Under the pieces are notes generated by a model, which searched no databases, was not told the origin of the DNA, and saw nothing but the letters and a program-made list of their open reading frames with translations. This document shows positions 1 through 64,000 of a stretch of 64,000 nt of DNA, one piece after another. Numbering within the stretch: position 1 is the first letter of the stretch; every line of letters starts with the position of its first letter. Both the position numbers and the translations under genes were made by a program. Source of the DNA: Lingula anatina (lineage: Eukaryota; Animalia; Brachiopoda). The stretch is taken from positions 26,598,001 through 26,662,000 of the forward strand of contig CM120642.1 in assembly GCA_051362555.1 (NCBI GenBank), written 5' to 3'.

Positions 1-670
1 GAACATGATTTTTAACATTTGAAGGACGACACCACCCCAAGAAAGATAATTAAATAAAAAATAAAATCAAATGATGAGCAGTTTCAAAATTTATGTATTT
101 TGAAACCAATTTATAATTTATTTATATCGATGAATTATTGGTTTGTCATCGGGGGTGGTCCAAAATATCATAAGGGGGGTGGGCAAAAGTTAACTTTTTG
201 TATCCTCTCCTTCCCAGCTCCTTATTTAATAAAATAAAATATGTCATAGTGGGACTCATGGTACTGGTATATCTTTTCATTTGGTAGAGGTGGGGTATGC
301 TGGATATTTGGTAGCCCATTGCCACCTATGCTCCTTGTAAGGGTTGACCTCTGAGTATTATCACGGCGGGTTTGGGGATCAGATCCACTGCGACATGGTC
401 CAAGAATAAACAAGCAAGACTTAGTATGTACTTCCACAAAGTCTGTTTTATTCCTGGTCGAAAGCTGGGACCTCCAGTCAGCTTGTTCAGCTGTCTGGTG
501 TGGCCATTGCAAGTCCAGTCTCCCCTCTCAAATAATACATAGAAGTTATATAGCCTTTTTGAACAATGAACTATTGCTAGAGGTAAATGGTCCTAATTAC
601 AGGTAGGAAGATGACTTAAGTTGATAAAATTATAATGAAAGAGCATGGTCAGTGACGTCTGGCTGTACTA

Positions 671-886
671 AGACTGCATTCCCATAGATTTAGATCGATC
701 CATCTAAATCGACCTAACTCCCTGGGGGTTCACGCTAAATTGATGTCAGCCAAGCACGCACGGTAGTTAATTACCCCTTACAGCTTTTAGTAGGCGGGAC
801 AGACCCTTAAGCCAGCTAGGCTGACAGTAACCTAATGAGACTCCCCACAGGGATAGATCGATCTAAAATCTGTGGGAATGGGGTCT
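671..886. mobile_element. PIF/Harbinger(Tourist)-like MITE, copy 1
   Basis: Terminal inverted repeats AGACTGCATTCCCATAGATTTAGATCGATC ... GATCGATCTAAAATCTGTGGGAATGGGGTCT with TAA-like flanks. A diverged reverse-complement copy lies at ~61314-61540. Confidence 0.7.
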
Positions 887-1432
887 AACAGAGAGATCAC
901 TGTCTGACCATTTCCTGTGTAGATAAATGAAGACTCATTAATTTTTATAATAATACAGTTGTGATAGTATTACAGTCAGATAGCTGCATATAGATGACAC
1001 AAAGTCATGTTGACATAGTTTCTTTGATGTGAAACTACGTTTGTGTGCAAATGATGTACACGTAACAGACTTTAGAATGTCACACATATTCTGAGGTTAT
1101 TCATTAACTACAAGTGGGCTCGGAGTGGCAGTTTTATATATGTCAGTAATATATGCCATTTGTAGTTCTAAAACATTTTTGACTTGGCAGGGTATTATAA
1201 AAGTGTAAGTTAACAAAATTTTATCATTTAATTAGCATAAGTTATTTTGGCAAGTTTCTGTTTCGAGGTGATTTTATTGGCAGTTGATAAAATGTTGAAA
1301 AAAAATACAGGTTCATGTGACTGAGTTTTGATAAACCTTAAAACCTATATTTCAGACGTATGATAAAAATTCTTCCATGGAAAAACAAGGGTGCAGTTCT
1401 GATAAAGATGATAATAGCACTACAAGGCCACA

Positions 1433-4400
1433 ATGTGTAAGCATGTTGCATTCGACTTATTATCGGGTTTAGATGGAAGAGTGATGGCAGGATGGAACGG
1501 AACCTGTGCTGTTTCCAATTGTTCTGGACATGGGATGTGTCATGAAGGCTCCTGCATATGTCAGGTAACGTAGTCCAGGGTTACGTATTAACATTTAAAA
1601 AAGGTAGATCGATCTAGGGATGGGAACCCAGTCTTGTTCTGCTGTTCATTGTAGTGGAGCAACTGACTGACTCTTACATATGCAGTTGTATTTTTATAAT
1701 AATGAATACCATGTGGTTCATAGTCAACCTCATAAATGGGAACCAAATTCTAACTGTCCTGTATATTTTGTTTGTTTTAGGTGCAGTTTACAGGAGGGAG
1801 GTGTGCTGAAATCAATCAAAGCTATTATATTGCGTTTGGCACATTCTTTTTCTTTTTATGCGCAATATCTATTATACAGCTGGTGAGTGTCAGTCTACAT
1901 CAACTGATTAAATTTTAAAATTAAGCCTTGTATTATTGTTGAGATTTTTTTTAATGCCATGAAAGATAAAAATGTATAATTAATTAATTCTTTTTATTGC
2001 ATGCTGTAGGAGGGGATAGGCTTCTTTATTTTTAATGTCAATAATAATTTTTTTTATGAAATTACATTTATACTGGTGTAATATGGTGACAATTCAACCA
2101 TCCTGCTGTGGAAATTTGGAAGGGAGATTTCTAGATTATCCTAATCTTGTACATGCAAGTCTCTTGTGGGACTCTTGGATGAGTTTATGAGTAGGTCACT
2201 GGGTCAACTTGACCAACCGGTCATTGCAAGGGTCTGGGTCATGGATTTGTTGTCATAGGCAGGTTTTTCATTTAAGGTCACCATTCAGGGATTGATAGTA
2301 AGGTTTTTAGGCACTTGTTCTGCAGGTGTGCATTCTCTCAGAAACTTACTCGGCATGCATGGAACTTTTTACTATCTTGAAAAGATTCACTAAAATTTAA
2401 CACCCCTCTCCTCCCCCTGCTTCAGTTCTAGATGAGGAAAAAGTCGGACAAATATGTGGAAAAAAAGCCATTTGCACATTCGGGCCAACTTGTCAGCAGT
2501 TTTACTTTTCTAATGACATTTTCTTGTCCTGGAAGCCTTATACATTACACTGCAGTGAACTTCTGCTTTTTTTCATTTTCAGTTCCTTTGTATAAGATCG
2601 GAATACCACAAGTATAAAAATTCTCTATGGCCAGCTTGTCGGGTCACAGTACAGAAACTTTTATATGTGCTCACCATAATTGCCACTGCAGTACGAGGAG
2701 CATATTTCTTGACACAGGTGAGCATTTCCATGAGTAGATTGATATTAATTTTAGATTTTTGTAAGCAGTGCAATGTTTCTTTAAACTGTCTGTAGTTCTA
2801 AACACTCCCCCACAATCAGAATCAAGTGTCCGAGCGTAAAATGAACCAATTTGATAAAATTTTACTCAATAATGCATCGTGAAAAGACTCTGTTCAATAA
2901 TATTTTGCTAGATAATTATTTTGATTCTCAGTTGTAATTTCTTGAACATTCTACATAATGCCACCTACCCTGGTATGACGTCTTATGCCAAATTACCAAA
3001 CTGTAGTATATGCCACTGGATTTGAGCAAAAATGTTCATTAGCTTGTTATAGTTGGATCATTAATGAAAATTATCGAACACAAGCCGAAATACATAAGCT
3101 AACGATATAAATTTATTTATGTTTATGTTTTATGTTTTATGTTTTATGTTTAACGGAATCAAAAAGAGACCAGTAATTCTTTCAGAGTGATGCCTCAAAT
3201 CCATTGTCCTCTAACCTGTGGAGTGCGTACTATCCAGTTGTACTATCTGGTGGAAGCTTGATTGTCTGTTTCTGGGCAGAGGTATAGGCAAAGTCCATTT
3301 TCTAATGCCTTTTTAATTGAAACGTTGAAATAATTTATTTGGCATTTGGCTTAACAGTTAAACAACCTAATGAAAATTCATCTAAATGTAAGTTTTGTCT
3401 TAAAAGTAATGAGATCATGATCACAAACATTTATGTCCTATTTTAATTATGTAAGATGGTACACAGATAATTGCTCTCATTATTATCTCCGTGGATGTTG
3501 ATTTTATCAAAAGCAATGTCAAAGAAAATGCTTTGTGTAATTTTTTTATTTTCTAAAAATTTCTTCCAGGTGTTTCATTTGGATGGTATACAATGTAACA
3601 AGCCTGGGTTTCTTAGCAAATCTAAAATCTTTTTCGCTGTTTTCAATGTAGTCTTACTTACCTTAGTTCTGTGTCTAGTGGTGCTCTCAGAGACAAGTGA
3701 TTTGGAGCATTTTGTAAGTTTAACTGACAGTGGATATTTAAAATCTAAAGTTCATTTTAATTTATTGAAATTAAAACTTCTGTAGAATTATTAAAATGTG
3801 CTAAGTTATTCAAGAATTTAGAAATATAATTTATAATTATTCAAGCATTGAAATGTACTTTTGATTGACACACATTTTGTTTTGTATAAAACGAAAACAA
3901 TTATTGAATGTACCCTGTGTGTCACTTCTAAATGTATTATGGGTCACAAGTGTCTTTACTATTGAATGTAATTCAAGAATTTATCTGAAATATATGTTTA
4001 TATACTGTGTTTTGAATGAAAGGAAACTAAAAGTTGGGGATGGTGACATTGAAAACTTGAATGACTGTTTTTCTCTTAATAATTTATCATAAGCTCATTT
4101 GTGTTGGTGTATTATGTGAAGATAATTTAAAATAGTGGGACAAGCAATTTGCTCCTAGTATTTTACCATTTGTTCTTTTGTTTTAACAGGCATACCAGAA
4201 CAGCATTTTTAGTGGCTGCTTTGCTGTTTTGATGGTTGTAGTGGTCATATTTCTTCTCATATATGGTGTAGAGGTGTTCTTTAAGGTAAAGTTCAGTAGG
4301 AAATGTTTTAATCTTTAGACTATTTTATTTGGGAAATAAATTTGTATGCTTCAGAAGTTAAACTTATTTGTAAGATTTAGTACTGATGTTGTGACAATTT

Positions 4401-7400
4401 CAAGACCTAGCTACTGCCGTTCATATCAGCTTAAAGCTGGATGAGAAAGATTAATCGATACCACCAAATAATCAAATAAGGACCCCCCATAGGACTTACC
4501 CAGTGTGATTTTATATCTCATGTCATTAAAATCTATTTTAGTCATTGTTAATCTGATAAAATTACAAAAATTATTTTAAAATAACTTACACAGGCCCGTA
4601 GCCAGGGGGGGGTTCGGGGGGTTCGAAAAAACCGCCCCTTTTGTCGGAAAAGGTCCATTTTGGGGAAAATTTCATCTAGGTTCACATAAGTTTCATTATA
4701 AAAGGTCCACTTTTTCAGAAAAAGAACCCCCCTTTTGAATTTCCTGGCTACGGGCCTGTTACATAATTTTATATTAATACCATAATAACTCAACTTTTTG
4801 ATGGACAGGGTCTGGCTATGTGGCAATACCTGGTTCCCTTAACAGTTATCTGAATGTACAAACATTTCTGAGGGAAGCAGTGAAAGTTTCACCCTTTTGT
4901 CACAATATCTTTCAATATACAATATAATGATTGTGCAAATATTTCTGAGTAAAGGCAGTGAAAATTTAACATTCTCATCACCATCCCTTTCAATGTTGTG
5001 CTGGACTTATCTTTATGAATACCATAACTGATCATGTATATTTCGTTCAATTCATTTTCAGCTTCATGGTGCTTTTATCCAAGCCAATGCAAGCCGAGAA
5101 CCATTGAACATTGTCCAACTCCACATGAGTAGACTGGGCCTGGTGGCTGCAGCTTGTTTGCAGCTAGCTACTGCACTGTTTATCATGCTTGAGATACTGA
5201 AAGACCAGTGGAAAGACAAGTGAGTACAAAGTGACTGGAATCCAGATGGCCTTCTCTTTTTGCTCCTGCCTCCCCCATCTTGGGTACCTTAAGACAATTT
5301 CTAATACAGCATTCTAGAAAACTTTCTCCTAAGGTGGCTCCCTCTGGATTAAAAAAAAAGATACTGAAAGGTGTAAGATTATGTACTGGCTTTCACTTAC
5401 AAGTTTGAAATGATTGTTTTCTTTATGTTTTTGATCTTTAAGACTATTTGATATTTCAGTATTGATTAATTAGATTTAAATTAACATGCAGATATACTTG
5501 TATCACAAATAAGCATCTAAACTGAGGGCATCAAATTTTAAACTTTGAGTCAAATAATTGTCAGAAAATATGAGTTTTCATTATGCTCTATTTTTCAGAA
5601 TTGATTTCGTAGGTTTGGCCTTATATGACATTTCATTCCGAATAGTTGAGTTTGGAGTTATTCTCTGGTTTCCCTGTGTTCTATGGAATGTAAAAAGGTA
5701 CCGTAAAAATGTTAGTTTTAATAGTTACTGTATTTTTATATCATTTTGTACCAGGAGTTACATTGTACTGTACGCAGTTTTTGGGGATATTTATTTGGGC
5801 AATCATCAAGTCTTCTTCATATTATTAGCTTATCAAATGTATGGCAGATATTTTCTATAAAATATGAACACTAAGTTTTACACAAAATTTCAATTTTGAA
5901 AAGCTTCCTTACCTAATTGAAGGTGCTATTTAAACTGAAAGGAAATTAAAGAATACATATTTTTAATGATGAATGCATAATCTACTCTGCAGACCAGACC
6001 AACTATGGCTGCTCAACCCCAGAAAAATTCTCAGATCAGCAGACGACAGTTCTAGTGGTGATGCTGAATACTTGTCAGAATCTTCAGAAACAGAGGGTCT
6101 TCTTCACAGGAACAAAAATGGTGGCCATTACAGTGCAATCAAAGATGGTGCTAAGGGAGGCGAGTGTTGGATTTGTTACGATAATGAGAGGGAAGGCGCT
6201 GGACCCTTGATAGAGCCCTGTAACTGCAAAGGAGACATGGCGGTGGCTCACCATGAGTGTTTAAGAAAATGGCTGATGGAGGTACGAATTGTACTGTTTA
6301 ATTGTTTCAGTAATAATTTTCATGTTACTGCCTCTCATGGTTTGCTCAAAACAATCTGTCTTGAATTGGTATTACCCCCTTTACACTGGACAGAGTCCTT
6401 TCTGTGTCCTTTCTGCGACCATGAAATTGGCATCGCTGTGGTCTTAATAAGGAGGCACCAGCATTGATCTCAGTGATCGACCAGTTGTCGGCAGGTAAAG
6501 TATTATAATTTTTTAACTTTCAAATTGGGCTGTACTGCTGGACGCAGAAAGGAAACCGTCCTTTGTAAAGGGGCCTTAAAGCAGTATCAGACTAAAGTCC
6601 TATTAATTATTATTATTATAGTATTGTTGAGAGGGCTAATTTTGAATAAATAGATTCAGGTGTTTATTTCCTCATTCAAGGGTATAGGCACTCCAGGAAA
6701 TCTCAGATGCAAGGTTTGCAATCAGAAGGTGAGTTTTTTCTTTTTTTTATTCTCTTCTATTACCATATACAGGACTTCCCATGTACAGGACTTACTGTAT
6801 TCTTTGAGGGACTTCTTTTTATCTGAAATGATTCAACTGACAGGTGATTGATGATTAATGCTACCCATTTTAACAATTTAAATGAAAGATTTCTGACTCA
6901 TATATCACATGAAAATTTGTAAAAAAAATCTTCATATTTCAGTATTGTTTAAAAGAAGGTCCCGTTCATCTGCTGTATGGCTTCACGAAGCAGCAGCGGC
7001 TTTCAATGCTGTTAGTCCTTGCTGTAATGTGTGGAGTCCCCGCTGCGGTCTACTATGTCTGCCACAACCTTCCAGTTGATGAGACCTGGTTGCAGGTGTC
7101 TGCCATAGGGGGCGCTTTACTAGTGGAGTGCCTGTGTGTGAGGTGAATGGAAACAGTTACAGCATTAATTGAAAATAAAAAGCTTGTAAAACTCATAGGA
7201 AGACATTGTAAGCACCCATGATTCTGAAGGTGCATTTATGAAGACTTCTTAGCAAATACAAGCTATCAATTGGTTATGAGATATTAAGATGTGTATTCAT
7301 GATTAAGATATAAATTTATGTATTTTATTTATTAATTTTCCAGGCTATTGGGTTTCAATGCAGTAGCTGCCTACAGAAGAGCAAAAATAGCTGCATTGCA

Positions 7401-7551
7401 GATATTAGAGAAAAAACAAGGGACCCCCTCAACAGAAGAACCCCAAACCAGCACAGTTCAGAGTGAAAATAATGTGCAATATGTTCAAGCTGAAGTGGAA
7501 GTTTTTCCAGCAACTTGTAGAGAAGTTCAGTCTCATTCCACAACGACTTAG
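1433..7551 (+). CDS. Uncharacterised EGF-like + 7TM (TOM1/THH1/GPR137-like) + RING-CH (MARCH-type E3 ligase) + 2TM protein; 12 coding exons
   Basis: In-frame exons with GT-AG ends: 1433(or 1484)-1564, 1781-1882, 2583-2717, 3186-3281, 3570-3713, 4190-4285, 5062-5219, 5599-5697, 5993-6281, 6681-6728, 6943-7142, 7344-7551. Encodes CAVSNCSGHGMCHEGSCICQVQFTGGRC (EGF), seven hydrophobic helices including FWAEVFH and FLLIYGVEVFFKL, C4HC3 RING CWICYD...PCNCKG...HHECLRKW...CKVC, then two TM helices. Confidence 0.85.
4591..4758. mobile_element. Short non-autonomous TIR element (CAG ends, hAT-like), 5-bp TSD
   Basis: TIRs CAGGCCCGTAGCCAGG ... CCTGGCTACGGGCCTG, flanked on both sides by TTACA. Confidence 0.75.
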
Positions 7552-8961
7552 TGTACAAGGAGACGGTGTCACATTGTTACCTGGTCTCTCCACGAATTAG
7601 ATCAAATTAAGGTTAACACAATTCACTGGAAAAAGCATCTTGACTCCACTTTTAAAAAAAAAAAAAAGAAAGCAGCAGATGTCTCAGTGAAGTTTATGTA
7701 AATGCAAAATATCACGACTTCATTATAAAAAAAAGAGAGAGAGAAAGATGGCATAGCTGTTTTAATGAAGTTCAGATGTAAGTTGTAGGAGTCACCCATT
7801 TTTACATGTAGCCACATTCCTGAATAAACGGTGATACAGTACAAGTACCATACAGTTAAGTACTGGGTAAAGAACTCACTCTACTGTTTAACAGCATAAT
7901 TGTAAGAGATTCAACTTTTATACTCTAGATATTTATAATGTAGGTGGCATTCCATTCGAAAAAGAAATTGGATAATTCATTGTACTGGATTGAAATAAGA
8001 TTTGATCTAAGTAGATTGCACATGGTCGGGAAAGAACATGCTGCCCCCCAGAAACTAAGGAATCAATTTTTACAGAAATTACTAAAATAGAATGAACTCA
8101 GAATGAGCAACAATGTTGCCTTTAGCAGGTTAACATGAAGGGAGAATTGTGAGATTAAGACATTTTAAATACATGTGATGTGGAAATGCTCAGTTTTAAT
8201 TTGGACTTTGGCACAAAAATTTTTGCTTACCATCTGTTTTTCATATTTTTTAAAATTTCAAGGTCAATGCATCTCTATCTAGGGGAAGTGTAATAAACCA
8301 AGTGTAATGCTTTTTTTGGCTATGCAGATTACAGTGGTTTGTTACATAAGTCACACAGCATTCCTGATGTTTAATATTAAAATGTTTATTTTTTCTAATT
8401 TGTATATTTGACACTTATAATCCATCAACAAGACAAAGGATTTGTCTTTTCTGAAAGATGTTTTTGAAAACAACTTTAAAATAAAAATATATGTTACTTA
8501 CAATCACTATGAATTACGTTATATGTACACGTGATGATAGAAGTTTTGTCAAATTATCCTAGCAATTTTTTTCACTTAATATGTTGGTCATATTTTAAAT
8601 GAATCTCATTGTGGAGCTTTCCTGAAAAATGTGATGTCACATTCAGTGCCTCATGCCTCCAGTAATGGAGAACTTGTAGTTCAGAGATAAGACCCGAGGA
8701 TATTTTGGTCTTGTCAAATTCATTTATTAACGTCAAGAAGAGCGTGTGGAAACCTCTAATGCAAATTTTTTAAAAAGAAAATGCTCTACTCTTATTTAAG
8801 AGCATTGCAAACTCTTCTGAAATCAATCAAATGAGTTACATGACAGTGACAGCCATTAAAACATCATAAAAACTTTTCCTACAAGAACGTTTATAAAAAG
8901 CAGTGCTGTACACAAGAGTTACGTCTCTTTTGAGAGATCTGAACTTCTCCATTTAGTCTGC

Positions 8962-11900
8962 CTAGCTGTTTTTCTCGGCTTGTCTCTCCTTTTCTTTTCT
9001 CAGATCCCTCTCAAAAGAAGTCTCTTTAGACCTGCTTCTTCGATGTTTGCTACTTTTTTCATGCTTTGAATATTTCCTATCTGGTGTGCGTGATCTTTTT
9101 CGGTCTTTGGAACGAGAGCGGTGTTTTGACTTCTCTTTTGATCGAGACCTGTGTCTTGTTCTATCTTTAGAGCGCGACCTATGCCGCGACCGTTCCTTTG
9201 ACCTGGATCTGTGCTTTGATCTTTCTTTGGATCGGGAGCGGTGCTTAGACCTTTCTTTTGAGCGAGACCGGTGTCTTGAGCTTTTTACTCTCTCACGGGA
9301 CCGTGATCGATGTCTCGACCTGTAATCATTCCGATGCCTGTCTTTTGACCTTGACCTCTGATGTTCTCTGCAAAACAGATGGATAATCTTAACAAACTGC
9401 TTGGTTTGTCACAAGATACTCTTAAAGTTCATTTCAGCATAAGACTGATGTTCATCGAGATTTTCTTAAACTACCGACTTAAGTTCAATCATTTCGGTCT
9501 TTTAAGGATGTAAAATGTTAAATGATGCAAATGTATAAAAAGATGACCACTTTTAAAGCAAGAGCATCTATTATTTGAATATTTGATAATTTCAGAGGTA
9601 ATATCAGACCCAGTTTGCCTACCTTCCATCTCTGCTCCTGGAATGGCCATCTCTCTGTTGACGATCACGTTCTTTCTCAATTTCTTTGGCGATATCAAAG
9701 GGTGGGCTTTTTTTCCTGAAGGGAGATCTAGGGCGGCGTTCTGGGGTTTTAGATCTGTAATTAATAGTAAAATCAACAGGCTTATTTTGCACAAAAGACT
9801 ATCGCAGATTATTTAAGGAAACCAAATCATACCATGGTTGCAGGATAGTAAAGCTGTCTATTTAATTCAAAGTTTTAATTGAGTTTAACCAAAAACGTAC
9901 CTGCAATCTCGAAGATTTCAAAGAAAACTGAATCGTTATATTAACAGGAGACTGATTTTTTATTACCATAATATACACACATATATATCACAATCCCAAA
10001 TGCAATGAAACTTGAATGAACTTTTACCTTCTTACTCTGGACATCCGAGCAGCTTCACCAAAGGACACATCTTCATCGGGGATCCGTCTATCAGCGCTTT
10101 GCTCCTCTTCTTCCTCTCCCCCAGCCACACGGACGGGACGGGCAAACTGGCGCTCTCGTAGACGCTGTTGATTGCTCTTCTGCACAGGCACGGGAATGCG
10201 TGGAAACAGCGTGCAGTACCACTCTAGTTTGGTGAGCCATTGTCGTAGCATTTCCCCTATTGTCATGACGTGCCCTGTTCCAGCTTTAACATCGATTTCC
10301 TGTAAGATAGAATGGGAATCAAGGTGTTTAATACAGGATTTGTCAGGTAGGCTCTTAAGTGTGGTTCTGCATGGGCCGTGCTCTAGCCATTATACCTGTA
10401 ATAATAACAGATACCAATTAGATAAATGTCATCATTTAATAGAAAAAATCCAGCATTAATTTCTTTTTTCATTTTTATTTAGAAAAAAATGAGTTTCCAT
10501 CCAGCTCTGACGCAAGTTTTGGGGATTAAAAATAAATAGATCCAAGAATGCCAATACAAAGTTTACAGCTACTAAAATTATGAGTTTCAGAATGAACATG
10601 GCACAATTCACTTATCTATTTTTTGTTTTGGGTGGAGGGGCGAGGGGATGATTAACTAAACGAGAAGCCTTTGACTTTTTCCATTTTTACTGATAAGAAA
10701 ACTGCATCTTCAATGAAAATGACTCTCTGTCTCACTTGTATACAAAAGGTTTGTCTTCAATAACTATTCAAACATACTGGATATTTTTCTTGAAACTAAC
10801 ACAAGACAAAAATTGTCTGCCCTATGGAGTTAAAGAGTATTCTCATTATTGAGGGAGGGTATGTTATTTGGCCATTTTTCCAAGTAGCTTAAGGAATTCA
10901 ATCATATAACATATGTAATTTCATCAACCAGAGGTAAGTAATGAAAACTAGAGTATTAATCGCCAATTAATATCTCCTCAACTATTAAACAACCTGGCAA
11001 TATATTATACAACAACAAGGCAATTTAAAGAAATGTTGACAGATTCAACAAGCCTGTTTTAGAGCTTAACCTCAAAGCGAGGTCCGTGTGCCCAGAGTCG
11101 TCACCCTGCAATCTTCGCTTTGGCGGCCATGGCTTAGAGCACCTGCCCTACAGTTACAAAACACATGAGACAGTCAACATTGTCAACCTCAACCTGTCTT
11201 TCTCATTTCAAAAATACTATTATACAGAAGCAAGCAGTTCAGTCCAATCAACTGTCGCCCTCTCAAAGTGATGATTTTGCACAACCAAACAGTACACTTA
11301 ACCCCATACTAAGAAAAATGTTTTGAAATATCTGTAAATCACACGTGTAAACAATGTGATAAGAAATTTGCTCTGTCTTGTTAGTTACAGGAAATCTTTC
11401 CATGCGATTCTTTAACTTCTACAGCAAACAGTTTGTTTGTACAGCAATTGCTTGCAAAAGATTACGAATAATAATTCCAGAACTGATTCAGAAGTTTAAC
11501 TGAACTGCTACCTCATTATAGCTTAGGTTTAGACAACTCAACAACTTCCATCAATTTACAACTGCTACTTTTGAAATGCATTTACTACATGATTTGTAAG
11601 ATCTACTTTAATGTGAGTTCAAATGTAAAGAAACAAAAGAGAAAGAAAACCTTTAGTACTCACCAATAATTATTGGATCTGCTCCAATATACCAGACTTT
11701 GTCAATGTTTTCAATGTTTTGTGCATTTGTTTTGACATGTTGTGTAAGAATTGTAAAAAGAAAATTTGGAGGTTCAAATTTCAGGCTTCTTGCTTAGATT
11801 AAAGTTCAAAGCTCCCTTTAAAAACTTACGCTTGGCTTTTTATCCCATTTCAAGAGTGAGCCAAAAATTATGTACTGGATACATTTCAAAGCAATAATCT

Positions 11901-13650
11901 ATGCAATGACACAAATATCAGTTTTCATACCCCCCCCCCACTCCCCCTGCCCCACCAAAAAAAAAAACTTTTTACCAAAAATGGTACTCCTATGTCCAAA
12001 GTGTTTAAAATATTTTCCATTGGTCTTGTTTGAAAACAGTACCCTGATTTTAGTGCTTTCTTTGCATGTGTTTTGTGCTACATACCTCCTCATCATCAAG
12101 GTAGGGTTCGTACCACTCCCAGAGGTCAGCAGGGGGTTGTGTATATCTGATAAAAAAAATTAAGAAAATGATGTGAAATACAGTCATAATTCTAACTGCT
12201 GCTCACTGTGGGGCTTTTAACAAATAAAAACAGAGCAAATTTGTGCATTTTTCTTCTGCACTTAATGAAAATTTTACTTGCCAGTATTACCTTAAGATGC
12301 CTCTTACAGCACTAAGGCAATATAATGAAAGCCAAATAAAGTGAGTTTCTTGTATTTGCCATCAACATACCTGAGGTACATAAAACCAAGTCCCCTGATG
12401 TAAGGAGAGTCTGTGTGTGTAATCAGTCCATTCACTTGCTTCCTGGTCAACTTCAGTGTGTACAGTTTGTAGAGAAGACAGTACGCACTGGAGACTATGC
12501 CACCAGCTCCAACACCTCGGACCTGAAATATGAAAAATATTGTACAGAAATGTACACATACACAATACACAATCACACACTCAAACATACACACACATAG
12601 CTAGTACAGTCTTTTATCTGAACTGCAAAGTACACGTTCAGAGCTCTTAAAATACATAATCATACTGAACAGTACATATACTGACATTCTAGGGACAGGA
12701 AACACAATTTTCTATGTCTTGACTTTTTTTTAGATTGTCTTTGCTAATGTCTATGGCAACTTGATTTCTTTAAGTAATAAAATGTAAAAACCCTGTTTAG
12801 AAAATGTAAATTCACAAGAATACAACTAGGAAAAGAGAATTTGCATATAATTATTGATTTGGCTTCAGTGAATGTGAGAAAAAAAAGTGGTCTTCAAAAC
12901 AGCTATCTGTATTTAGTACAATCCTGAGCTTGGAACCAGATGAAGTGTTGGACAGTTAATAGAAGAAACTTGTTGAATACACAAGGTAGGTTTGTTACCT
13001 GAATTTCTTTGTCCCACATCTTGAAACTTTGAATCAATTTACCCAGAGATAATTTTTATACTCAAGATTAACTTTTACTGAATGTACTTCCCCATTCAAA
13101 GATCAAAATACATATGCAATATCAACACATCTGACTTGAGACAAAAAAAACATTAAAATTTAATTAAACATACCCCTCCACACATTCCTGTCTGCCCAGC
13201 TGTCTTCCTGCTACCCTTCTCCCAAGGTTCAAGGTGAGTTACCTATTAATGTAAGTGTTAAGAAGGTCACGGATTGTAGTTTACATCATCAAAACAAATT
13301 TTCTGACTGACTGCACATTATCTTACTTTACCATGCGGTTTGGACAGCAGAAATATCTTAATATTTGGAATTTAAATAAAAAACTTTGAACATGATCTCA
13401 ATGACCATAGGTAAATACGATTAAGAATAAACTTTAACCGAGTTACTAAGTAAAAAATCAAATAATATTTTGTGGGAATACAGCTGTTACTTACCTTATA
13501 ATAAATCTCATCTATGACTTCATGGTACGTCTTCAGCTCATACAGATTAACTTTGAAATACGGCGATGACTGTATATTAGTTAATATGAGGCTATTTAGG
13601 TTCATGGTCGCCTCATTGCCCCAAATTGGTAGAGCACTTGTTGGTGCCAT
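8962..13650 (-). CDS. PRPF38B: Pre-mRNA-splicing factor 38B
   Basis: Exons 13650-13495, 13242-13174, 12522-12371, 12146-12086, 10299-10028, ~9754-9623, ~9367-8962. PRP38 motifs LPIWGNEATMNLN, HLEPWEKGSRKTAGQTGMCGGVRGVGAGGIVSSAYCLLYKL, DSPYIRGLGFMYLRY, LEWYCTLFPRIPVPVQK, and an RS/RE-rich C-terminus. A non-coding first exon ends at the donor at 14108. Confidence 0.95.
11071..11147 (-). other. Candidate 77-nt frameshifting (poison) cassette exon in PRPF38B intron
   Basis: GC-rich island in an AT-rich intron, bounded on the minus strand by ...gttttgtaactgtAG| and |GTtaag. Inclusion shifts the frame to a TGA early in the next exon. Contains an internal stem CAAAGCGA/TCGCTTTG. Confidence 0.6.
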
Positions 13651-14107
13651 GGTGAAGCCAAAAGACAACTGAAATAATATTTTAAGATTACATTTAACGT
13701 ATATTAGAGCTTATAAGAAAATAGAATTTCTAGAAAAATATTGTTAGCAAAACTGAAATTTAGTCGACAGTATTATTCACCTACACATTAAAAACCTTAT
13801 GACCTTTCCTATTCCAAGCGATATTTAATACGGCAACTTATCATACATTTTTATTAAAGTCATAGATCTAAACGATGTCTACATGTAAAAGGCCAAAAAT
13901 TAATATTCTTTTATTCGGCGCCATTTTAATAATTTTGCTCGAGATCGCCATGTGCCCTTGTGCCCTTCCAAAGATAACGAAAAACTCATAATATTTAGTT
14001 TCAAGTACCGCCTGTGATGTGAAAAACATTAATCCCAGGACACGTGGGTAATATAAAACTTAATAATTCACCATTTAAAAAACTGAAACCTGTATTTTAA
14101 TACTTAC

Positions 14108-14165
14108 CTGAAGACGGTGTACTAGTTTCCACTACTTCCTTTATATTTTCTCGCGAAATCTCGTT
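14108..14165 (-). promoter_or_regulatory. Probable PRPF38B first (5'UTR) exon/core promoter region
   Basis: Strong donor CAG|GTAAGT at 14108; TCTCGCGA-type motif at ~14150; ETS-like ACTTCC; YY1-like CGCCATTTT at ~13919 in intron 1. Confidence 0.45.
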
Positions 14166-14636
14166 TAACGTAATGAAAACGTTGCCTCAACCAACACAAT
14201 GCATTTCACAGTGCAACTAACAAAGCAATGTGATTGAAAAAAGTTTTCCCACTCTTTTGTTTCGTTAATCGACTGAAACTCGGGGGGTTTAAGGTAAAAC
14301 AACGGGGAAACGTAAGAATGAGATGGGAACATTTGTGACAATACGAAAAAAAAAATGAACGGAAAAGAGAGTTTCCTAGAGGATTCCAATAGGCCCTACC
14401 CATTTCTATTTTCCTGAAAATAATTCATTCATGCCATAGGAGTTTTCTACTTCTCTGATTCATACTAATGAATAGACTTACCGGGTACGAAAAGACCTAC
14501 CAACGACTTTCCTTTGAAGCAAAGAAACAAACAAAAATTTAAGTTTCAGCTGACGTCCTCATTTTGAACATACATGTGTAGAAGTACAATATATGTAGCT
14601 CTACTTTTAGGCCTATGTTTTGAAGTAGGCTGAGAC

Positions 14637-14945
14637 CAGTGGCGGATTTAGGGGGGGGGGGGATGCAGCGGGATCCTGACCCCCCCCCCCTTCGGTTTCT
14701 GGAAAAAAAACACACAAATATTCCCCATTTGAAGTTAGGAATTTGACCAACTAAATCATAGTTCTAAACGGTAGCCCTAAAACCGTACCAATTGGCACCG
14801 TTTGTTTTTCAAAATACCAAATTTTTTCTGGGCACCTTGAGCGGGCCCCTACCCCACGCCAAGGGGGCCGGGGGTTGGCATCGTATTTGAGGGATTGTTA
14901 AAAAAATCCGCCCCCCCCCTTCAAAGTATCCTGGATCCGCCCCTG
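14637..14945. mobile_element. Non-autonomous TIR element (CAGTGGCGGAT...ATCCGCCCCTG family), copy 1
   Basis: Terminal inverted repeats and G/C runs; strongly similar in ends and interior to 22151-22409. No clean TSD. Confidence 0.7.
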
Positions 14946-17900
14946 CTGTCTACCAGTTTTATTCATACCGTGCTGTATTTGATTCTACGTTTTATTTAAC
15001 AACTTTTCAGACAACAAAAGGTCTACATATTACGGAAATTTGACAAACATTCTATTTCGAAATGATCGCCAGTTGAGTATGCATTTCGTTGATTATATGA
15101 CCATTTCTCTATATGGGATATATCTGCATTGGTAAGGAGTGCCTGGAGGCGGTCGTGAATCGCAATGGAGTGCTTTTTTTTTCATACAAAATAAGTCCTC
15201 GTTGGTAGGTTTACCTAGAAAAGTTAATTTATTGTTGATAAATCAGTCAACATTTAAAACAAAAATGGCTAACAAAGGTGTGTTTATTATATCTTGTTTA
15301 CCTCTAAAAATTTGTAATCGTGCATTTGCCGCTGTTTTGGACGTTGCGTCGCGCTTATCGCCTTTTTTTAAAATGATAAAAATTGCCAAGCAGAGAAAAA
15401 ATTTACAGCTCTTAACTAGAAATATATGTCAGAATAGTTCTTGTTAGTTTTATTGATTAAAATAAATTGATTTAACTGACCAAGTTCGTTTGAGCGGCCA
15501 ACATAGGACACAGATAAGTTTAAATTCAGGTTTTTCTTAAGACGGAATTGGTAGCGGTGTAAAACTGTTTGGTGAATTTCACATTGATGGATTTTATAAC
15601 CTGCAGCTGCATTCATTTGAAATATAACGATCGAAATATAAGTTTTCAAGACGTGGCATCAAATTCCCAAATGACTGCATTTGAGTGGATTTAATCAGTA
15701 ATAAGTCATCTTGAAGTATGCAGAATTTTATATTTAAACATGAATTTTCTACTAAGAGTAAATAGTGCCCAAAAATGGGCCCTGTGGGTCTGCGACTTTC
15801 AATGCCATCGACCTTCTTTCGATCTTTCCTTTCGCCTGTCTTGTATATTATGCCTCTCTTTACTCATTCATAGCTGATTATGACGCGATATCTTAGATGT
15901 GGTGTTAATCGAGTATGCGACAAAAAATCTTCCATATCGAAAGTATCCGAGTTCTGCATCGTGAATTTATCACTAATATATTAATTAATAATTAATTTAT
16001 TTCATGCTTAATTCAAATCGTTTCGTCAACACACCGAATTTTAAAAAGTGTTTTTTTCGTGGGGTGGGGGAATCAATAAAAACGAAACCCCCTCTAGGAA
16101 ATTCCTAGATAGGACCCTATCTATAATGTGCCCCTTCACCAACAGCAAGAGGTGTTGGGTTCTTACATCTACAGCGGGATATATTTGTGTAAGATAGTTG
16201 ATTTTAGGGGCTATAATACGACTCGGGATAGTCTAGGTAACGGTTCTAGTTATGCCCGGAGGAAAAGTTACGCAAAACCAAAAATCAATTTTATTACCCG
16301 GACATTGCCTAGTTTTATGGAAGAAATCTACGTGACAGAAATCGCCAAATCTAAAATCAAGTTTGTGAAAAGGGGCAATTGAAAAGAATTTCGACTTTGT
16401 TAAACGAGCCGCGTGCATAGGCATTCAACTCCATTAAAATTAATTTGCAAGTCTGGCAATTATTTTACCATCTGTACACGCCTTCCGTTTTGTTTTTTAA
16501 ACAAAAAAAAAATGAGAAAATATAGTTTTATTCAACTGTTATATACAGTAACACTCAATTTCAAAAGTACTTCAGCAATAATTAATGAATCGTGTAAACA
16601 CTGTCTCAATAAATGGTAGTACCCGATACTCTCGGGCCGTGGGGAAAAACCCGTCTAAACCCTTCTGGGGAATGCCGGGAAAATGCCCACGCCCGGAAAA
16701 TTCCGTCAATAAAACATGACAACTTCAGTTTTTTATTGGCACGGCGCCCCGTTTTAGACAGTATGGTGCAACTGAATAAACTTTCTCTTGACTAAAAACT
16801 ATTCTCCATACACTAAACTGGCACACAAGATGAAGCGCAAGAATTTACCAAAATACATGTAATTCCCACTGAAAACAATCAAGACATATACTAGTCTTAA
16901 CACAAGTAAACTGAAGCTTATTTCAACTTCATCTAGGGGGATGAATCCATAAATAAAGTATCTCTATCCTTAAACAACTGAAAGCATACATCAGAACTTG
17001 GATATAGTTCTCTCTCGTGATAAAATATATAAAAGTTCAGGTAATATGATTATTAGCCAGACACATCAATGATTGAAATTAAACTTTGACATAACTGAAT
17101 AGAAGTTTCTCAAATGTAATTTTGCCCTGAAATAGCTATACCTTTATGATACAAAAAGAATAAAGCAAGCTTGCTTCGACATATTTCGTATTTCACATTA
17201 CACTGTATGACCGTCCATGCAAATTTCAATATGAATTATTGGGTCCGGAGAAAAAAGGTGCATATATGATTAATTGGATATATTTGTCAACTATAGCACT
17301 CGAGAAAATCATAATATTAGTAATATTAGTAATGTGCGATCCTCAACCTTGAGAGATGGCTGGGTGCACCCAGCCATCCCTCACGAGGAGCTGTGTACAA
17401 AAAAATATAATGAAATATTTTCTCAAACGTAAAATATTTCACTATAGATTTTGCACAAGCTATCAATGTAAAACCTCTTCATGTAAAAGCATTTACATCA
17501 AGTCGAATTTTACAAAGATGTGAGAGTTAGTTGAGGTAAGTGTGCGGATTATGACCTTCTCAAACGCTATACTGACAAACAACTCCACATTATCAAAAGC
17601 ACAAAAATGAAAAATGACTACATCACTAATATTGAAATATAACACAGACGACCATGAGTGGTGGCAATACCAATGGTTTGCGAATGTGGATAAAGCAACT
17701 ATATATATTCCATTTTAAATTTTAATAATAACTGTTGAGGCAGGCTTAAATTTTTCACACAAAACCACAATTCATCTTATATAATTGAACATTAATGGAA
17801 TTATGAACGATCATACTGAACTTGACTTTTCTCTTAAGCTATTCGAAAAAACGTTTCGCTGTCATAAGTGAAAAATGAAACTTACTAAATACAATTACAC

Positions 17901-18655
17901 CCGACCCATGGAGCGCAAAAATACTCAATATATAAAAGGCTTGATCGTGAGTACATTATTAGATTGAATTCCTCTTACATACAGTAAATCGCTCTTCATT
18001 ATCATTCCACATTCTCTAAATATTTTTGCAAACAAGCTGTGTCCTTAAAAACCAAGACTGCTAGGACGTCCGATCATAAATGAAAGTGGCTACAGGGGTT
18101 CCTTGCTAGTGCCATTAAGTGTTACGCATCTTGGACATTTGGGCTAGGATGGATGGTATCTGCGTTCCGGCATTATTCATGGAAAACTGCCCTTTCGTAG
18201 CCTACAAACGAAATATAACATGTTCACACGAAAGTATGAAAAGTAATTGAAAGCTTGGAGTAATTGCAACAAAGAACATGTATGTCACTGGTAATTACAC
18301 CCCGTTAATTCTAGAAAGTATTTTGATGTTTCATAGTACTTTGGCTGTTAAGACGATTATTTTATTTTACTTTCTTATATTTCTATAACACAACAAGTTT
18401 TAAAAAGAACTTGATTTAATTTTTAGTGTAACAATTGCACCCTAATTCTAAAATTGCAAGGGCTTGTTAATAATAATATAAAAATGCAATCTAGTTCAGT
18501 TTTATTAAAATTTGTATTCGGACCAGTGAATCCTGACTCAGCTCAGTACGTAATTTTAGGAAAGTTGAGGTCCGAATGGCCAGTATGGTAAAAAGTTTAT
18601 GGCAAAGACTACAACTGAAAAATCATTTTAGTCTATTTCTCTCCCCAATAATACG

Positions 18656-20943
18656 GCTTACCTTTATGGGTTTTCCATCTCAGTGAAACACCATATGCCT
18701 TGGACGCTTCCCCAATGCAGCCACCTTGTAGACAGACCATGGCAGGACTCGCTGGACGCTTCTCCAATGCAGCCACCTCGTAGACAGACCATGGCAGGAC
18801 TCGCTGGACGCTTCTCCAATGCAGCCACCTCGTAGACAGACCATGACAGGACTCGCTGGACGCCTCCCCAGTGCAGATACCTCGTAGACAGACCATGGCA
18901 GGACCCGCTTGGCGCTTCCCCAATGCAGCCCTCTCGTAGACAGACCATGGCAGGACTCGCTGGACGCTCCCCCAATGCAGCCACCTCGTAGACAGACCAT
19001 GGCAGGACTCGCTGACACCAAGGATTGATCGAAGTAGCGTAGATGTGGCCCTCTTCTCCTTGCAGTTGTCAGTGGAAGCTCTATAGAGAATTGTCGCAAT
19101 CGAGTTCTGTTAACAGAAAGAAAAACGGATTAATGACTTTTCCTACTTATGTCAGCACTCTGCATTCAGGCTTACCTTTCAGGGTTTTCCATCTCAGTGA
19201 AACACCACATGCCTTGGACGCTTGCCCCAATGCAGCCACCTCGTCGACAAACTATGTCAGGGCTCGCTGGACGCTTCCCCACTGCAGCAACCTCGTAGAC
19301 GGACCATGGCAGGACTCGTTGGACGCTACCCCAATGCAGCCACCTCGTAGACGGAACATGGCAGGACTCGTTGGACGCTACCCCCAATGTAGCCACCTCG
19401 TTGACAGGATATGGCAGGACTCGAAGTAGCTGAAGCGTAGATGTCGCCTTTTCTCCTTGCCGTTGTCAGTGGGAGCTCTATTGATAATTGCCATCATTGA
19501 GTCCTATTAACAGAAAAAAAAACGGATTAATGACTTTTCCTACCCATGTCAGCGCACTGCATTCAGGCTTACCTGTAAGTGTTTTCCATCTCTGTGTAAT
19601 ACCACATACCTTGGACGCTTCTGCAATGCAGCCACCTCGTAGCAGCCACCTCGTAGACAGACCATGACAGGACTTGCTGGACGTTACCCCAATGCAGCCA
19701 CCTCGAAGACAGTCCATGGCAGGACTCGCTGGACGCTACCCAAATGCAGCCACCTCGTAGACGGGCTATGGCAGGACTTGATGGCACCGAGGCATGATCG
19801 AAGTAGCTGAAGCGTAGATGTGGCCCTCTTCTCCTTGCAGTTGTCAGTGGGAGCTCTATCGAGAGTTGCCATAATCGAGTTCTGTTAAAAGAAAGAAAAA
19901 CGGATTAATGACTTTTCTTACTTATGTCAGCACACTGCATTCAGGCTTACCTGTAAGGGTTTTCCATCGGCCACCTCGTAGCAACCACCTCGTAGACAGA
20001 CCATGGCAGGGCTTGCTGGCGCCCAGGATTGATCGAAGTAGCTGAAGTGTAGAGGTGGCCCTCTTCTCCTTGCAGTTGTCAGTGGGAGAACTATTGAGAG
20101 TCGCCATACTCGAGTTCTGTTAAAAGAAAGAAAAACGGATTAATGACTTTTCCTACTTATGTCAGCACTCTGCATTCAGGCTTACCTGTAAGGGTTTTCC
20201 ATCGGCCACCTCGTAGCAACCACCTCGTAGACAGACCATGGCAGGGCTTGCTGGCACCCAGGATTGATCAAAGTAGCTGAAGTGTAGAAGTGGCCCTCTT
20301 CTCCTTGCAGTTGTCAGTGGGAGCTCTATCGAGAGTCGCCATAATCGAGTTCTGTTAAGAGAAAGAAAAACGGATTAATGACTTTTCCTACTTATGTCAG
20401 CACGCTGCATTCAGGCTTACCTGTAAGGGTTTTCCATCTCAATGAAATACCACATGCCTTGGACGCTTCCCCAATGCAGCCACCTCGTAGACGGACCATG
20501 ACAGGACTTGCTGGACGCTTCTCCAATGCAGCCACCTCGTAGACAGGCTATGGAGGGACTTAATGGCACCAAGGATTGATCGAAGTAGCTGAAGCATAGT
20601 TGTGGACTTTTCTCCTTGCAGTTCTTAGTGGGAGCTCTATCGAGAATTGCCATCATTGAGTCCTGTTAACAGAAAGAAAAACGGATTAATGACTTTTCCT
20701 ACCCATGTCAGCACACTGCATTCAGGCTTACCTGTAAGGGTTTTCCATCGGCCACCTCGTAGCAGCCACCTCGTAGACAGACCATGGCAGGGCTTGCTGG
20801 CACCCAGGATTGATCGAAGTAGCTGAAGTGTAGACGTGACCCTCTTCTCCTTGCAGTTGTCAGTGGGAGCTCTATCGAGAGTCGCCATAATCGAGTTCTG
20901 TTAAAAGAAAGAAAAACGGATTAATGACTTTTCCTACCTATGT
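18656..20943 (-). repeat. Higher-order tandem repeat: 7 exon/intron-like units, each containing 1-6 copies of a 52-bp minisatellite
   Basis: Units at about 18656-19175 (6 monomers), 19176-19572 (4), 19573-19950 (~3), 19951-20185 (1), 20186-20420 (1), 20421-20731 (2), 20732-20943 (1, truncated). Monomer CCCAATGCAGCCACCTCGTAGACAGACCATGGCAGGACTCGCTGGACGCTTC. The constant block reads on the minus strand as AG|GTAAGC ... ttttctttcttttaacAG (~69-nt intron). Confidence 0.9.
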
Positions 20944-22024
20944 ATGTAATAAGAAGAAACCTGGAATGCATGGAAATATATGCAATGACACTACAACAAT
21001 ATAGCCCACAACAGCAGAAAGCCGATGATGTATCCTGCGAAGATTCCTGAGCGACGATTCCTGAGCGACGATTCCTCGCGGAGAGAAGCGAAGATTCTAG
21101 CTGGCCAGCTTAGAGAAACGTCGAATCCACTGTACAGACGACTGCGTGTAGAAGAAACAATATGTCGGTGAGCGATGCGTTGACTTGGGACGAGGAAAAG
21201 ATTCGGAGAAATGTGAGTTGACTCCTTTGTCCTTTGTGTTTGAAACGGGGTGCAGTACATGGTATCTTCCTTGTTCCCCCATATCTGTCTGCGTTGAATG
21301 AACGCAATTTCAAAATTTTGCGCTTTTATACCTTCATTGATATAAAGTCACATGGTGGCGTTCCTGGTCAACTTGTTCATAGGGGGTGGCGTTTGATAAT
21401 GATGCCCACAATTGATTATAATATCTTTTTAACATACATGTTTTAAAACTACTTTTTATTTTGATTATTCTGTATATCATTTTTATTTTATGATAGGAGT
21501 AATAAGGTCTAAGCAGTGACTTCGAAATCTACAGGCAAATTTGATGACAATTTCTGAGCAACATACCTTCTCCCCAAAATTATGGTGGGCCCGATGTCCG
21601 TTAAACCGGTACAGGTAGCCGTGAACTTCTCGCAGGGCGCTATAGAACGTGTATTCGAACACTGATCCAAAATGTGGATAATGTAATAGGGCGTAGGGTG
21701 ACTGCATTTTCGAGGCAGCCTGAGGGAGCCTGATTGTTTTGATTGTAGTGAACTGTAGTGAGTCAATTGAAAGTACACTGGACTTAGCATATACAGCCAC
21801 TTCAGTACCCTCAAACATATTTTGTAATCAACTGAGTTGTTATTCTTTGAAAGGAAAAACAAGTTATTTTACGAAACGAAAAAAGGCAGCAGTAGGTCAC
21901 ATGAAATGTCTTGATTACTTTATACCAGGCAGTAGAAACAAATGAATATTTTTGTATATATAACGTCTACTGATATAGTTAATAATAAAAAACGGACGCC
22001 TCCATTCATGGCTTCAGGTTATCA

Positions 22025-22030
<6 letters not shown>

Positions 22031-22074
<44 letters not shown>

Positions 22075-22076
22075 GT
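22031..22076. repeat. (TG)n microsatellite joined to a poly-G run
   Basis: Direct reading of the sequence. Confidence 0.9.
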
Positions 22077-22150
22077 GCGCGTTAAAATAAAAAGACCCCC
22101 CTCGACCCGCCCCTGAATATAGCCTATTTAAACGCATGTCTAATAAATAG

Positions 22151-22409
22151 CAGTGGCGGATTTAGAGGGGGGTGGGTCAGAGGGGTCCTGCCCCCCCCTT
22201 TTCGGTTTCTGAAAAAAAAATCACACTGATATTTCCCTCTTGGAATTAGAATTTTGACTAGTTGATTTATAGTTCTTAACCATCTCAAGTGGCACTGTTT
22301 GCCCTCCAAAACACTCCAACGGGGCCCAGAGGGTCGGCTCCGCATCCGAGGTCTGTCATTCCTGAAAAGTCGGACACCCTCCCTTCAAATAATCCTGGAT
22401 CCGCTCCTG
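22151..22409. mobile_element. Non-autonomous TIR element (CAGTGGCGGAT family), copy 2
   Basis: CAGTGGCGGATTTAG ... CCTGGATCCGCTCCTG; homologous to 14637-14945. Confidence 0.7.
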
Positions 22410-23485
22410 GCTGAGATAATTAATCCTAGAATTTATGTAGTAAGGTGAACAAGGAGGGGGCATAGTAGGCCACATATAGGGCTTCTTGCTCTTCTTAATT
22501 AGATTCCGAAATGCCTATTTCTCCCCCCCCCCCCCCAAGTAGTCAGTGAGTAGGCCTACAGCTGCTTTATTCATGTGCTCCCCACCCCACCCGACATAGA
22601 TACCATGGATCCGCCAGCGAATAGGAAAGCAAAGCCAAAGCTTTTTTTTCTATTAAAAATAACATAGTCTTACGAATTTATAGGTCCATTTGACTTTGGC
22701 GTACGGTCTCTCGCCGTTAGATAAACTATCACTTTTCAGCAATTCCAAACTTTTGAGAAAGATTAATTGTCTCTGTAATGTATATTAGGACTAACTTTTA
22801 TTTCTGGGAACACCCCTTTCTCATTAGAGGTGCGTTTACCGGCGATACATCAACCGTTAGAGCAAGTGATGAACACGTGCCCTTAATGTTAAAACTCAAC
22901 ATCACCTTTGTCAACCATTTAAAGCCGTCTGCCCAGTTATTATTTGTGAATTTCTTTCGATCTGAACGAAATGCCATTTATAGCATCAGTGTGCGATAAG
23001 GAATATTTCCAACAAACGGCGTGTTTTTTCTCTCTTTCAGTCATTTCTTTATTTTTTTTGTTACAGTGCCTAACAAGTGCTATTCAATGTTATGAAGACA
23101 ATTAAAAATCTTAATTTGTATTAAAAAGTACGTTTTTATTTACAGATTTAATAATTCTTATAATAACAATAATATTTTTTTTCTTTATACCGCGCTGCAT
23201 ATACGTCTCAGGGCTGTTTACATACAAAATCTATAAGTATAAAGATGAATTAAAAATTAAAAATTAATATGCATGTAAAAGTAATATTTTTAAAGTTCAA
23301 TGAGACATGTAAATTAAACAAGGTATTATTTAAATGAAAAAAGATTTTAAAAATTTTTAAAGCTATGATAGCATTCATAAAAGAAACATTCCGTTTGTAA
23401 GTAGCAAAATTGTACTTTTTAAGGGCAATCCTGATGATTGTAGTTCGTTTATAGCAGGCGTAATGACTTTGAAATATACTTTTCA

Positions 23486-25708
23486 TCAAAAATCCAAATA
23501 CTTCATAATTCGTTCATAATCCTGCACCTTTTGGTACATCAAAGATAACCTTATGTTCAAGTCAGCGTTGTTTTCATATGTTCTCCCAAACAATGAGAGG
23601 GTTTTATTCATAACTTTAAGTGCTATTACTTCTACCACTGTCACAGCTATGGTGAACGTGGCCGTATCTGCGTACAGTGAGAAAACATTGATTGTCCGAA
23701 GCGCGAGACCCCAGAGCGCCAAACAGCTCAGTACTTTTAAAATTGACCAGAATATTCGAACTCGTAGAGGATGGTACATTTCAGTCATATATTCAAACAG
23801 ATCACGTCTGCAATATGCCATACGATACTGGTCAAAACGGAGATATTTTTCCAGTTGAAATTTCTCTAATGTGGCGATGATGTCTTGTGAGAGGCGTTTG
23901 TAATGGAGAACGGTTGTAGAATACTGGTGCACGAGAAGGAGGGGGAATCCCACAATCATGGTGGCATATTTCATACTCACTTTAGCCTGTAATATCAAAC
24001 CAACCAGGGTCATCGTTAATACGTCTGTGAAAAACATACACACACACAACACGAAGAAAGACAACATGACAAGTGCGATTACATTTCCTACAAAGAAATA
24101 AAATGTTCCGAAAAACCAAACAATTTGACGCACTTTTCGCCAGCGACTTTTCACTGTCTTTTGCACGTACAGCCGCCTGCATTCTTTAAACGAAGCTGAC
24201 AACAAAATCCACATAGTGATGGCCATTGGAGATAGTTGAAGGAGTCCAAAGAGGGATAATGCGACAAAATGTACCGTGTTTATTATTACCTTCGGAAGAA
24301 ACAGCAAAAAGACCAACTTAGAAAACAGTATGGAAACAATGAAGTTTTTAAAATTATGGAAAGACTGACTCGGCGATACGTGCCTTGCTTGGTACCTAAC
24401 AAAACCCCTGTCACATCTGAAGCAATATTTGAAAATCGACGTCCATATATTTAATGAGAGACCACATTTTAGTCGAAAATGAACAATCCGGACAATTTTT
24501 TCAAATAAAGTACTTTCGTGAGAGCCAGGGCAGTGGAACAACACATTGTTGAGTTTTATATCCCAAAAGCCTATAACGATATTGTTAGTAACTGGGAAAT
24601 TTTCCTTAATATTTCTTGCGACACACTGTTGTACTGAAAATGGTAAGAGAAATGTGATAGCAATCACGAGCCAAAGGAACCAAACAATGTAAGCTTGACC
24701 AGAGAGAAGACGGCTTTCCATGATGCAAATACTAACCAAGAAACACAATCTTAAAATTCGACCAGGAAAAGATAACAAATAGCATAGTATTGCGTGGAAA
24801 TTATATGGAGCAATATCTGCCCTCATCCATAGTTTTTCCGACGGAAATTGGGGATCTTTTGAGTTCTTTTCGTCGTTACAATTATTGTTATTGGCAAGGA
24901 TAACATCAAGAGGATTTTCATTAATTGTTTCCACGTCAGTCGTGACTGCATCACAATTTTCCACCTCCTTAACCGTTTCGCTTGGTAAATATCTCAGTAG
25001 TAAGGGTGAAAAATTCCATAACACCAGTGACATGATAAATGCATATAGATAATGCCTCCAAAGATAAACAGTGCTTCGGCCCTTTTGGCCGTAACATTCA
25101 TACATTGGAAATTGAAACGATTCGTGCTTAACCATAGCCTTGAACAATTTAATATAATAACCCATACTTGGATAGTGGATAAACGGAGAAATTTCCCCCA
25201 AAGAGTCTGTGTAATGGCATATAGATGTATCAGTGCCATTGTCATAGTGTTTAACAAATCGATGGACCATGTCGTGTGAAAGTACATACTTGGCAGTAGT
25301 GCAATTTCCCCCACAGACAACATCTAGGTCGAGATAATGTATTCTGTAGTAGAATGTTTGCAGTGAGGCCAGTAAGTGGTTTGGCGGGTACTTGAGAACG
25401 TCTTTGAAACGGTTCCTAATCCATACGAAATGCTGGTAATCACTGATCAAAGGTGCATTTGAGTCGTTGCTATGGTAACTCATGACACGTGCTCGGAAGT
25501 GTACAATCCCGAGCTTGAGGTCATCTGGTTTCAAATGTAAGTTTTTCCACAGGTAATGATGCGTTTTGAGATTATCCGTTGGAAGAACACTCACAAAACA
25601 GTCGTGTCTGCTTTGGTTATCACCCACAGTGTGTGCAAGGAGACATTTGGGGTCAAAAAGGAGCAGGTAAAATAAAAATACAATCATCCATAGTCTTAAT
25701 CGATGCAT
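23486..25708 (-). CDS. Uncharacterised 740-aa single-coding-exon multipass membrane protein with signal peptide and Cys-containing ectodomain
   Basis: 2.2-kb uninterrupted ORF in AT-rich DNA. N-terminal signal-like MHRLRLWMIVFLFYLLLF, ~190-aa ectodomain with N-glycosylation sequons, and roughly 9-11 hydrophobic segments. A splice acceptor (ttttatcatttcAG) just upstream at ~25725 implies a separate 5'UTR exon. Confidence 0.85.
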   Translation of the reverse strand: MHRLRLWMIVFLFYLLLFDPKCLLAHTVGDNQSRHDCFVSVLPTDNLKTHHYLWKNLHLKPDDLKLGIVHFRARVMSYHSNDSNAPLISDYQHFVWIRNRFKDVLKYPPNHLLASLQTFYYRIHYLDLDVVCGGNCTTAKYVLSHDMVHRFVKHYDNGTDTSICHYTDSLGEISPFIHYPSMGYYIKLFKAMVKHESFQFPMYECYGQKGRSTVYLWRHYLYAFIMSLVLWNFSPLLLRYLPSETVKEVENCDAVTTDVETINENPLDVILANNNNCNDEKNSKDPQFPSEKLWMRADIAPYNFHAILCYLLSFPGRILRLCFLVSICIMESRLLSGQAYIVWFLWLVIAITFLLPFSVQQCVARNIKENFPVTNNIVIGFWDIKLNNVLFHCPGSHESTLFEKIVRIVHFRLKCGLSLNIWTSIFKYCFRCDRGFVRYQARHVSPSQSFHNFKNFIVSILFSKLVFLLFLPKVIINTVHFVALSLFGLLQLSPMAITMWILLSASFKECRRLYVQKTVKSRWRKVRQIVWFFGTFYFFVGNVIALVMLSFFVLCVCMFFTDVLTMTLVGLILQAKVSMKYATMIVGFPLLLVHQYSTTVLHYKRLSQDIIATLEKFQLEKYLRFDQYRMAYCRRDLFEYMTEMYHPLRVRIFWSILKVLSCLALWGLALRTINVFSLYADTATFTIAVTVVEVIALKVMNKTLSLFGRTYENNADLNIRLSLMYQKVQDYERIMKYLDF

Positions 25709-28084
25709 TGAAAAACTTGATTCTCTGAAATGATAAAATATCCTTTATAAGTTTTAAAGCCGTAAGTCATGTCGTCATTAAAGCAGAAACAGTCAGCAAT
25801 TTAAATGTCATTATCAAAATTCAATCTACTTTCTAATTTTTCTTTTTGATGACTTCAGTTCGTTAGGCGACATAGTTTCAAAGTTTATAAAATTACTTTT
25901 ATAAGATGAAAAAATGTATTAGTCATCACACATTTAGCATAAAGCTGCCATAATTAGCGTAGCTATTGTCAGTTTTATACGCACATGTATTGCCACTCTT
26001 TTCACAATGTTGATACCACCATTGGTTCAGAAGAATCCGCAGTAAAAATTCTTGCGAATGGAGCAATGGGATTGTCAATTAATGTGAAACAAAATCCGTA
26101 TGAAGAATACGAAAACAAACCCCCAATTTTCGTGTCGAGTAGACCACCGGTGTCACTTACTACGTTTACTTTTGTGTTTTTAATGCTAATATGCTAAAAT
26201 GAAAAAATTGCCTTAAATATTCTAAGCTTCAGCTTTCTCTTTCTTATAAACATGATTATATGTGATATATTTTATCTGTACTTATAATGCTTCGTTAAGT
26301 TTGGGTAAAATGCGAACATTTTTGTCGTTTTTAAGGAAGCGATAGGCAATGCACACGTTTCATTTTGTGTCCATTGTGTATGCTGAATAGGTTTCCGAAA
26401 CAAACTCGCTTACCAAGTAAACTCAGATTGTTTATTCAGGTCGCTATCACCCACGCGAAAAGGAAAATTTAATCTAGCACAATACTCCCTCGGGTTTGTC
26501 AAGGAAGTGATGGGACAAAAAGATATATTTGGTCGAGCCAAAATTCACTATTTAAAACGTCCACGGTTTGTTTTTCTATGTGCTAATACCAATTAAGACC
26601 TTTGGCGTTCATATTAAACCTATACCTTGGAAAAGACCGCTGGTTTTTACGCGTTTTTCTATTTTAGGGGGACCAAAGAGGAACAAATTTCCAAAGAGTC
26701 TACTTTAGAAACCGGTGAAGTAAAAAAAAAAAATAATAATAATAAAAAAATAATAAAAAATAAAGAGAGGGAGAGAGAGAAAGTGAGAGAGAAAGGTGCC
26801 AGTAACAATACCCTCAACTCCATTTTCTTTGTATTGTTTATGACAGATGTGAAAAAAGATTATTTACTCAAAATAAGAAATAAAATGAACAAATTTCCAT
26901 AAGCTGTGACAGCGTTGCGAATTCTTAGCTTTGTTGTTGGTCTTCCATACGCAGCACCATTCGCTATAAACTATCCTACATTCTATGGCAAAGCTTTAAC
27001 AGCATGTTATACAATGCAGCAAAAGATTTCTCTGGTTGTATTAAACACGTACTATAAAAGTTTATTTAACACAACTGCTAAGTTCAAGCTTATTTACACA
27101 GCGTCTATCCTTTTGTGAAGGTTACTTATTAAAGGAATGCGAATAAGACTTATCTCAGCTGTTGAATTGACAGAACTACTGTACTTATTATGTTGTTATT
27201 ATCTAATTCAAATCGTAATTATATTTCACATCTCAAAAATACTAAGTTTGCAGCCATGATGGGGATAAGGAGTGGGGTTTTCACAAAAGAACTGTCAATC
27301 TGCACATATTTTTACAATAATGGGACAATCACTTTTTTCCGTAAAATAAACATATTGTGTAATAATACCTTGCTTTATAACCGAATATTGCATAGGAAAA
27401 AAGTTACGACGATAGAAGCTGGGACAGATGAACAAAACGATAAAAGGCGTGGATAATTGAAGTTTTAAAAAACTAAATAAGTTCACATTCCTAATGAAAT
27501 ACACATAGTTGTTTGTTAACAAAAAAAAACTGCATAATAAGACCATATGCTATATCTTTTAATGAATATTGAATACGAAGATGGCCAATTTATCTCGAGA
27601 AAAAATATATATTATTCAATATCATATTTTTAATATGTAGAACTGCGTAGACGCTGCAGGTGTGTGAGAAATTGTAAAAAAATAATAAAAGTATAAAACT
27701 GAAAAATAAAAGTGCTTTACAGAAATCACCATGCACTAAATTTTGTCTTTGAAGGAGAGGACATGTATGTCTATCCATGGCGTCCATTGCTGCACGAGAT
27801 TCACTAATGCTTGAAAATATGTAGGCCTACCTCTAGTACCTCTAGTAGCTGTAACACCTGTAGCAAGCCTTAGTTTTACTAGCCTCGGTATAATAGCGTG
27901 GCTAAAGTTGATTGCATAATGATCTGCACTGCACGTGGTTCATAAAAAGCTTTTGACACATATGATACCTAGCAACTGTTATTGCCCGACATGTATAAAC
28001 CAAAACTAATACTTCAAATGGTTTTTCTTTTTTTAATGAGTCTGCGTATCAGTCAGACTCAAAACATGTCTATGTGACACTTAA

Positions 28085-28382
28085 AGGTCCACTACATGTG
28101 ATTTACCCGCTAAAATGGATTTTCCCTGAAAAATAAGCGATTTTCTTGTACCCGCGGATTACTTATCTATCCGTCAAAAATAAAGATTGGTTTTAGCTTA
28201 AAATGACTGGCCAGTCAGCGAGCATCTTCCTATTAATTCCATAGGAAATATCAACATCAGGTACGCCCCAGAAAAAATAGATCTAAAGGCTTAATCATTT
28301 AAGGTGAATGTAAAGATTTATAAGAAGCTGTGGATGGCAAAAATAAGCAATTTGGGGATTTTCAAACCCATGGAGTGTACCT
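28085..28382. mobile_element. Kolobok-like non-autonomous element (TTAA TSD)
   Basis: TTAA|AGGTCCACTACATG ... CATGGAGTGTACCT|TTAA: imperfect TIRs with AGG/CCT ends and a TTAA duplication. Confidence 0.6.
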
Positions 28383-28435
28383 TTAATTAATTGTAATACA
28401 TATCAACCGTTCTGGAACCGTTCTGGGCCATATTC

Positions 28436-31400
28436 TTATCCAGAGGCAAACATTGCAATGCTACATATTATGGCCACTACCAGAAATGTTAGGAAAAACA
28501 GACGGTCAATAACGGCAGCCAAAGTGAACCACTCATTCATGGAAGGCCCGCCATGGGTTATGTGCACGTGATCATCTTTGACATCACTTCCGTCTAAACC
28601 GTCGCCATGGTTTTCAAGCTCGTTGAAGGTCACCATCTCGCGATCCCGTGTCGATGATGGGGTAACACGAAGGATTCTACCCAGCACGTTTAGGAAGATC
28701 TGGAAATAAATGATAAAAGAAATGGCATTAACAACGGTCTTTTCGGTCTTATAACAGAAAGTCGTTTCTACTGATGCGCTGAAATTGAAACTCGACATTC
28801 GTAAAAGTCCGCCATAAATGGGACTTCATAGCACATTAACAACTTTAAGCACTTACGGTATGAACCGATCTTTTTTACCCTTATCCGCCACATTGAGAAT
28901 AATTGTAGACACCAGAATTGAAAAGGCGGTCAATAAATGATAAGAGGAATGGCATTTAGGTCTTTTTATGCATGATTCTACTTTAGGCCTGCCCTATAGA
29001 AATGGGGGCAAATGGGACTGAATTCAATTCTTGCATAGGCCTATATACTTACAACTCTTAGCACTTTGGGTACGAAGCGATCTTTTTTACCCTTATCCAC
29101 CACGTTAAGGATAATTGTGGACATCAGAATTGAAAAGGCGGTCAATACCATCGTGGCCACGTAATATAAAGCTAAAATAAAATTGGAAAATAAGGTTAAA
29201 CTGCTGTAATCAAATTTTGTTTAAACTTCAAAACTTAACAATAATTATTTAAGTTAAATTATCAATGTACAAGCTTAGTAATTCCATTCATGGTTCCAAT
29301 TTGTATATAATTCGCATAACTGAAGGTCCAACCAGCAGTTTTCAATGTCCATAGGCCTTTGAGGTCAACATACCAATGATGGGCACATTGTTCGCCGCAA
29401 ACATGTTGTCCTCCAAAATCTCAAGAAGCAAAGTCAGAGACACAAAAATACCAATCCCTGGAATAAGATGCAATACGCAATAATCGTTATGCAGCAACTG
29501 TACAAAACGTCACATACTGTTTTGCTTTAATTGTGGCAAATTTGTCGTGATTCCATTTCGACAATTTAAATATAACTTCGTAGAAAAGCAGACCTGATAG
29601 ACGGGGCTATAAAGAAAGTCGACATTTATTCGATTCAGTCGCCAGCATACTACATGTATGTAGGTGATATGCATGTGCTGATACGGAAAATTTTGTATTC
29701 TGAGTCACAAGTTGAATGTCAACATTTGGTTATGTTGGAAAAGATGACTCCTCTGATACAAAACACGTGACTTTTTATTTAATTTGTTCGATTTTCACTT
29801 TACGCCCGACTTCATACCCAGCTTTAAAGTTACACGTCAGAGACGCAAACCGAGATTTTTCCTTAAAAGTAATGAATATACTATCACAGGAAACAGCTAC
29901 ATTTTAGAAATATTAAAAAAGTAGAAATGCACGTACAGAATAACTTTCTAGTTGAATTTTGACAAAAAGGTCCCAAAAACTTTTGGGTCTATGAATAGAA
30001 TAGTTTCAGTTTACAACTTGGTAGAAGAATGGCACCAGAGAATACTAGCATATTTTCAGCAACATCTAAAAACTAAACAAGGCAATCTTTGTCCGTCAAA
30101 AATTTACTAACCCAAAGTCACTTTCTCTGGAGCACTAGTGGGCAGCAGGAACACCACCGGAGTCAGGAAAGCGAGAAGCACACAGGGTGCAGTGAAGACG
30201 TGCGTGTAGTAAGTGGACCTTCTGCTTATCTTGATGACAATCTGTGCTGCAGGATATTTCTCATCACCCGGTAGTTGCCAATTTTCTTGCGTTCCTTCGA
30301 CACTGTCTATGTTCCATTCTAGGCTTTCCTGTAGAAACTGGGACCTGCCACCGCCCCATGCACCTAATATCTTGATTCCGAGCTGTTAACAAATACATAT
30401 TCAACTTAGAAATTGACTTGTTTTATAATGCAAGCAAACTACATTCTGTCCCGGAGTATATGTCTCCCGCCCTTAACCTTAAGAGAACATGTAATCATTT
30501 ATGAATTTATAAGTACTTATTCAAAATTTCATTTTACGTGAAGTCAAGTGTAAGGAATGTGTTTAACCGTTTACAGAATATGTAGTATTTAAATGGAATA
30601 CTTTAGGAAAATTATGAATGTGGGCCTTCACGAAGTTTTGGTCGATTACTACTCGGAATTTGAAAGAGATACTAAGTAGATTCGTCAAAAATCTCTCTCT
30701 AAATAGGAAACACTTGCCAATGCAGATGTAAAAGAGAAATGCATCAGTAGTTTTGCTTTTTACAGCTTGGTTCTTACTGTAGATAGATATTGTCGTCTTG
30801 CACAAGGAACAATGCTGTAGCTATGGAAAATTGGGTCTATGGCAAATGAATGTCCGACCACATTAGTCATAAGCTTAGTATGTAGGCGGTGGGGGTGGGG
30901 GTAAGAAGAATTCTCCCTGTCACCTTAGCTTACTTTGTTCTGAATAGTAAGCACCTTCCCCAAGAATCAGTATAGGCCATAAATGAAATACCAAAGTTTC
31001 CTTTTCAACCAAGATTATAGTAGACGGCCATATAAACATTTTCGCTTCAGACAAAAAAAGTTAGCATATCTTAAAATGAAATGAAAAAGTTCTAGTTAGT
31101 ATTGCTAGCCTACCTTTGAAGCGTCTTGTCTGTAGGACATAATCCACAGATAACATGTATGACTATCATACGGGAAACGGTACACGTCCAACGTGCAGAA
31201 TGTCCTCATCGTGTAACTGATTCCCCATCGGACCTGGCCATTCGACTGCACGTGCATTTCGTTATTCATATCGTACCATTCTTCAGCTCTAGAATGATGA
31301 AAAATGCTGAGTGTAATAAAGAAACTAAGAAATGCAAAACCTTTTAAAGCAAGCAAATTTGAATAACGTCTTACTTACACCTAATTTTATATTGATAAAA

Positions 31401-31463
31401 TGTTATTTTCATGATAACTGGATTTGTCAGATGATATCAAGTCGGGGCAGTGTGTACGGTATA

Positions 31464-31508
<45 letters not shown>

Positions 31509-34500
31509 AAGCGGTATTACTATAAGGAGAGTTGGAACAATTTCTGCAACCAAATATTTCCTAAGTTTTTTCAGCACGAAAAAAATCCAATCGAAATGTG
31601 TTCACTTTCTTTAACTTTAATATGTTAACTGAAACAAAGCTGCAATAGTCTCAAAGCTGCATCAGAGTTTCGAAGGCGAATATCTTCATCGTAGTCACTT
31701 AAGCTACAATAATATGTCAAAATTATTTCAATTTTATGAAAGTGAGTACCTATTGGCTATCAAAAATGCTGGTTTCCAAACCCTATCACTGGGAACTTCA
31801 GTCTTATTAATCCCTCCAAAATGAGCAGGGTCCCATGCAAGCTCCTCATCCACCCAACGCTTAAAAATGATTAGAAATACAGATATAAATAAAAGAGAAT
31901 TTTGATCGATATTACGCAGAATGTAACACAGTTGAAAATATTGAATAAAAGTCTACCCGTTTTAAGTTTATGCAAAACTTATCTAGCCGTTACAAAGATT
32001 CCCTTTTCAACTGTCCCGCGAAATACTAAATGCTATCGAAAGAATGAACTTTATGTAGTTAGTTCTGATTTTTCATCTGAGAGCAGAACTTAGGTACCTT
32101 CAGCATGAGGAAAGTGGAGACCATGGTGTGAGTTTTAAAATCCTGCAAAAATGAAAGAAACTTAAAACCGACAAAAATAGTTCCGAATACTCAACTGAAA
32201 AAAAAAACGAAGACAAATTGAAAGTAACTTCAAATTAAAGTTGAAATACAATTTATTCTTAGCATTTACTATTGATCGGCAACAATAAAGAATACACACA
32301 CAGATAAAACGCCGAAGAGAACATCCTCACGACAACTCACGAACGCATTATTATTATTATCAAAAAAGATCCAAAAGCCAAAAGCCAAAATTGATATCAT
32401 GAAGTCGTTCATAACCTTTAAAATGTTTGAAATTGCGAAATTGATATTTAGTCTTTAATTAAAAAAAGAGCATCCTAAGTGGCCATAGATTAACGCTTTC
32501 TATATTCACCAAATATTGGCCGCCAATATTTCATTTTTTTACTTTTAATTTACTTATAATCTTGCATACTCACAACATCAGTAACTCGAAGGACTCCTAC
32601 GTACATTCCCACCGTAATCATAGGGTCATTGTAATCGTACGACGTGTTCCTTCTTAGTTTTGGCACGGGCATTACATCAGGAACGTAATCATCCACCAAG
32701 TAATGATATAATCTACGCTCATTTGAAACTTCAACACCCAGACGTTTATCTGAAATGAAATGTAATTGAATGACAAAAAAAAAAGTTTTAAGCAAAATTT
32801 TATAATTTTATCGTCGATAAGTATTTGTTAGCATAAATTGGCATACATACAGTGTAACTGTTAGGTGCACTGGAATGGTCACTAATGTAATATAACGGAT
32901 TCCTTATATTACATAAATGAAATTTTTAAATTTCAAAAATTTCAGATCTTAAAAGATCTGGTAGAATATGAAGCTCAACCAGTATAGTTGTGTAGATCAA
33001 CTGATCAACGCTTAATTAGTAGAAAACACTTTCTCAATATGTATATTATACCACTGTAAAAAAGTTTAATTCAAATAAACGTGGTCAACATTTCTCATCG
33101 ACTAATATACTAATATGACTAATATGGTTATCATCCCAAAGGGTTTTAACCCTTCAGGAGTCGATTGGATTTGACAGTTCTACTCCATCTGATATCTAGT
33201 GAGGAAAAAACAAAGAGTACCAACTTACCCATTCTCAATCGAAATTCAATATTGAAAATGATATTCGGGTAGGGCTCAGGGCAGCATGCGTAAAACTTAT
33301 TTTCTCTCCTTGGTTTTACAGATATAACTTCCCACACCTTGTTCTGCACAAGGTCAGTCATGGAATTCGAATATGGACTGACCAGAACGTTGATCTACAA
33401 TAGAGTAAAAATCCAGTTAACCACCTTGTACAACAGAGAGGCATAGTCGCCCACCGTGTATGCACCACGAGCAAGGGAAAGCATGTCAAAAGGATGATTC
33501 CACGTTCAGGCATTCTAAGTGAAAGGAATAAAAGGTAATTTGCAATAACTATTTGCTTAAGGCAAAAACGTATATGTTCTCTATTGATAAAAAGACATTT
33601 AGGGAACATTTCCTGGTATTCTGTGCAAGAGCTTCAATGCAAATTTAACAGCACAATTAGAATTTCCCATCTGACCTTGGGAAATGGGCCAAAGCTTTAA
33701 GCATTAGGTCAGAAAGCTTAAATCTAAATATTTCTTTTTCTGTCCAATTCGAACCGAAATTTATATAATCACAGGCTAATCTTATATTTTCGGATATGCT
33801 TAAACCTTAAACCTCGTACATGTATATTGCCATAAATTTTATCTTTTGCAGTGCAATGCTTCGTTTTGATAGCTGACAAAAAGTACAAATATAAAAAACG
33901 GCAGCTTTCCCCTTTGTTGGGATTAATGGTCATTACAAGAATTCTATTAGTTTCATGTGTTGTGCAGCACGTGTGATTGAAGGATTCCGAAGCTTCGCTT
34001 GAACAAAATCACCATCCCACTTCCCCTTTGTGGGTGTAAGGCGGCACAAATCAGACCTACGTTCGGCTTGAATAGCAATTAAACACTACTCATAGTATCA
34101 TTATATCGATACATCTCCAGATAGAATCCATAACAGATACCAAAAATAGAATATTTAAGGACAGCCCCATAATCTCTTGCGTACATGCATTCTTTAGGTT
34201 TTCTTGAGGTATAATATGAAACCTTTCGAGGACCAACTTTAACCCCGTCATTAACCCACCTAAAACCCGTCGTGAACCCGCTTTTATCCCATCATGAACT
34301 TACCTGAAACCCGTCGTGAACCCACTTTAACCCCGTCATTAACCTACCTAAAACCCGTCGTGAACCCGCTTTAACCCCGTCATGAACTTACCTGAAACCC
34401 GTCGTGAGCCCAGGATCCAAACTTAATTTCGCAATTACGATTCGAGTAGGTTGCTGATTTGCTGGGATCCAGGTCGCAGTATACAGTATAAGAGTGAGAG

Positions 34501-37500
34501 GGAATGTACAAAACACTCCCATCAGCATAGGCTAATATTTTCAAAATAGACAAGGAGGGTCCATCTTCGGCATCTGACTCACCAGCAACGTGACTGAAAT
34601 AAGGAAATTCGGTCAATGAGCACCATGTAAGGTTGGAAGGAGCGCCATGTGGTCCGGCGGAGTAATATGCTGTAACTGGCCGTGACAGATGACTTTAAAA
34701 CGATTTAAAACGACACGACAAAACAATATCTAAAGTAAATGTAGATCTTACTTGTACACAGAAATATCTGGCATCCATACTTGGTCTTTATCTAGCGTTA
34801 TCTTAGACAGACCCTGGTATTCAGCAGGATTCCAAGCCAAGCGTTCGTCTTTCCACCCCTGCAAAAGGTGACAGCAGAGATTTCCATATAACAGTTATCA
34901 ATAAAATTACTAATCGTCAGTCATTTGTTTGCATGGCGTAATCGTACAATGGTATAGTTGTACGAATATTCACGCATCTGTTGATAGTTTCTTCGTGAAA
35001 ATTCGAAGCGGTCTCTTGGGCAGTCATTATGTTTGTCTGATATTGCGGACCATTACATGTTTAAAAAGAACTGGCGTGTTTAATGTGCATAGGTAAGGAA
35101 TGGCCTATTCTAAAATAAAATTATGTCCGATGCGCGTGGACCTGATAATCGGTATTACAGGCGCGGGTAATTAGAGAAACTACAATTCCAAATTTGGTTG
35201 TCCTTGACAGACCATGTTTTTAAAGGTCTAATTAAGAATCGTATGGGGAAAAGATACATGAAGAAGTAGGGAAACCGTTGTTACCTCCGCCAAGGAGGTT
35301 ATGTTTTCACCCCTGTTTGTCTGTTTGTTTGTTTGTTTGTCATCAACATAACTCAAAAAGTTATGGACCGATTTTGATGAAAGTTTCAGGAACTGTCAGA
35401 AGTGGGCCAAGGAAGAGATGATTAGTTTTTGGTGGTGATCCGGATCAAAAATCAATAATAATAAAAAATCGCTGCCTTGGCGGAGGTCTGCGCTCTCGGA
35501 GTGCTTTTCTAGTTGAGTATTCTTTTTTATTCGAAAGCGACTTACCAGCTGAAGAAAAGCGCGGATAGTTATCTTCCCGCCAACAATATCCTGCAATCGT
35601 AAAAAAAAATATGCAAACACGTGCACACGCATATTGTACATCATTAACATAGACTCAGGTTTCAGATTTGAATTACTTTTCTATATTCATATAGTAAACT
35701 GCATAAAACCTAAGTCAAAAGCACGCTATAGCAAGACGCAATATATGCCTTCATACAACCTACATACAATTTTTTTTCTGTTTTATTCTAGGCTTCCTGT
35801 GCAAAGATGAATACAAAAATTGTTGGCAAGCACATCACATCATCGTCATGCCTGAATATAAAATGGATAGACATTTCTGATTTCTGCTTATAACAAAATG
35901 GTGTGATTTTATAGTAGAAAAAATTAGTGAAGATATAAATATAAATATAAATAAAATGTGCTACTGTACCGAATGCAGTCATGTTCTTTGGGCAAATGGA
36001 CCAACACGTACAAACCTTTCAACATATCGGAGAGCGATACAAATAAATAAAGTTAAAAAAACAAGATCACTTACTACATTGTCAATAGATATCTGACTCA
36101 GTCCAATGGTAACATTAGTAACCGTATTGTTATGATAGCGGATATTTTTGTCGTATGCTTGGTCATCAAAGATATGCTTCATTACCGCCTGCTCCGTGAC
36201 GTTATGAATGATTGCTGTTGCTGGACCTGTGAGGAGATAATAAGAAAAAAAATACCCAGGATAGCATATCTACGATATATATGGACTTTATCATAGCATT
36301 CCAAACTCTGTTGTCAACCCTTCCATCATTGGAAGATCTGCAAAATGATACTTGCTGATGACACGATTTTATTTTTGTATTTTTATTTATTAATTTATTT
36401 ATTATTATCATTATTATTGCAAAACCCTCAGGTGACGGTAAATCAACGTTAATTGACGATTGTTGCGATATAACGTAGTCTTCAGGTGAACTTTTCATCT
36501 GTTGACACCAGTTTGGATTTCATACTTATTTACATTTCCTTGTTACTAATGTATAGTTTCAATACTAGCACATGGATCGGAAGTTTGGGGATTCTCTGAC
36601 AATAGGGATCACGAAAGGTTATGTGTGAAACTTTACGGTATTAGTTAGTGGTTCATTGCTTCACCCTAAGTTTAGTCTTTACGGTATATCAGGTATGGTA
36701 AAAGGATATAAGCATTTAAAGGTTATGGTACTGTCTGATAAATATTCAAACAGAAGAATTATATCATTTTATCGGAGAATACAAATTAAAGGAAATGAGA
36801 TGGTACTCTGGCGTAAGTGAATAATGAAAATGGAGAGAAGCTCTCTGGGGCAATCAAATATAAAATATGTTAAAACTAAGGTAGAATAAATAAAGACTCT
36901 ACATGCCATTTTTCGTGATACACGAATGAATAATTTATCAATTTCACAAAGTAAGTGTTGTTCAGTTTTTTAATTCTTTGCAAATTTCATAATTTTATTT
37001 TCTGCCACAGTGTAAAATCCCCTGCCTCTAATACGATATACGGCTACTCACACATGCCCTGAAATTGTTTGTCCTCATGAGCTATTTGCTTTCTTTATCT
37101 TTCAGTAAATTTACAATGACTGCATTACTTTAGCTTGGCCCGGAAGAATATTTAAAGAACGGTTTATTTATCCCCCAGTCAAGTCAGTCAATTTATTCAT
37201 GTGCTCTTCAGTGCATAGAACCTACTCTTTGTACACGCCAATCGTTTTCTGTGCGTATCGACAATACCCATGATTTATTATTTGTATCAGGTCTAGGCTC
37301 TCAGCTACCATGCGTAAGGTAGGATGAGCAGCAGTAGTGCGTTAAACAACGATCTGATCTCAGAGCACGGAGGTGGTTATAACGTGTTGGGGACTTTAAT
37401 CGAGACGTCGAGAGTGCAAAGAGAATTATTTCTAGGTCCGAAACCATCCCACACGACCACGCCTTAAAATGTTTAATTTCTCACATGTACTATTCTCGCT

Positions 37501-37858
37501 CAATATGAAACCGCTGTCAAGTCGTTGTCTGTACTTAATACTATTAGCCTTAATAACTTGAGTTATCCTCACAACCTATGCATGTGTAATATTCTAATAT
37601 AATAATAGTCTAATATAATAATTTTCTTGTACGAGCGGTCGCATACACTATACGACTCATCTTATTCATTCCTTTTTGCAAAATTCAGTAAAGTTTATTG
37701 CAGAGATTGTTGAGCTCTGCAAGAGAATAGCGTGCGACTTGTGTAATGGTAAACAAGTCAATATATCCATGCGTGTGAGTAAAAAGTCGATACCAAATGT
37801 ACTCACCTGTGCTAACTAGGAAGCACACTATTGCTAGCTGCAGCGGTACCATGGTCAT
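28436..37858 (-). CDS. Cys-loop (nicotinic acetylcholine receptor-like) pentameric ligand-gated ion channel subunit with two tandem extracellular ligand-binding domains; ~650 aa, 14 coding exons
   Basis: Exons 37858-37807 (signal peptide), 36226-36075, 35590-35546, 34858-34752, 34593-34392, 33394-33229 [ECD1: WKDERLAWNP, WMPDISVYN, C-x14-C, KFGSWAHDG, FYACCPEPY]; 32749-32574, 32142-32098, 31859-31750, 31288-31114, 30382-30112 [ECD2: WVDEELAWDP, CTLDVYRFPYDSHTC; M1]; 29457-29374 (M2), 29171-29053 (M3), 28699-28436 (loop, M4 WFTLAAVIDRLFF). All phases are compatible. Confidence 0.9.
28839..28935 (-). pseudogene. Degenerate intronic duplicate of the M3 exon of the channel gene
   Basis: Reads LTAFSILVSTIILNVADKGKKDRFIP*VLKV versus the functional LTAFSILMSTIILNVVDKGKKDRFVPKVLRV. 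In-frame TAA; the original acceptor and 5' part are missing. Confidence 0.75.
31467..31505. repeat. (TA)n microsatellite
   Basis: Direct reading. Confidence 0.9.
34237..34407. repeat. ~44-bp minisatellite (about 4 units) derived from the exon end/5' splice site of an ECD1 exon
   Basis: Repeats of ...AACTTACCTGAAACCCGTCGTGAACCCGCTTTAACCCCGTCAT...; a second intact CAG|GTAAGT donor at 34304, 88 nt beyond the real donor at 34392. Confidence 0.85.
35278..35514. mobile_element. DINE-1/Helentron-associated non-autonomous element (HINE)
   Basis: Subterminal inverted repeats ACCTCCGCCAAGG ... CCTTGGCGGAGGT, internal (GTTT/GTCT)n microsatellite, 3' hairpin GCGCTCTCGGAGTGC followed by TTTTCTAGTT. Confidence 0.75.
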
Positions 37859-39082
37859 CTTCTTCGTGGGAAGTAGACCTATGTGGAATAATCAATGTGC
37901 TTAGGTAGACTGAATGCCGAATACCGAATACCTGGACTTAACAGCTATTACTATTATCCAGATTATCCGATCCGTAAATTAGGTCATTTGGAGAGGGGGG
38001 AGAGGGGGATCAAGTCAACAGAACCTTCCCGCGACAAGTATATATATTATGATAAGCGCGCTACACACAGACATGTAAAAATTCAAGTTACGCCGAACAC
38101 TCTAACCGCCATCTGTCTTTGGTATTCATATGCGTAAAAACAAATACCACACTATTTCTGAATTTATTTGTCTTTTCGTAACGGTTTAAGTTGGCGTTAA
38201 TAAGTTGTGCAATGACTTAGATGAAAGGCCTTTGCTTGTTGAAAGGTGATTTCTCAATTCCAAGAACTGATTATTGATGCCCCTTTTACATCGCAAACTA
38301 CAAATAGCATGCTATTTACAAAGAATGCCCATGTCAAAAAAACCTAATAGACCGAAAGAACGTCACCTTACCTGCGACTGGATCTTGTGTCTTGCCACAC
38401 CAAATCGGTTGCCCCAGTTCTTTTCAACACGTAAATCAATACAGCGTTGTCGCAGTGCATGCGCACTTCCAGCTCCCCGAACACCGCAGAATGTTGTGAA
38501 AGTAGACAACAATGCCGCTGGTGCAGTTCGGCTCTTAAATAAATAGCTTTATACAACGTGTTTAGCTTTCCCTAACTGTGTCACGGTCTTAAACCGTGTC
38601 CTTTAATTCCCATTTGACCCGGGCACTTAGTCATCACCCTGAATAGTGCTACTGCGCGCAAAGTTATGCCTTTTAAAAAATGTTTATGGAAGAGCATAGA
38701 CTGAACCACTTATTACCAAAAGTTAAAAATCATTTGCATTCTCTGAGACACTCTCAGAACTTTTTATTTCTTAGAATGATTAGATCTGCAAATCTCATGG
38801 GCCTCAGAAATTTTAATGTACAAAGTTTAAACCATTTAAAAGAAACTGATTGATCTTATATATTGATAATTGCACCATATTATGTTGTTGAACCATTTTG
38901 ATTGATTTATTATTTTGATATTGATTGAATTTTTTATGCTATAGAACGATTTTAAAGAAGCAGCTCTGATTTAATATTATAATTAGAAAATTATTTTATG
39001 TTGTAATGTCATAATGTTTTAGTATTTGTATCACTCTTTTGTACATTACATGTAATATTCAACTTTTTGTTGCAAGAATAAA

Positions 39083-39083
<1 letters not shown>

Positions 39084-39114
<31 letters not shown>
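39084..39114. repeat. (ATT)n microsatellite
   Basis: Direct reading. Confidence 0.85.
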
Positions 39115-39115
<1 letters not shown>

Positions 39116-42100
39116 ATGATAAACCGAACACGGTCTAATAAGACATATCTCACTATCTGATTGCGACTTCCAGAGTAATTTTTCTTTGTTTTGTTAGACG
39201 TAGGTCTGTCTTTCAGATTATTCAGAATAAACTTTTACAGCATTGCACCAATGCCATTCCTGTCAACTGTATCTACGTTGTTTAGAAAACATGGGTTGAG
39301 ATGACACTAATATTGATGAAATTAAAAATAAATTATTTTTGGGAAAAACGAACCTGGTCTTGTATTTGTAGGGTTGCTCCACTATGGGTTGCCATCCATT
39401 CAAACCGCAAAATCTCACATTTGCGTAAATTATATATGTATAGTGCGTAATCTTGAAATATCAGTTGAAGTACCTAGATATGTCTGACGACACGCTATGC
39501 TGAGGTTACAATTTTCTGACCTTGGCCTAATAGTTTTTTATCAAGTGGAAATGGGGGGGGGGGGGGAGGGAAGACAGGTGACGCCGAGATGCAATGAGAC
39601 TGGCTTCACAAAAAATTATAAGTCAAAATAAAGATGGTCGTAGATAATCTAAAAGTCTTAAGTTGATCTCAAGTTTAAGACTATCTTAAGTCGATCTTAA
39701 CGTTTTGTCCACTTCGGCCAAATCTGTGGTAGTGGTATAAGTAGAAGTAGTCCTCTTAAATGAGGATATTGGCTTGTTTCATGCAAGGTAAGAAATGGCT
39801 TATATTACTCGTGTTTCTCATCGATAGTTGCTATATATTTATTTTGGTATATTATGGTCTTTAGGGCCAACTGTCAACTGACATTCTTTGAGGCTTGTCA
39901 CACAAAAGAGCATAAGTTGGAAATCGGTCTGATTTGCGACTGCCATGAAGCTGCACTTAACGAAATTTTAAAAAGGCCGATATTTTTGATATTAAAATAT
40001 TTTAAGATTTTCCCTGTCGGTTTTCACTAGACTTTCGGAAGGTACAATTCATGTTTCAAACCTTACGTATATTTACTGGCATTTTACTATTCGAAAATAT
40101 CTCTTTAATAAATGAAATCGACAAAGACATAAGATGGTCATACAGCAGACATCTCTTTTCCCCTCTGTTTGGCGTGTTATGCATCGCAGCGCATGTAAAA
40201 TGATATTACTATGAGTGAGACATGCTTTGGCGTAATTCTCTTACAATCCGCGTTACTGTGGGTTACTGTTGAGGCACGAGTGCCCGAACTTGCCTCTTAG
40301 TTTATAACACCACAAAATTTCGACTCTGCCCGCCGAGCACAGTCCACTTTACAAACTTAACATATTGCGACTCGCGTCTAAATGACGTGTTTAATTTCAT
40401 ATGTATATTGTTCTGGATCCCTTCCATTTATATGCCCAAAAGACTACCTCTTATACAAATCTCCAGATGATGGGAGAACAAGATAGCATAATAACAGACC
40501 TCCACACTGCCATATCATATATATTATTTCACTACTCTATACAAGTAGAGAGGCCAGCTGAGGGGTGAAATAAATACCATGCATAAATTGTCTCTCAGTA
40601 GAGAAAAGTGCATGCAATTAGCCAGAGACATACCTGTGAATATCTCGGGGAGGGGGGGGGGGGCGAACTGGTAGAGGGCAGTGTATCACGGCAGTGAAAG
40701 TTAATCGTAGATATTGTCAAATCATGTTGTCAATAAGGCTATTATTATTTTTGTCCACAAATCAAAAGCAGTATAATTTGTCCTTTTTAAAATATCCATT
40801 TCTAAAATTTAGAAAATAAAACACCAAACTGTTTTGCTGAAAATGAAAGGTTGACATTCCTGAAATCAACTTCCAAATGAACTAACATTTTAATGTCTAA
40901 CTTCTACTTACACCTCAATCAATGAAACAGTCAAGGTAACCTTTGGGTGAAAAAAAAAACTGTTCGTTTTTCCTAACCCGCGATCAAGATCACTACAAAA
41001 AACAGTCGAAAAACAGCGTGACGGTAACAACTTCTTGGATAGCTTCCTTCCATTGCACAGCCATCTTGGTCTTTTCAAGTTAACCCATGCAGTAATAATG
41101 TTACCCTTATGCTATCACCGATTTCTGACATATTCGCCGAGCCCGAACATCCAGTTATTCACACATTTAATTTACGAATAAAATGTTTAAGTTGAAATGA
41201 GCATGTCAGTCCAAACTTTCTAAATAACCCTGCCTAGTGAAACACAGAAATGTCCAATATATGAAATATGCCTCACTAGGATATCTCCCACCTTTTATCG
41301 AAATGTTTTCCCTGCAGAGTTCCCAAAATCCCAAACTACCATAACAAAGAAAAGTGAAAGTCCTAAAGGCTTTGGTATACGTATTGGAAATTGTGCCATA
41401 ATGTTTCCATGTCTGCATACACTGCAAAATTAAATTCTCTTTCCCAATTCGAACTTTAAAAACTATAAAGCCCCCCCCCCCCCCTCCCAAAAACTGCCCT
41501 TGACATTTCCTTGTGGAAAGTTTACAGGAAGGCAAGGCGGTCTAACTGGCTGGCTAGTTATTTAGAACCAAATTATCAAAATATTAGAAATGATATAAAA
41601 TATCGCATCCAAGTGAAGAAGGGGAGAGCAACAATTCCAGAGTACTAGTAGGTGAAATCTGCATATTTTTAGACAGGAAATTTGATTTGTGTGTTAACTT
41701 TCTGGATAGGATACGTTAAAGTAAGTTTACTTCATAATTTCCTTACATTTATAACTTTTATCAAATTTAATTTTATTTCTTTTCTTCACTTTTTGATATT
41801 TTTTATGACCTCATTAAAGCATTTTGTATCTGTAAATTCAATTTATTATTACAGTTTGCGTCCAACATTGTATGCAAATAAATCTTATCATTATTAAAAA
41901 TTTTCATGATAAGGTGCTGTTGCAAATTGAAGGACTCTCTCCTTAATTGTGTGCCCAAGACACTACTCATATCACCATCATTTAATCACTTTCATTTTCC
42001 AGAGACTGAGTGAGGTAGAATCCCCTGTAGATGTGCAACAAAGATGGAAAACAATGTTCCAATACTGTGTACAGTATAACATCTTAAAATATCTTTAGCT

Positions 42101-42345
42101 GGATAAGATTAGACCTTACTTAAGGTATACTGTCTTCTGGATCTTGTTTAAGGGCTCCACACTGTGCGGAAACAAACATATTGTACACCACAGCTGATCC
42201 AATTTAACTGTTAAACACATGGCATGTTGAAGCCACAAGGTTGAAGCAGCATTCATAGAAAATATGTTAAACATCTTTCAACCCATAAGAAATATTCCAC
42301 TGAGATTTTCTGCAATTTTTTTAATGGAAGTCACAAAAGCTGGCA

Positions 42346-43464
42346 TCATTTGTAGGGAGAAGAATAATATTCCTCTTCTAACTCGTACAAATCAGCTGCC
42401 ATGTCGTCCCTGAGGAGCAACAGTTTATTGTCACATTCAGTCTGGGCCTGTTTGTACACTTGGGAATTCTTGGTAATTGCTTCATTCACAGAGGTAAAGT
42501 CATTCAGGATGAGAAACTGCTTTATGTCCGAGACGAGCTTCATGAGAGATTCCCCAGCACGTACCTGAAACAAAGATAGGAATATAGTTGTACATAAATG
42601 ATTTAAGTGCAGATTGTACATTAATTCAGAATGCAGTCAATATAAATGCAATACTAAGATTATGCAAATATTTCATTTCATAATTTTTTTATTGTTCAAT
42701 ATATTGTGCAAACAGGAGTGGCAGTGGAAATGCTACATAATTTTTTCCACCCATCGATTTTAAATTTATATCTTTATCATTCATAGACCTTTTCATCTGG
42801 ACTTACAATATTAGCTGCCCTAACTTGCATCTCATACTGGTCCTGCTCAGCTTGGGTAGGTCTTGATATCTGGTTGGTCTCCTCTATCTGGATTGTATAA
42901 AGAAGTTTGGTATTATTTTCACCAATTTGTTCATTTATATAAATTCATTGCAGTAAGAGAGCATTTTACACTAATTATGACCTAAAAGGAATAATGTACA
43001 TTACCTCAATCATATATTACAATGACAGTATGTATTTTATAAAGTCTCTTAAGGTTCATCAGCTTCAAGTGTGCAAACATATAATTTGCAATTTGCACTC
43101 TGGTGAAATTATAACTTTTCAGTGTTATTGGACTTTGAGTAAAAAGCACCAAGAGTGACAACATTTCATAAAGGTCATCAAGCAATTATGATCATCCTTG
43201 TAGTCACAAATAAATATTACAGATTAAATGCAAGAGAGGCCAACGTCTTATAATTGTGCTAAGGTTAATTTTTTTTTTTTTGCTTTTTTTAACATCTGCC
43301 TTCTTTTGACCTATGTGAGGCAATGTCCTTACCCTTGCACTTTTGATCATTTCCATAAAGTTTTCCACCATTGATTTAATGTCATCCTTTAACCTCTTCT
43401 GGTAGGACTTCAGCAAGGCTTCCTTGCTTTGGGGCAGAGCTCTCTGCTGCTGGTTTTGTGACAT
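42346..43464 (-). CDS. MED22: Mediator complex subunit 22 (Surfeit 5)
   Basis: Exons 43464-43333, 42887-42807, 42564-42346. Motifs [76 protein letters not shown]. 5'UTR exon donor at ~43752. Confidence 0.96.
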
Positions 43465-43751
43465 TGCTGTACTTATTACAATAAGTTGTTACCAAATGTC
43501 GGTGATTCTGAAAGAATATATGTTAATTGAATGAAATATTCACCATACAGCCTTTTGAAACAGGTTTTACAGTGCCTACATATCAGTAACAATCAAAGAA
43601 GCTCCACTTACACCGACTTGTCTACAAAGGAAATATTTAATCTAAGCCACGGGAAATGAACGATCTTTATGCAAGGTACACAAATCATATAGTTAAGAGA
43701 TGCATTAACTTTTTTCGTGTTTTGTACAAATAACTGTATATATATCTTACC

Positions 43752-43852
43752 GAATTTTTATCATTTCCCCGGCTAAATGCTACGCGACACTTTACAGGAA
43801 GCACTTGCCTACCCACAATGCCCTCAACTTCCTCTTTCAGGCTAACAAGATG
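43752..43852. promoter_or_regulatory. Compact bidirectional promoter shared by MED22 and RPL7A, with ZNF143(Staf)-like motif and 5' TOP tract
   Basis: MED22 first-exon donor at 43752 (minus strand) and RPL7A ATG at 43850 are only ~100 bp apart. ETS-like CAGGAAG ~43796; TACCCACAATGCCC 43810-43823 (ZNF143 consensus-like); polypyrimidine CTTCCTCTTTC 43828-43838 (TOP/TCT initiator). Confidence 0.75.
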
Positions 43853-46800
43853 GTGGGTGCAATCTCAAAAATATAACATGTGTAAATCCATTGAAATCTC
43901 CCCGAAAAACATAAATCCATCACTAGATCGCACAAGAAAATGTTTATAATAGAATATGCTGTTTATTTATGAGTTCATATTGTCCCTGTTTGTTGTTCAA
44001 TACTGAAAATCGAACACATTGTGCATGTGTCCCCGACTTCATGCAGATAGCGAGCTTCATTGTAAACCCTTTAATGATTTTAGCCGAAACCGAAGAAGGG
44101 CAAGAAGAAGGTAGCCGCTGCGCCCTTAGTGGCAAAGAAGACCGAGCCCAAAAAGGTGGTCAACCCACTTTTTGAGAAGAGGGCCAAGAACTTCGGAATA
44201 GGTAACGGAGCACAGCTTTAAATTGCAGCGTTAGGTTTTCATACATCTCACTACTAGCTTTATTTTATCCCCTAAAAGACAGTTAGAAATAGCAGTAAAC
44301 AAGGTTAAATGGATATTATCCTTTCCAAAAAATATGGTTGCCAACTGCTTTGCTCTTGACAACGACAACTATATTAGTTAAATGTTTGATGTGTGATAAC
44401 TATTGCCAGAGATTACAACTTAAAGAATAATTTGATTGACACACAAATGTGTGATATAAGGTTTTATTTCAACAATGTATTTGAGTATAAAATTAGTGCC
44501 AGTGCTATGAGGAAAAGAAATATTTGCTATCTGAACAGCATGATGTTAAAAAATCTACCACCTAGATCTCTGAGCACAACATGATGACTGAAACCCATAT
44601 TTTAGATGTCATTTTTAACACTAGTACATTTTAGTAGACATCAAGTAACACAATCATTCTTCCCTCCCTAGGTCAAGACATCCAGCCCAAACGTGACTTG
44701 AGTCGCTTTGTAAGATGGCCAAAATACATCCGTCTCCAGAGACAGAAGGCCATCCTCCAGCAGAGACTGAAGGTCCCTCCTTCCATCAACCAGTTTAAAC
44801 AGGCCTTGGACAGGCAGACAGGTATGGTTGTGAACAGGGGTTTCCCCCAGAATTTAGGGTGCATGGAGTCCAAAATGTGCATCTGTAATTTGGTCATGAA
44901 TTTACAGGAATCCCTACCCAAGCAATCCCAACCAACCAATTCGTCATTTCCCCAAAAAATTAGTGAGTCATCCAGCTGTCTTTGGAGGCCAGTGACCCTC
45001 CTCATGACGGCTGAATGGCTGTCTGGGGAAAGCCTTGGTTGTTAATGAAAAATACTGTAAGCATTAGTGGCTTTTTAATTGTGCAAAGCCATATCTGTCT
45101 GTTTTTTGATTCAGTATTGGATTGCCATTATGTGTGGGCTGTTTTACAAAAGAACTTATGTCTGAAAATAGTTTAGACCAGAATTTTTCTCTACTTTGAT
45201 TGAATAAAACGGTGATAGTTCAATTAAATGAAATATTGCACTGGTTTCATGGCTGATGTTTGTGGCTTGTTGTCACTTTATGCAAATGTTCTACTTTGAG
45301 ATAATGTAGGAGATTAGATCAATATCTTGGTTTAAAATCGGGCAGATTCTAAACCCATTTTGTGAAACTAAGATTTGCCTAAATCGGAATTTGTTCTTCT
45401 TCGGTCCAAAATGAATTTGTAGTTATCCACTTTGGAGATGGTGAACCTGTTCTCTCTTTACTAAGTGATGTGCTATAAAGTAGTCGGCTCTCTGTGCAGT
45501 GATGACAGCTGATATTTGCTATCTGATGATTCTGATGTCAAAAAATCTACCACCTAGATCTCTGAGCACAGACAGTTTGATTAATTAAAAAGTCAAATGT
45601 ATGTAATAAAACTTAATATCTGAATTAAGGCATTGGTATATTTAAAGTTGGGCTAATTTGTTTGTGAGATGATGCAAAGTAGTTTTTTAGCCTTTGCAGT
45701 TTCTTCATTTTAAACTTGAAAGATTTTATTTGACACTCCTTGCTGTACTCCCTGTCCCCAATGCCCTTTCGGTAAGGAGACCATGTTTTGTGCACATTGC
45801 TCTAGGCGAGTCTCATTTGACAACCAAAACATTATTTATCCCCAACATTTGTATGTATATTGCAGCCACACAGCTGTTCAGGCTGATGGACAAGTACAGG
45901 CCAGAGACCAAGCAGCAGAGAAAGCAGCGTCTGCAGGCTAGAGCTGAGGAGAGAGTGAAGGGCAAGGACGACACCCCCACCAAACGTCCCCCCGTGGTCA
46001 GGTCTGGGGTGAACACAGTGACCACCCTCATTGAACAGAAGAAGGCACAGCTTGTGGTCATCGCACACGATGTGGAGCCAATTGAAGTGAGTTGAACTTT
46101 TAATGTGCCAGATGTGGTGTTGTAAGCAGTTGTAATGTTGTTGGCTTTGAAGAAATTGTGTTTGCGATGATGTGAAAAGAATTTCTTCACCTGATTACTA
46201 ACATGAAGTTGATTAGACCCTGAGCAAATGCACTTCAGCATGTCTGTATCAGTGAATAGCTTTTCTATATATATGTAACTTTATGTTGAAATTCACACCA
46301 TTATCTTCCAGATTGTCCTGTTCCTCCCAGCATTGTGTCGCAAGATGGCTGTTCCATACTGCATTGTGAAAGGCAAGGCAAGGCTCGGGCGTGTTGTTCA
46401 CAGGAAAACCTGTTCATGTTTAGCATTGACTTTGGTCAACCCGTAAGTTCCATTTTATCCTTCCCCTGTTTCTCTTGCGTTGTTTGTATTAGATGCTTAT
46501 TAGTGGAAGATACAAGCTGTTATTTTTCGAAGTAGTTGAATTATTATTGGATGAAAATATGTAACAAATGACATTTAAAAAATATTTGTGAAGGAAATTA
46601 ATGTGTCAGGCAGTTGGTGATGATGAAGACTTCTTGCCATCATTCGCGGTTTCCACCAGAGACAGTCAGTCTCTCAGACTGTCAGAGATGGTTTTAGTCC
46701 TTCCTTGGAAGTCTGAGCCAACACAAGTTTTGAATTTGTTGAATGCTTTGAGTGTTTTTTTAGATTGATGAAAATAGATAAAGGGGAAAGTAACAAAGAC

Positions 46801-47463
46801 CTAAACTAAAAGCAGATTTAAAAGAATTTTTGATTCATATTTTGTGTATTTTTGAGTATGGAAAATTCATATGTGTTACAGAGAGGACAAATCTGCCCTA
46901 AACAAGTTGATTGATGCTGTGAAGACCAACTTCAATGAGAGAGGCGATGAGGTAGGTCTAAGAATTCAATGCATTTGTAAACTTCAGTTGATATTAAGTT
47001 CTAAAAACTTGTGCTGTACTGCTCTCTTTAATGTCCAAGTGCAGAATTAAAGCTAAATTAAGGATTTAATTGGAAAATTCTTGAAATGTGTTGGCTGTGA
47101 TGAAGACTTTTTGCCACCATTCGCGGTTTCCACCAGAGACGATCTTTTGATTGTTGAAGATGGTCCTAGTCCTTCCTTGGAAGTCTGAGCTAACACATGA
47201 AATCATTTTATCTTTCTCTCAAAGTGATGAAGTCTTTTTTGATTTGTGAATACAAGAAAAGTGGTTCTCAAAATGTGGCATTTCAGATTAAGTTGAGCAT
47301 TTCCCAATGCAGTTACCATTTTTTGTGAAGTATTTCTAAAAAATTTATTTTTTTTCAGATTCGTCGCCATTGGGGAGGTGGAGTCATGGGAGCCAAGTCT
47401 CAAGCCAGAGTGGCTAAAATCGAGAAGGCCAAAGCCAAGGAATTGGCACAGAAAATGGGCTAA
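43850..47463 (+). CDS. RPL7A: 60S ribosomal protein L7a (eL8, Surfeit 3)
   Basis: Exons 43850-43852 (ATG only), 44084-44201, 44672-44821, 45866-46086, 46312-46442, 46882-46951, 47359-47463. Motifs [86 protein letters not shown] at ~47572. Confidence 0.98.
44502..44577 (+). ncRNA. SNORD24: Box C/D snoRNA U24 (SNORD24), copy 1 (RPL7A intron 2)
   Basis: Terminal stem GTGCT/AGCAC; variant box C ATGAGGA; guide ATATTTGCTA + D' (CTGA); C' ATGATG; guide CTACCACCTAGATCT + D box CTGA. Matches the U24 guides against 28S rRNA. Confidence 0.85.
45492..45571 (+). ncRNA. SNORD24: Box C/D snoRNA U24 (SNORD24), copy 2 (RPL7A intron 3)
   Basis: Stem CTGTGC/GCACAG; box C GTGATGA; same two guides as copy 1; box D CTGA. 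Confidence 0.9.
46161..46228 (+). ncRNA. SNORD36: Box C/D snoRNA U36 (SNORD36-like) (RPL7A intron 4)
   Basis: Stem TTTGC/GCAAA; box C ATGATGT; guide AAGAATTTCTTCAC + D' CTGA as in vertebrate U36C (complementary to 28S GUGAAGAAAUUC); box D CTGA. Confidence 0.85.
46613..46722 (+). ncRNA. SNORD14: Box C/D snoRNA U14 (SNORD14), copy 1 (RPL7A intron 5)
   Basis: Box C ATGATGA; domain A CATTCGCGGTTTCCACCAGA; domain B CCTTCCTTGGAAGT + box D CTGA; stem GTTGG/CCAAC. Confidence 0.9.
47086..47198 (+). ncRNA. SNORD14: Box C/D snoRNA U14 (SNORD14), copy 2 (RPL7A intron 6)
   Basis: Long terminal stem ATGTGTTGGCT/AGCTAACACAT; box C GTGATGA; identical domains A and B; box D CTGA. Confidence 0.9.
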
Positions 47464-48426
47464 AAAACAAACTGTCAAGCTTCTATCATTTAAAAACAAT
47501 GAATTGAAGACCGTCATTGACTGTAAAGCTACTTCATACAGAATTGCTGTAAAATATAAAAAAAGATGGATAATAAAAAAAATTGTGGAAAATATTTTCT
47601 TTTTTATTCAATCTTAAAATCCGTACTTAGACAATCAAAATTTCATCTAATTTTATGATAAATGGCAATGGGAGTGTACGTAACTTAAATTGAGATGCCC
47701 TTCACAAGTGTAGCAATACTGGACTTGGAGGAGGGGGGGGGGGGGGTGAAACGAATGGCTTGTGCTGTTTTTTTTAAGTTCTTTCACTTGATTGTCATTT
47801 CAAATCTGACAAACTCCTGAAGGGAAAATTGCCATAAAGAAAGCATAGTGGGTAGAATTTGCTATTTTCAAGAGGTTGGGACATGCACAGAGAAGCAGAT
47901 GTTTTGTTTACTGACATGCACACGTCAATGCCCTGCCCACGAACTGAGAAAATCTGACCCACCTTTAACACCATAGGTTCCTGCAGTTTATCGTTTTTTT
48001 AAACCACCCAATAGTAGATTCTTTTTTCTGACAAAATGCTTATTATTGATCCAGTGAAATATCCACTACAAAACGTTTTTAGTTGGTAATGCATTTAATA
48101 AATCATTTTCATATTACATAAAATACAGCGTTAATATTCATTAACTTTCTGTAGAAATGCCATCTGAATTTCTTTCCCGAAATTAAAAAAAAAAAGTATT
48201 TATTCATTTACAATTTTGCCATCAACAAGGATTTTGCAGCAAATTAAAAACAGTAACAATATGTGTGCTTTCACAAAAAAAAAGTACAACACCCTAAGGA
48301 ACCTTATGGCCACCTTGATATTTTCGGGGTTAACTGGAAACCCACATATCTCTTTATTAGCATACATAAGGTAATGCTAAACAAAGGATGGTGAGTGGTG
48401 AGTAACCATCAGTACTCTGAATCTAA

Positions 48427-48669
48427 GGCTTCGTTCACATGCAATGTCTATTTTCTATTTGCGCTATCTTATGATCACAGTCTGTGCCCTGAATATCCCG
48501 CCGCATAATTACTGGCAGCGCGAGCCAGTTACTTATAGTAACTTATAGTAACTGGCTCGCGCTGCCAGTAATTACGCCGCGGGATATTCAGGCCACAGAC
48601 CGTGATCATAAGACATACCGCAAATAGAAAATAGAATTTAGAAAATAGACATTGCATGTGAACGAAGCC
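48427..48669. mobile_element. Fold-back (fully palindromic) PIF/Harbinger-like MITE
   Basis: ~115-bp arms GGCTTCGTTCACATGCAATGTCTATTTTCTA...GCCAGTTAC and their near-perfect reverse complement; TAA target-site duplication on both sides. Confidence 0.85.
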
Positions 48670-49924
48670 TAAGGGTGATAAGCAAAATCAAACTGGGTAG
48701 TTGAAAAGAAAATTTAAGTCTCCTCATCAGTACTCTGAAACTAATGAGGCTTTAAGATACATTAAATAATATCTGAGCATTGACATTTTAAGAGGTAAAG
48801 CTTTCTATAGCTGCATTGCTTCACTACAGCACATGACCTGAAATGGACTACCCACTTCAAAAACTTTCAGTTCTGTGGATAAATACTCCCATTACCCTGC
48901 TACAACTAGCCCAATGTGTAGGACTTTTTTGATCATGCACATGCACAAAGATCATGATTCACAATACACACTTCCACACGTCTAATGCTAACAGCTTGTT
49001 ATTATGACAGTGGTCATGTTACAAATACAATGAATGATCTAGATTAATCAAAACAACTGCATAGTAAAACCCTATGTGTAATGGTATATGGTCTTAAGAA
49101 ACTAAATGACAATATTTCTGGGATTGAAAAATATTAAACCCTACTTAAGCACATGGAAAAGTTACATCTCATCCAAGCTTAAACAGGCAAAAGGCTAAAC
49201 CAGGCATTTAATAATAATAATAATAATTATTATTATTATTATTATTGTTATGCTCTTGATAGCATGTTACTGGCAAATTCCTAAAATAAATAAATCTTAA
49301 TATTGGCAGTTGGATAACAAAAGGCAAACTAACCTTGCTGGACAAAAGCACCTTGCCTTGTCTAAGTTACAATTATAACAATTATATAATTTATATATCA
49401 TATAACAATAAACGGAGTTCCATGGCAATTACTCCTTGGAGTATGATGTATCTATGCTCCATCATCTATGAACATATAATCTATTCTCTAGTTTATATAC
49501 TAGAGACATATACTGTATCATATGCTTAACTATCACAATATGCTAAACTGTCCAATTTGTGTAAAAGTATCACACCAATAAAACTGCTACCCTTGTGAGA
49601 TCTTTTTTAAACACGCATTAAACAATTTTTCGTAAAAACAGATAAGCATTTCCAACAATTCGTCCACATGAAACCTTCATAAAGCAATTATATACACTAG
49701 TCAGCATATTTAATTCTGGAAATTTCATATGTAATGACTCATCTTCACAAATGCCTAACTGTACCAGGATATGTGGATGTCATGAATATACAAGCCCATA
49801 ATTAAGATCAATTAAGTTTTTTTTATTTCAAAAAATTTTAGGAGTGACATATACAGGACCATGTTTTACAGCTTTGTCTGCTAGATTTCAAACATATTTT
49901 GTGCACTTCTCAAATTTTGATTCA

Positions 49925-52900
49925 TCAGAGTGACTCATAACCTCCTCCTCCACCAAGAAATGCTTCAAGGTCATCCATAGTCTCGCCAATTTCGTTCGGT
50001 TCGCTCTCTATTTTCTTCTTCTTTTTCTTCTTCTTCTCTTTAGTCTCTTCTTCCAGTGTCTGACCCTCATCCTTTGCTTTACTCTTCTTGGACTTTGTTT
50101 TCTTAGGCTTTCCTTCCTCCTTCAAAAATTAAAATATATACACATACAGCATGTATAAGGTAAATGAACAGAAAACAGATGCCCTTATCTGTTAGCCAAT
50201 TATTTCACCTTTCAGATATGGTAATAATATTATAATATTAATAATAAAAATAATATTTTTTCTTGCAACTATAAGTTGGATTGTACATGCGCCATATAGG
50301 AGTGATAAAAGTAACTAAAACACATTATGGCATTGTCCACTTAAAAGAATTCAATGATTAAAATATCAAATCAATCTGTTTTTTTAATATAGGTCAGTAA
50401 CCATCACTAACCATGCAGTATGCATGTGCATGTAAAAATTTAACCAAAAGAATCTTCAAAATAAAAACATAATTATGGGACCCAGAACTTCACCAAAACA
50501 ATAAGGCAATACCTGTTTGTCTTTCTTCTTTTTCTTTTTCTTGGTTTTAATGGTGGTATCTGGGGTTTCATTCTCTGTTTCCGGACGGCTACTAGACACT
50601 GTAATAAATATTGCATACATGAAGATTCAGTAAATATTTCATTAAAATCTTTATTAGTTATCATTGTCAACTTAAAAAGACACTGGTGTTCATCAGATTT
50701 AATAAAATTTAATTTGGCAAATCTAAGTCAGTGCCAATGCTTTGTCTTTGACTGCAAGTATTGAAGCTGCCTCCAACATTGAATTTGAAGCACAGCATTT
50801 TATAAGGTTATCCATGTTTTCATTACCAGTTTGAGAGAGAAGTATGAAGGTGATATCAGATATTACCTGATCCTGCAGATAACCCTTTCTCCAGTATACT
50901 GAGGTCTTCAAAGAAAAGCGAAGACCGCTGTTCGACTGGTGGCACCTCCTTTTTATCCTGAAAAGATACCATGTACTATGTTATGCTTGTGTAATGTTGC
51001 TTGAACATTATTTTCTAAAATATGGACAGAATATGTTATGGTTTATCAAAATCTAAATTAAATGACACTATAAATATATGTATTTCTAATAAAAGCTCCT
51101 TTTTGTTGAATTTAGCATATAAATGATGACAACTTATGACAGAAAATCTGGGTGCATAGGATATCTAACACCAATCACATTAAATTTGTTACAGTAAAAC
51201 CTGAAATTGGACTCAACAAAAAGGTGACATGATGACAGTCTCCATGTACCCTACCTCAGTGTCTATCACAACCACAGGTTTCTTCACAGGATGCAAGTCC
51301 TCGTCCCCTTCACTGACATCCAAGTCACCCAATATTGCCACGTGATTTGCAGCCAGCCTCTCCTCCTCACTATCAATAGAAACAGTGTCCACGTCCTCCT
51401 GAAGTACACTGGGCTGGTCAACGTGTGTCTGAACTGGAGGCTCTTCATCGGAGTCTGTAAGTTCTACATCCTTTGCACTTTTTTTCTTTTTTGATTTAAC
51501 TTTATTTTTCTGTGAAATGGATTTGCTGTCACTTTCACTACTAGTTGTAGACCTCTTTTGTTCTTTAGTAACAGATTTTTTATCTTTAAGTGAAGGCTGC
51601 TTCATTTCAGTTTTTTCGTCTTTTTGAGCAACTGGTTGTGGAATAAGCACAGAACTAGATGGCGCTTCATCAGGAGAGTCCAAATCCTCATCTAACATGA
51701 TCCCTGGTTGATTTGCATTGTCATCATCATCACTGGATAATTCTGCTGTTCGTGGTTTTGTCTCCAACTCCTGTGTTTGCTTTCCTGTTGTTTCGTCTTC
51801 CTCACTAGAGGGCTCTTCATCATGAGGAGCCACTCTGAAGTCTGCTGCAGGTTTTGGAGGTTCTTCATCTTCAGAGTCCAGTTCATCTTGGAATCCTGCA
51901 ACCATGGGATTGCCACCACTGTCATCACTAAAATTTCAAAAACCATACTGTATCAACATGCAGTTAAAGAATTGTTGACTTTTCATTTAAGTGTCTTCAT
52001 ACCCCACCTCCCCCCCCCCCCCAAACATTCAGAACACAAACTATATTGCCAGATTTAGTCCCCCAATGATTACTATCTAACCATATACAATACAGGAGTT
52101 CAACTGTTAAAATATCTGGAAGCCTTCAAAGGGTACCTGCCCAATGAATTGAAAGGACTATATAATGACACTTTCATTTCTGCACCAAAAACACTCTTTA
52201 CCTTTGAAAATATCTTTCAATAAGCCATTATGACTCACATCTTACATCAACAACTAACTAGAGTCACTTGTACAACTGTGGGACACGCCCCTTAACACAA
52301 CCGCCTCAACCTGTCACCAAGTACCTGTCACTGTTGTCCTCTCGCTTTTGAGTCTTGACATCTTTGGAGTCCTTGGTGTCCTCCAGAAACTCTGCATCAA
52401 GACCTTCCTCTGGTACAAAGTCCTCCACACTGCCTACCTGAGGCTGACCACTGGGCTGTATTACTAAGCCTGATTGAATATAAAAGGTATAATAAATATC
52501 ATAGCAATTTTATATCGGCTAATGATACACCACATCAAGTATAGCAATCTTATGTTCTATAGAAGACAAAACATCATTAAATCAATTACAGCAGAAGACA
52601 GAGATGCATCATACAATTGCGATAATTTTACAAAAGAGAACAGTGATATACATATCATAGCACTTGCAGTTATCATATTTTACTTTAAACAATCTTTAAA
52701 AAAAAGGAGCTGTAACATTAAAATGACAGACCATTTGAAATAGGTATAAGTCTTTCACTTTTAGCAGCAGTTTACTGTATAAACAATAATCCATGGTTTT
52801 TAATAACTGGTACAACATGTATGTATTATAATCGTTTTCCTTCACCAAAAATTTGATTGACCAACTTTTGTATTAAAAGTAAGATTTATATTTCAAGGAA

Positions 52901-55769
52901 ACATACCCATTGTTTAAAAAAATGTGCACATGGGAGGGGTGAGTTTGGAAGCATGGCTGGCTGTTTTGACCCATGAATGCCAATTTCACCAAAATCTCTG
53001 GTCCGCCTTCACTACTGCTTTGTTTTGGTCTGGGAGCTGGCAAATTTGTTCATGACTGGGTTAAAGGCTTTTACATATTTTTTACTTAATCAACTTTAGT
53101 GAATCATGTTCTTTTTGTACCTGTCTGTTTCTCCTGTTTCTCCTGCTTATCCTTGTTGCCAAAGAACCTGGACATGAACCCTCCACTCTTCTGTTCCTGA
53201 GCCTGAAGAGAGGGTGCAGGTGGTTGTGGAGATGCTGATAACTGATTGGCTGATGGGGAGACCGACATCGTCTGCTTCTCTTGCTGACTAACTGGGAGAT
53301 TTGGGTGGGAAATTGACTTTGGCATCACATTACCTGTAATATATTTGAGTTTTGTTGAACATCAGCATAATTTAGTACTCGATTATTTAAATCAGTTGTA
53401 CAATTTATTTTTGTAGAGTACTAGTGATTGAGATGCCAACTACCGATACGGGCATCCATAGTATCTTTCTCATAAGAAATATGTTAAATCTATCAATCTT
53501 AAACAGTTACAGGTTTTTCCTCATGTTAATCTTTCATAATTCTATTCCAAATTATATTTTAATTAATTTTGTTTTTGAAAATTTAAAAACACTTACTGGA
53601 TTGAAAATAAAAGTGTTTAAAATGAAATTTTCATACAGAAACACAAATATAAAAGTAATAAATTAACAAACACAGTGAATTCCAAATTTATCAAATGATA
53701 TTGATAATCCTATCTCCAATTTATATTACCTAATATAAAAATGTTTTTAAGTGTCTGACATACCTTTTGCTTGTTCTGCCTGTTCCTGCAGAGCTGCCTG
53801 TGCTGCTTTTTCTGCTTCCTCTTTCTTCTTTGCTTCCTCAATGGCTTTTACTGCAAGTTTTTCCTGCTGGGCTCGTCTTTTCTCTGATACACCCTCAATA
53901 AACCTGCAAGAAACAGGGATTGTGTGAAACGTTGGCTTTAAACTTAAGATATTCTTAAGTTTAAAGTGAATAAAGTTAAGATAAACTGATATTCTTTATA
54001 AGGAACCTTTTAATGTTCTGTATAAAATGTTATAGTTATCAATTAATCTATGAGTCTTCCTACAACTAGAAAGCATCACTGCATTCAAACACTTCTGAAT
54101 GCTACAGTTCCTCATAACTTTTTCTACTGACAACATACAAAAAAACAATCAAAGTAATATACTTAAGATAAACTTTTTCATTTCCTAATCATAGCGAAAC
54201 TGTTAACACGCCCCTTTCTACCAATCAGAGACATAAACAATTCACACCATTCACTTTCTAGTTAAGGTAAATATAAGGGACTCACATGTCATAGTTCTGT
54301 TCTTCAGACTCTTCCTGTATATCTAACTCTTCCAGTACAGCACTGAACTCCTGCACATTGATCTCTAACTGTTTCAGTAGCGTCTCTTTCTGTAGAATAG
54401 CAAAACTAAACTGGATTGGTTTTAAATCAATTACAATAAATTATTAATATATTCTGTTTTGGTGATTGCATTCACTTGTTTTCATATTATAATACAAATA
54501 GGGAATATAGTATAATTATATAGTAAAAACTGTTGCCCCTCATATATATTGTGCAAAATTAAATCAGATAACGTATATTTATCTGAAGTAAAATGATGAA
54601 ATAAAAATGAAAAACATGAACAGGTTTAACAAATTAATCAAATAATAAATGTAACATAAAGTTATATATGCTAATTGAATATTTTATGAATGCCACTTTA
54701 AGAAAAAACATTAATTGTAAGTAAAAATAGAAAACATTTGAATTTTTTTCATAAAATGGCAGGTATCAGTAAATATGAAGAATATGATATTACCTGTAAC
54801 TGCAGGAAGGGTAAATTGAAGAATTTATGAACATATTTTAAACCAAATCCATTCCTCATGGATGATTCCATACATCGAATGGGCGCTGAGTTGTCAGGTC
54901 TGCAATGATAAAATGAAAATAATTAAAAATATTTGAAGGTTTACTTTAATTTTGTATTGTACAAATTATAAATGATATCTTCCCCTCTCTCTCTCTTTCG
55001 CACGCACGCACGCGTTGCACACATCTATATCCTGCCTTTTACCTGTTCCAATTGTGAACATTTTGTTTAAAGTGTATTCATTTCTCTCATCATTACTTAA
55101 CCTACCTGTTTTCCTGAACTTCCTCTATGAGGTACTTTATCTTTTCGTCCAACACTGTTCTGTGATGGCCCATATCTCTGTGGTTGGACATAATTAACAC
55201 TGGAATGGTGTGGGGAACTTTGGGCAGCTCTCTCTCAATGTAATCAAATGTCCTAAAGCACATTTTGAAGTCAATCAAATAATGATCACATTAAAATATT
55301 TCAGAATGTATTATTTGAAAGTTCATGGGCTTATAACATAATATGGGCTATAACTGTATGGCTGGTGTTACACAAAACTGAAACACACCCTTCTTTCTAC
55401 TTTTTTAAAAAATGTTTTAATGTGTTGGAAAATAATGATGTGAGTTCAAGGTTAAAAAATTTGCCATTTGAAAATGAGATGCCATAGATACCGATGCCAT
55501 AATATTAAGAAATTATAATGTTTGCCTGTATTACAAACTGCTTTAAAGATTAATTCTTATGGCTTTAATCGCAGTTCACCATTGCTTTGTGATATCCAGC
55601 ATCAAAATAACACCATGTGTTCCTTTGTAAACATCCACAAATTGAGCATCCAAACACGGCTCACTGGGCTCCTGTAACAGATATGAACAGCATCAATGTG
55701 AAAACTGTTTGGAAATATATTCCATGCAACATCCGAACATGAGCAGCTAGATACCCCCCCTCCAAAAAA

Positions 55770-55800
<31 letters not shown>

Positions 55801-55805
55801 TAAAA

Positions 55806-55836
<31 letters not shown>

Positions 55837-58800
55837 ACACAAAAAAATCAAATGCCCAAGATAAAAATAATATTGTCATTTGCTGTAGGCAAACAGGCAA
55901 ACATAACCACAAATCAATTCTAAATGTATGTACAATTATGAGACACTGTACTTGATAACAGGAAAGAAATCAGGGCTTGCAGCACAATCCCTGGAACAAA
56001 TAATCAATATACACGCAGCAGTCTTCAGTAAAAAGTGATATGCCAATATCAAGCTTCATGGAATTGTCAAACAAGAGTCATGGCATACATTTGACAGAAA
56101 TAAAGTTGCAGCCATGATTTCATATTTTAAGCTTTTAAAAGATTCCTCAACATCTGAAACTATCACCCTCAGAGAGCAAAAAAGCCAATATTTTTAAACT
56201 GTCAGTAATCTCCCTAAAAAGTGACTAACTGGTTATTGGTAGAATTCAGTTTTTGTGCCAATAAAAATCCACAAAATTACAGACACATATACGAATTCAC
56301 TGTTATCAGACACAACACAATGAATCATCCAAGTGCAAGGTTATCTGCAAACATCAATGCTCTGAGCCATATTCCAACATTGTTGATGTACTATATATTA
56401 TTTATCAACACACACAAGCTTCTTTAATGCCAATTTGAATAATCATACTCCAGCTAGCACAAAACAAGTATTTGAGTATGGTTATTCCTGAAGACAAATA
56501 TATTGCACATAAAGATACCATTTAACATTTATAAAGGGTATTTAAGAACTAAAACATCATTTTAATATTGGGATTTAGTGACCAAGGAATCCTATTCCGT
56601 GTAATGTGATTTCAAAAGATCTGTTTTAACACTTTCAACAAATTTCAAATTAATGCTGCTTTAACTCCTGTACACTTTAATATTGGATCAAAAAGTTCAT
56701 ATTCAAAGTTGTCAAGTTACAAAGCAAAAACTAGCAAAATTCAAGGCTTCTAATTATTTATCAATTTCAGAATGCAAAAATAGGATTTCACTATTCTTAT
56801 GAAAAAAACACACTGACTGCTATCTGTATATTTAAGACCAGCCCTCAAAATCTATCAATGAGACAATTAAATGATATACCACAAACAAGCATTTACCTCC
56901 TCTTCGACTACATTGTCCAACTTCAATCCATCAGACTTTTTCTTCTTCTTTCCTTTATCAACCACATCCCAAACCTCCACTTTCACCACATCATCTGTGT
57001 TCTTGTAATTCCACTGAATGCTTGCAACCTGATATCAAAATAAGACTGGAAATTATTTGCTGCCTTTAACAAGTATGCAATCCACTCTTCTGTTATATCA
57101 ACTTACACGTTAATGTTGAAATACAAAGACATAAATTGAATTCTATCAATTCCACTCTCCCAAACTTTTAAACAAAAAACAAACAAACAGATAAGTTATT
57201 GAAAATAATTGTGCTGACCACAATAAATGACACAGATACACATTTTGAGGTACAACTTAAGGGTCAATCACTTCTTTAATATCGAATGACCTTTCAATAG
57301 CTAATAGAGTAAAAATTTGGTACCTGTCAAATATAAAATAAATGATAAATAAATATGTACCTGTATTTCATCGGTGGGGATATATTCCTCTTTGAATTTC
57401 TGGCCTTGTAATCGATAAAACAAACATGTTTTTCCAACGTTCCTGTCTCCCTTGATGATGATTTTCACTAGAACAATCAAAATAGCCATTTATAACATAC
57501 TTTAACTTTTGTTAAGACAATAAGATTGAATGAATAAAATTCCATCTTGTTCTTTTAGATCAGGAAACATCACAACAAACATGCAGAAACGATAACATGG
57601 AAATAATGATACCGTTCTGGAAAAAGTCCTTACACCAAACTATAGATGAGAGATAAACACTATTGGCCGATTTCATAAAGGAGGTTTAAAGTTAAACCTG
57701 GTCTAAAGTGAGTTTACACCAGGTTTAGGGATTGCCTGCATTTCATAAAGGAGGTTTTAGTATTGGACCAGTGGTCTAGTAAAACCTGGCTTAACATCAT
57801 TCTAAACCTGGTCTAGACAGGTTTGTGTTTCATAATTGAGGTCTAAGTTTTTGATACCCGGATTATGGACACAGACCAAGTCTAAAAATAAACCTGGTCA
57901 GACCCAGGTTTTAACTCTGTAGCTTCGAAAAAAGATCTATCACTGCTTGGTTTTCTTGACTTAATTCAACCTCTTTTGGCCCCCCTCCAGTCTTTTTTGC
58001 AGCTTTTTTAACTTTTGCAAATTCTTTCTTAGCTTTTATTTTCGCTCGTTTCCAGAAGTCTTTCACCTGCCTTTCAGCTCTTTTCTCGGCTTGTGGAAAA
58101 TGTGCTGCCAATCTTGTTAGAATTTCTTTCCACGCCTCATTTTTTCTTTGACTTGATGTGACATCATTTTTCTTTGATTCAGTGATGTTGGACTTCTCCT
58201 TTATTAGTTCTGAGATGTATCCCTTCTCTTCAGCAGAAAAATTCTCCGCTCTCTTTCGGCTCATTTTCACGTGCTCTTTACTTCCAAAGTTTTTTCTCAT
58301 ATGAGCTACACAGCTTATCTGCTTCAACGCTAGTGTGTGTCATCTATTCATTTACGCCTACCTGATTGACACAGTTCAGTGATTTCTTTGTCTATGTAAT
58401 CCTGTTACATTCAAACAGGAGGTCAAGGACAAGTTAAAACTGGTTTAGCTAAACCTGGTTTTCTGGCATTCCTACACTGTTAGTGAAATGCAATTTAAGT
58501 CTTGAGTTAGACTAGGTTTTGCTAGACTAGGTTTTAGCCTTAAACTAGGTTTAGTTAAACCTCTTTTATGAAATCGGCCGTATGTGTTAAGTGACTGATA
58601 TCTTGGGAAAATTATGTAGATGAGAAGAACATTGAATCAGGCTATCAGCTTAAGTTAACAGTGTTGCATCCAGGGGCGTAACCAGACCTTTGAAAATTGT
58701 ACGCACAGATTTTGAAAATTCCCAGGTACGATTATATTCCTTGAAAAATACTAGTACACTGAATTAATGGAGAATAATATCATGGTTGGCTCCAAAAATT

Positions 58801-59080
58801 GTACGCACAGTGCATCCGTGCATATGCCTGGTTACACCCCTGGCATCAGAGGAATAAGCAAAAGTAATGTAAAAGACAGGAAAACAAGCAAGCAGAAACG
58901 CAGTTAAATGTAACTTGATTAATCTTGCTACTCACTGTTATACTGCACTCCTTTTGCAAATTTTCTTTGCAGGCTGACACCCATGGTTTGCATCCCAGGG
59001 GGTGGGGTAGCACTGGCAACCTGAGACTGCGCTGCCTTTTCCTTGTCATCTCCAGAAAACAGTTTCTTAAAGAAGCTCAT
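49925..59080 (-). CDS. RABL6: Rab-like protein 6 (RBEL1/PARF/C9orf86)
   Basis: ~14 exons (59080-58936, ~57468-57361, ~57028-56896, ~55671-55581, ~55252-55104, ~54899-54794, ~54389-54287, ~53903-53765, ~53334-53121, ~52469-52325, ~51928-51255, ~50958-50867, ~50598-50512, ~50121-49925). Motifs [73 protein letters not shown]-terminal [16 protein letters not shown]. Confidence 0.93.
55771..55836. repeat. (AAAT)n microsatellite
   Basis: Direct reading. Confidence 0.85.
57664..58580 (-). mobile_element. Internally deleted PIF/Harbinger transposon in RABL6 intron 1
   Basis: TIRs GGCCGATTTCATAAAGGAGGTTTAA ... TTAAACCTCTTTTATGAAATCGGCC; 3-bp TAT flanks; many subterminal AAACC(T/A)GGT repeats; carries a Myb/SANT ORF but no transposase. 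Confidence 0.85.
57911..58264 (-). CDS. Harbinger-type Myb/SANT-like DNA-binding protein (element ORF, probably C-terminally truncated)
   Basis: [21 protein letters not shown]...ESKKND...RKNEAWKEI...[11 protein letters not shown]...KTGGGP is the typical trihelix/Myb signature of the Harbinger second ORF. Confidence 0.8.
   Translation of the reverse strand: MSRKRAENFSAEEKGYISELIKEKSNITESKKNDVTSSQRKNEAWKEILTRLAAHFPQAEKRAERQVKDFWKRAKIKAKKEFAKVKKAAKKTGGGPKEVELSQENQAVIDLFSKLQS
58671..58842. mobile_element. Short non-autonomous TIR element (CAG ends, hAT-like), 5-bp TSD
   Basis: CAGGGGCGTAACCAG ... CTGGTTACACCCCTG flanked by GCATC on both sides; internal repeat AAAATTGTACGCACAG twice. Confidence 0.75.
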
Positions 59081-60460
59081 GACGATTGTTGCTTTAATGA
59101 CGACAAACGCCAACAACTCACACGAGTTCGATTATTTTCTGTCCAAGACAGATGGTAACTCAACTCCAGTTTGGTCTAAACAACACACTTTACTTCCAAT
59201 TCCTTAGGGTGTTCATGCATCAGAACAGAAAACTGCATTTCAATGAAGACAAGAGACACTGTGCATCATTGTACTATGCCTGCGTGTCTATTTGCGGAAA
59301 TATCACACAAATATAGAATATTGCCACCTTGGGATAGATGCCTAACAACACTTCCGATCACCTGCTGCGCAAGCAGGAAATATTTACGCGAAAAACTACT
59401 CCCAAACGAGGTACTATCAGTTTCAACAAAAACATCAGTTTGTGCAGTTCAATTTGTAATGATTTATAAGTCGCTTTATCCATGTCTGATAATTTCATGC
59501 TGAATCTTTTACTAAAGCTCGTGTAAATTTGAGGCGCATGAATACGTCGGGTGAGTATTCTCAACAAACACAATTTAATATCTCAACTATCGCAGTGAAT
59601 GCTTTCTGTAGTTCAAAGGTGAAATATCAGAACTACATGTACAGATTTTTGTTCTGAACGAAGGCGATTAGTAAATTGAAGTTTTTTTTTTTCAATTTTG
59701 CAGCTAAATAATATAAGTCCAGTGTGAGGAAGAAATAATACATAAAAATAATGATAGTCAGGTAATAGTTCATGTTTCGTAATTTATTGCCACACCTAAT
59801 TTTGCTGTTACAAACAGCAAGAAATTAAGGATCCACATCATCAAGGATGCAAATCACTAAACGAAACTACTTTCCATTTCATGATTGTAGGTATTAACAT
59901 ATGTCCAACTAAAAACTGTTCTTTTATATTAAACCCATATCCAAACATTACTGAGAATATACTGTAGATAAAAGTGAACGAACATAGTATACACTCAGAT
60001 AATTTGCAGTGTTCATAGAAAATGAAAATTTACAATACCAAATAATATTTAAAAGTAATTTATCATTCTTAAAAAGTTGCACAAAAAGACATGCAAGCAT
60101 CCAAAAATATAATTTTCGGTAATAAATAATTATGATCTGTTAAAAGTCGACAGTTGTGTTCTGAAAACAAGTGACCCCCATTAGCTTATTTTTATTTCAT
60201 TCCGACACTGAAAAAGGCTAACAATTAATTTGCCAAAGTTAATAACAAAATGCATCCCATACATACAAAGGATAGGTAAATGTGCTACCCAATGAGACCT
60301 CATATATGATTTTTTATATACCAATGACATCTGTTCATTTATTTATTCATTCATACAATGTTATTCGTTTTAGGCCACACAGCCATGTTTTAAAATGGCA
60401 TGGGCTCAAAGCATCATGTGTGACCTGAGAAAAAAAAATATAAATACCACTTTGAGCTAC

Positions 60461-63291
60461 TTAATTTAAGTCTGGATTCAATACACTCAACATTGCACCA
60501 ACAAGATGCAAGCTCCCAGTCACCAAGACATGGACAGTACTGGCAGTGCTAAGGATTTCTGGGAGGTCCACATTACTAGGAATAGGTCCAGCCTCTCCGC
60601 AAGATACAAAACCTAACGTGTCCACTATAGTGGGAAATGCATAGGTTGGAATGGTTGCCTTGTGTGAGAATGGATGTGGAGCTGAGGTAGAATTGGCAAA
60701 ATCATTCAGTTCATTTTGTGCATACGATTTTGTGAGGTTTTCATTCACGTCAGAGTCAATGTCCAACTCCTTCAAGTTGTACTCCTTTTTTGATCGTTTC
60801 CGTGGGATACCTTCAATATCATGTTCATCCGAATCACTGGGACCATTCGCAGAGGCAGTTTGAAGCAACTGGACAAAGGCCTCTTTGTTCTGTTGGCAGC
60901 GCAACATTTGCTTTTCCATGGTTACCATATTGTTTGTCAAATCTGAAGTAAAGATGTTAACATCATGACAAATTAATATAAAACAAATGAAATTCAAAGA
61001 TGTTTGCAAGTATTTGGTTTTTAAAGAAATGTGACAAAATTATCTGTCAATAAGCTAAATTCATATATTATTTGCTGCCTCACACATTCTGTTGCAAGAT
61101 ATTTCTAGGTCATTTCAATAAAGTAAGTAAATACTTAAAACTGTACCTGCATGGTCTCCACTAGTTGAGACAATATTAGGACAAAACACTGCACAATCAA
61201 AACCACATCCCTGAAAATATCAACGATTTTCAACGATCAACGATTTTCCTTCATCTATATTCCTATAATCTAAATCATGCTCACGTTTAAAAAGTTTATA
61301 TCACATGTTAATGATACACCATTTCCATAGATTTTTAGATCGATCTATCCCTGTGGAGAGTCTCACTAGATTACTGTCAGCTTGGCCGGCTTAAGCGTTT
61401 GTCCCGCCTACTAAAAGCTGTAAGAGGGTTATTAACTATGGTGTCCGCTCGGCTGACTGCAATATAGCGTGAACCCCCAGGGAGTTAGGTCGATCTAAAT
61501 CTTAATCTTTAGATCGATCTAAATCTCTGGGAAAGCACCCTTAGAAATTCAGAATTCTTTATTCTTGCACAAATAATGTCTCCATCCCTTTAACTACAGG
61601 GGAGAGGGGGGGGGGAGCAGCAGCATCACAATATCAATAAGAAAACTCTTGACTTCTTCCTTACCGCAAGTGGTTTCAGTATTTTTCTTGACTCCCTCTC
61701 TCCTGTGGAATTGAAAAGCAACACACGTACAATTCTGCCATTTCTGAAAATTAAATTAAATTTAAAGAGAAATGTTTGTTTCTATATTCTATTTAAATTC
61801 ATAATTGAAAGTTCATGAAAAAGAAAATTCTTCAAGTAATTAAATATTTAATACAAAATTTACAGAAACTGTTTACTGTATCACATAAAAGAAATGTCAA
61901 TTGTTTCACAGATATATTAAATAATATTCTTTTTACTTTTCAAGAAATAACATGTGGCTGTACTGTAAAAAAATATTTTCAAATCCACATAAGTAATATT
62001 TTCCTTTTATCAGCAAATATAACAATAAATATTTCAACAGTGAACAACAAAAATGACTGGATCCTTAATACTTACTCCTTGTTTTCTCTTGATGAAGCTT
62101 TATTGAACCACTCTCCACAAACCTATTCAACAAAGCAAGAAAAATTGTACAAAGTCTAAATCAAACTTTAAGTCAAAACATCAAATGAGAATACCGTTTT
62201 ATTACTTAACAATTACATAAAAGTCAATAAACACATAAAATATATTCATGAACATATTAAAGCTAGCTAATATTATAAATCAAACAAATCACTAAATATT
62301 TAAACTTTACATTTTGTACACAATTTAATCTAAAATAGTCATAAACTAAACCTTTTAAAATTATAAAAGTGCTGTCAAAAAGTATAGCTGAAATCTAGTT
62401 TCCTCAGTCTACATCAGTCTAAACTATCACCTCAATACTTCTTGGGGTATGGGCACCATCTAGAAAATAAGTAATCCTGCCCTGCTTCAGTGTTTGACTT
62501 CGACCAGGCCAGCTGCACTTCTTCAGACCTGCAAAACATTAATATTATAAATTTGCATACAAGCATGCATAGTAGTGCACAGAATTATAATCATTTTGAA
62601 CAACTGATATTCAATAAATCATTAATACAGAGAATGGATTTTCCTCTGAGAATATACACGTCAGAAAAACATATGACATCAGTGCACATTCTACAGATTT
62701 CACTTCCAACGATACAAAATTCTCTCAGTCAGAAATAGCTCCATTTACAAAATTTTACCTTGGTGATAAAGATCTGTGACTGCGAATATATTTGCTTCTG
62801 GGATTCCATCTACATTTTCACTCTGGCCATGAGGTTGAGGGGGAATGACACCATTTTTAGTAAGATCTACCAAACAAAAAGGGTGTAAAGTAAAGGTAGT
62901 CTCTATTTTGCTTTAATTTAGAGCCGTAAATAAACTATTTAAAACCAAATGATCTCCCAGTGACCTAAAAACAAAAAATTAGCACAGAAAATGTATCACT
63001 TATAAGTCTAGCCATTATCAGTAAAAAAATTCCCAAAGGTTCAAATCATGAATACATAATTTTTTTCAAATTCCGTTTAATAATCAGTCTTCATATTCAT
63101 ATATATACTGCAAATAATAAGATAATAAGAATATACCTACCCTGTTGCCCCTTCATCTTCTTCAACCATGTATGACATAGTTGTAAAGCAAGTGAAGCGT
63201 TGTTATATTGTACATCACCTGCAATACCCAACTCCAAAGAGCTTGATGACCAGCCATACTTCTCTATAGGTGGAGCTAGTGTCAGTGAACT
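60461..63291 (-). CDS. FPGS: Folylpolyglutamate synthase, 3' part (gene continues beyond window end)
   Basis: Exons ~63291-63141 (LGIAGDVQYNNASLALQL), ~62866-62759, ~62528-62431 (WPGRSQT, YFLDGAHTPRS), ~62121-62075, ~61743-61666 (LFNSTGER), ~61210-61147 (AVFCPNI), 60942-60461 ending VHVLVTGSLHLVGAMLSVLNPDLN*. Confidence 0.92.
61314..61540. mobile_element. PIF/Harbinger(Tourist)-like MITE, copy 2 (inverted relative to 671-886)
   Basis: Reverse-complement similarity over the full length, e.g. GCGTGAACCCCCAGGGAGTTAGGTCGAT and GTCCCGCCTACTAAAAGCTGTAAG. Confidence 0.75.
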
Positions 63292-63420
63292 CTAAAAGTA
63301 GAAGAGATTTTATGTAATGTGTACAGCCATGAGCAGAAAGATAAAACACTTTTGTAAGAGAAGGATTGCTACAATCTTACTATATTCACAACACTCTCTC
63401 CTATTGAATCAAATTGTTAT

Positions 63421-63422
<2 letters not shown>

Positions 63423-63466
<44 letters not shown>
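63423..63466. repeat. Poly-A run (~44 nt) in FPGS intron
   Basis: Direct reading. Confidence 0.85.
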
Positions 63467-63468
<2 letters not shown>

Positions 63469-64000
63469 ATTGAACAAACATAACTTTCAACAACAACAAC
63501 AGCAAATTTAAAATAAAATAGACCTACTTAATTTAACAAATTATTTCCTGAAATTTGGTGCTTTTTGACACTTTTTTTAAACTGCTGAATAATAATGGCT
63601 GGCAATTCTACTCACATCATTCTCATTTTTTCTACATCTCTACATGCACTTACTCCTATCTCTTTAGCTCTCTGGTTTATGACTTGTAAAGAATCTCCTG
63701 GCTGGGGAACTGTAACTGCTGGGCAACCAGGCTGGATATTAGATGGAAATGTTGCAAGGCTTCATTCATTAACATGGCCAAAAGCAAGTCTTCAATATTG
63801 TAAATTGAAATTGTACTCTTTGAATACAAGGTAAAGAAAATATACCCCAAACCCAAATAATTTCAACCATTTCTTACAGGAAACTTATGGCAGTTGAAAG
63901 GCTTAGGATGATAACAAATTACTACCATTCTTTAATAGCCAACAATAGAGCAGTATTTGTAATATGTCCATAAATTCCCTACTGTGATTTTAATATTTAA

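Follow-up and report, generated by a model that had tools for sequence, protein, structure and literature searches.

A single Lingula anatina gene combines an EGF module, a predicted GPCR-fold bundle and a RING-CH domain in one protein

One spliced and expressed gene of Lingula anatina, at positions 1433-7551 on the forward strand of the window (the whole 64,000-nucleotide stretch of contig CM120642.1 analysed here), encodes one protein that carries an EGF module, seven transmembrane helices and a RING-CH domain. The gene comprises 12 exons (Table 1), all introns being GT..AG, and its spliced length of 1707 nt translates into 568 amino acids with one terminal stop, a product identical to Lingula anatina LOC106172960 X1 (RefSeq XP_013409367) at 563 of 568 residues (5 differences). 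Judged from its sequence, the protein is probably a membrane-bound ubiquitin ligase, and our main reading, to which we give a probability of roughly 45%, is that of an endosome- or lysosome-routed membrane E3 in which the seven-helix and EGF part would pick and position the targets.

The preliminary description of this DNA had claimed one continuous spliced frame running through EGF, seven helices, RING and two further helices, and had named the joints 5697/5993 and 6281/6681 for checking by RNA. Our RNA evidence comprises six runs of the same species label (X1, X2, X3, X4, X7 and X8) out of nine listed. Reads cross all 11 of the 11 exon joints in five of the six (X1, X2, X3, X7 and X8) and 8 of them in X4, which is shallow; this bears the claim out, with the two named joints joined by 77 and 20 reads, respectively, in run X1, 96 and 35 in X3, 22 and 20 in X7, and 2 and 1 in X4. 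Read mapping reports the intron-6 joint as shifted (4278/5055, CT..CA), the 776 nt skipped being equal to the modelled intron length. The minor isoform X2, in which exon 2 is skipped, has its joint 1564/2583 read once in run X1, six times in run X8 and not at all in run X2. At the 5' end there is an acceptor at 1351-1355, onto which a further upstream exon is spliced; a loose read end at 1354 is found in 67 reads each in runs X1 and X3, the joined upstream letters lying outside the window. Three out-of-frame uORFs (1360-1440, 1408-1440 and 1377-1472) extend across the start codon, and read coverage of the 3' UTR extends to about 8400.

Table 1. Parts of the Lingula gene and of its product, in window positions
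Feature	Positions	Strand	Remarks
5' leader part of first coding exon	1356..1432	+	acceptor, RNA reads, uORFs
Exon 1, aa 1-44: short N-terminus, Cys 1-5 of the EGF, sequons N22 and N29	1433..1564	+	
Exon 2, aa 45-78: Cys 6 of the EGF, sequon N56, TM1 for the most part	1781..1882	+	absent from minor isoform X2
Exon 3, aa 79-123: basic cytosolic loop 1 (predicted), TM2 (K103, R116)	2583..2717	+	
Exon 4, aa 124-155: TM3, CFWAE at its end	3186..3281	+	
Exon 5, aa 156-203: loop 3, TM4	3570..3713	+	
Exon 6, aa 204-235: TM5 with YG motif	4190..4285	+	
Exon 7, aa 236-288: variable loop 5, TM6 (S258, R259, G261)	5062..5219	+	
Exon 8, aa 288-321: TM7 (R302, E305, W311, C314, W317)	5599..5697	+	
Exon 9, aa 321-417: conserved W-x-L-N-P past TM7, acidic linker, RING-CH zinc ligands 1-6 (from 6165)	5993..6281	+	
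Predicted linker sorting signals: [DE]xxxLL aa 353-358 (6087-6104), YxxI aa 367-370 (6129-6140)	6087..6140	+	
Exon 10, aa 418-433: final two RING Cys (C427, C430)	6681..6728	+	
Exon 11, aa 434-500: TM8, most of TM9	6943..7142	+	
Exon 12 coding part, aa 500-568: TM9 end, basic stretch, variable cytosolic tail (predicted), stop	7344..7551	+	

Profiling of the layout across metazoans, as the preliminary description had proposed, found the order EGF, seven helices, C4HC3 RING and two helices in all 121 of 121 close homologues (by best domains), and the same layout in sponges and in two CRuMs protists, Rigifila and Diphylleia; the architecture, as dated by these sequences, predates animals. The range reaches amphioxus, with no vertebrate name among the homologues found and no named dipteran among the sequence matches. 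A search with a profile of three protist sequences recovered 2 proteins from 7997 candidates, one of the three inputs not being among them, and Atlas feature matches in ciliates and haptophytes (0.87-0.88; 0.76), being below the 0.9 bar, were excluded as homologues. Drosophila CG2991 (NP_608725; 562 aa) is tabulated as 'EGF_2, DUF1084, RING' (C4HC3) and as an integral membrane protein, neither a human orthologue nor a function being given (Ying et al. 2011, PMC3166285 supplement). Since its printed RING agrees by eye with the family consensus, CG2991 is a likely orthologue; elsewhere it appears as a trans-eQTL candidate for cry, as ring-gland-enriched with function unknown, and as an m6A target in a qPCR list. 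We found no study characterising the family in a literature search of mostly open-access papers. The earlier statement that no characterised protein is known to have this architecture is supported, but the layout had already been tabulated for CG2991 in 2011, so that the architecture is uncharacterised rather than unreported; new here are the predicted fold and topology, the protist members and the putative dileucine/tyrosine sorting signal in the linker.

The C4HC3 RING-CH followed by two helices, also part of the preliminary description, is confirmed. The Lingula RINGv domain scores 53 bits (Pfam cut-off 21.6) and begins at residue 379 of 568, after the seven helices, with C379, C382, C397, C399, H407, C410, C427 and C430 as zinc ligands, of which ligands 4 and 5 are separated by seven residues. 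The C4HC3 pattern is present in 121/121 close homologues, and by alignment seven of the ligands are kept in 86/86 rows and C397 in 85/86. Likewise kept are I381 (82/86), P396 (83/86) and W414 (86/86 rows), the positions of which we take to be E2 contacts of the RING. The RING Trp is described as an E2 contact also in PMC3166285. The RING is shortened in Corticium, Ephydatia and homologue P0157, that of Corticium scoring under the RINGv cut-off, and in the Lingula model the RING region is poor (pLDDT <50 at 336-385 and 390-406). The helices after the RING span 449-475 and 481-516 (pLDDT about 82-96 in the Lingula model) and coincide with two of the nine hydrophobic peaks of the family average (455-473 and 486-504), the Lingula model likewise having nine long helices. 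At the other end of the chain, where exon 1 has no evident signal peptide in its N-terminus and a second in-frame ATG at 1484 (M18), the Lingula EGF has six Cys (25-52) and scores under the Pfam cut-offs; EGF-spaced six Cys occur in 120/121 homologues, and several relatives score over the cut-off. This EGF is of the tenascin/teneurin type, its profile matching reelin and teneurin EGF chains, and is 44-62% identical from protists to amphioxus.

The seven-helix fold was checked by structure prediction, and two AlphaFold models both gave a GPCR-fold bundle with Z scores of 18-19 to GPCRs at 5-13% identity. The best GPCR match of the first model has Z 18.0 (rmsd 3.5, 246 aligned) and its best 50 matches are all GPCRs (Z 15.0-18.0), while the second model gives Z 19.1 (rmsd 3.3, 239 aligned), with GPCRs as 49 of the best 50 (Z 16.2-19.1) and a designed GPCR-like fold as the remaining one; the best Foldseek E value is 0.017. 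No TMEM8/PGAP6, PRRT or Doa10 structure is among the best 50 matches of either model, and no solved structure matched the seven helices by sequence. An Atlas search gave leads only, namely a DUF3522 cluster (TM 0.48) and PRRT3 (feature score 0.77). Class A motifs are scarce or absent in the alignment (DRY-like 2/86, CWxP 0/86, NPxxY 0/86), and a Cys at the top of TM3, as for the TM3-ECL2 disulfide, is found in 3/86 rows only. We predict, from the models, a GPCR-fold bundle without class A motifs, its N-terminus lying outside as judged from charge bias and sequons. Polar residues within the bundle are kept (R116 82/86, Y139 83/86, R302 79/86, E305 83/86), and Lingula lacks Y185, N211, Q265 and N295, which most relatives keep. 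The preliminary description called the THH1/TOM1 seven-helix family GPR137-related. Kinship with this family had been proposed for the Lingula protein on two motifs, of which FWAE-x-(F/Y)H is present and F-x-x-YG is not, Lingula having three residues between F and YG where the claimed spacing fits 72/86 family rows. The corresponding profile, PF06454 (DUF1084; Pfam gathering score 25), has no match on RefSeq XP_013409367 at E 0.05, on the window product at E 1 or from single exons. It is listed for 33/120 homologue rows and exceeds the gathering score in 12/20 family members (13 of them preselected as listing the domain; none of the other 7) and in 3/10 divergent members, the best being protists at 42.1 and 47.6 bits, with the match covering TM1-5 only (profile positions about 19-190 of 273). 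THH1/TOM1 kinship is therefore supported for the family by profile matches in relatives, not from the Lingula protein alone.

Net charge and sequons predict a topology in which the N-terminus and a glycosylated EGF lie luminal or outside and the RING, linker and C-tail lie in the cytosol. The net charge is positive in loops 1 and 3 and in the segments following TM7 and TM9 and negative in the N-terminal segment and in loops 2, 4 and 8, and 120/120 homologues carry one or more sequons around the EGF; loop 6, luminal in the proposed topology, is slightly net basic (+0.69). Conservation over TM1-7 is 0.78 in the cytosolic halves and 0.69 in the luminal halves (Mann-Whitney p 0.008, the positions not being independent); of the short loops, luminal loops 2 and 4 show the least conservation. 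The linker between the seven helices and the RING is variable, at 25-62 residues, and disordered in both models. A strict dileucine occurs in the linker of 9/29 named non-arthropods against 1.5 expected from shuffles (20/29 are without it) and of 0/46 arthropods against 5.6 expected, in a count of related sequences and for a motif chosen after inspection of the alignment. Together with the tyrosine signal, the dileucine may route the protein to endosomes or lysosomes in many non-arthropods.

The mechanism we propose starts from the one spliced reading frame with its conserved domain order. The EGF with its glycans and the N-terminus are predicted to face the lumen or the outside, and the RING, linker and C-tail the cytosol, where the RING would bind two zinc ions and an E2, because its eight ligands and I381, P396 and W414 are kept. 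The dileucine and tyrosine signals would send the protein to endosomes or lysosomes in many non-arthropods. In what is the weakest step, the cytosolic face of the bundle (the ends of TM3, TM5, TM6 and TM7 with W-x-L-N-P) and the luminal EGF would hold a partner, be it a membrane protein or a docked cytosolic protein, within reach of the tethered RING; the partner would then receive ubiquitin and be degraded in the lysosome, a scheme that would work without a ligand switch. The conserved EGF and bundle polar residues (R116, Y139, R302, E305) would suit a ligand site equally well.

A possible, if doubtful, alternative is a ligand-gated receptor-ligase, in which a luminal or extracellular cue on the EGF or in a bundle pocket would shift the cytosolic face in GPCR fashion and so release or aim the RING. 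GPCRs couple to effectors through the cytosolic ends of TM3, TM5, TM6 and TM7, and these ends are conserved here; the GPCR fold of both models (Z 18.0 and 19.1), the deeply kept polar residues in the middle and luminal half of the bundle and a six-Cys EGF placed directly on TM1 point the same way. Fold likeness alone, however, shows no function. The class A switch motifs are scarce or absent in the 86-row alignment, four residues common to most relatives (Y185, N211, Q265, N295) are lost in Lingula, the linker to the RING is variable and disordered, and for another GPCR-fold orphan, TM184C, clear constitutive G-protein coupling was not seen (PMC13581589). It is similarly rather unlikely that the family is at large a GPCR-fold receptor with a same-chain MARCH-type RING output, switched by a luminal cue onto membrane targets, that arose before the animal/CRuMs split, was kept across invertebrates and was lost toward vertebrates.

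Less probable still is a signalling scaffold with a built-in brake, the seven helices recruiting a cytosolic effector and the RING mainly ubiquitinating that effector or the receptor, thereby ending the signal. The cytosolic face is the most strongly conserved, the sorting motifs are of lysosomal type and there is a precedent in GPR137B, which is lysosomal and binds Rag GTPases (PMC7429791), but the Pfam link is to THH1/TOM1 and over part of that profile only, and TM8-9 would be left without a role. We consider a Doa10/MARCH6-like quality-control ligase of the ER or Golgi, its helices forming a channel for substrates, very unlikely: the protein is a multi-pass RING-CH and the Doa10 RING is its top PDB match in a single-sequence search (E 2.3e-6), but this match is to the RING alone and MARCH8 scores equally, the bundle matches GPCRs with no Doa10 chain among the best 50, and the Lingula RING is internal and not N-terminal. 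The chance that gene prediction fused two adjacent genes is negligible. Exons 8-9 carry more reads than the exons on either side in X1, X2 and X3 (in X1 about 170, the others 30-40), but this excess is much weaker in runs X7 and X8, no cluster of molecule starts is recorded at these exons, and every joint is read, that from TM7 to the RING included, which refutes the fusion at the level of adjacent joints; homologues, moreover, are whole on 2-3 kb contigs and in complete Trinity transcripts.

RING ligases on transmembrane scaffolds are an established design according to 10.1101/2025.09.11.675358, which covers receptor-type E3s (MEGF8-MOSMO-MGRN1, ATRN-MGRN1, ZNRF3/RNF43) that likewise combine a luminal module, a membrane platform and a cytosolic RING; these use single-pass or tetraspan scaffolds and partly separate subunits and have GPCRs as substrates, whereas in Lingula the GPCR fold is predicted within the ligase chain. 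MARCH/RING-CH ligases (MARCH1/8, 2/3, 4/9/11 and viral K3) likewise have a cytosolic C4HC3 RING with two membrane helices about 25 residues later. According to PMC13310625, they act on mostly membrane substrates, recognised via TM segments, with several in endosomes or lysosomes, and the RING of transmembrane MARCH proteins is N-terminal, in contrast to that of Lingula behind EGF and seven helices. With THH1/TOM1/TOM3 the family appears to share the seven-helix GPCR-like fold, many relatives scoring over the PF06454 cut-off, though over TM1-5 only and without a match for Lingula itself. GPR137 is described without any domain beyond its seven helices (PMC12716839), unlike the Lingula protein. 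The same survey of GPCR fusions, the main text of which has the whole words 'RING' and 'ubiquitin' 0 times, describes protist GPCR-PIPK and GPCR-TKL/K proteins, likewise seven helices with a catalytic domain (PMC12716839). There the fused enzyme is a kinase, as against a RING in Lingula.

Transmembrane RING ligases determine how abundant surface and lysosomal proteins are. To our knowledge, few that are controlled by signals are known, all on single-pass or multi-subunit scaffolds, and a conserved family with a predicted GPCR-type bundle and a RING in one chain would be a different design. The list of its domains can already be found in databases and in a single supplement, and we found no human member. 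For the THH1/TOM1-type bundle, which is poorly understood, the family would supply a built-in enzymatic read-out. It also allows a direct test of whether a seven-helix fold can gate ubiquitin transfer, and CG2991, the likely Drosophila orthologue, makes the genetics easy.

The preliminary description had placed the seven-transmembrane (7TM) core and the RING-CH domain in one continuous spliced open reading frame, and raw RNA reads bear this out, with all 11 exon joints read in five of six runs and 8/11 in the remaining run, the TM7-to-RING joint having the strongest support of all. The gene comprises 12 exons with GT..AG introns and a spliced frame of 568 residues. Searching with the exon 9 peptide returned the RefSeq product of the same Lingula anatina locus, LOC106172960, of which protein isoform X1 (XP_013409367, here P0008) equals the window product in length and differs from it at five residues; the RNA reads mismatch the window at many sites and so derive from other individuals. 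Skipping of exon 2 gives a minor isoform (7 reads across RNA runs X1 and X8) that matches RefSeq protein isoform X2 and would lack both the final EGF cysteine and the greater part of TM1. Exons 8-9 are covered ~5x as deeply as the flanking exons in runs X1-X3 (one study), and the excess is much weaker in X7 and X8 (another study); it reads as library bias, though it may reflect a shorter transcript. Given the upstream and second in-frame ATGs, translation may be repressed, or initiated at M18.

Features of the window, by window position
Feature	Position	Strand	Remarks
Repeat	681-890		16-nt inverted arms (689-704, 852-867); both-strand transcripts from other copies
Three upstream ATGs	1360-1472		out of frame; each opens a frame that spans the start codon at 1433
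EGF-7TM-RING-CH gene	1433-7551	+	
Second in-frame ATG (M18)	1484		good context
Short stretch, intron 1	1605-1634		related to the 681-890 repeat
170-nt MITE-like element, intron 6	4590-4759		perfect 17-nt terminal inverted repeats (4590-4606, 4743-4759); heavily read-covered from other copies
Exons 8-9	5599-6281		
TM7-to-RING joint	5697/5993		
Second MITE-like insert, intron 9	6376-6573		34-nt inverted arms, 82% complementary; many repeat-derived reads
PRP38-family splicing factor gene	8962-13710	-	convergent neighbour; last exon RS-rich
Tandem-repeat region	18633-19904		G+C-richer; long repetitive open frames
Hydrophobic multi-pass protein	23486-25744	-	uninterrupted 752-codon frame; no Pfam match at E 0.01
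Exon resembling ligand-gated ion channel TM region	28436-28825	-	score below cut-off
Exon resembling ribosomal protein L7Ae family	44638-46095	+	
Exon resembling Myb/SANT-like protein	57911-58339	-	

At E 0.001 or better, a P0008 search of 7998 candidates retrieved 408 proteins; among the best 120 of the 408, the named members come from cnidarians, molluscs, arthropods, echinoderms, hemichordates and amphioxus, with 36-53% identity to P0008 (the Lingula isoform excepted). EGF, 7TM core, RING and TM8-9 follow one another in the same order in 121/121 sequences tested, 110 of which also served to build the profiles for this test. A profile search of 1.84 billion representatives yielded 176 matches at E 1e-30 or better; within the best 150 of the 176, 21 are complete for all four parts, the rest being mostly short partial sequences and six of them unrelated EGF-repeat proteins. 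Named ones among 20 representatives examined include the sponges Corticium, Oscarella, Ephydatia and Sycon, two additional cnidarians, one nemertean and two protists, Rigifila ramosa and Diphylleia rotans, both members of the CRuMs, a lineage sister to that of animals, fungi and amoebae. Each protist displays the entire layout in alignment and exceeds the Pfam cut-offs for THH1/TOM1 (DUF1084), RINGv and one EGF family; in the Diphylleia model the RING is followed by two long helices, and TM8-9 identity between the protists and Lingula is 10-19% only. Vertebrate and nematode names are absent from the named matches of the P0008 search and from the named profile-search representatives, and the family was likely lost in vertebrates. 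Ciliate and haptophyte ESM Atlas clusters are similar in features (0.87-0.88) to the EGF-7TM part; they list no RINGv family, one carries EGF_2 in 17% of its members, and they are possible RING-less relatives. A quick tree of 48 rows splits the two protists and one further sequence from the other 45 rows (SH-aLRT 97) and recovers arthropods, molluscs, echinoderms, hemichordates and cnidarians, with long-branch misplacement of sponges and Lineus. This history is most simply read as vertical descent with many losses; alternatively, the family may have spread by transfer.

The 7TM fold expected earlier is recovered by prediction. In the AlphaFold2 model of the Lingula protein a GPCR-like bundle of seven helices spans residues 57-315 (pLDDT above 90 in most blocks) and two more helices lie at 449-516, with low confidence for the linker and for the larger part of the RING; the Diphylleia model agrees, its RING being better modelled. 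Both match GPCRs across classes, GPR6 ranking highest (Z 18.0 and 19.1, 10% identity), with weak Foldseek E-values. Kinship of the bundle to THH1/TOM1, as proposed in the preliminary description, holds by sequence at the family level, where 12/20 tested members (13 of the 20 chosen for that annotation) pass the Pfam cut-off and the two protists score highest, but not for the Lingula protein alone, on which the profile finds no match. The MARCH-ligase layout pointed out there, a RING-CH followed by two TM helices, is present; an N-terminal RING, a further MARCH trait, is lacking in the Lingula protein. The predicted fold is that of GPCRs, but class A motifs were not found in the family. Without an N-terminal RING and without class A motifs, the protein is placed in neither MARCH nor class A.

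From charge bias and sequons, the EGF module is predicted to be luminal and the RING and tail cytosolic. Stronger conservation marks the cytosolic helix halves and the W-x-L-N-P that follows TM7, and R116, Y139, R302, E305 and the EGF cysteines are retained from protists through amphioxus. P0008 is without four polar TM residues (185, 211, 265, 295) that most relatives keep, N295 being present in 109/110 rows with Lingula as the exception. Dileucine- and tyrosine-type motifs sort proteins to lysosomes; in the variable linker, [DE]xxxL[LI] occurs in 9/29 named non-arthropods, against 1.5 expected, and a less strict dileucine with Y-x-[ST] after it likewise in 9/29, against 0.2 expected; the arthropod count is 0/46. 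The motif was picked after the alignment had been inspected.

As the RING appears catalytically intact, it very probably transfers ubiquitin. The 7TM-EGF part may select targets for the ligase within the endosome-lysosome route, a platform role to which we assign a probability of roughly 0.45 because conservation is cytosolic, switch motifs are lacking and the RING is loosely tethered, and by analogy with MARCH and MEGF8-type ligases, which are so described in the available parts of PMC13310625 and 10.1101/2025.09.11.675358. Gating of the ligase by a ligand through the 7TM-EGF part, with which the predicted GPCR fold, the polar residues buried in the bundle and the retained EGF are consistent, is the less probable alternative; a signalling scaffold that carries its own brake is improbable, and an ER quality control ligase more so still.

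The same domain list of EGF, DUF1084-type 7TM and RING is found in Drosophila CG2991, which the available part of the PMC3166285 supplement gives as 562 aa, 'EGF_2, DUF1084, RING', without a human orthologue or a target; judged by eye, its RING fits the family consensus. In the portions available, CG2991 further appears in an m6A qPCR list (PMC8041851), as an eQTL candidate (10.1101/2025.05.18.654706) and as a ring-gland marker without an assigned function (PMC9404646). A literature search on GPCR/7TM-RING or GPCR-E3 fusions, on the locus by name and on CG2991 by accession returned no matching paper, and the accessible parts of PMC12716839, PMC13581589, PMC13310625, PMC3804464, PMC7429791, PMC11465672 and 10.1101/2025.09.11.675358 contain no description of a 7TM-RING fusion. 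The gene and its family are real, expressed, ancient and uncharacterised, and, judged by sequence and model, the protein combines a MARCH-like layout with a GPCR-fold front end and is a probable transmembrane RING ligase.

Follow-up and report, generated by a model that had tools for sequence, protein, structure and literature searches.

A Lingula anatina gene model with two Cys-loop receptor extracellular domains that divide ligand-binding and pore-coupling residues between them

A single gene model from the brachiopod Lingula anatina encodes a predicted Cys-loop receptor subunit with two extracellular domains (ECDs), and residue comparisons support a split in which ligand-binding residues lie in one ECD and pore-coupling residues in the other, in a complementary and largely reversed pattern. 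The gene is on the minus strand of the 64,000-nucleotide stretch of DNA that was analyzed (the window), where 14 exons between positions 37858 and 28436 splice in frame, through 13 of 13 GT-AG introns, to give a predicted coding sequence of 1968 nt, or 655 codons and a stop. The order in the protein is signal peptide, ECD1, ECD2 and M1–M4. A home-made HMM recovers two full ECDs, M1–M3 and M4, and Pfam places PF02931 twice and PF02932 once, so that the one-ECD-per-chain rule of canonical Cys-loop subunits is broken here by two complete ECDs, as judged by the HMM, Pfam and AlphaFold. This observation, made in a preliminary description of the DNA, is confirmed as a whole, each of its coordinates and motifs agreeing with our re-analysis.

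The two-ECD architecture with the complementary split is so far known only from Lingula, and it is already in RefSeq. The gene product corresponds to L. anatina XP_013419118.2, which has an uninformative name and differs at 7 of 655 residues (1.1%), and there is a second copy, XP_013409349.1, which has 41 differences but the same junction between ECDs. The second copy is unlikely to be an allele, given a protein difference of 6.3% compared with 1.1% for the matching model and a reported DNA heterozygosity of 1.6%. In all, three database proteins of 655 residues share the junction, two of them being these RefSeq models, which may lean on each other, and none of the names has an isoform suffix. 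No orthologue beyond Lingula stood among the best 150 hits, of 9222 in all. An atlas search with the whole protein returned only single-ECD clusters, and a word-indexed search with ECD1 returned the Lingula cluster only (1 of 886 candidates); such word-indexed searches are insensitive, because the one with ECD1 missed alpha7, a clear homologue.

Exon 1 (37807..37858, minus strand, as are all features below) has 52 coding nt ending in phase 1 and supplies a signal-peptide-like N-terminus, being the sole one of 53 candidates to combine a hydrophobic core with a strong phase-1 donor. ECD1 follows in five exons. Exon 2 (36075..36226) covers the alpha1 helix to beta1 and is the most variable exon between copies, exon 3 (35546..35590; 45 nt) contains the beta1-beta2 loop and the loop D aromatic Phe80, and exon 4 (34752..34858; 107 nt; PF02931, 2e-10) ends in loop A with Tyr118. 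Exon 5 (34392..34593) carries loop E, a 14-residue Cys-loop (C158-C173) and the loop B Trp180, and exon 6 (33229..33394) carries loop F, loop C with Tyr221, Cys223-Cys224 and Tyr228, and beta10, and closes with a phase-1 donor. In both ECDs a 45-nt exon comes directly before one of 107 or 110 nt, and the intron phases are identical between them. We take the 45/110-nt pair to be a nicotinic acetylcholine receptor (nAChR) pattern; a literature search did not find it described as such.

The binding residues of ECD1 are complete while its coupling residues are gone. The principal-face residues Y118, W180, Y221, C223-C224 and Y228 are present, as had been proposed, and the alpha-type site is complete, with F80, in three of three database copies, as are the complementary-face residues in all copies. 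The Cys-loop lacks FPxD and, in hydrophilicity, ranks within the top 8 of 171 loops. The Pro missing from it occurs in 166 of 166 other domains, the Asp in 164 of 166, the missing pre-M1 Arg is present in 154 of 166, and both of the Glu positions that ECD1 lacks, in the beta1-beta2 loop (the Glu45 position, here Ile) and in beta9, are occupied by Glu in 126 of 166. The full alpha signature is carried by 59 ECDs, and all of these but the three Lingula ECD1 sequences have FPxD. The residues lost belong to the set that defines the ECD-membrane interface (PMC4795631, Table 1), and ECD1 would have no route of its own to the pore, since every ECD-to-membrane contact is lost.

In the case of ECD2 the pattern is nearly the opposite. 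Exon 7 (32574..32749) has a phase-1 acceptor and encodes a linker (residues 242-249, including Lys243-Arg244), the ECD2 alpha1 helix, a 9-residue insertion at the top of the domain, and beta1. The top loop is 39 residues long, whereas the commonest length is 30 (96 of 152), and only 1 of 59 exon 7 residues differs between copies, compared with 11 of 46 in the matching part of ECD1, exon 2 (p 0.0004, post hoc); a long and conserved ECD2 top is as expected if it is covered. Exon 8 (32098..32142; 45 nt) spans the beta1-beta2 loop, exon 9 (31750..31859; 110 nt; PF02931, 3e-9) spans the loop A region, and exon 10 (31114..31288; PF02931, 1e-11) contributes loop B and a Cys-loop in which FPYD lies between C383 and C397, while exon 11 (30112..30382) contains loops F and C, the pre-M1 Arg464, M1 and the start of M2. 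The losses of the loop A Tyr, loop B Trp and vicinal cysteines in ECD2 were reproduced: at the alpha-site positions it has A350, Y404, W445, no Cys pair, Y453 and, in loop D, L312, and it also lacks the complementary-face residues. With Y404, W445 and Y453 still in place, the pocket as read from these positions is remodelled, not empty. Loop C holds 4 of the 12 inter-copy differences of ECD2 (p 0.005, post hoc), which may reflect either ligand tuning or relaxed constraint.

The membrane part is completed by exon 12 (29374..29457; M2 and the M2-M3 loop), exon 13 (29053..29171; M3 and the beginning of a short intracellular loop) and exon 14 (28436..28699; intracellular loop, M4 and stop). The pre-M1 Arg464 and the M1 Pro476 are invariant in 83 rows, and the structure model has four helices. 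M2 carries Glu at -1' (exon 11), 16' and 19', Asp at 20' and Val at 9', and the pore is predicted to be of the cation type. Two positions depart from the usual coupling set, the Glu45 position being Phe302 and the M2-M3 (23') Pro being replaced by Phe520; this Pro occurs in 159 of 168 other segments, and at 88% it is typical but not absolute (PMC4795631, Table 1). Gating by a channel half with both replacements may be abnormal. The channel had been called degenerate, a term that does not fit the pore: the membrane part differs between copies at 4 of 191 residues compared with 24 of 219 for ECD1 (p 0.0003), and as the most conserved region it does not appear to be decaying. The claimed split of binding and coupling, on the other hand, is borne out and is wider than first described, extending to more coupling residues and to the complementary face.

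We consider the following reading of these residues the best available, while holding it tentatively: the subunit would form a two-storey pentamer in which an outer ring binds acetylcholine-like ligands and an inner ring gates the predicted cation pore on another signal. The main transcript would join exon 6 to exon 7. The 8–9-residue linker would be too short for ECD1 to sit in the ring of its own ECD2, placing it above or outside, because the chain enters an ECD at the top face and leaves it at the face toward the membrane. Five tethered ECD1 domains with both faces intact could then assemble into a ring like that of the acetylcholine-binding proteins (AChBPs), with five homomeric sites, in effect an AChBP anchored in the membrane, where it would capture acetylcholine or nicotinic toxins and might tune the channel through the ECD2 top, as accessory domains do in DeCLIC. 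ECD2, whose aromatic pocket is remodelled, would be sensitive to a ligand other than acetylcholine, as are orphan and chemotactile lophotrochozoan receptors. In the AlphaFold model both ECDs are folded (pLDDT mostly 70–90), while the linker falls below 50 and, at a pTM of 0.48, the position of ECD1 relative to ECD2 is not fixed and no ECD1-ECD2 interface is defined. Fold searches with the whole protein matched residues 249-655 only, and no solved chain spanning both ECDs was listed, the best TM by query being 0.51.

One important consideration is that a soluble ECD1 would account just as well for the missing coupling residues, and two routes to separate products, a splice from exon 1 to exon 7 and cleavage at Lys-Arg in the linker, had been overlooked in the preliminary description. 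At the junction, the phase-1 end of exon 6 at 33229 has the donor TGG|GTAAGT and is joined to exon 7 at 32749 in frame across the 479-nt intron 6 (32750..33228). GTAAGT occurs in the window at 0.000375 per base (48 in 128 kb), from which we calculate a chance of about 0.4% of meeting it in ten in-phase positions where beta10 ends, and the donor is therefore more than chance. No signal exon for ECD2 was found in 33228-32750 (8 ATGs tested), but ECD2 needs none of its own, because exons 1 and 7 are phase-compatible and skipping exons 2–6, a symmetric phase-1 cassette, leaves an open 431-residue single-ECD frame; the earlier reliance on a separate signal-peptide exon as the sign of two transcripts was thus incomplete. 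It is conceivable, if unlikely, that the gene yields mainly an orphan single-ECD channel and a secreted AChBP-like protein, with the fused form minor or absent. Retention of intron 6 would give the latter as a predicted 268-residue ECD1 whose read-through tail (33146..33228) ends at a stop at 33148-33146; an ATTAAA follows 76 nt downstream, but at chance level, about 1.1 such hexamers being expected per 400 nt. Acceptors at 33188, 33053, 33010 and 32957 score 7.6–8.4 compared with 7.9 for 32749 (on a small, 12-site matrix), all leading to stops, with use of an early one being a second way to the secreted protein, and exon 5, which encodes the ECD1 Cys-loop, has AChBP entries among its best solved matches (E 1e-5 to 1e-4). 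Against such splicing, three of three database proteins are fused and without isoform suffix, while another Lingula nAChR has X1-X3, and the extra top loop of ECD2 and its conservation would go unexplained. No ECD1-only protein appeared among 43 candidates of 30–359 residues, nor a separate one in a search of 119–2000-residue proteins (1 of 12 candidates), both being weak word-indexed searches. A merger by gene prediction of an AChBP-like gene with an adjacent receptor gene is far less probable still. Exon 6 closes with an ATG codon (33232), which opens a 9-residue hydrophobic run and is a candidate internal start, and tandem nAChR genes are often merged in prediction, since most multi-ECD hits are ECD-TM-ECD-TM strings; but the stretch that encodes the run is rich in T, the phase-1 donors available to this ATG are weak (-1.4 and -1.7 compared with 5.2–12.1), intron 6 holds no signal exon, and a consensus in-phase donor at a domain end would be a coincidence alongside a junction that is the same in two copies. 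Intron 5 has a signal-like frame at 33513, but with no usable phase-1 donor it was rejected.

The remaining alternatives accept the fused chain. Proprotein convertases prefer Lys-Arg, and Lys243-Arg244 lies in the flexible, low-confidence linker in every copy, where a cut would leave ECD2 about 5 residues before alpha1, like a mature receptor N-terminus, and would yield, in a fixed 1:1 ratio, an AChBP-like pentamer in soluble form and an orphan channel of normal length. The furin motif has Arg at P4, which is missing here; nine residues would contain a dibasic pair by chance in an estimated 5–10% of cases, and the short inter-ring linker may be shielded, so we give this polyprotein little credence. 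An outer ring whose acetylcholine controls the pore through the inner ring, whether by relay or in a two-ligand coincidence detector with ten sites, seems to us unlikely. The strict relay, in which acetylcholine binding passes through a rigid ECD1-ECD2 interface to an inner ring that is only a transducer, is a slim prospect: it would suit the complementary split, the loss of ECD2 ligand residues on both faces, the lengthened and conserved ECD2 top, and the effect of extra N-terminal domains on gating kinetics in DeCLIC (PMC9897478), but the structure model offers no such interface, three aromatics and a loop C with a third of the ECD2 differences (4 of 12) remain in the pocket, and no precedent was found for force transmission across two ECDs. 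Finally, the fused protein might be a non-alpha partner of ordinary subunits, giving one or two ECD1 per pentamer and no ring, in keeping with the missing alpha signature of ECD2 and with the existence of ordinary Lingula nAChRs with related motifs (P0019); the intact faces of the ECD1 inter-subunit site in all copies and the absence from ECD2 of the complementary-face residues of a beta subunit make this quite improbable.

ECD1 and ECD2 are 23% identical and sit apart on long branches in a FastTree analysis of 172 ECDs and a quick IQ-TREE analysis of 44 of them, the trees comprising ECDs with at least 165 aligned residues and leaving out AChBPs, Alpo4 and chemotactile receptors. A tree that joins the two is not rejected and is 2.4 log units better (p-AU 0.56), and with these values we dropped both a shown duplication and a shown fusion of two lineages. 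In the quick tree ECD2 groups with proteins P0031 and P0035 (SH-aLRT 96). The AChBP character given to ECD1 holds as likeness and not as demonstrated descent, because alpha7 and chimeras score 96–97 bits compared with 85–88 for Aplysia AChBP entries, and because the snail AChBP gene shares with nAChR genes intron 1 only (PMC3423370).

The central question about this receptor family is how binding leads to gating, and no feature of the family is better conserved than its coupling residues (PMC4795631). In the single Lingula chain, one domain has the binding set and no coupling set, and the domain after it has most coupling residues and no acetylcholine site, in what may be a natural dissection. 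If acetylcholine in an outer ring does control the pore through an inner one, the subunit would be the first from a eukaryote to have an ordered additional storey at its N-terminus, with binding and gating separated by nature; if the gene instead makes two products, a binding protein that is soluble and a channel that is an orphan, their co-production would still be unusual. The gene also bears on the origin of AChBPs from receptor domains, and it suggests that annotation merging, the usual reason for dismissing LBD-LBD-TM models, does not account for a few of them, which are real.

That such multi-domain models exist in annotations, as had been supposed, is evident from the available text of Jiao et al. 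2019 (PMC6896357), the only report of two-ECD receptors found in a search largely of open literature; Table 1 gives LBD-LBD-NTM(-TM) strings (10 + 7 models) from five bivalves, Capitella and Exaiptasia. These have the same domain string as the Lingula gene, but in that text they are automatic and tabulated without individual discussion, and Lingula is absent. None of the literature matches listed concerned Lingula, and the supplements of two Lingula genome papers gave no match. Argopecten XP_069122364.1, Pinctada KAK3097591.1 and Mactra KAL4235547.1 differ in having near-identical repeats or a retained partial M1, and in keeping FPxD in the first domain.

The AChBPs of Aplysia, Lymnaea, Bulinus and Biomphalaria have an aromatic box, vicinal cysteines and no FPxD, all as in ECD1, and AChBP-type rings (ACCBP) can form di-pentamers (PMC3423370). 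They are, however, secreted single domains, while ECD1 runs in frame into a channel, and of their introns the snail genes have only the first in common with nAChR genes, whereas the intron phases of ECD1 are those of ECD2. Alpha7-type nicotinic receptors are the top full-length match by fold (TM 0.80 by target, Z 31), over residues 249-655 only, and resemble ECD1 in having both faces of a homomeric site; alpha7 keeps binding and coupling residues in one domain, whereas in Lingula they are divided over two. The best solved sequence match is Alpo4 of Alvinella pompejana (PDB 8BX5), on ECD2 and the pore (E 9e-53), with 34% identity in structural alignment. ECD2 resembles Alpo4 and the cephalopod chemotactile receptors CRT1/CRB1 in its absent vicinal cysteines and altered aromatic pocket, and acetylcholine does not gate these receptors (Alpo4: PMC10338036), but Alpo4 has one ECD and keeps the loop B Trp and key aromatics, while ECD2 is without the loop B Trp. 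A parallel to an added storey is DeCLIC (PDB 6V4A), a pentameric channel whose gating kinetics are affected by additional domains at the N-terminus, of a kind not observed in eukaryotic homologues (PMC9897478); DeCLIC is bacterial and its extra domains are jelly-roll lobes beside the ECD, whereas the extra domain in Lingula is itself a PF02931 ECD.

The receptor feature is real at the gene level. In region 28000-38500 of the window, exons 1 to 14 form a minus-strand chain (37858-37807, 36226-36075, 35590-35546, 34858-34752, 34593-34392, 33394-33229, 32749-32574, 32142-32098, 31859-31750, 31288-31114, 30382-30112, 29457-29374, 29171-29053, and 28699-28436), with GT-AG borders at all 13 introns and 1968 nt encoding 655 residues without an internal stop. 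Exons from both ECD halves match PF02931, and the preliminary description, in which an outer ligand-binding domain (ECD1) is spliced in frame to an inner one (ECD2) from donor 33229 to acceptor 32749, was correct. None of the eight ATGs in the 479-nt intron 6 reaches a phase-1 donor. Among 53 ATG-to-phase-1-GT candidates (38500-32750), exon 1 is the only one that combines a strong donor with a hydrophobic core, donors being scored with a matrix from the gene's other 12 donors. With exon 5 as query, a single protein cluster was recovered, whose three members, each of 655 residues, differ from the window model at 7 (XP_013419118.2, Lingula anatina), 41 (XP_013409349.1), and 46 positions; RefSeq therefore already contains the gene, as a predicted protein named "beta-3", and at least one paralogue probably exists. 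The 64-kb window holds no further copy. All three database proteins, which are gene predictions, have the identical junction.

Two local repeats lie within the gene. A 44/88-nt tandem repeat (34217-34412) has copied the 3' end and donor of exon 5 several times into intron 5, and could be a source of decoy donors. Intron 13 carries 97 nt copied from part of exon 13 (~28839-28935, minus strand; ~87% identical). The copy is interrupted by an in-frame stop and lacks the upstream acceptor portion; it is apparently a local duplication that is now dead.

The clean split of residues between the two domains is unusual. Compared with 166 other ECDs excised from the best 150 of 9222 phmmer matches, ECD1 retains the principal-face residues and the hydrophobic complementary-face F80, L139, and I149, but it lacks the Cys-loop Pro (present in 166/166) and Asp (164/166), has Leu239 in place of the pre-M1 Arg (154/166), and is missing both the beta1-beta2 Glu and the beta9 Glu (126/166 for each). 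The relevant part of PMC4795631 describes the Pro as the sole absolutely conserved residue and places it, with the Asp and the pre-M1 Arg, at the ECD-membrane interface. With these interface residues gone, ECD1 must have existed apart from any membrane domain for long enough that the coupling set was lost. ECD2 retains FPYD, the beta9 Glu, and Arg464, with Phe at the Glu45 position; its acetylcholine box is gone on both faces, with Y404, W445, and Y453 retained. M2 carries Val at 9' and Glu at -1', the latter marking a cation-type pore by the established rule, as well as Glu at 16' (1/168 other segments) and Phe in place of the 23' Pro, which 159/168 retain.

Between the window model and XP_013409349.1, 24/219 residues differ in ECD1, 12/223 in ECD2, and 4/191 in the membrane part. 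Exon 7, encoding the linker and the top of ECD2, differs at 1/59 residues versus 11/46 in the matching part of exon 2 (p 0.0004, post hoc), and the alpha1-beta1 span of ECD2 is 39 residues, a length reached in 7 of 152 spans, three of them from ECD2, where the mode is 30 (96/152). Conserved exon 7 and the long span fit a covered top on ECD2; gene conversion could alternatively have produced this pattern. AlphaFold, given a 26-row alignment, predicted folded structures for the two ECDs and four helices, at a mean pLDDT of 73 and a pTM of 0.48; linker residues 242-249 fell below pLDDT 50, and the model does not fix the position of ECD1 relative to ECD2. Fold searches returned single-ECD receptors aligned over residues 249-655 only. 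An ECD ring is ~60 Å high. The C terminus and Cys-loop lie on the basal face of an ECD and the N terminus on the apical face, according to a section of PMC3423370. Because these ends are on opposite faces and the ring exceeds a nine-residue reach, we infer on geometric grounds that ECD1 is stacked on ECD2.

We tentatively favor, at rather less than an even chance, an uncleaved two-storey pentamer in which the outer, AChBP-like ring would capture acetylcholine or nicotinic compounds and modulate, while the inner orphan ring would gate the cation pore. Alternative splicing yielding a soluble ECD1 and an ordinary subunit is unlikely. Cleavage of the fused precursor at Lys243-Arg244, within the linker, is decidedly unlikely, full relay gating is slightly more doubtful again, and a role as an accessory subunit is quite improbable. 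Merged genes are the least credible account, and the loss of the coupling set distinguishes ECD1 from what would be seen if two intact genes had recently been merged. Counting together every reading that requires real synthesis of the fused precursor, we consider its production probable.

Elsewhere in the window, at 42349-46228, a minus-strand MED22 gene (Surfeit 5, PF06179) and a plus-strand RPL7A-like gene (PF01248) are arranged head to head, resembling the vertebrate Surfeit locus. The RPL7A-like region contains two SNORD24 and one SNORD36. SNORD14 (U14) is matched twice on the plus strand (46615-46720 and 47092-47192), each time exceeding the Rfam cut-off and falling within or after this gene; vertebrate U14 hosts are other genes. 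A frame of 752 codons without a stop (23489-25744, minus strand) lies downstream of the receptor gene, at a distance of 2.7 kb; it includes several hydrophobic stretches and has no Pfam match at E 0.05. Also present are a RING-variant (MARCH-like) ligase exon (5973-6464, plus strand), a gene of the PRP38 family whose tail is RS-rich (8965-13710, minus strand), several degenerate GC-richer repeat copies producing long frames on both strands (18636-20900), and a Myb/SANT-like DNA-binding domain (PF13873; 57914-58339, minus strand) of a type that occurs beside Harbinger-type transposases.

The receptor architecture is so far restricted to Lingula. Among 152 proteins including the best 150 of 9222 phmmer matches, the order ECD-ECD-M1-M3-M4 occurs only in three Lingula sequences; three other proteins have consecutive ECD matches, reflecting a near-identical repeat, a partial domain, and a split domain, most remaining multi-ECD matches are ECD-TM-ECD-TM, and no other multi-ECD protein there has a first ECD without the Cys-loop Pro. 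A 987-residue Mactra antiquata model (KAL4235547.1) has four ECDs, and after each of the first three comes just a third of the M1-M3 profile; it is a repeat array or an assembly artefact. Table 1 of PMC6896357 gives 17 LBD-LBD-NTM(-TM) models across seven other species, with no mention of Lingula, and because a human LBD-LBD-NTM-NTM string is likewise tabulated, some of these strings may be split-domain artefacts. Extra N-terminal domains are described as not observed in eukaryotic homologues in the relevant passage of PMC9897478. Receptor terms had no match in passages or one supplement file of PMC4595640 or in three supplement files of PMC13121700, and no description of a two-ECD receptor was found in the literature searched.

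ECD1 and ECD2 are 23% identical, and trees did not settle whether they are duplicates. By sequence, ECD1 is roughly equidistant from alpha7 and AChBP, with its Cys-loop exon favoring AChBPs. ECD2 and the pore are closest in sequence to Alpo4 of Alvinella pompejana, which the relevant part of PMC10338036 describes as an orphan receptor, without vicinal cysteines, that acetylcholine does not gate.
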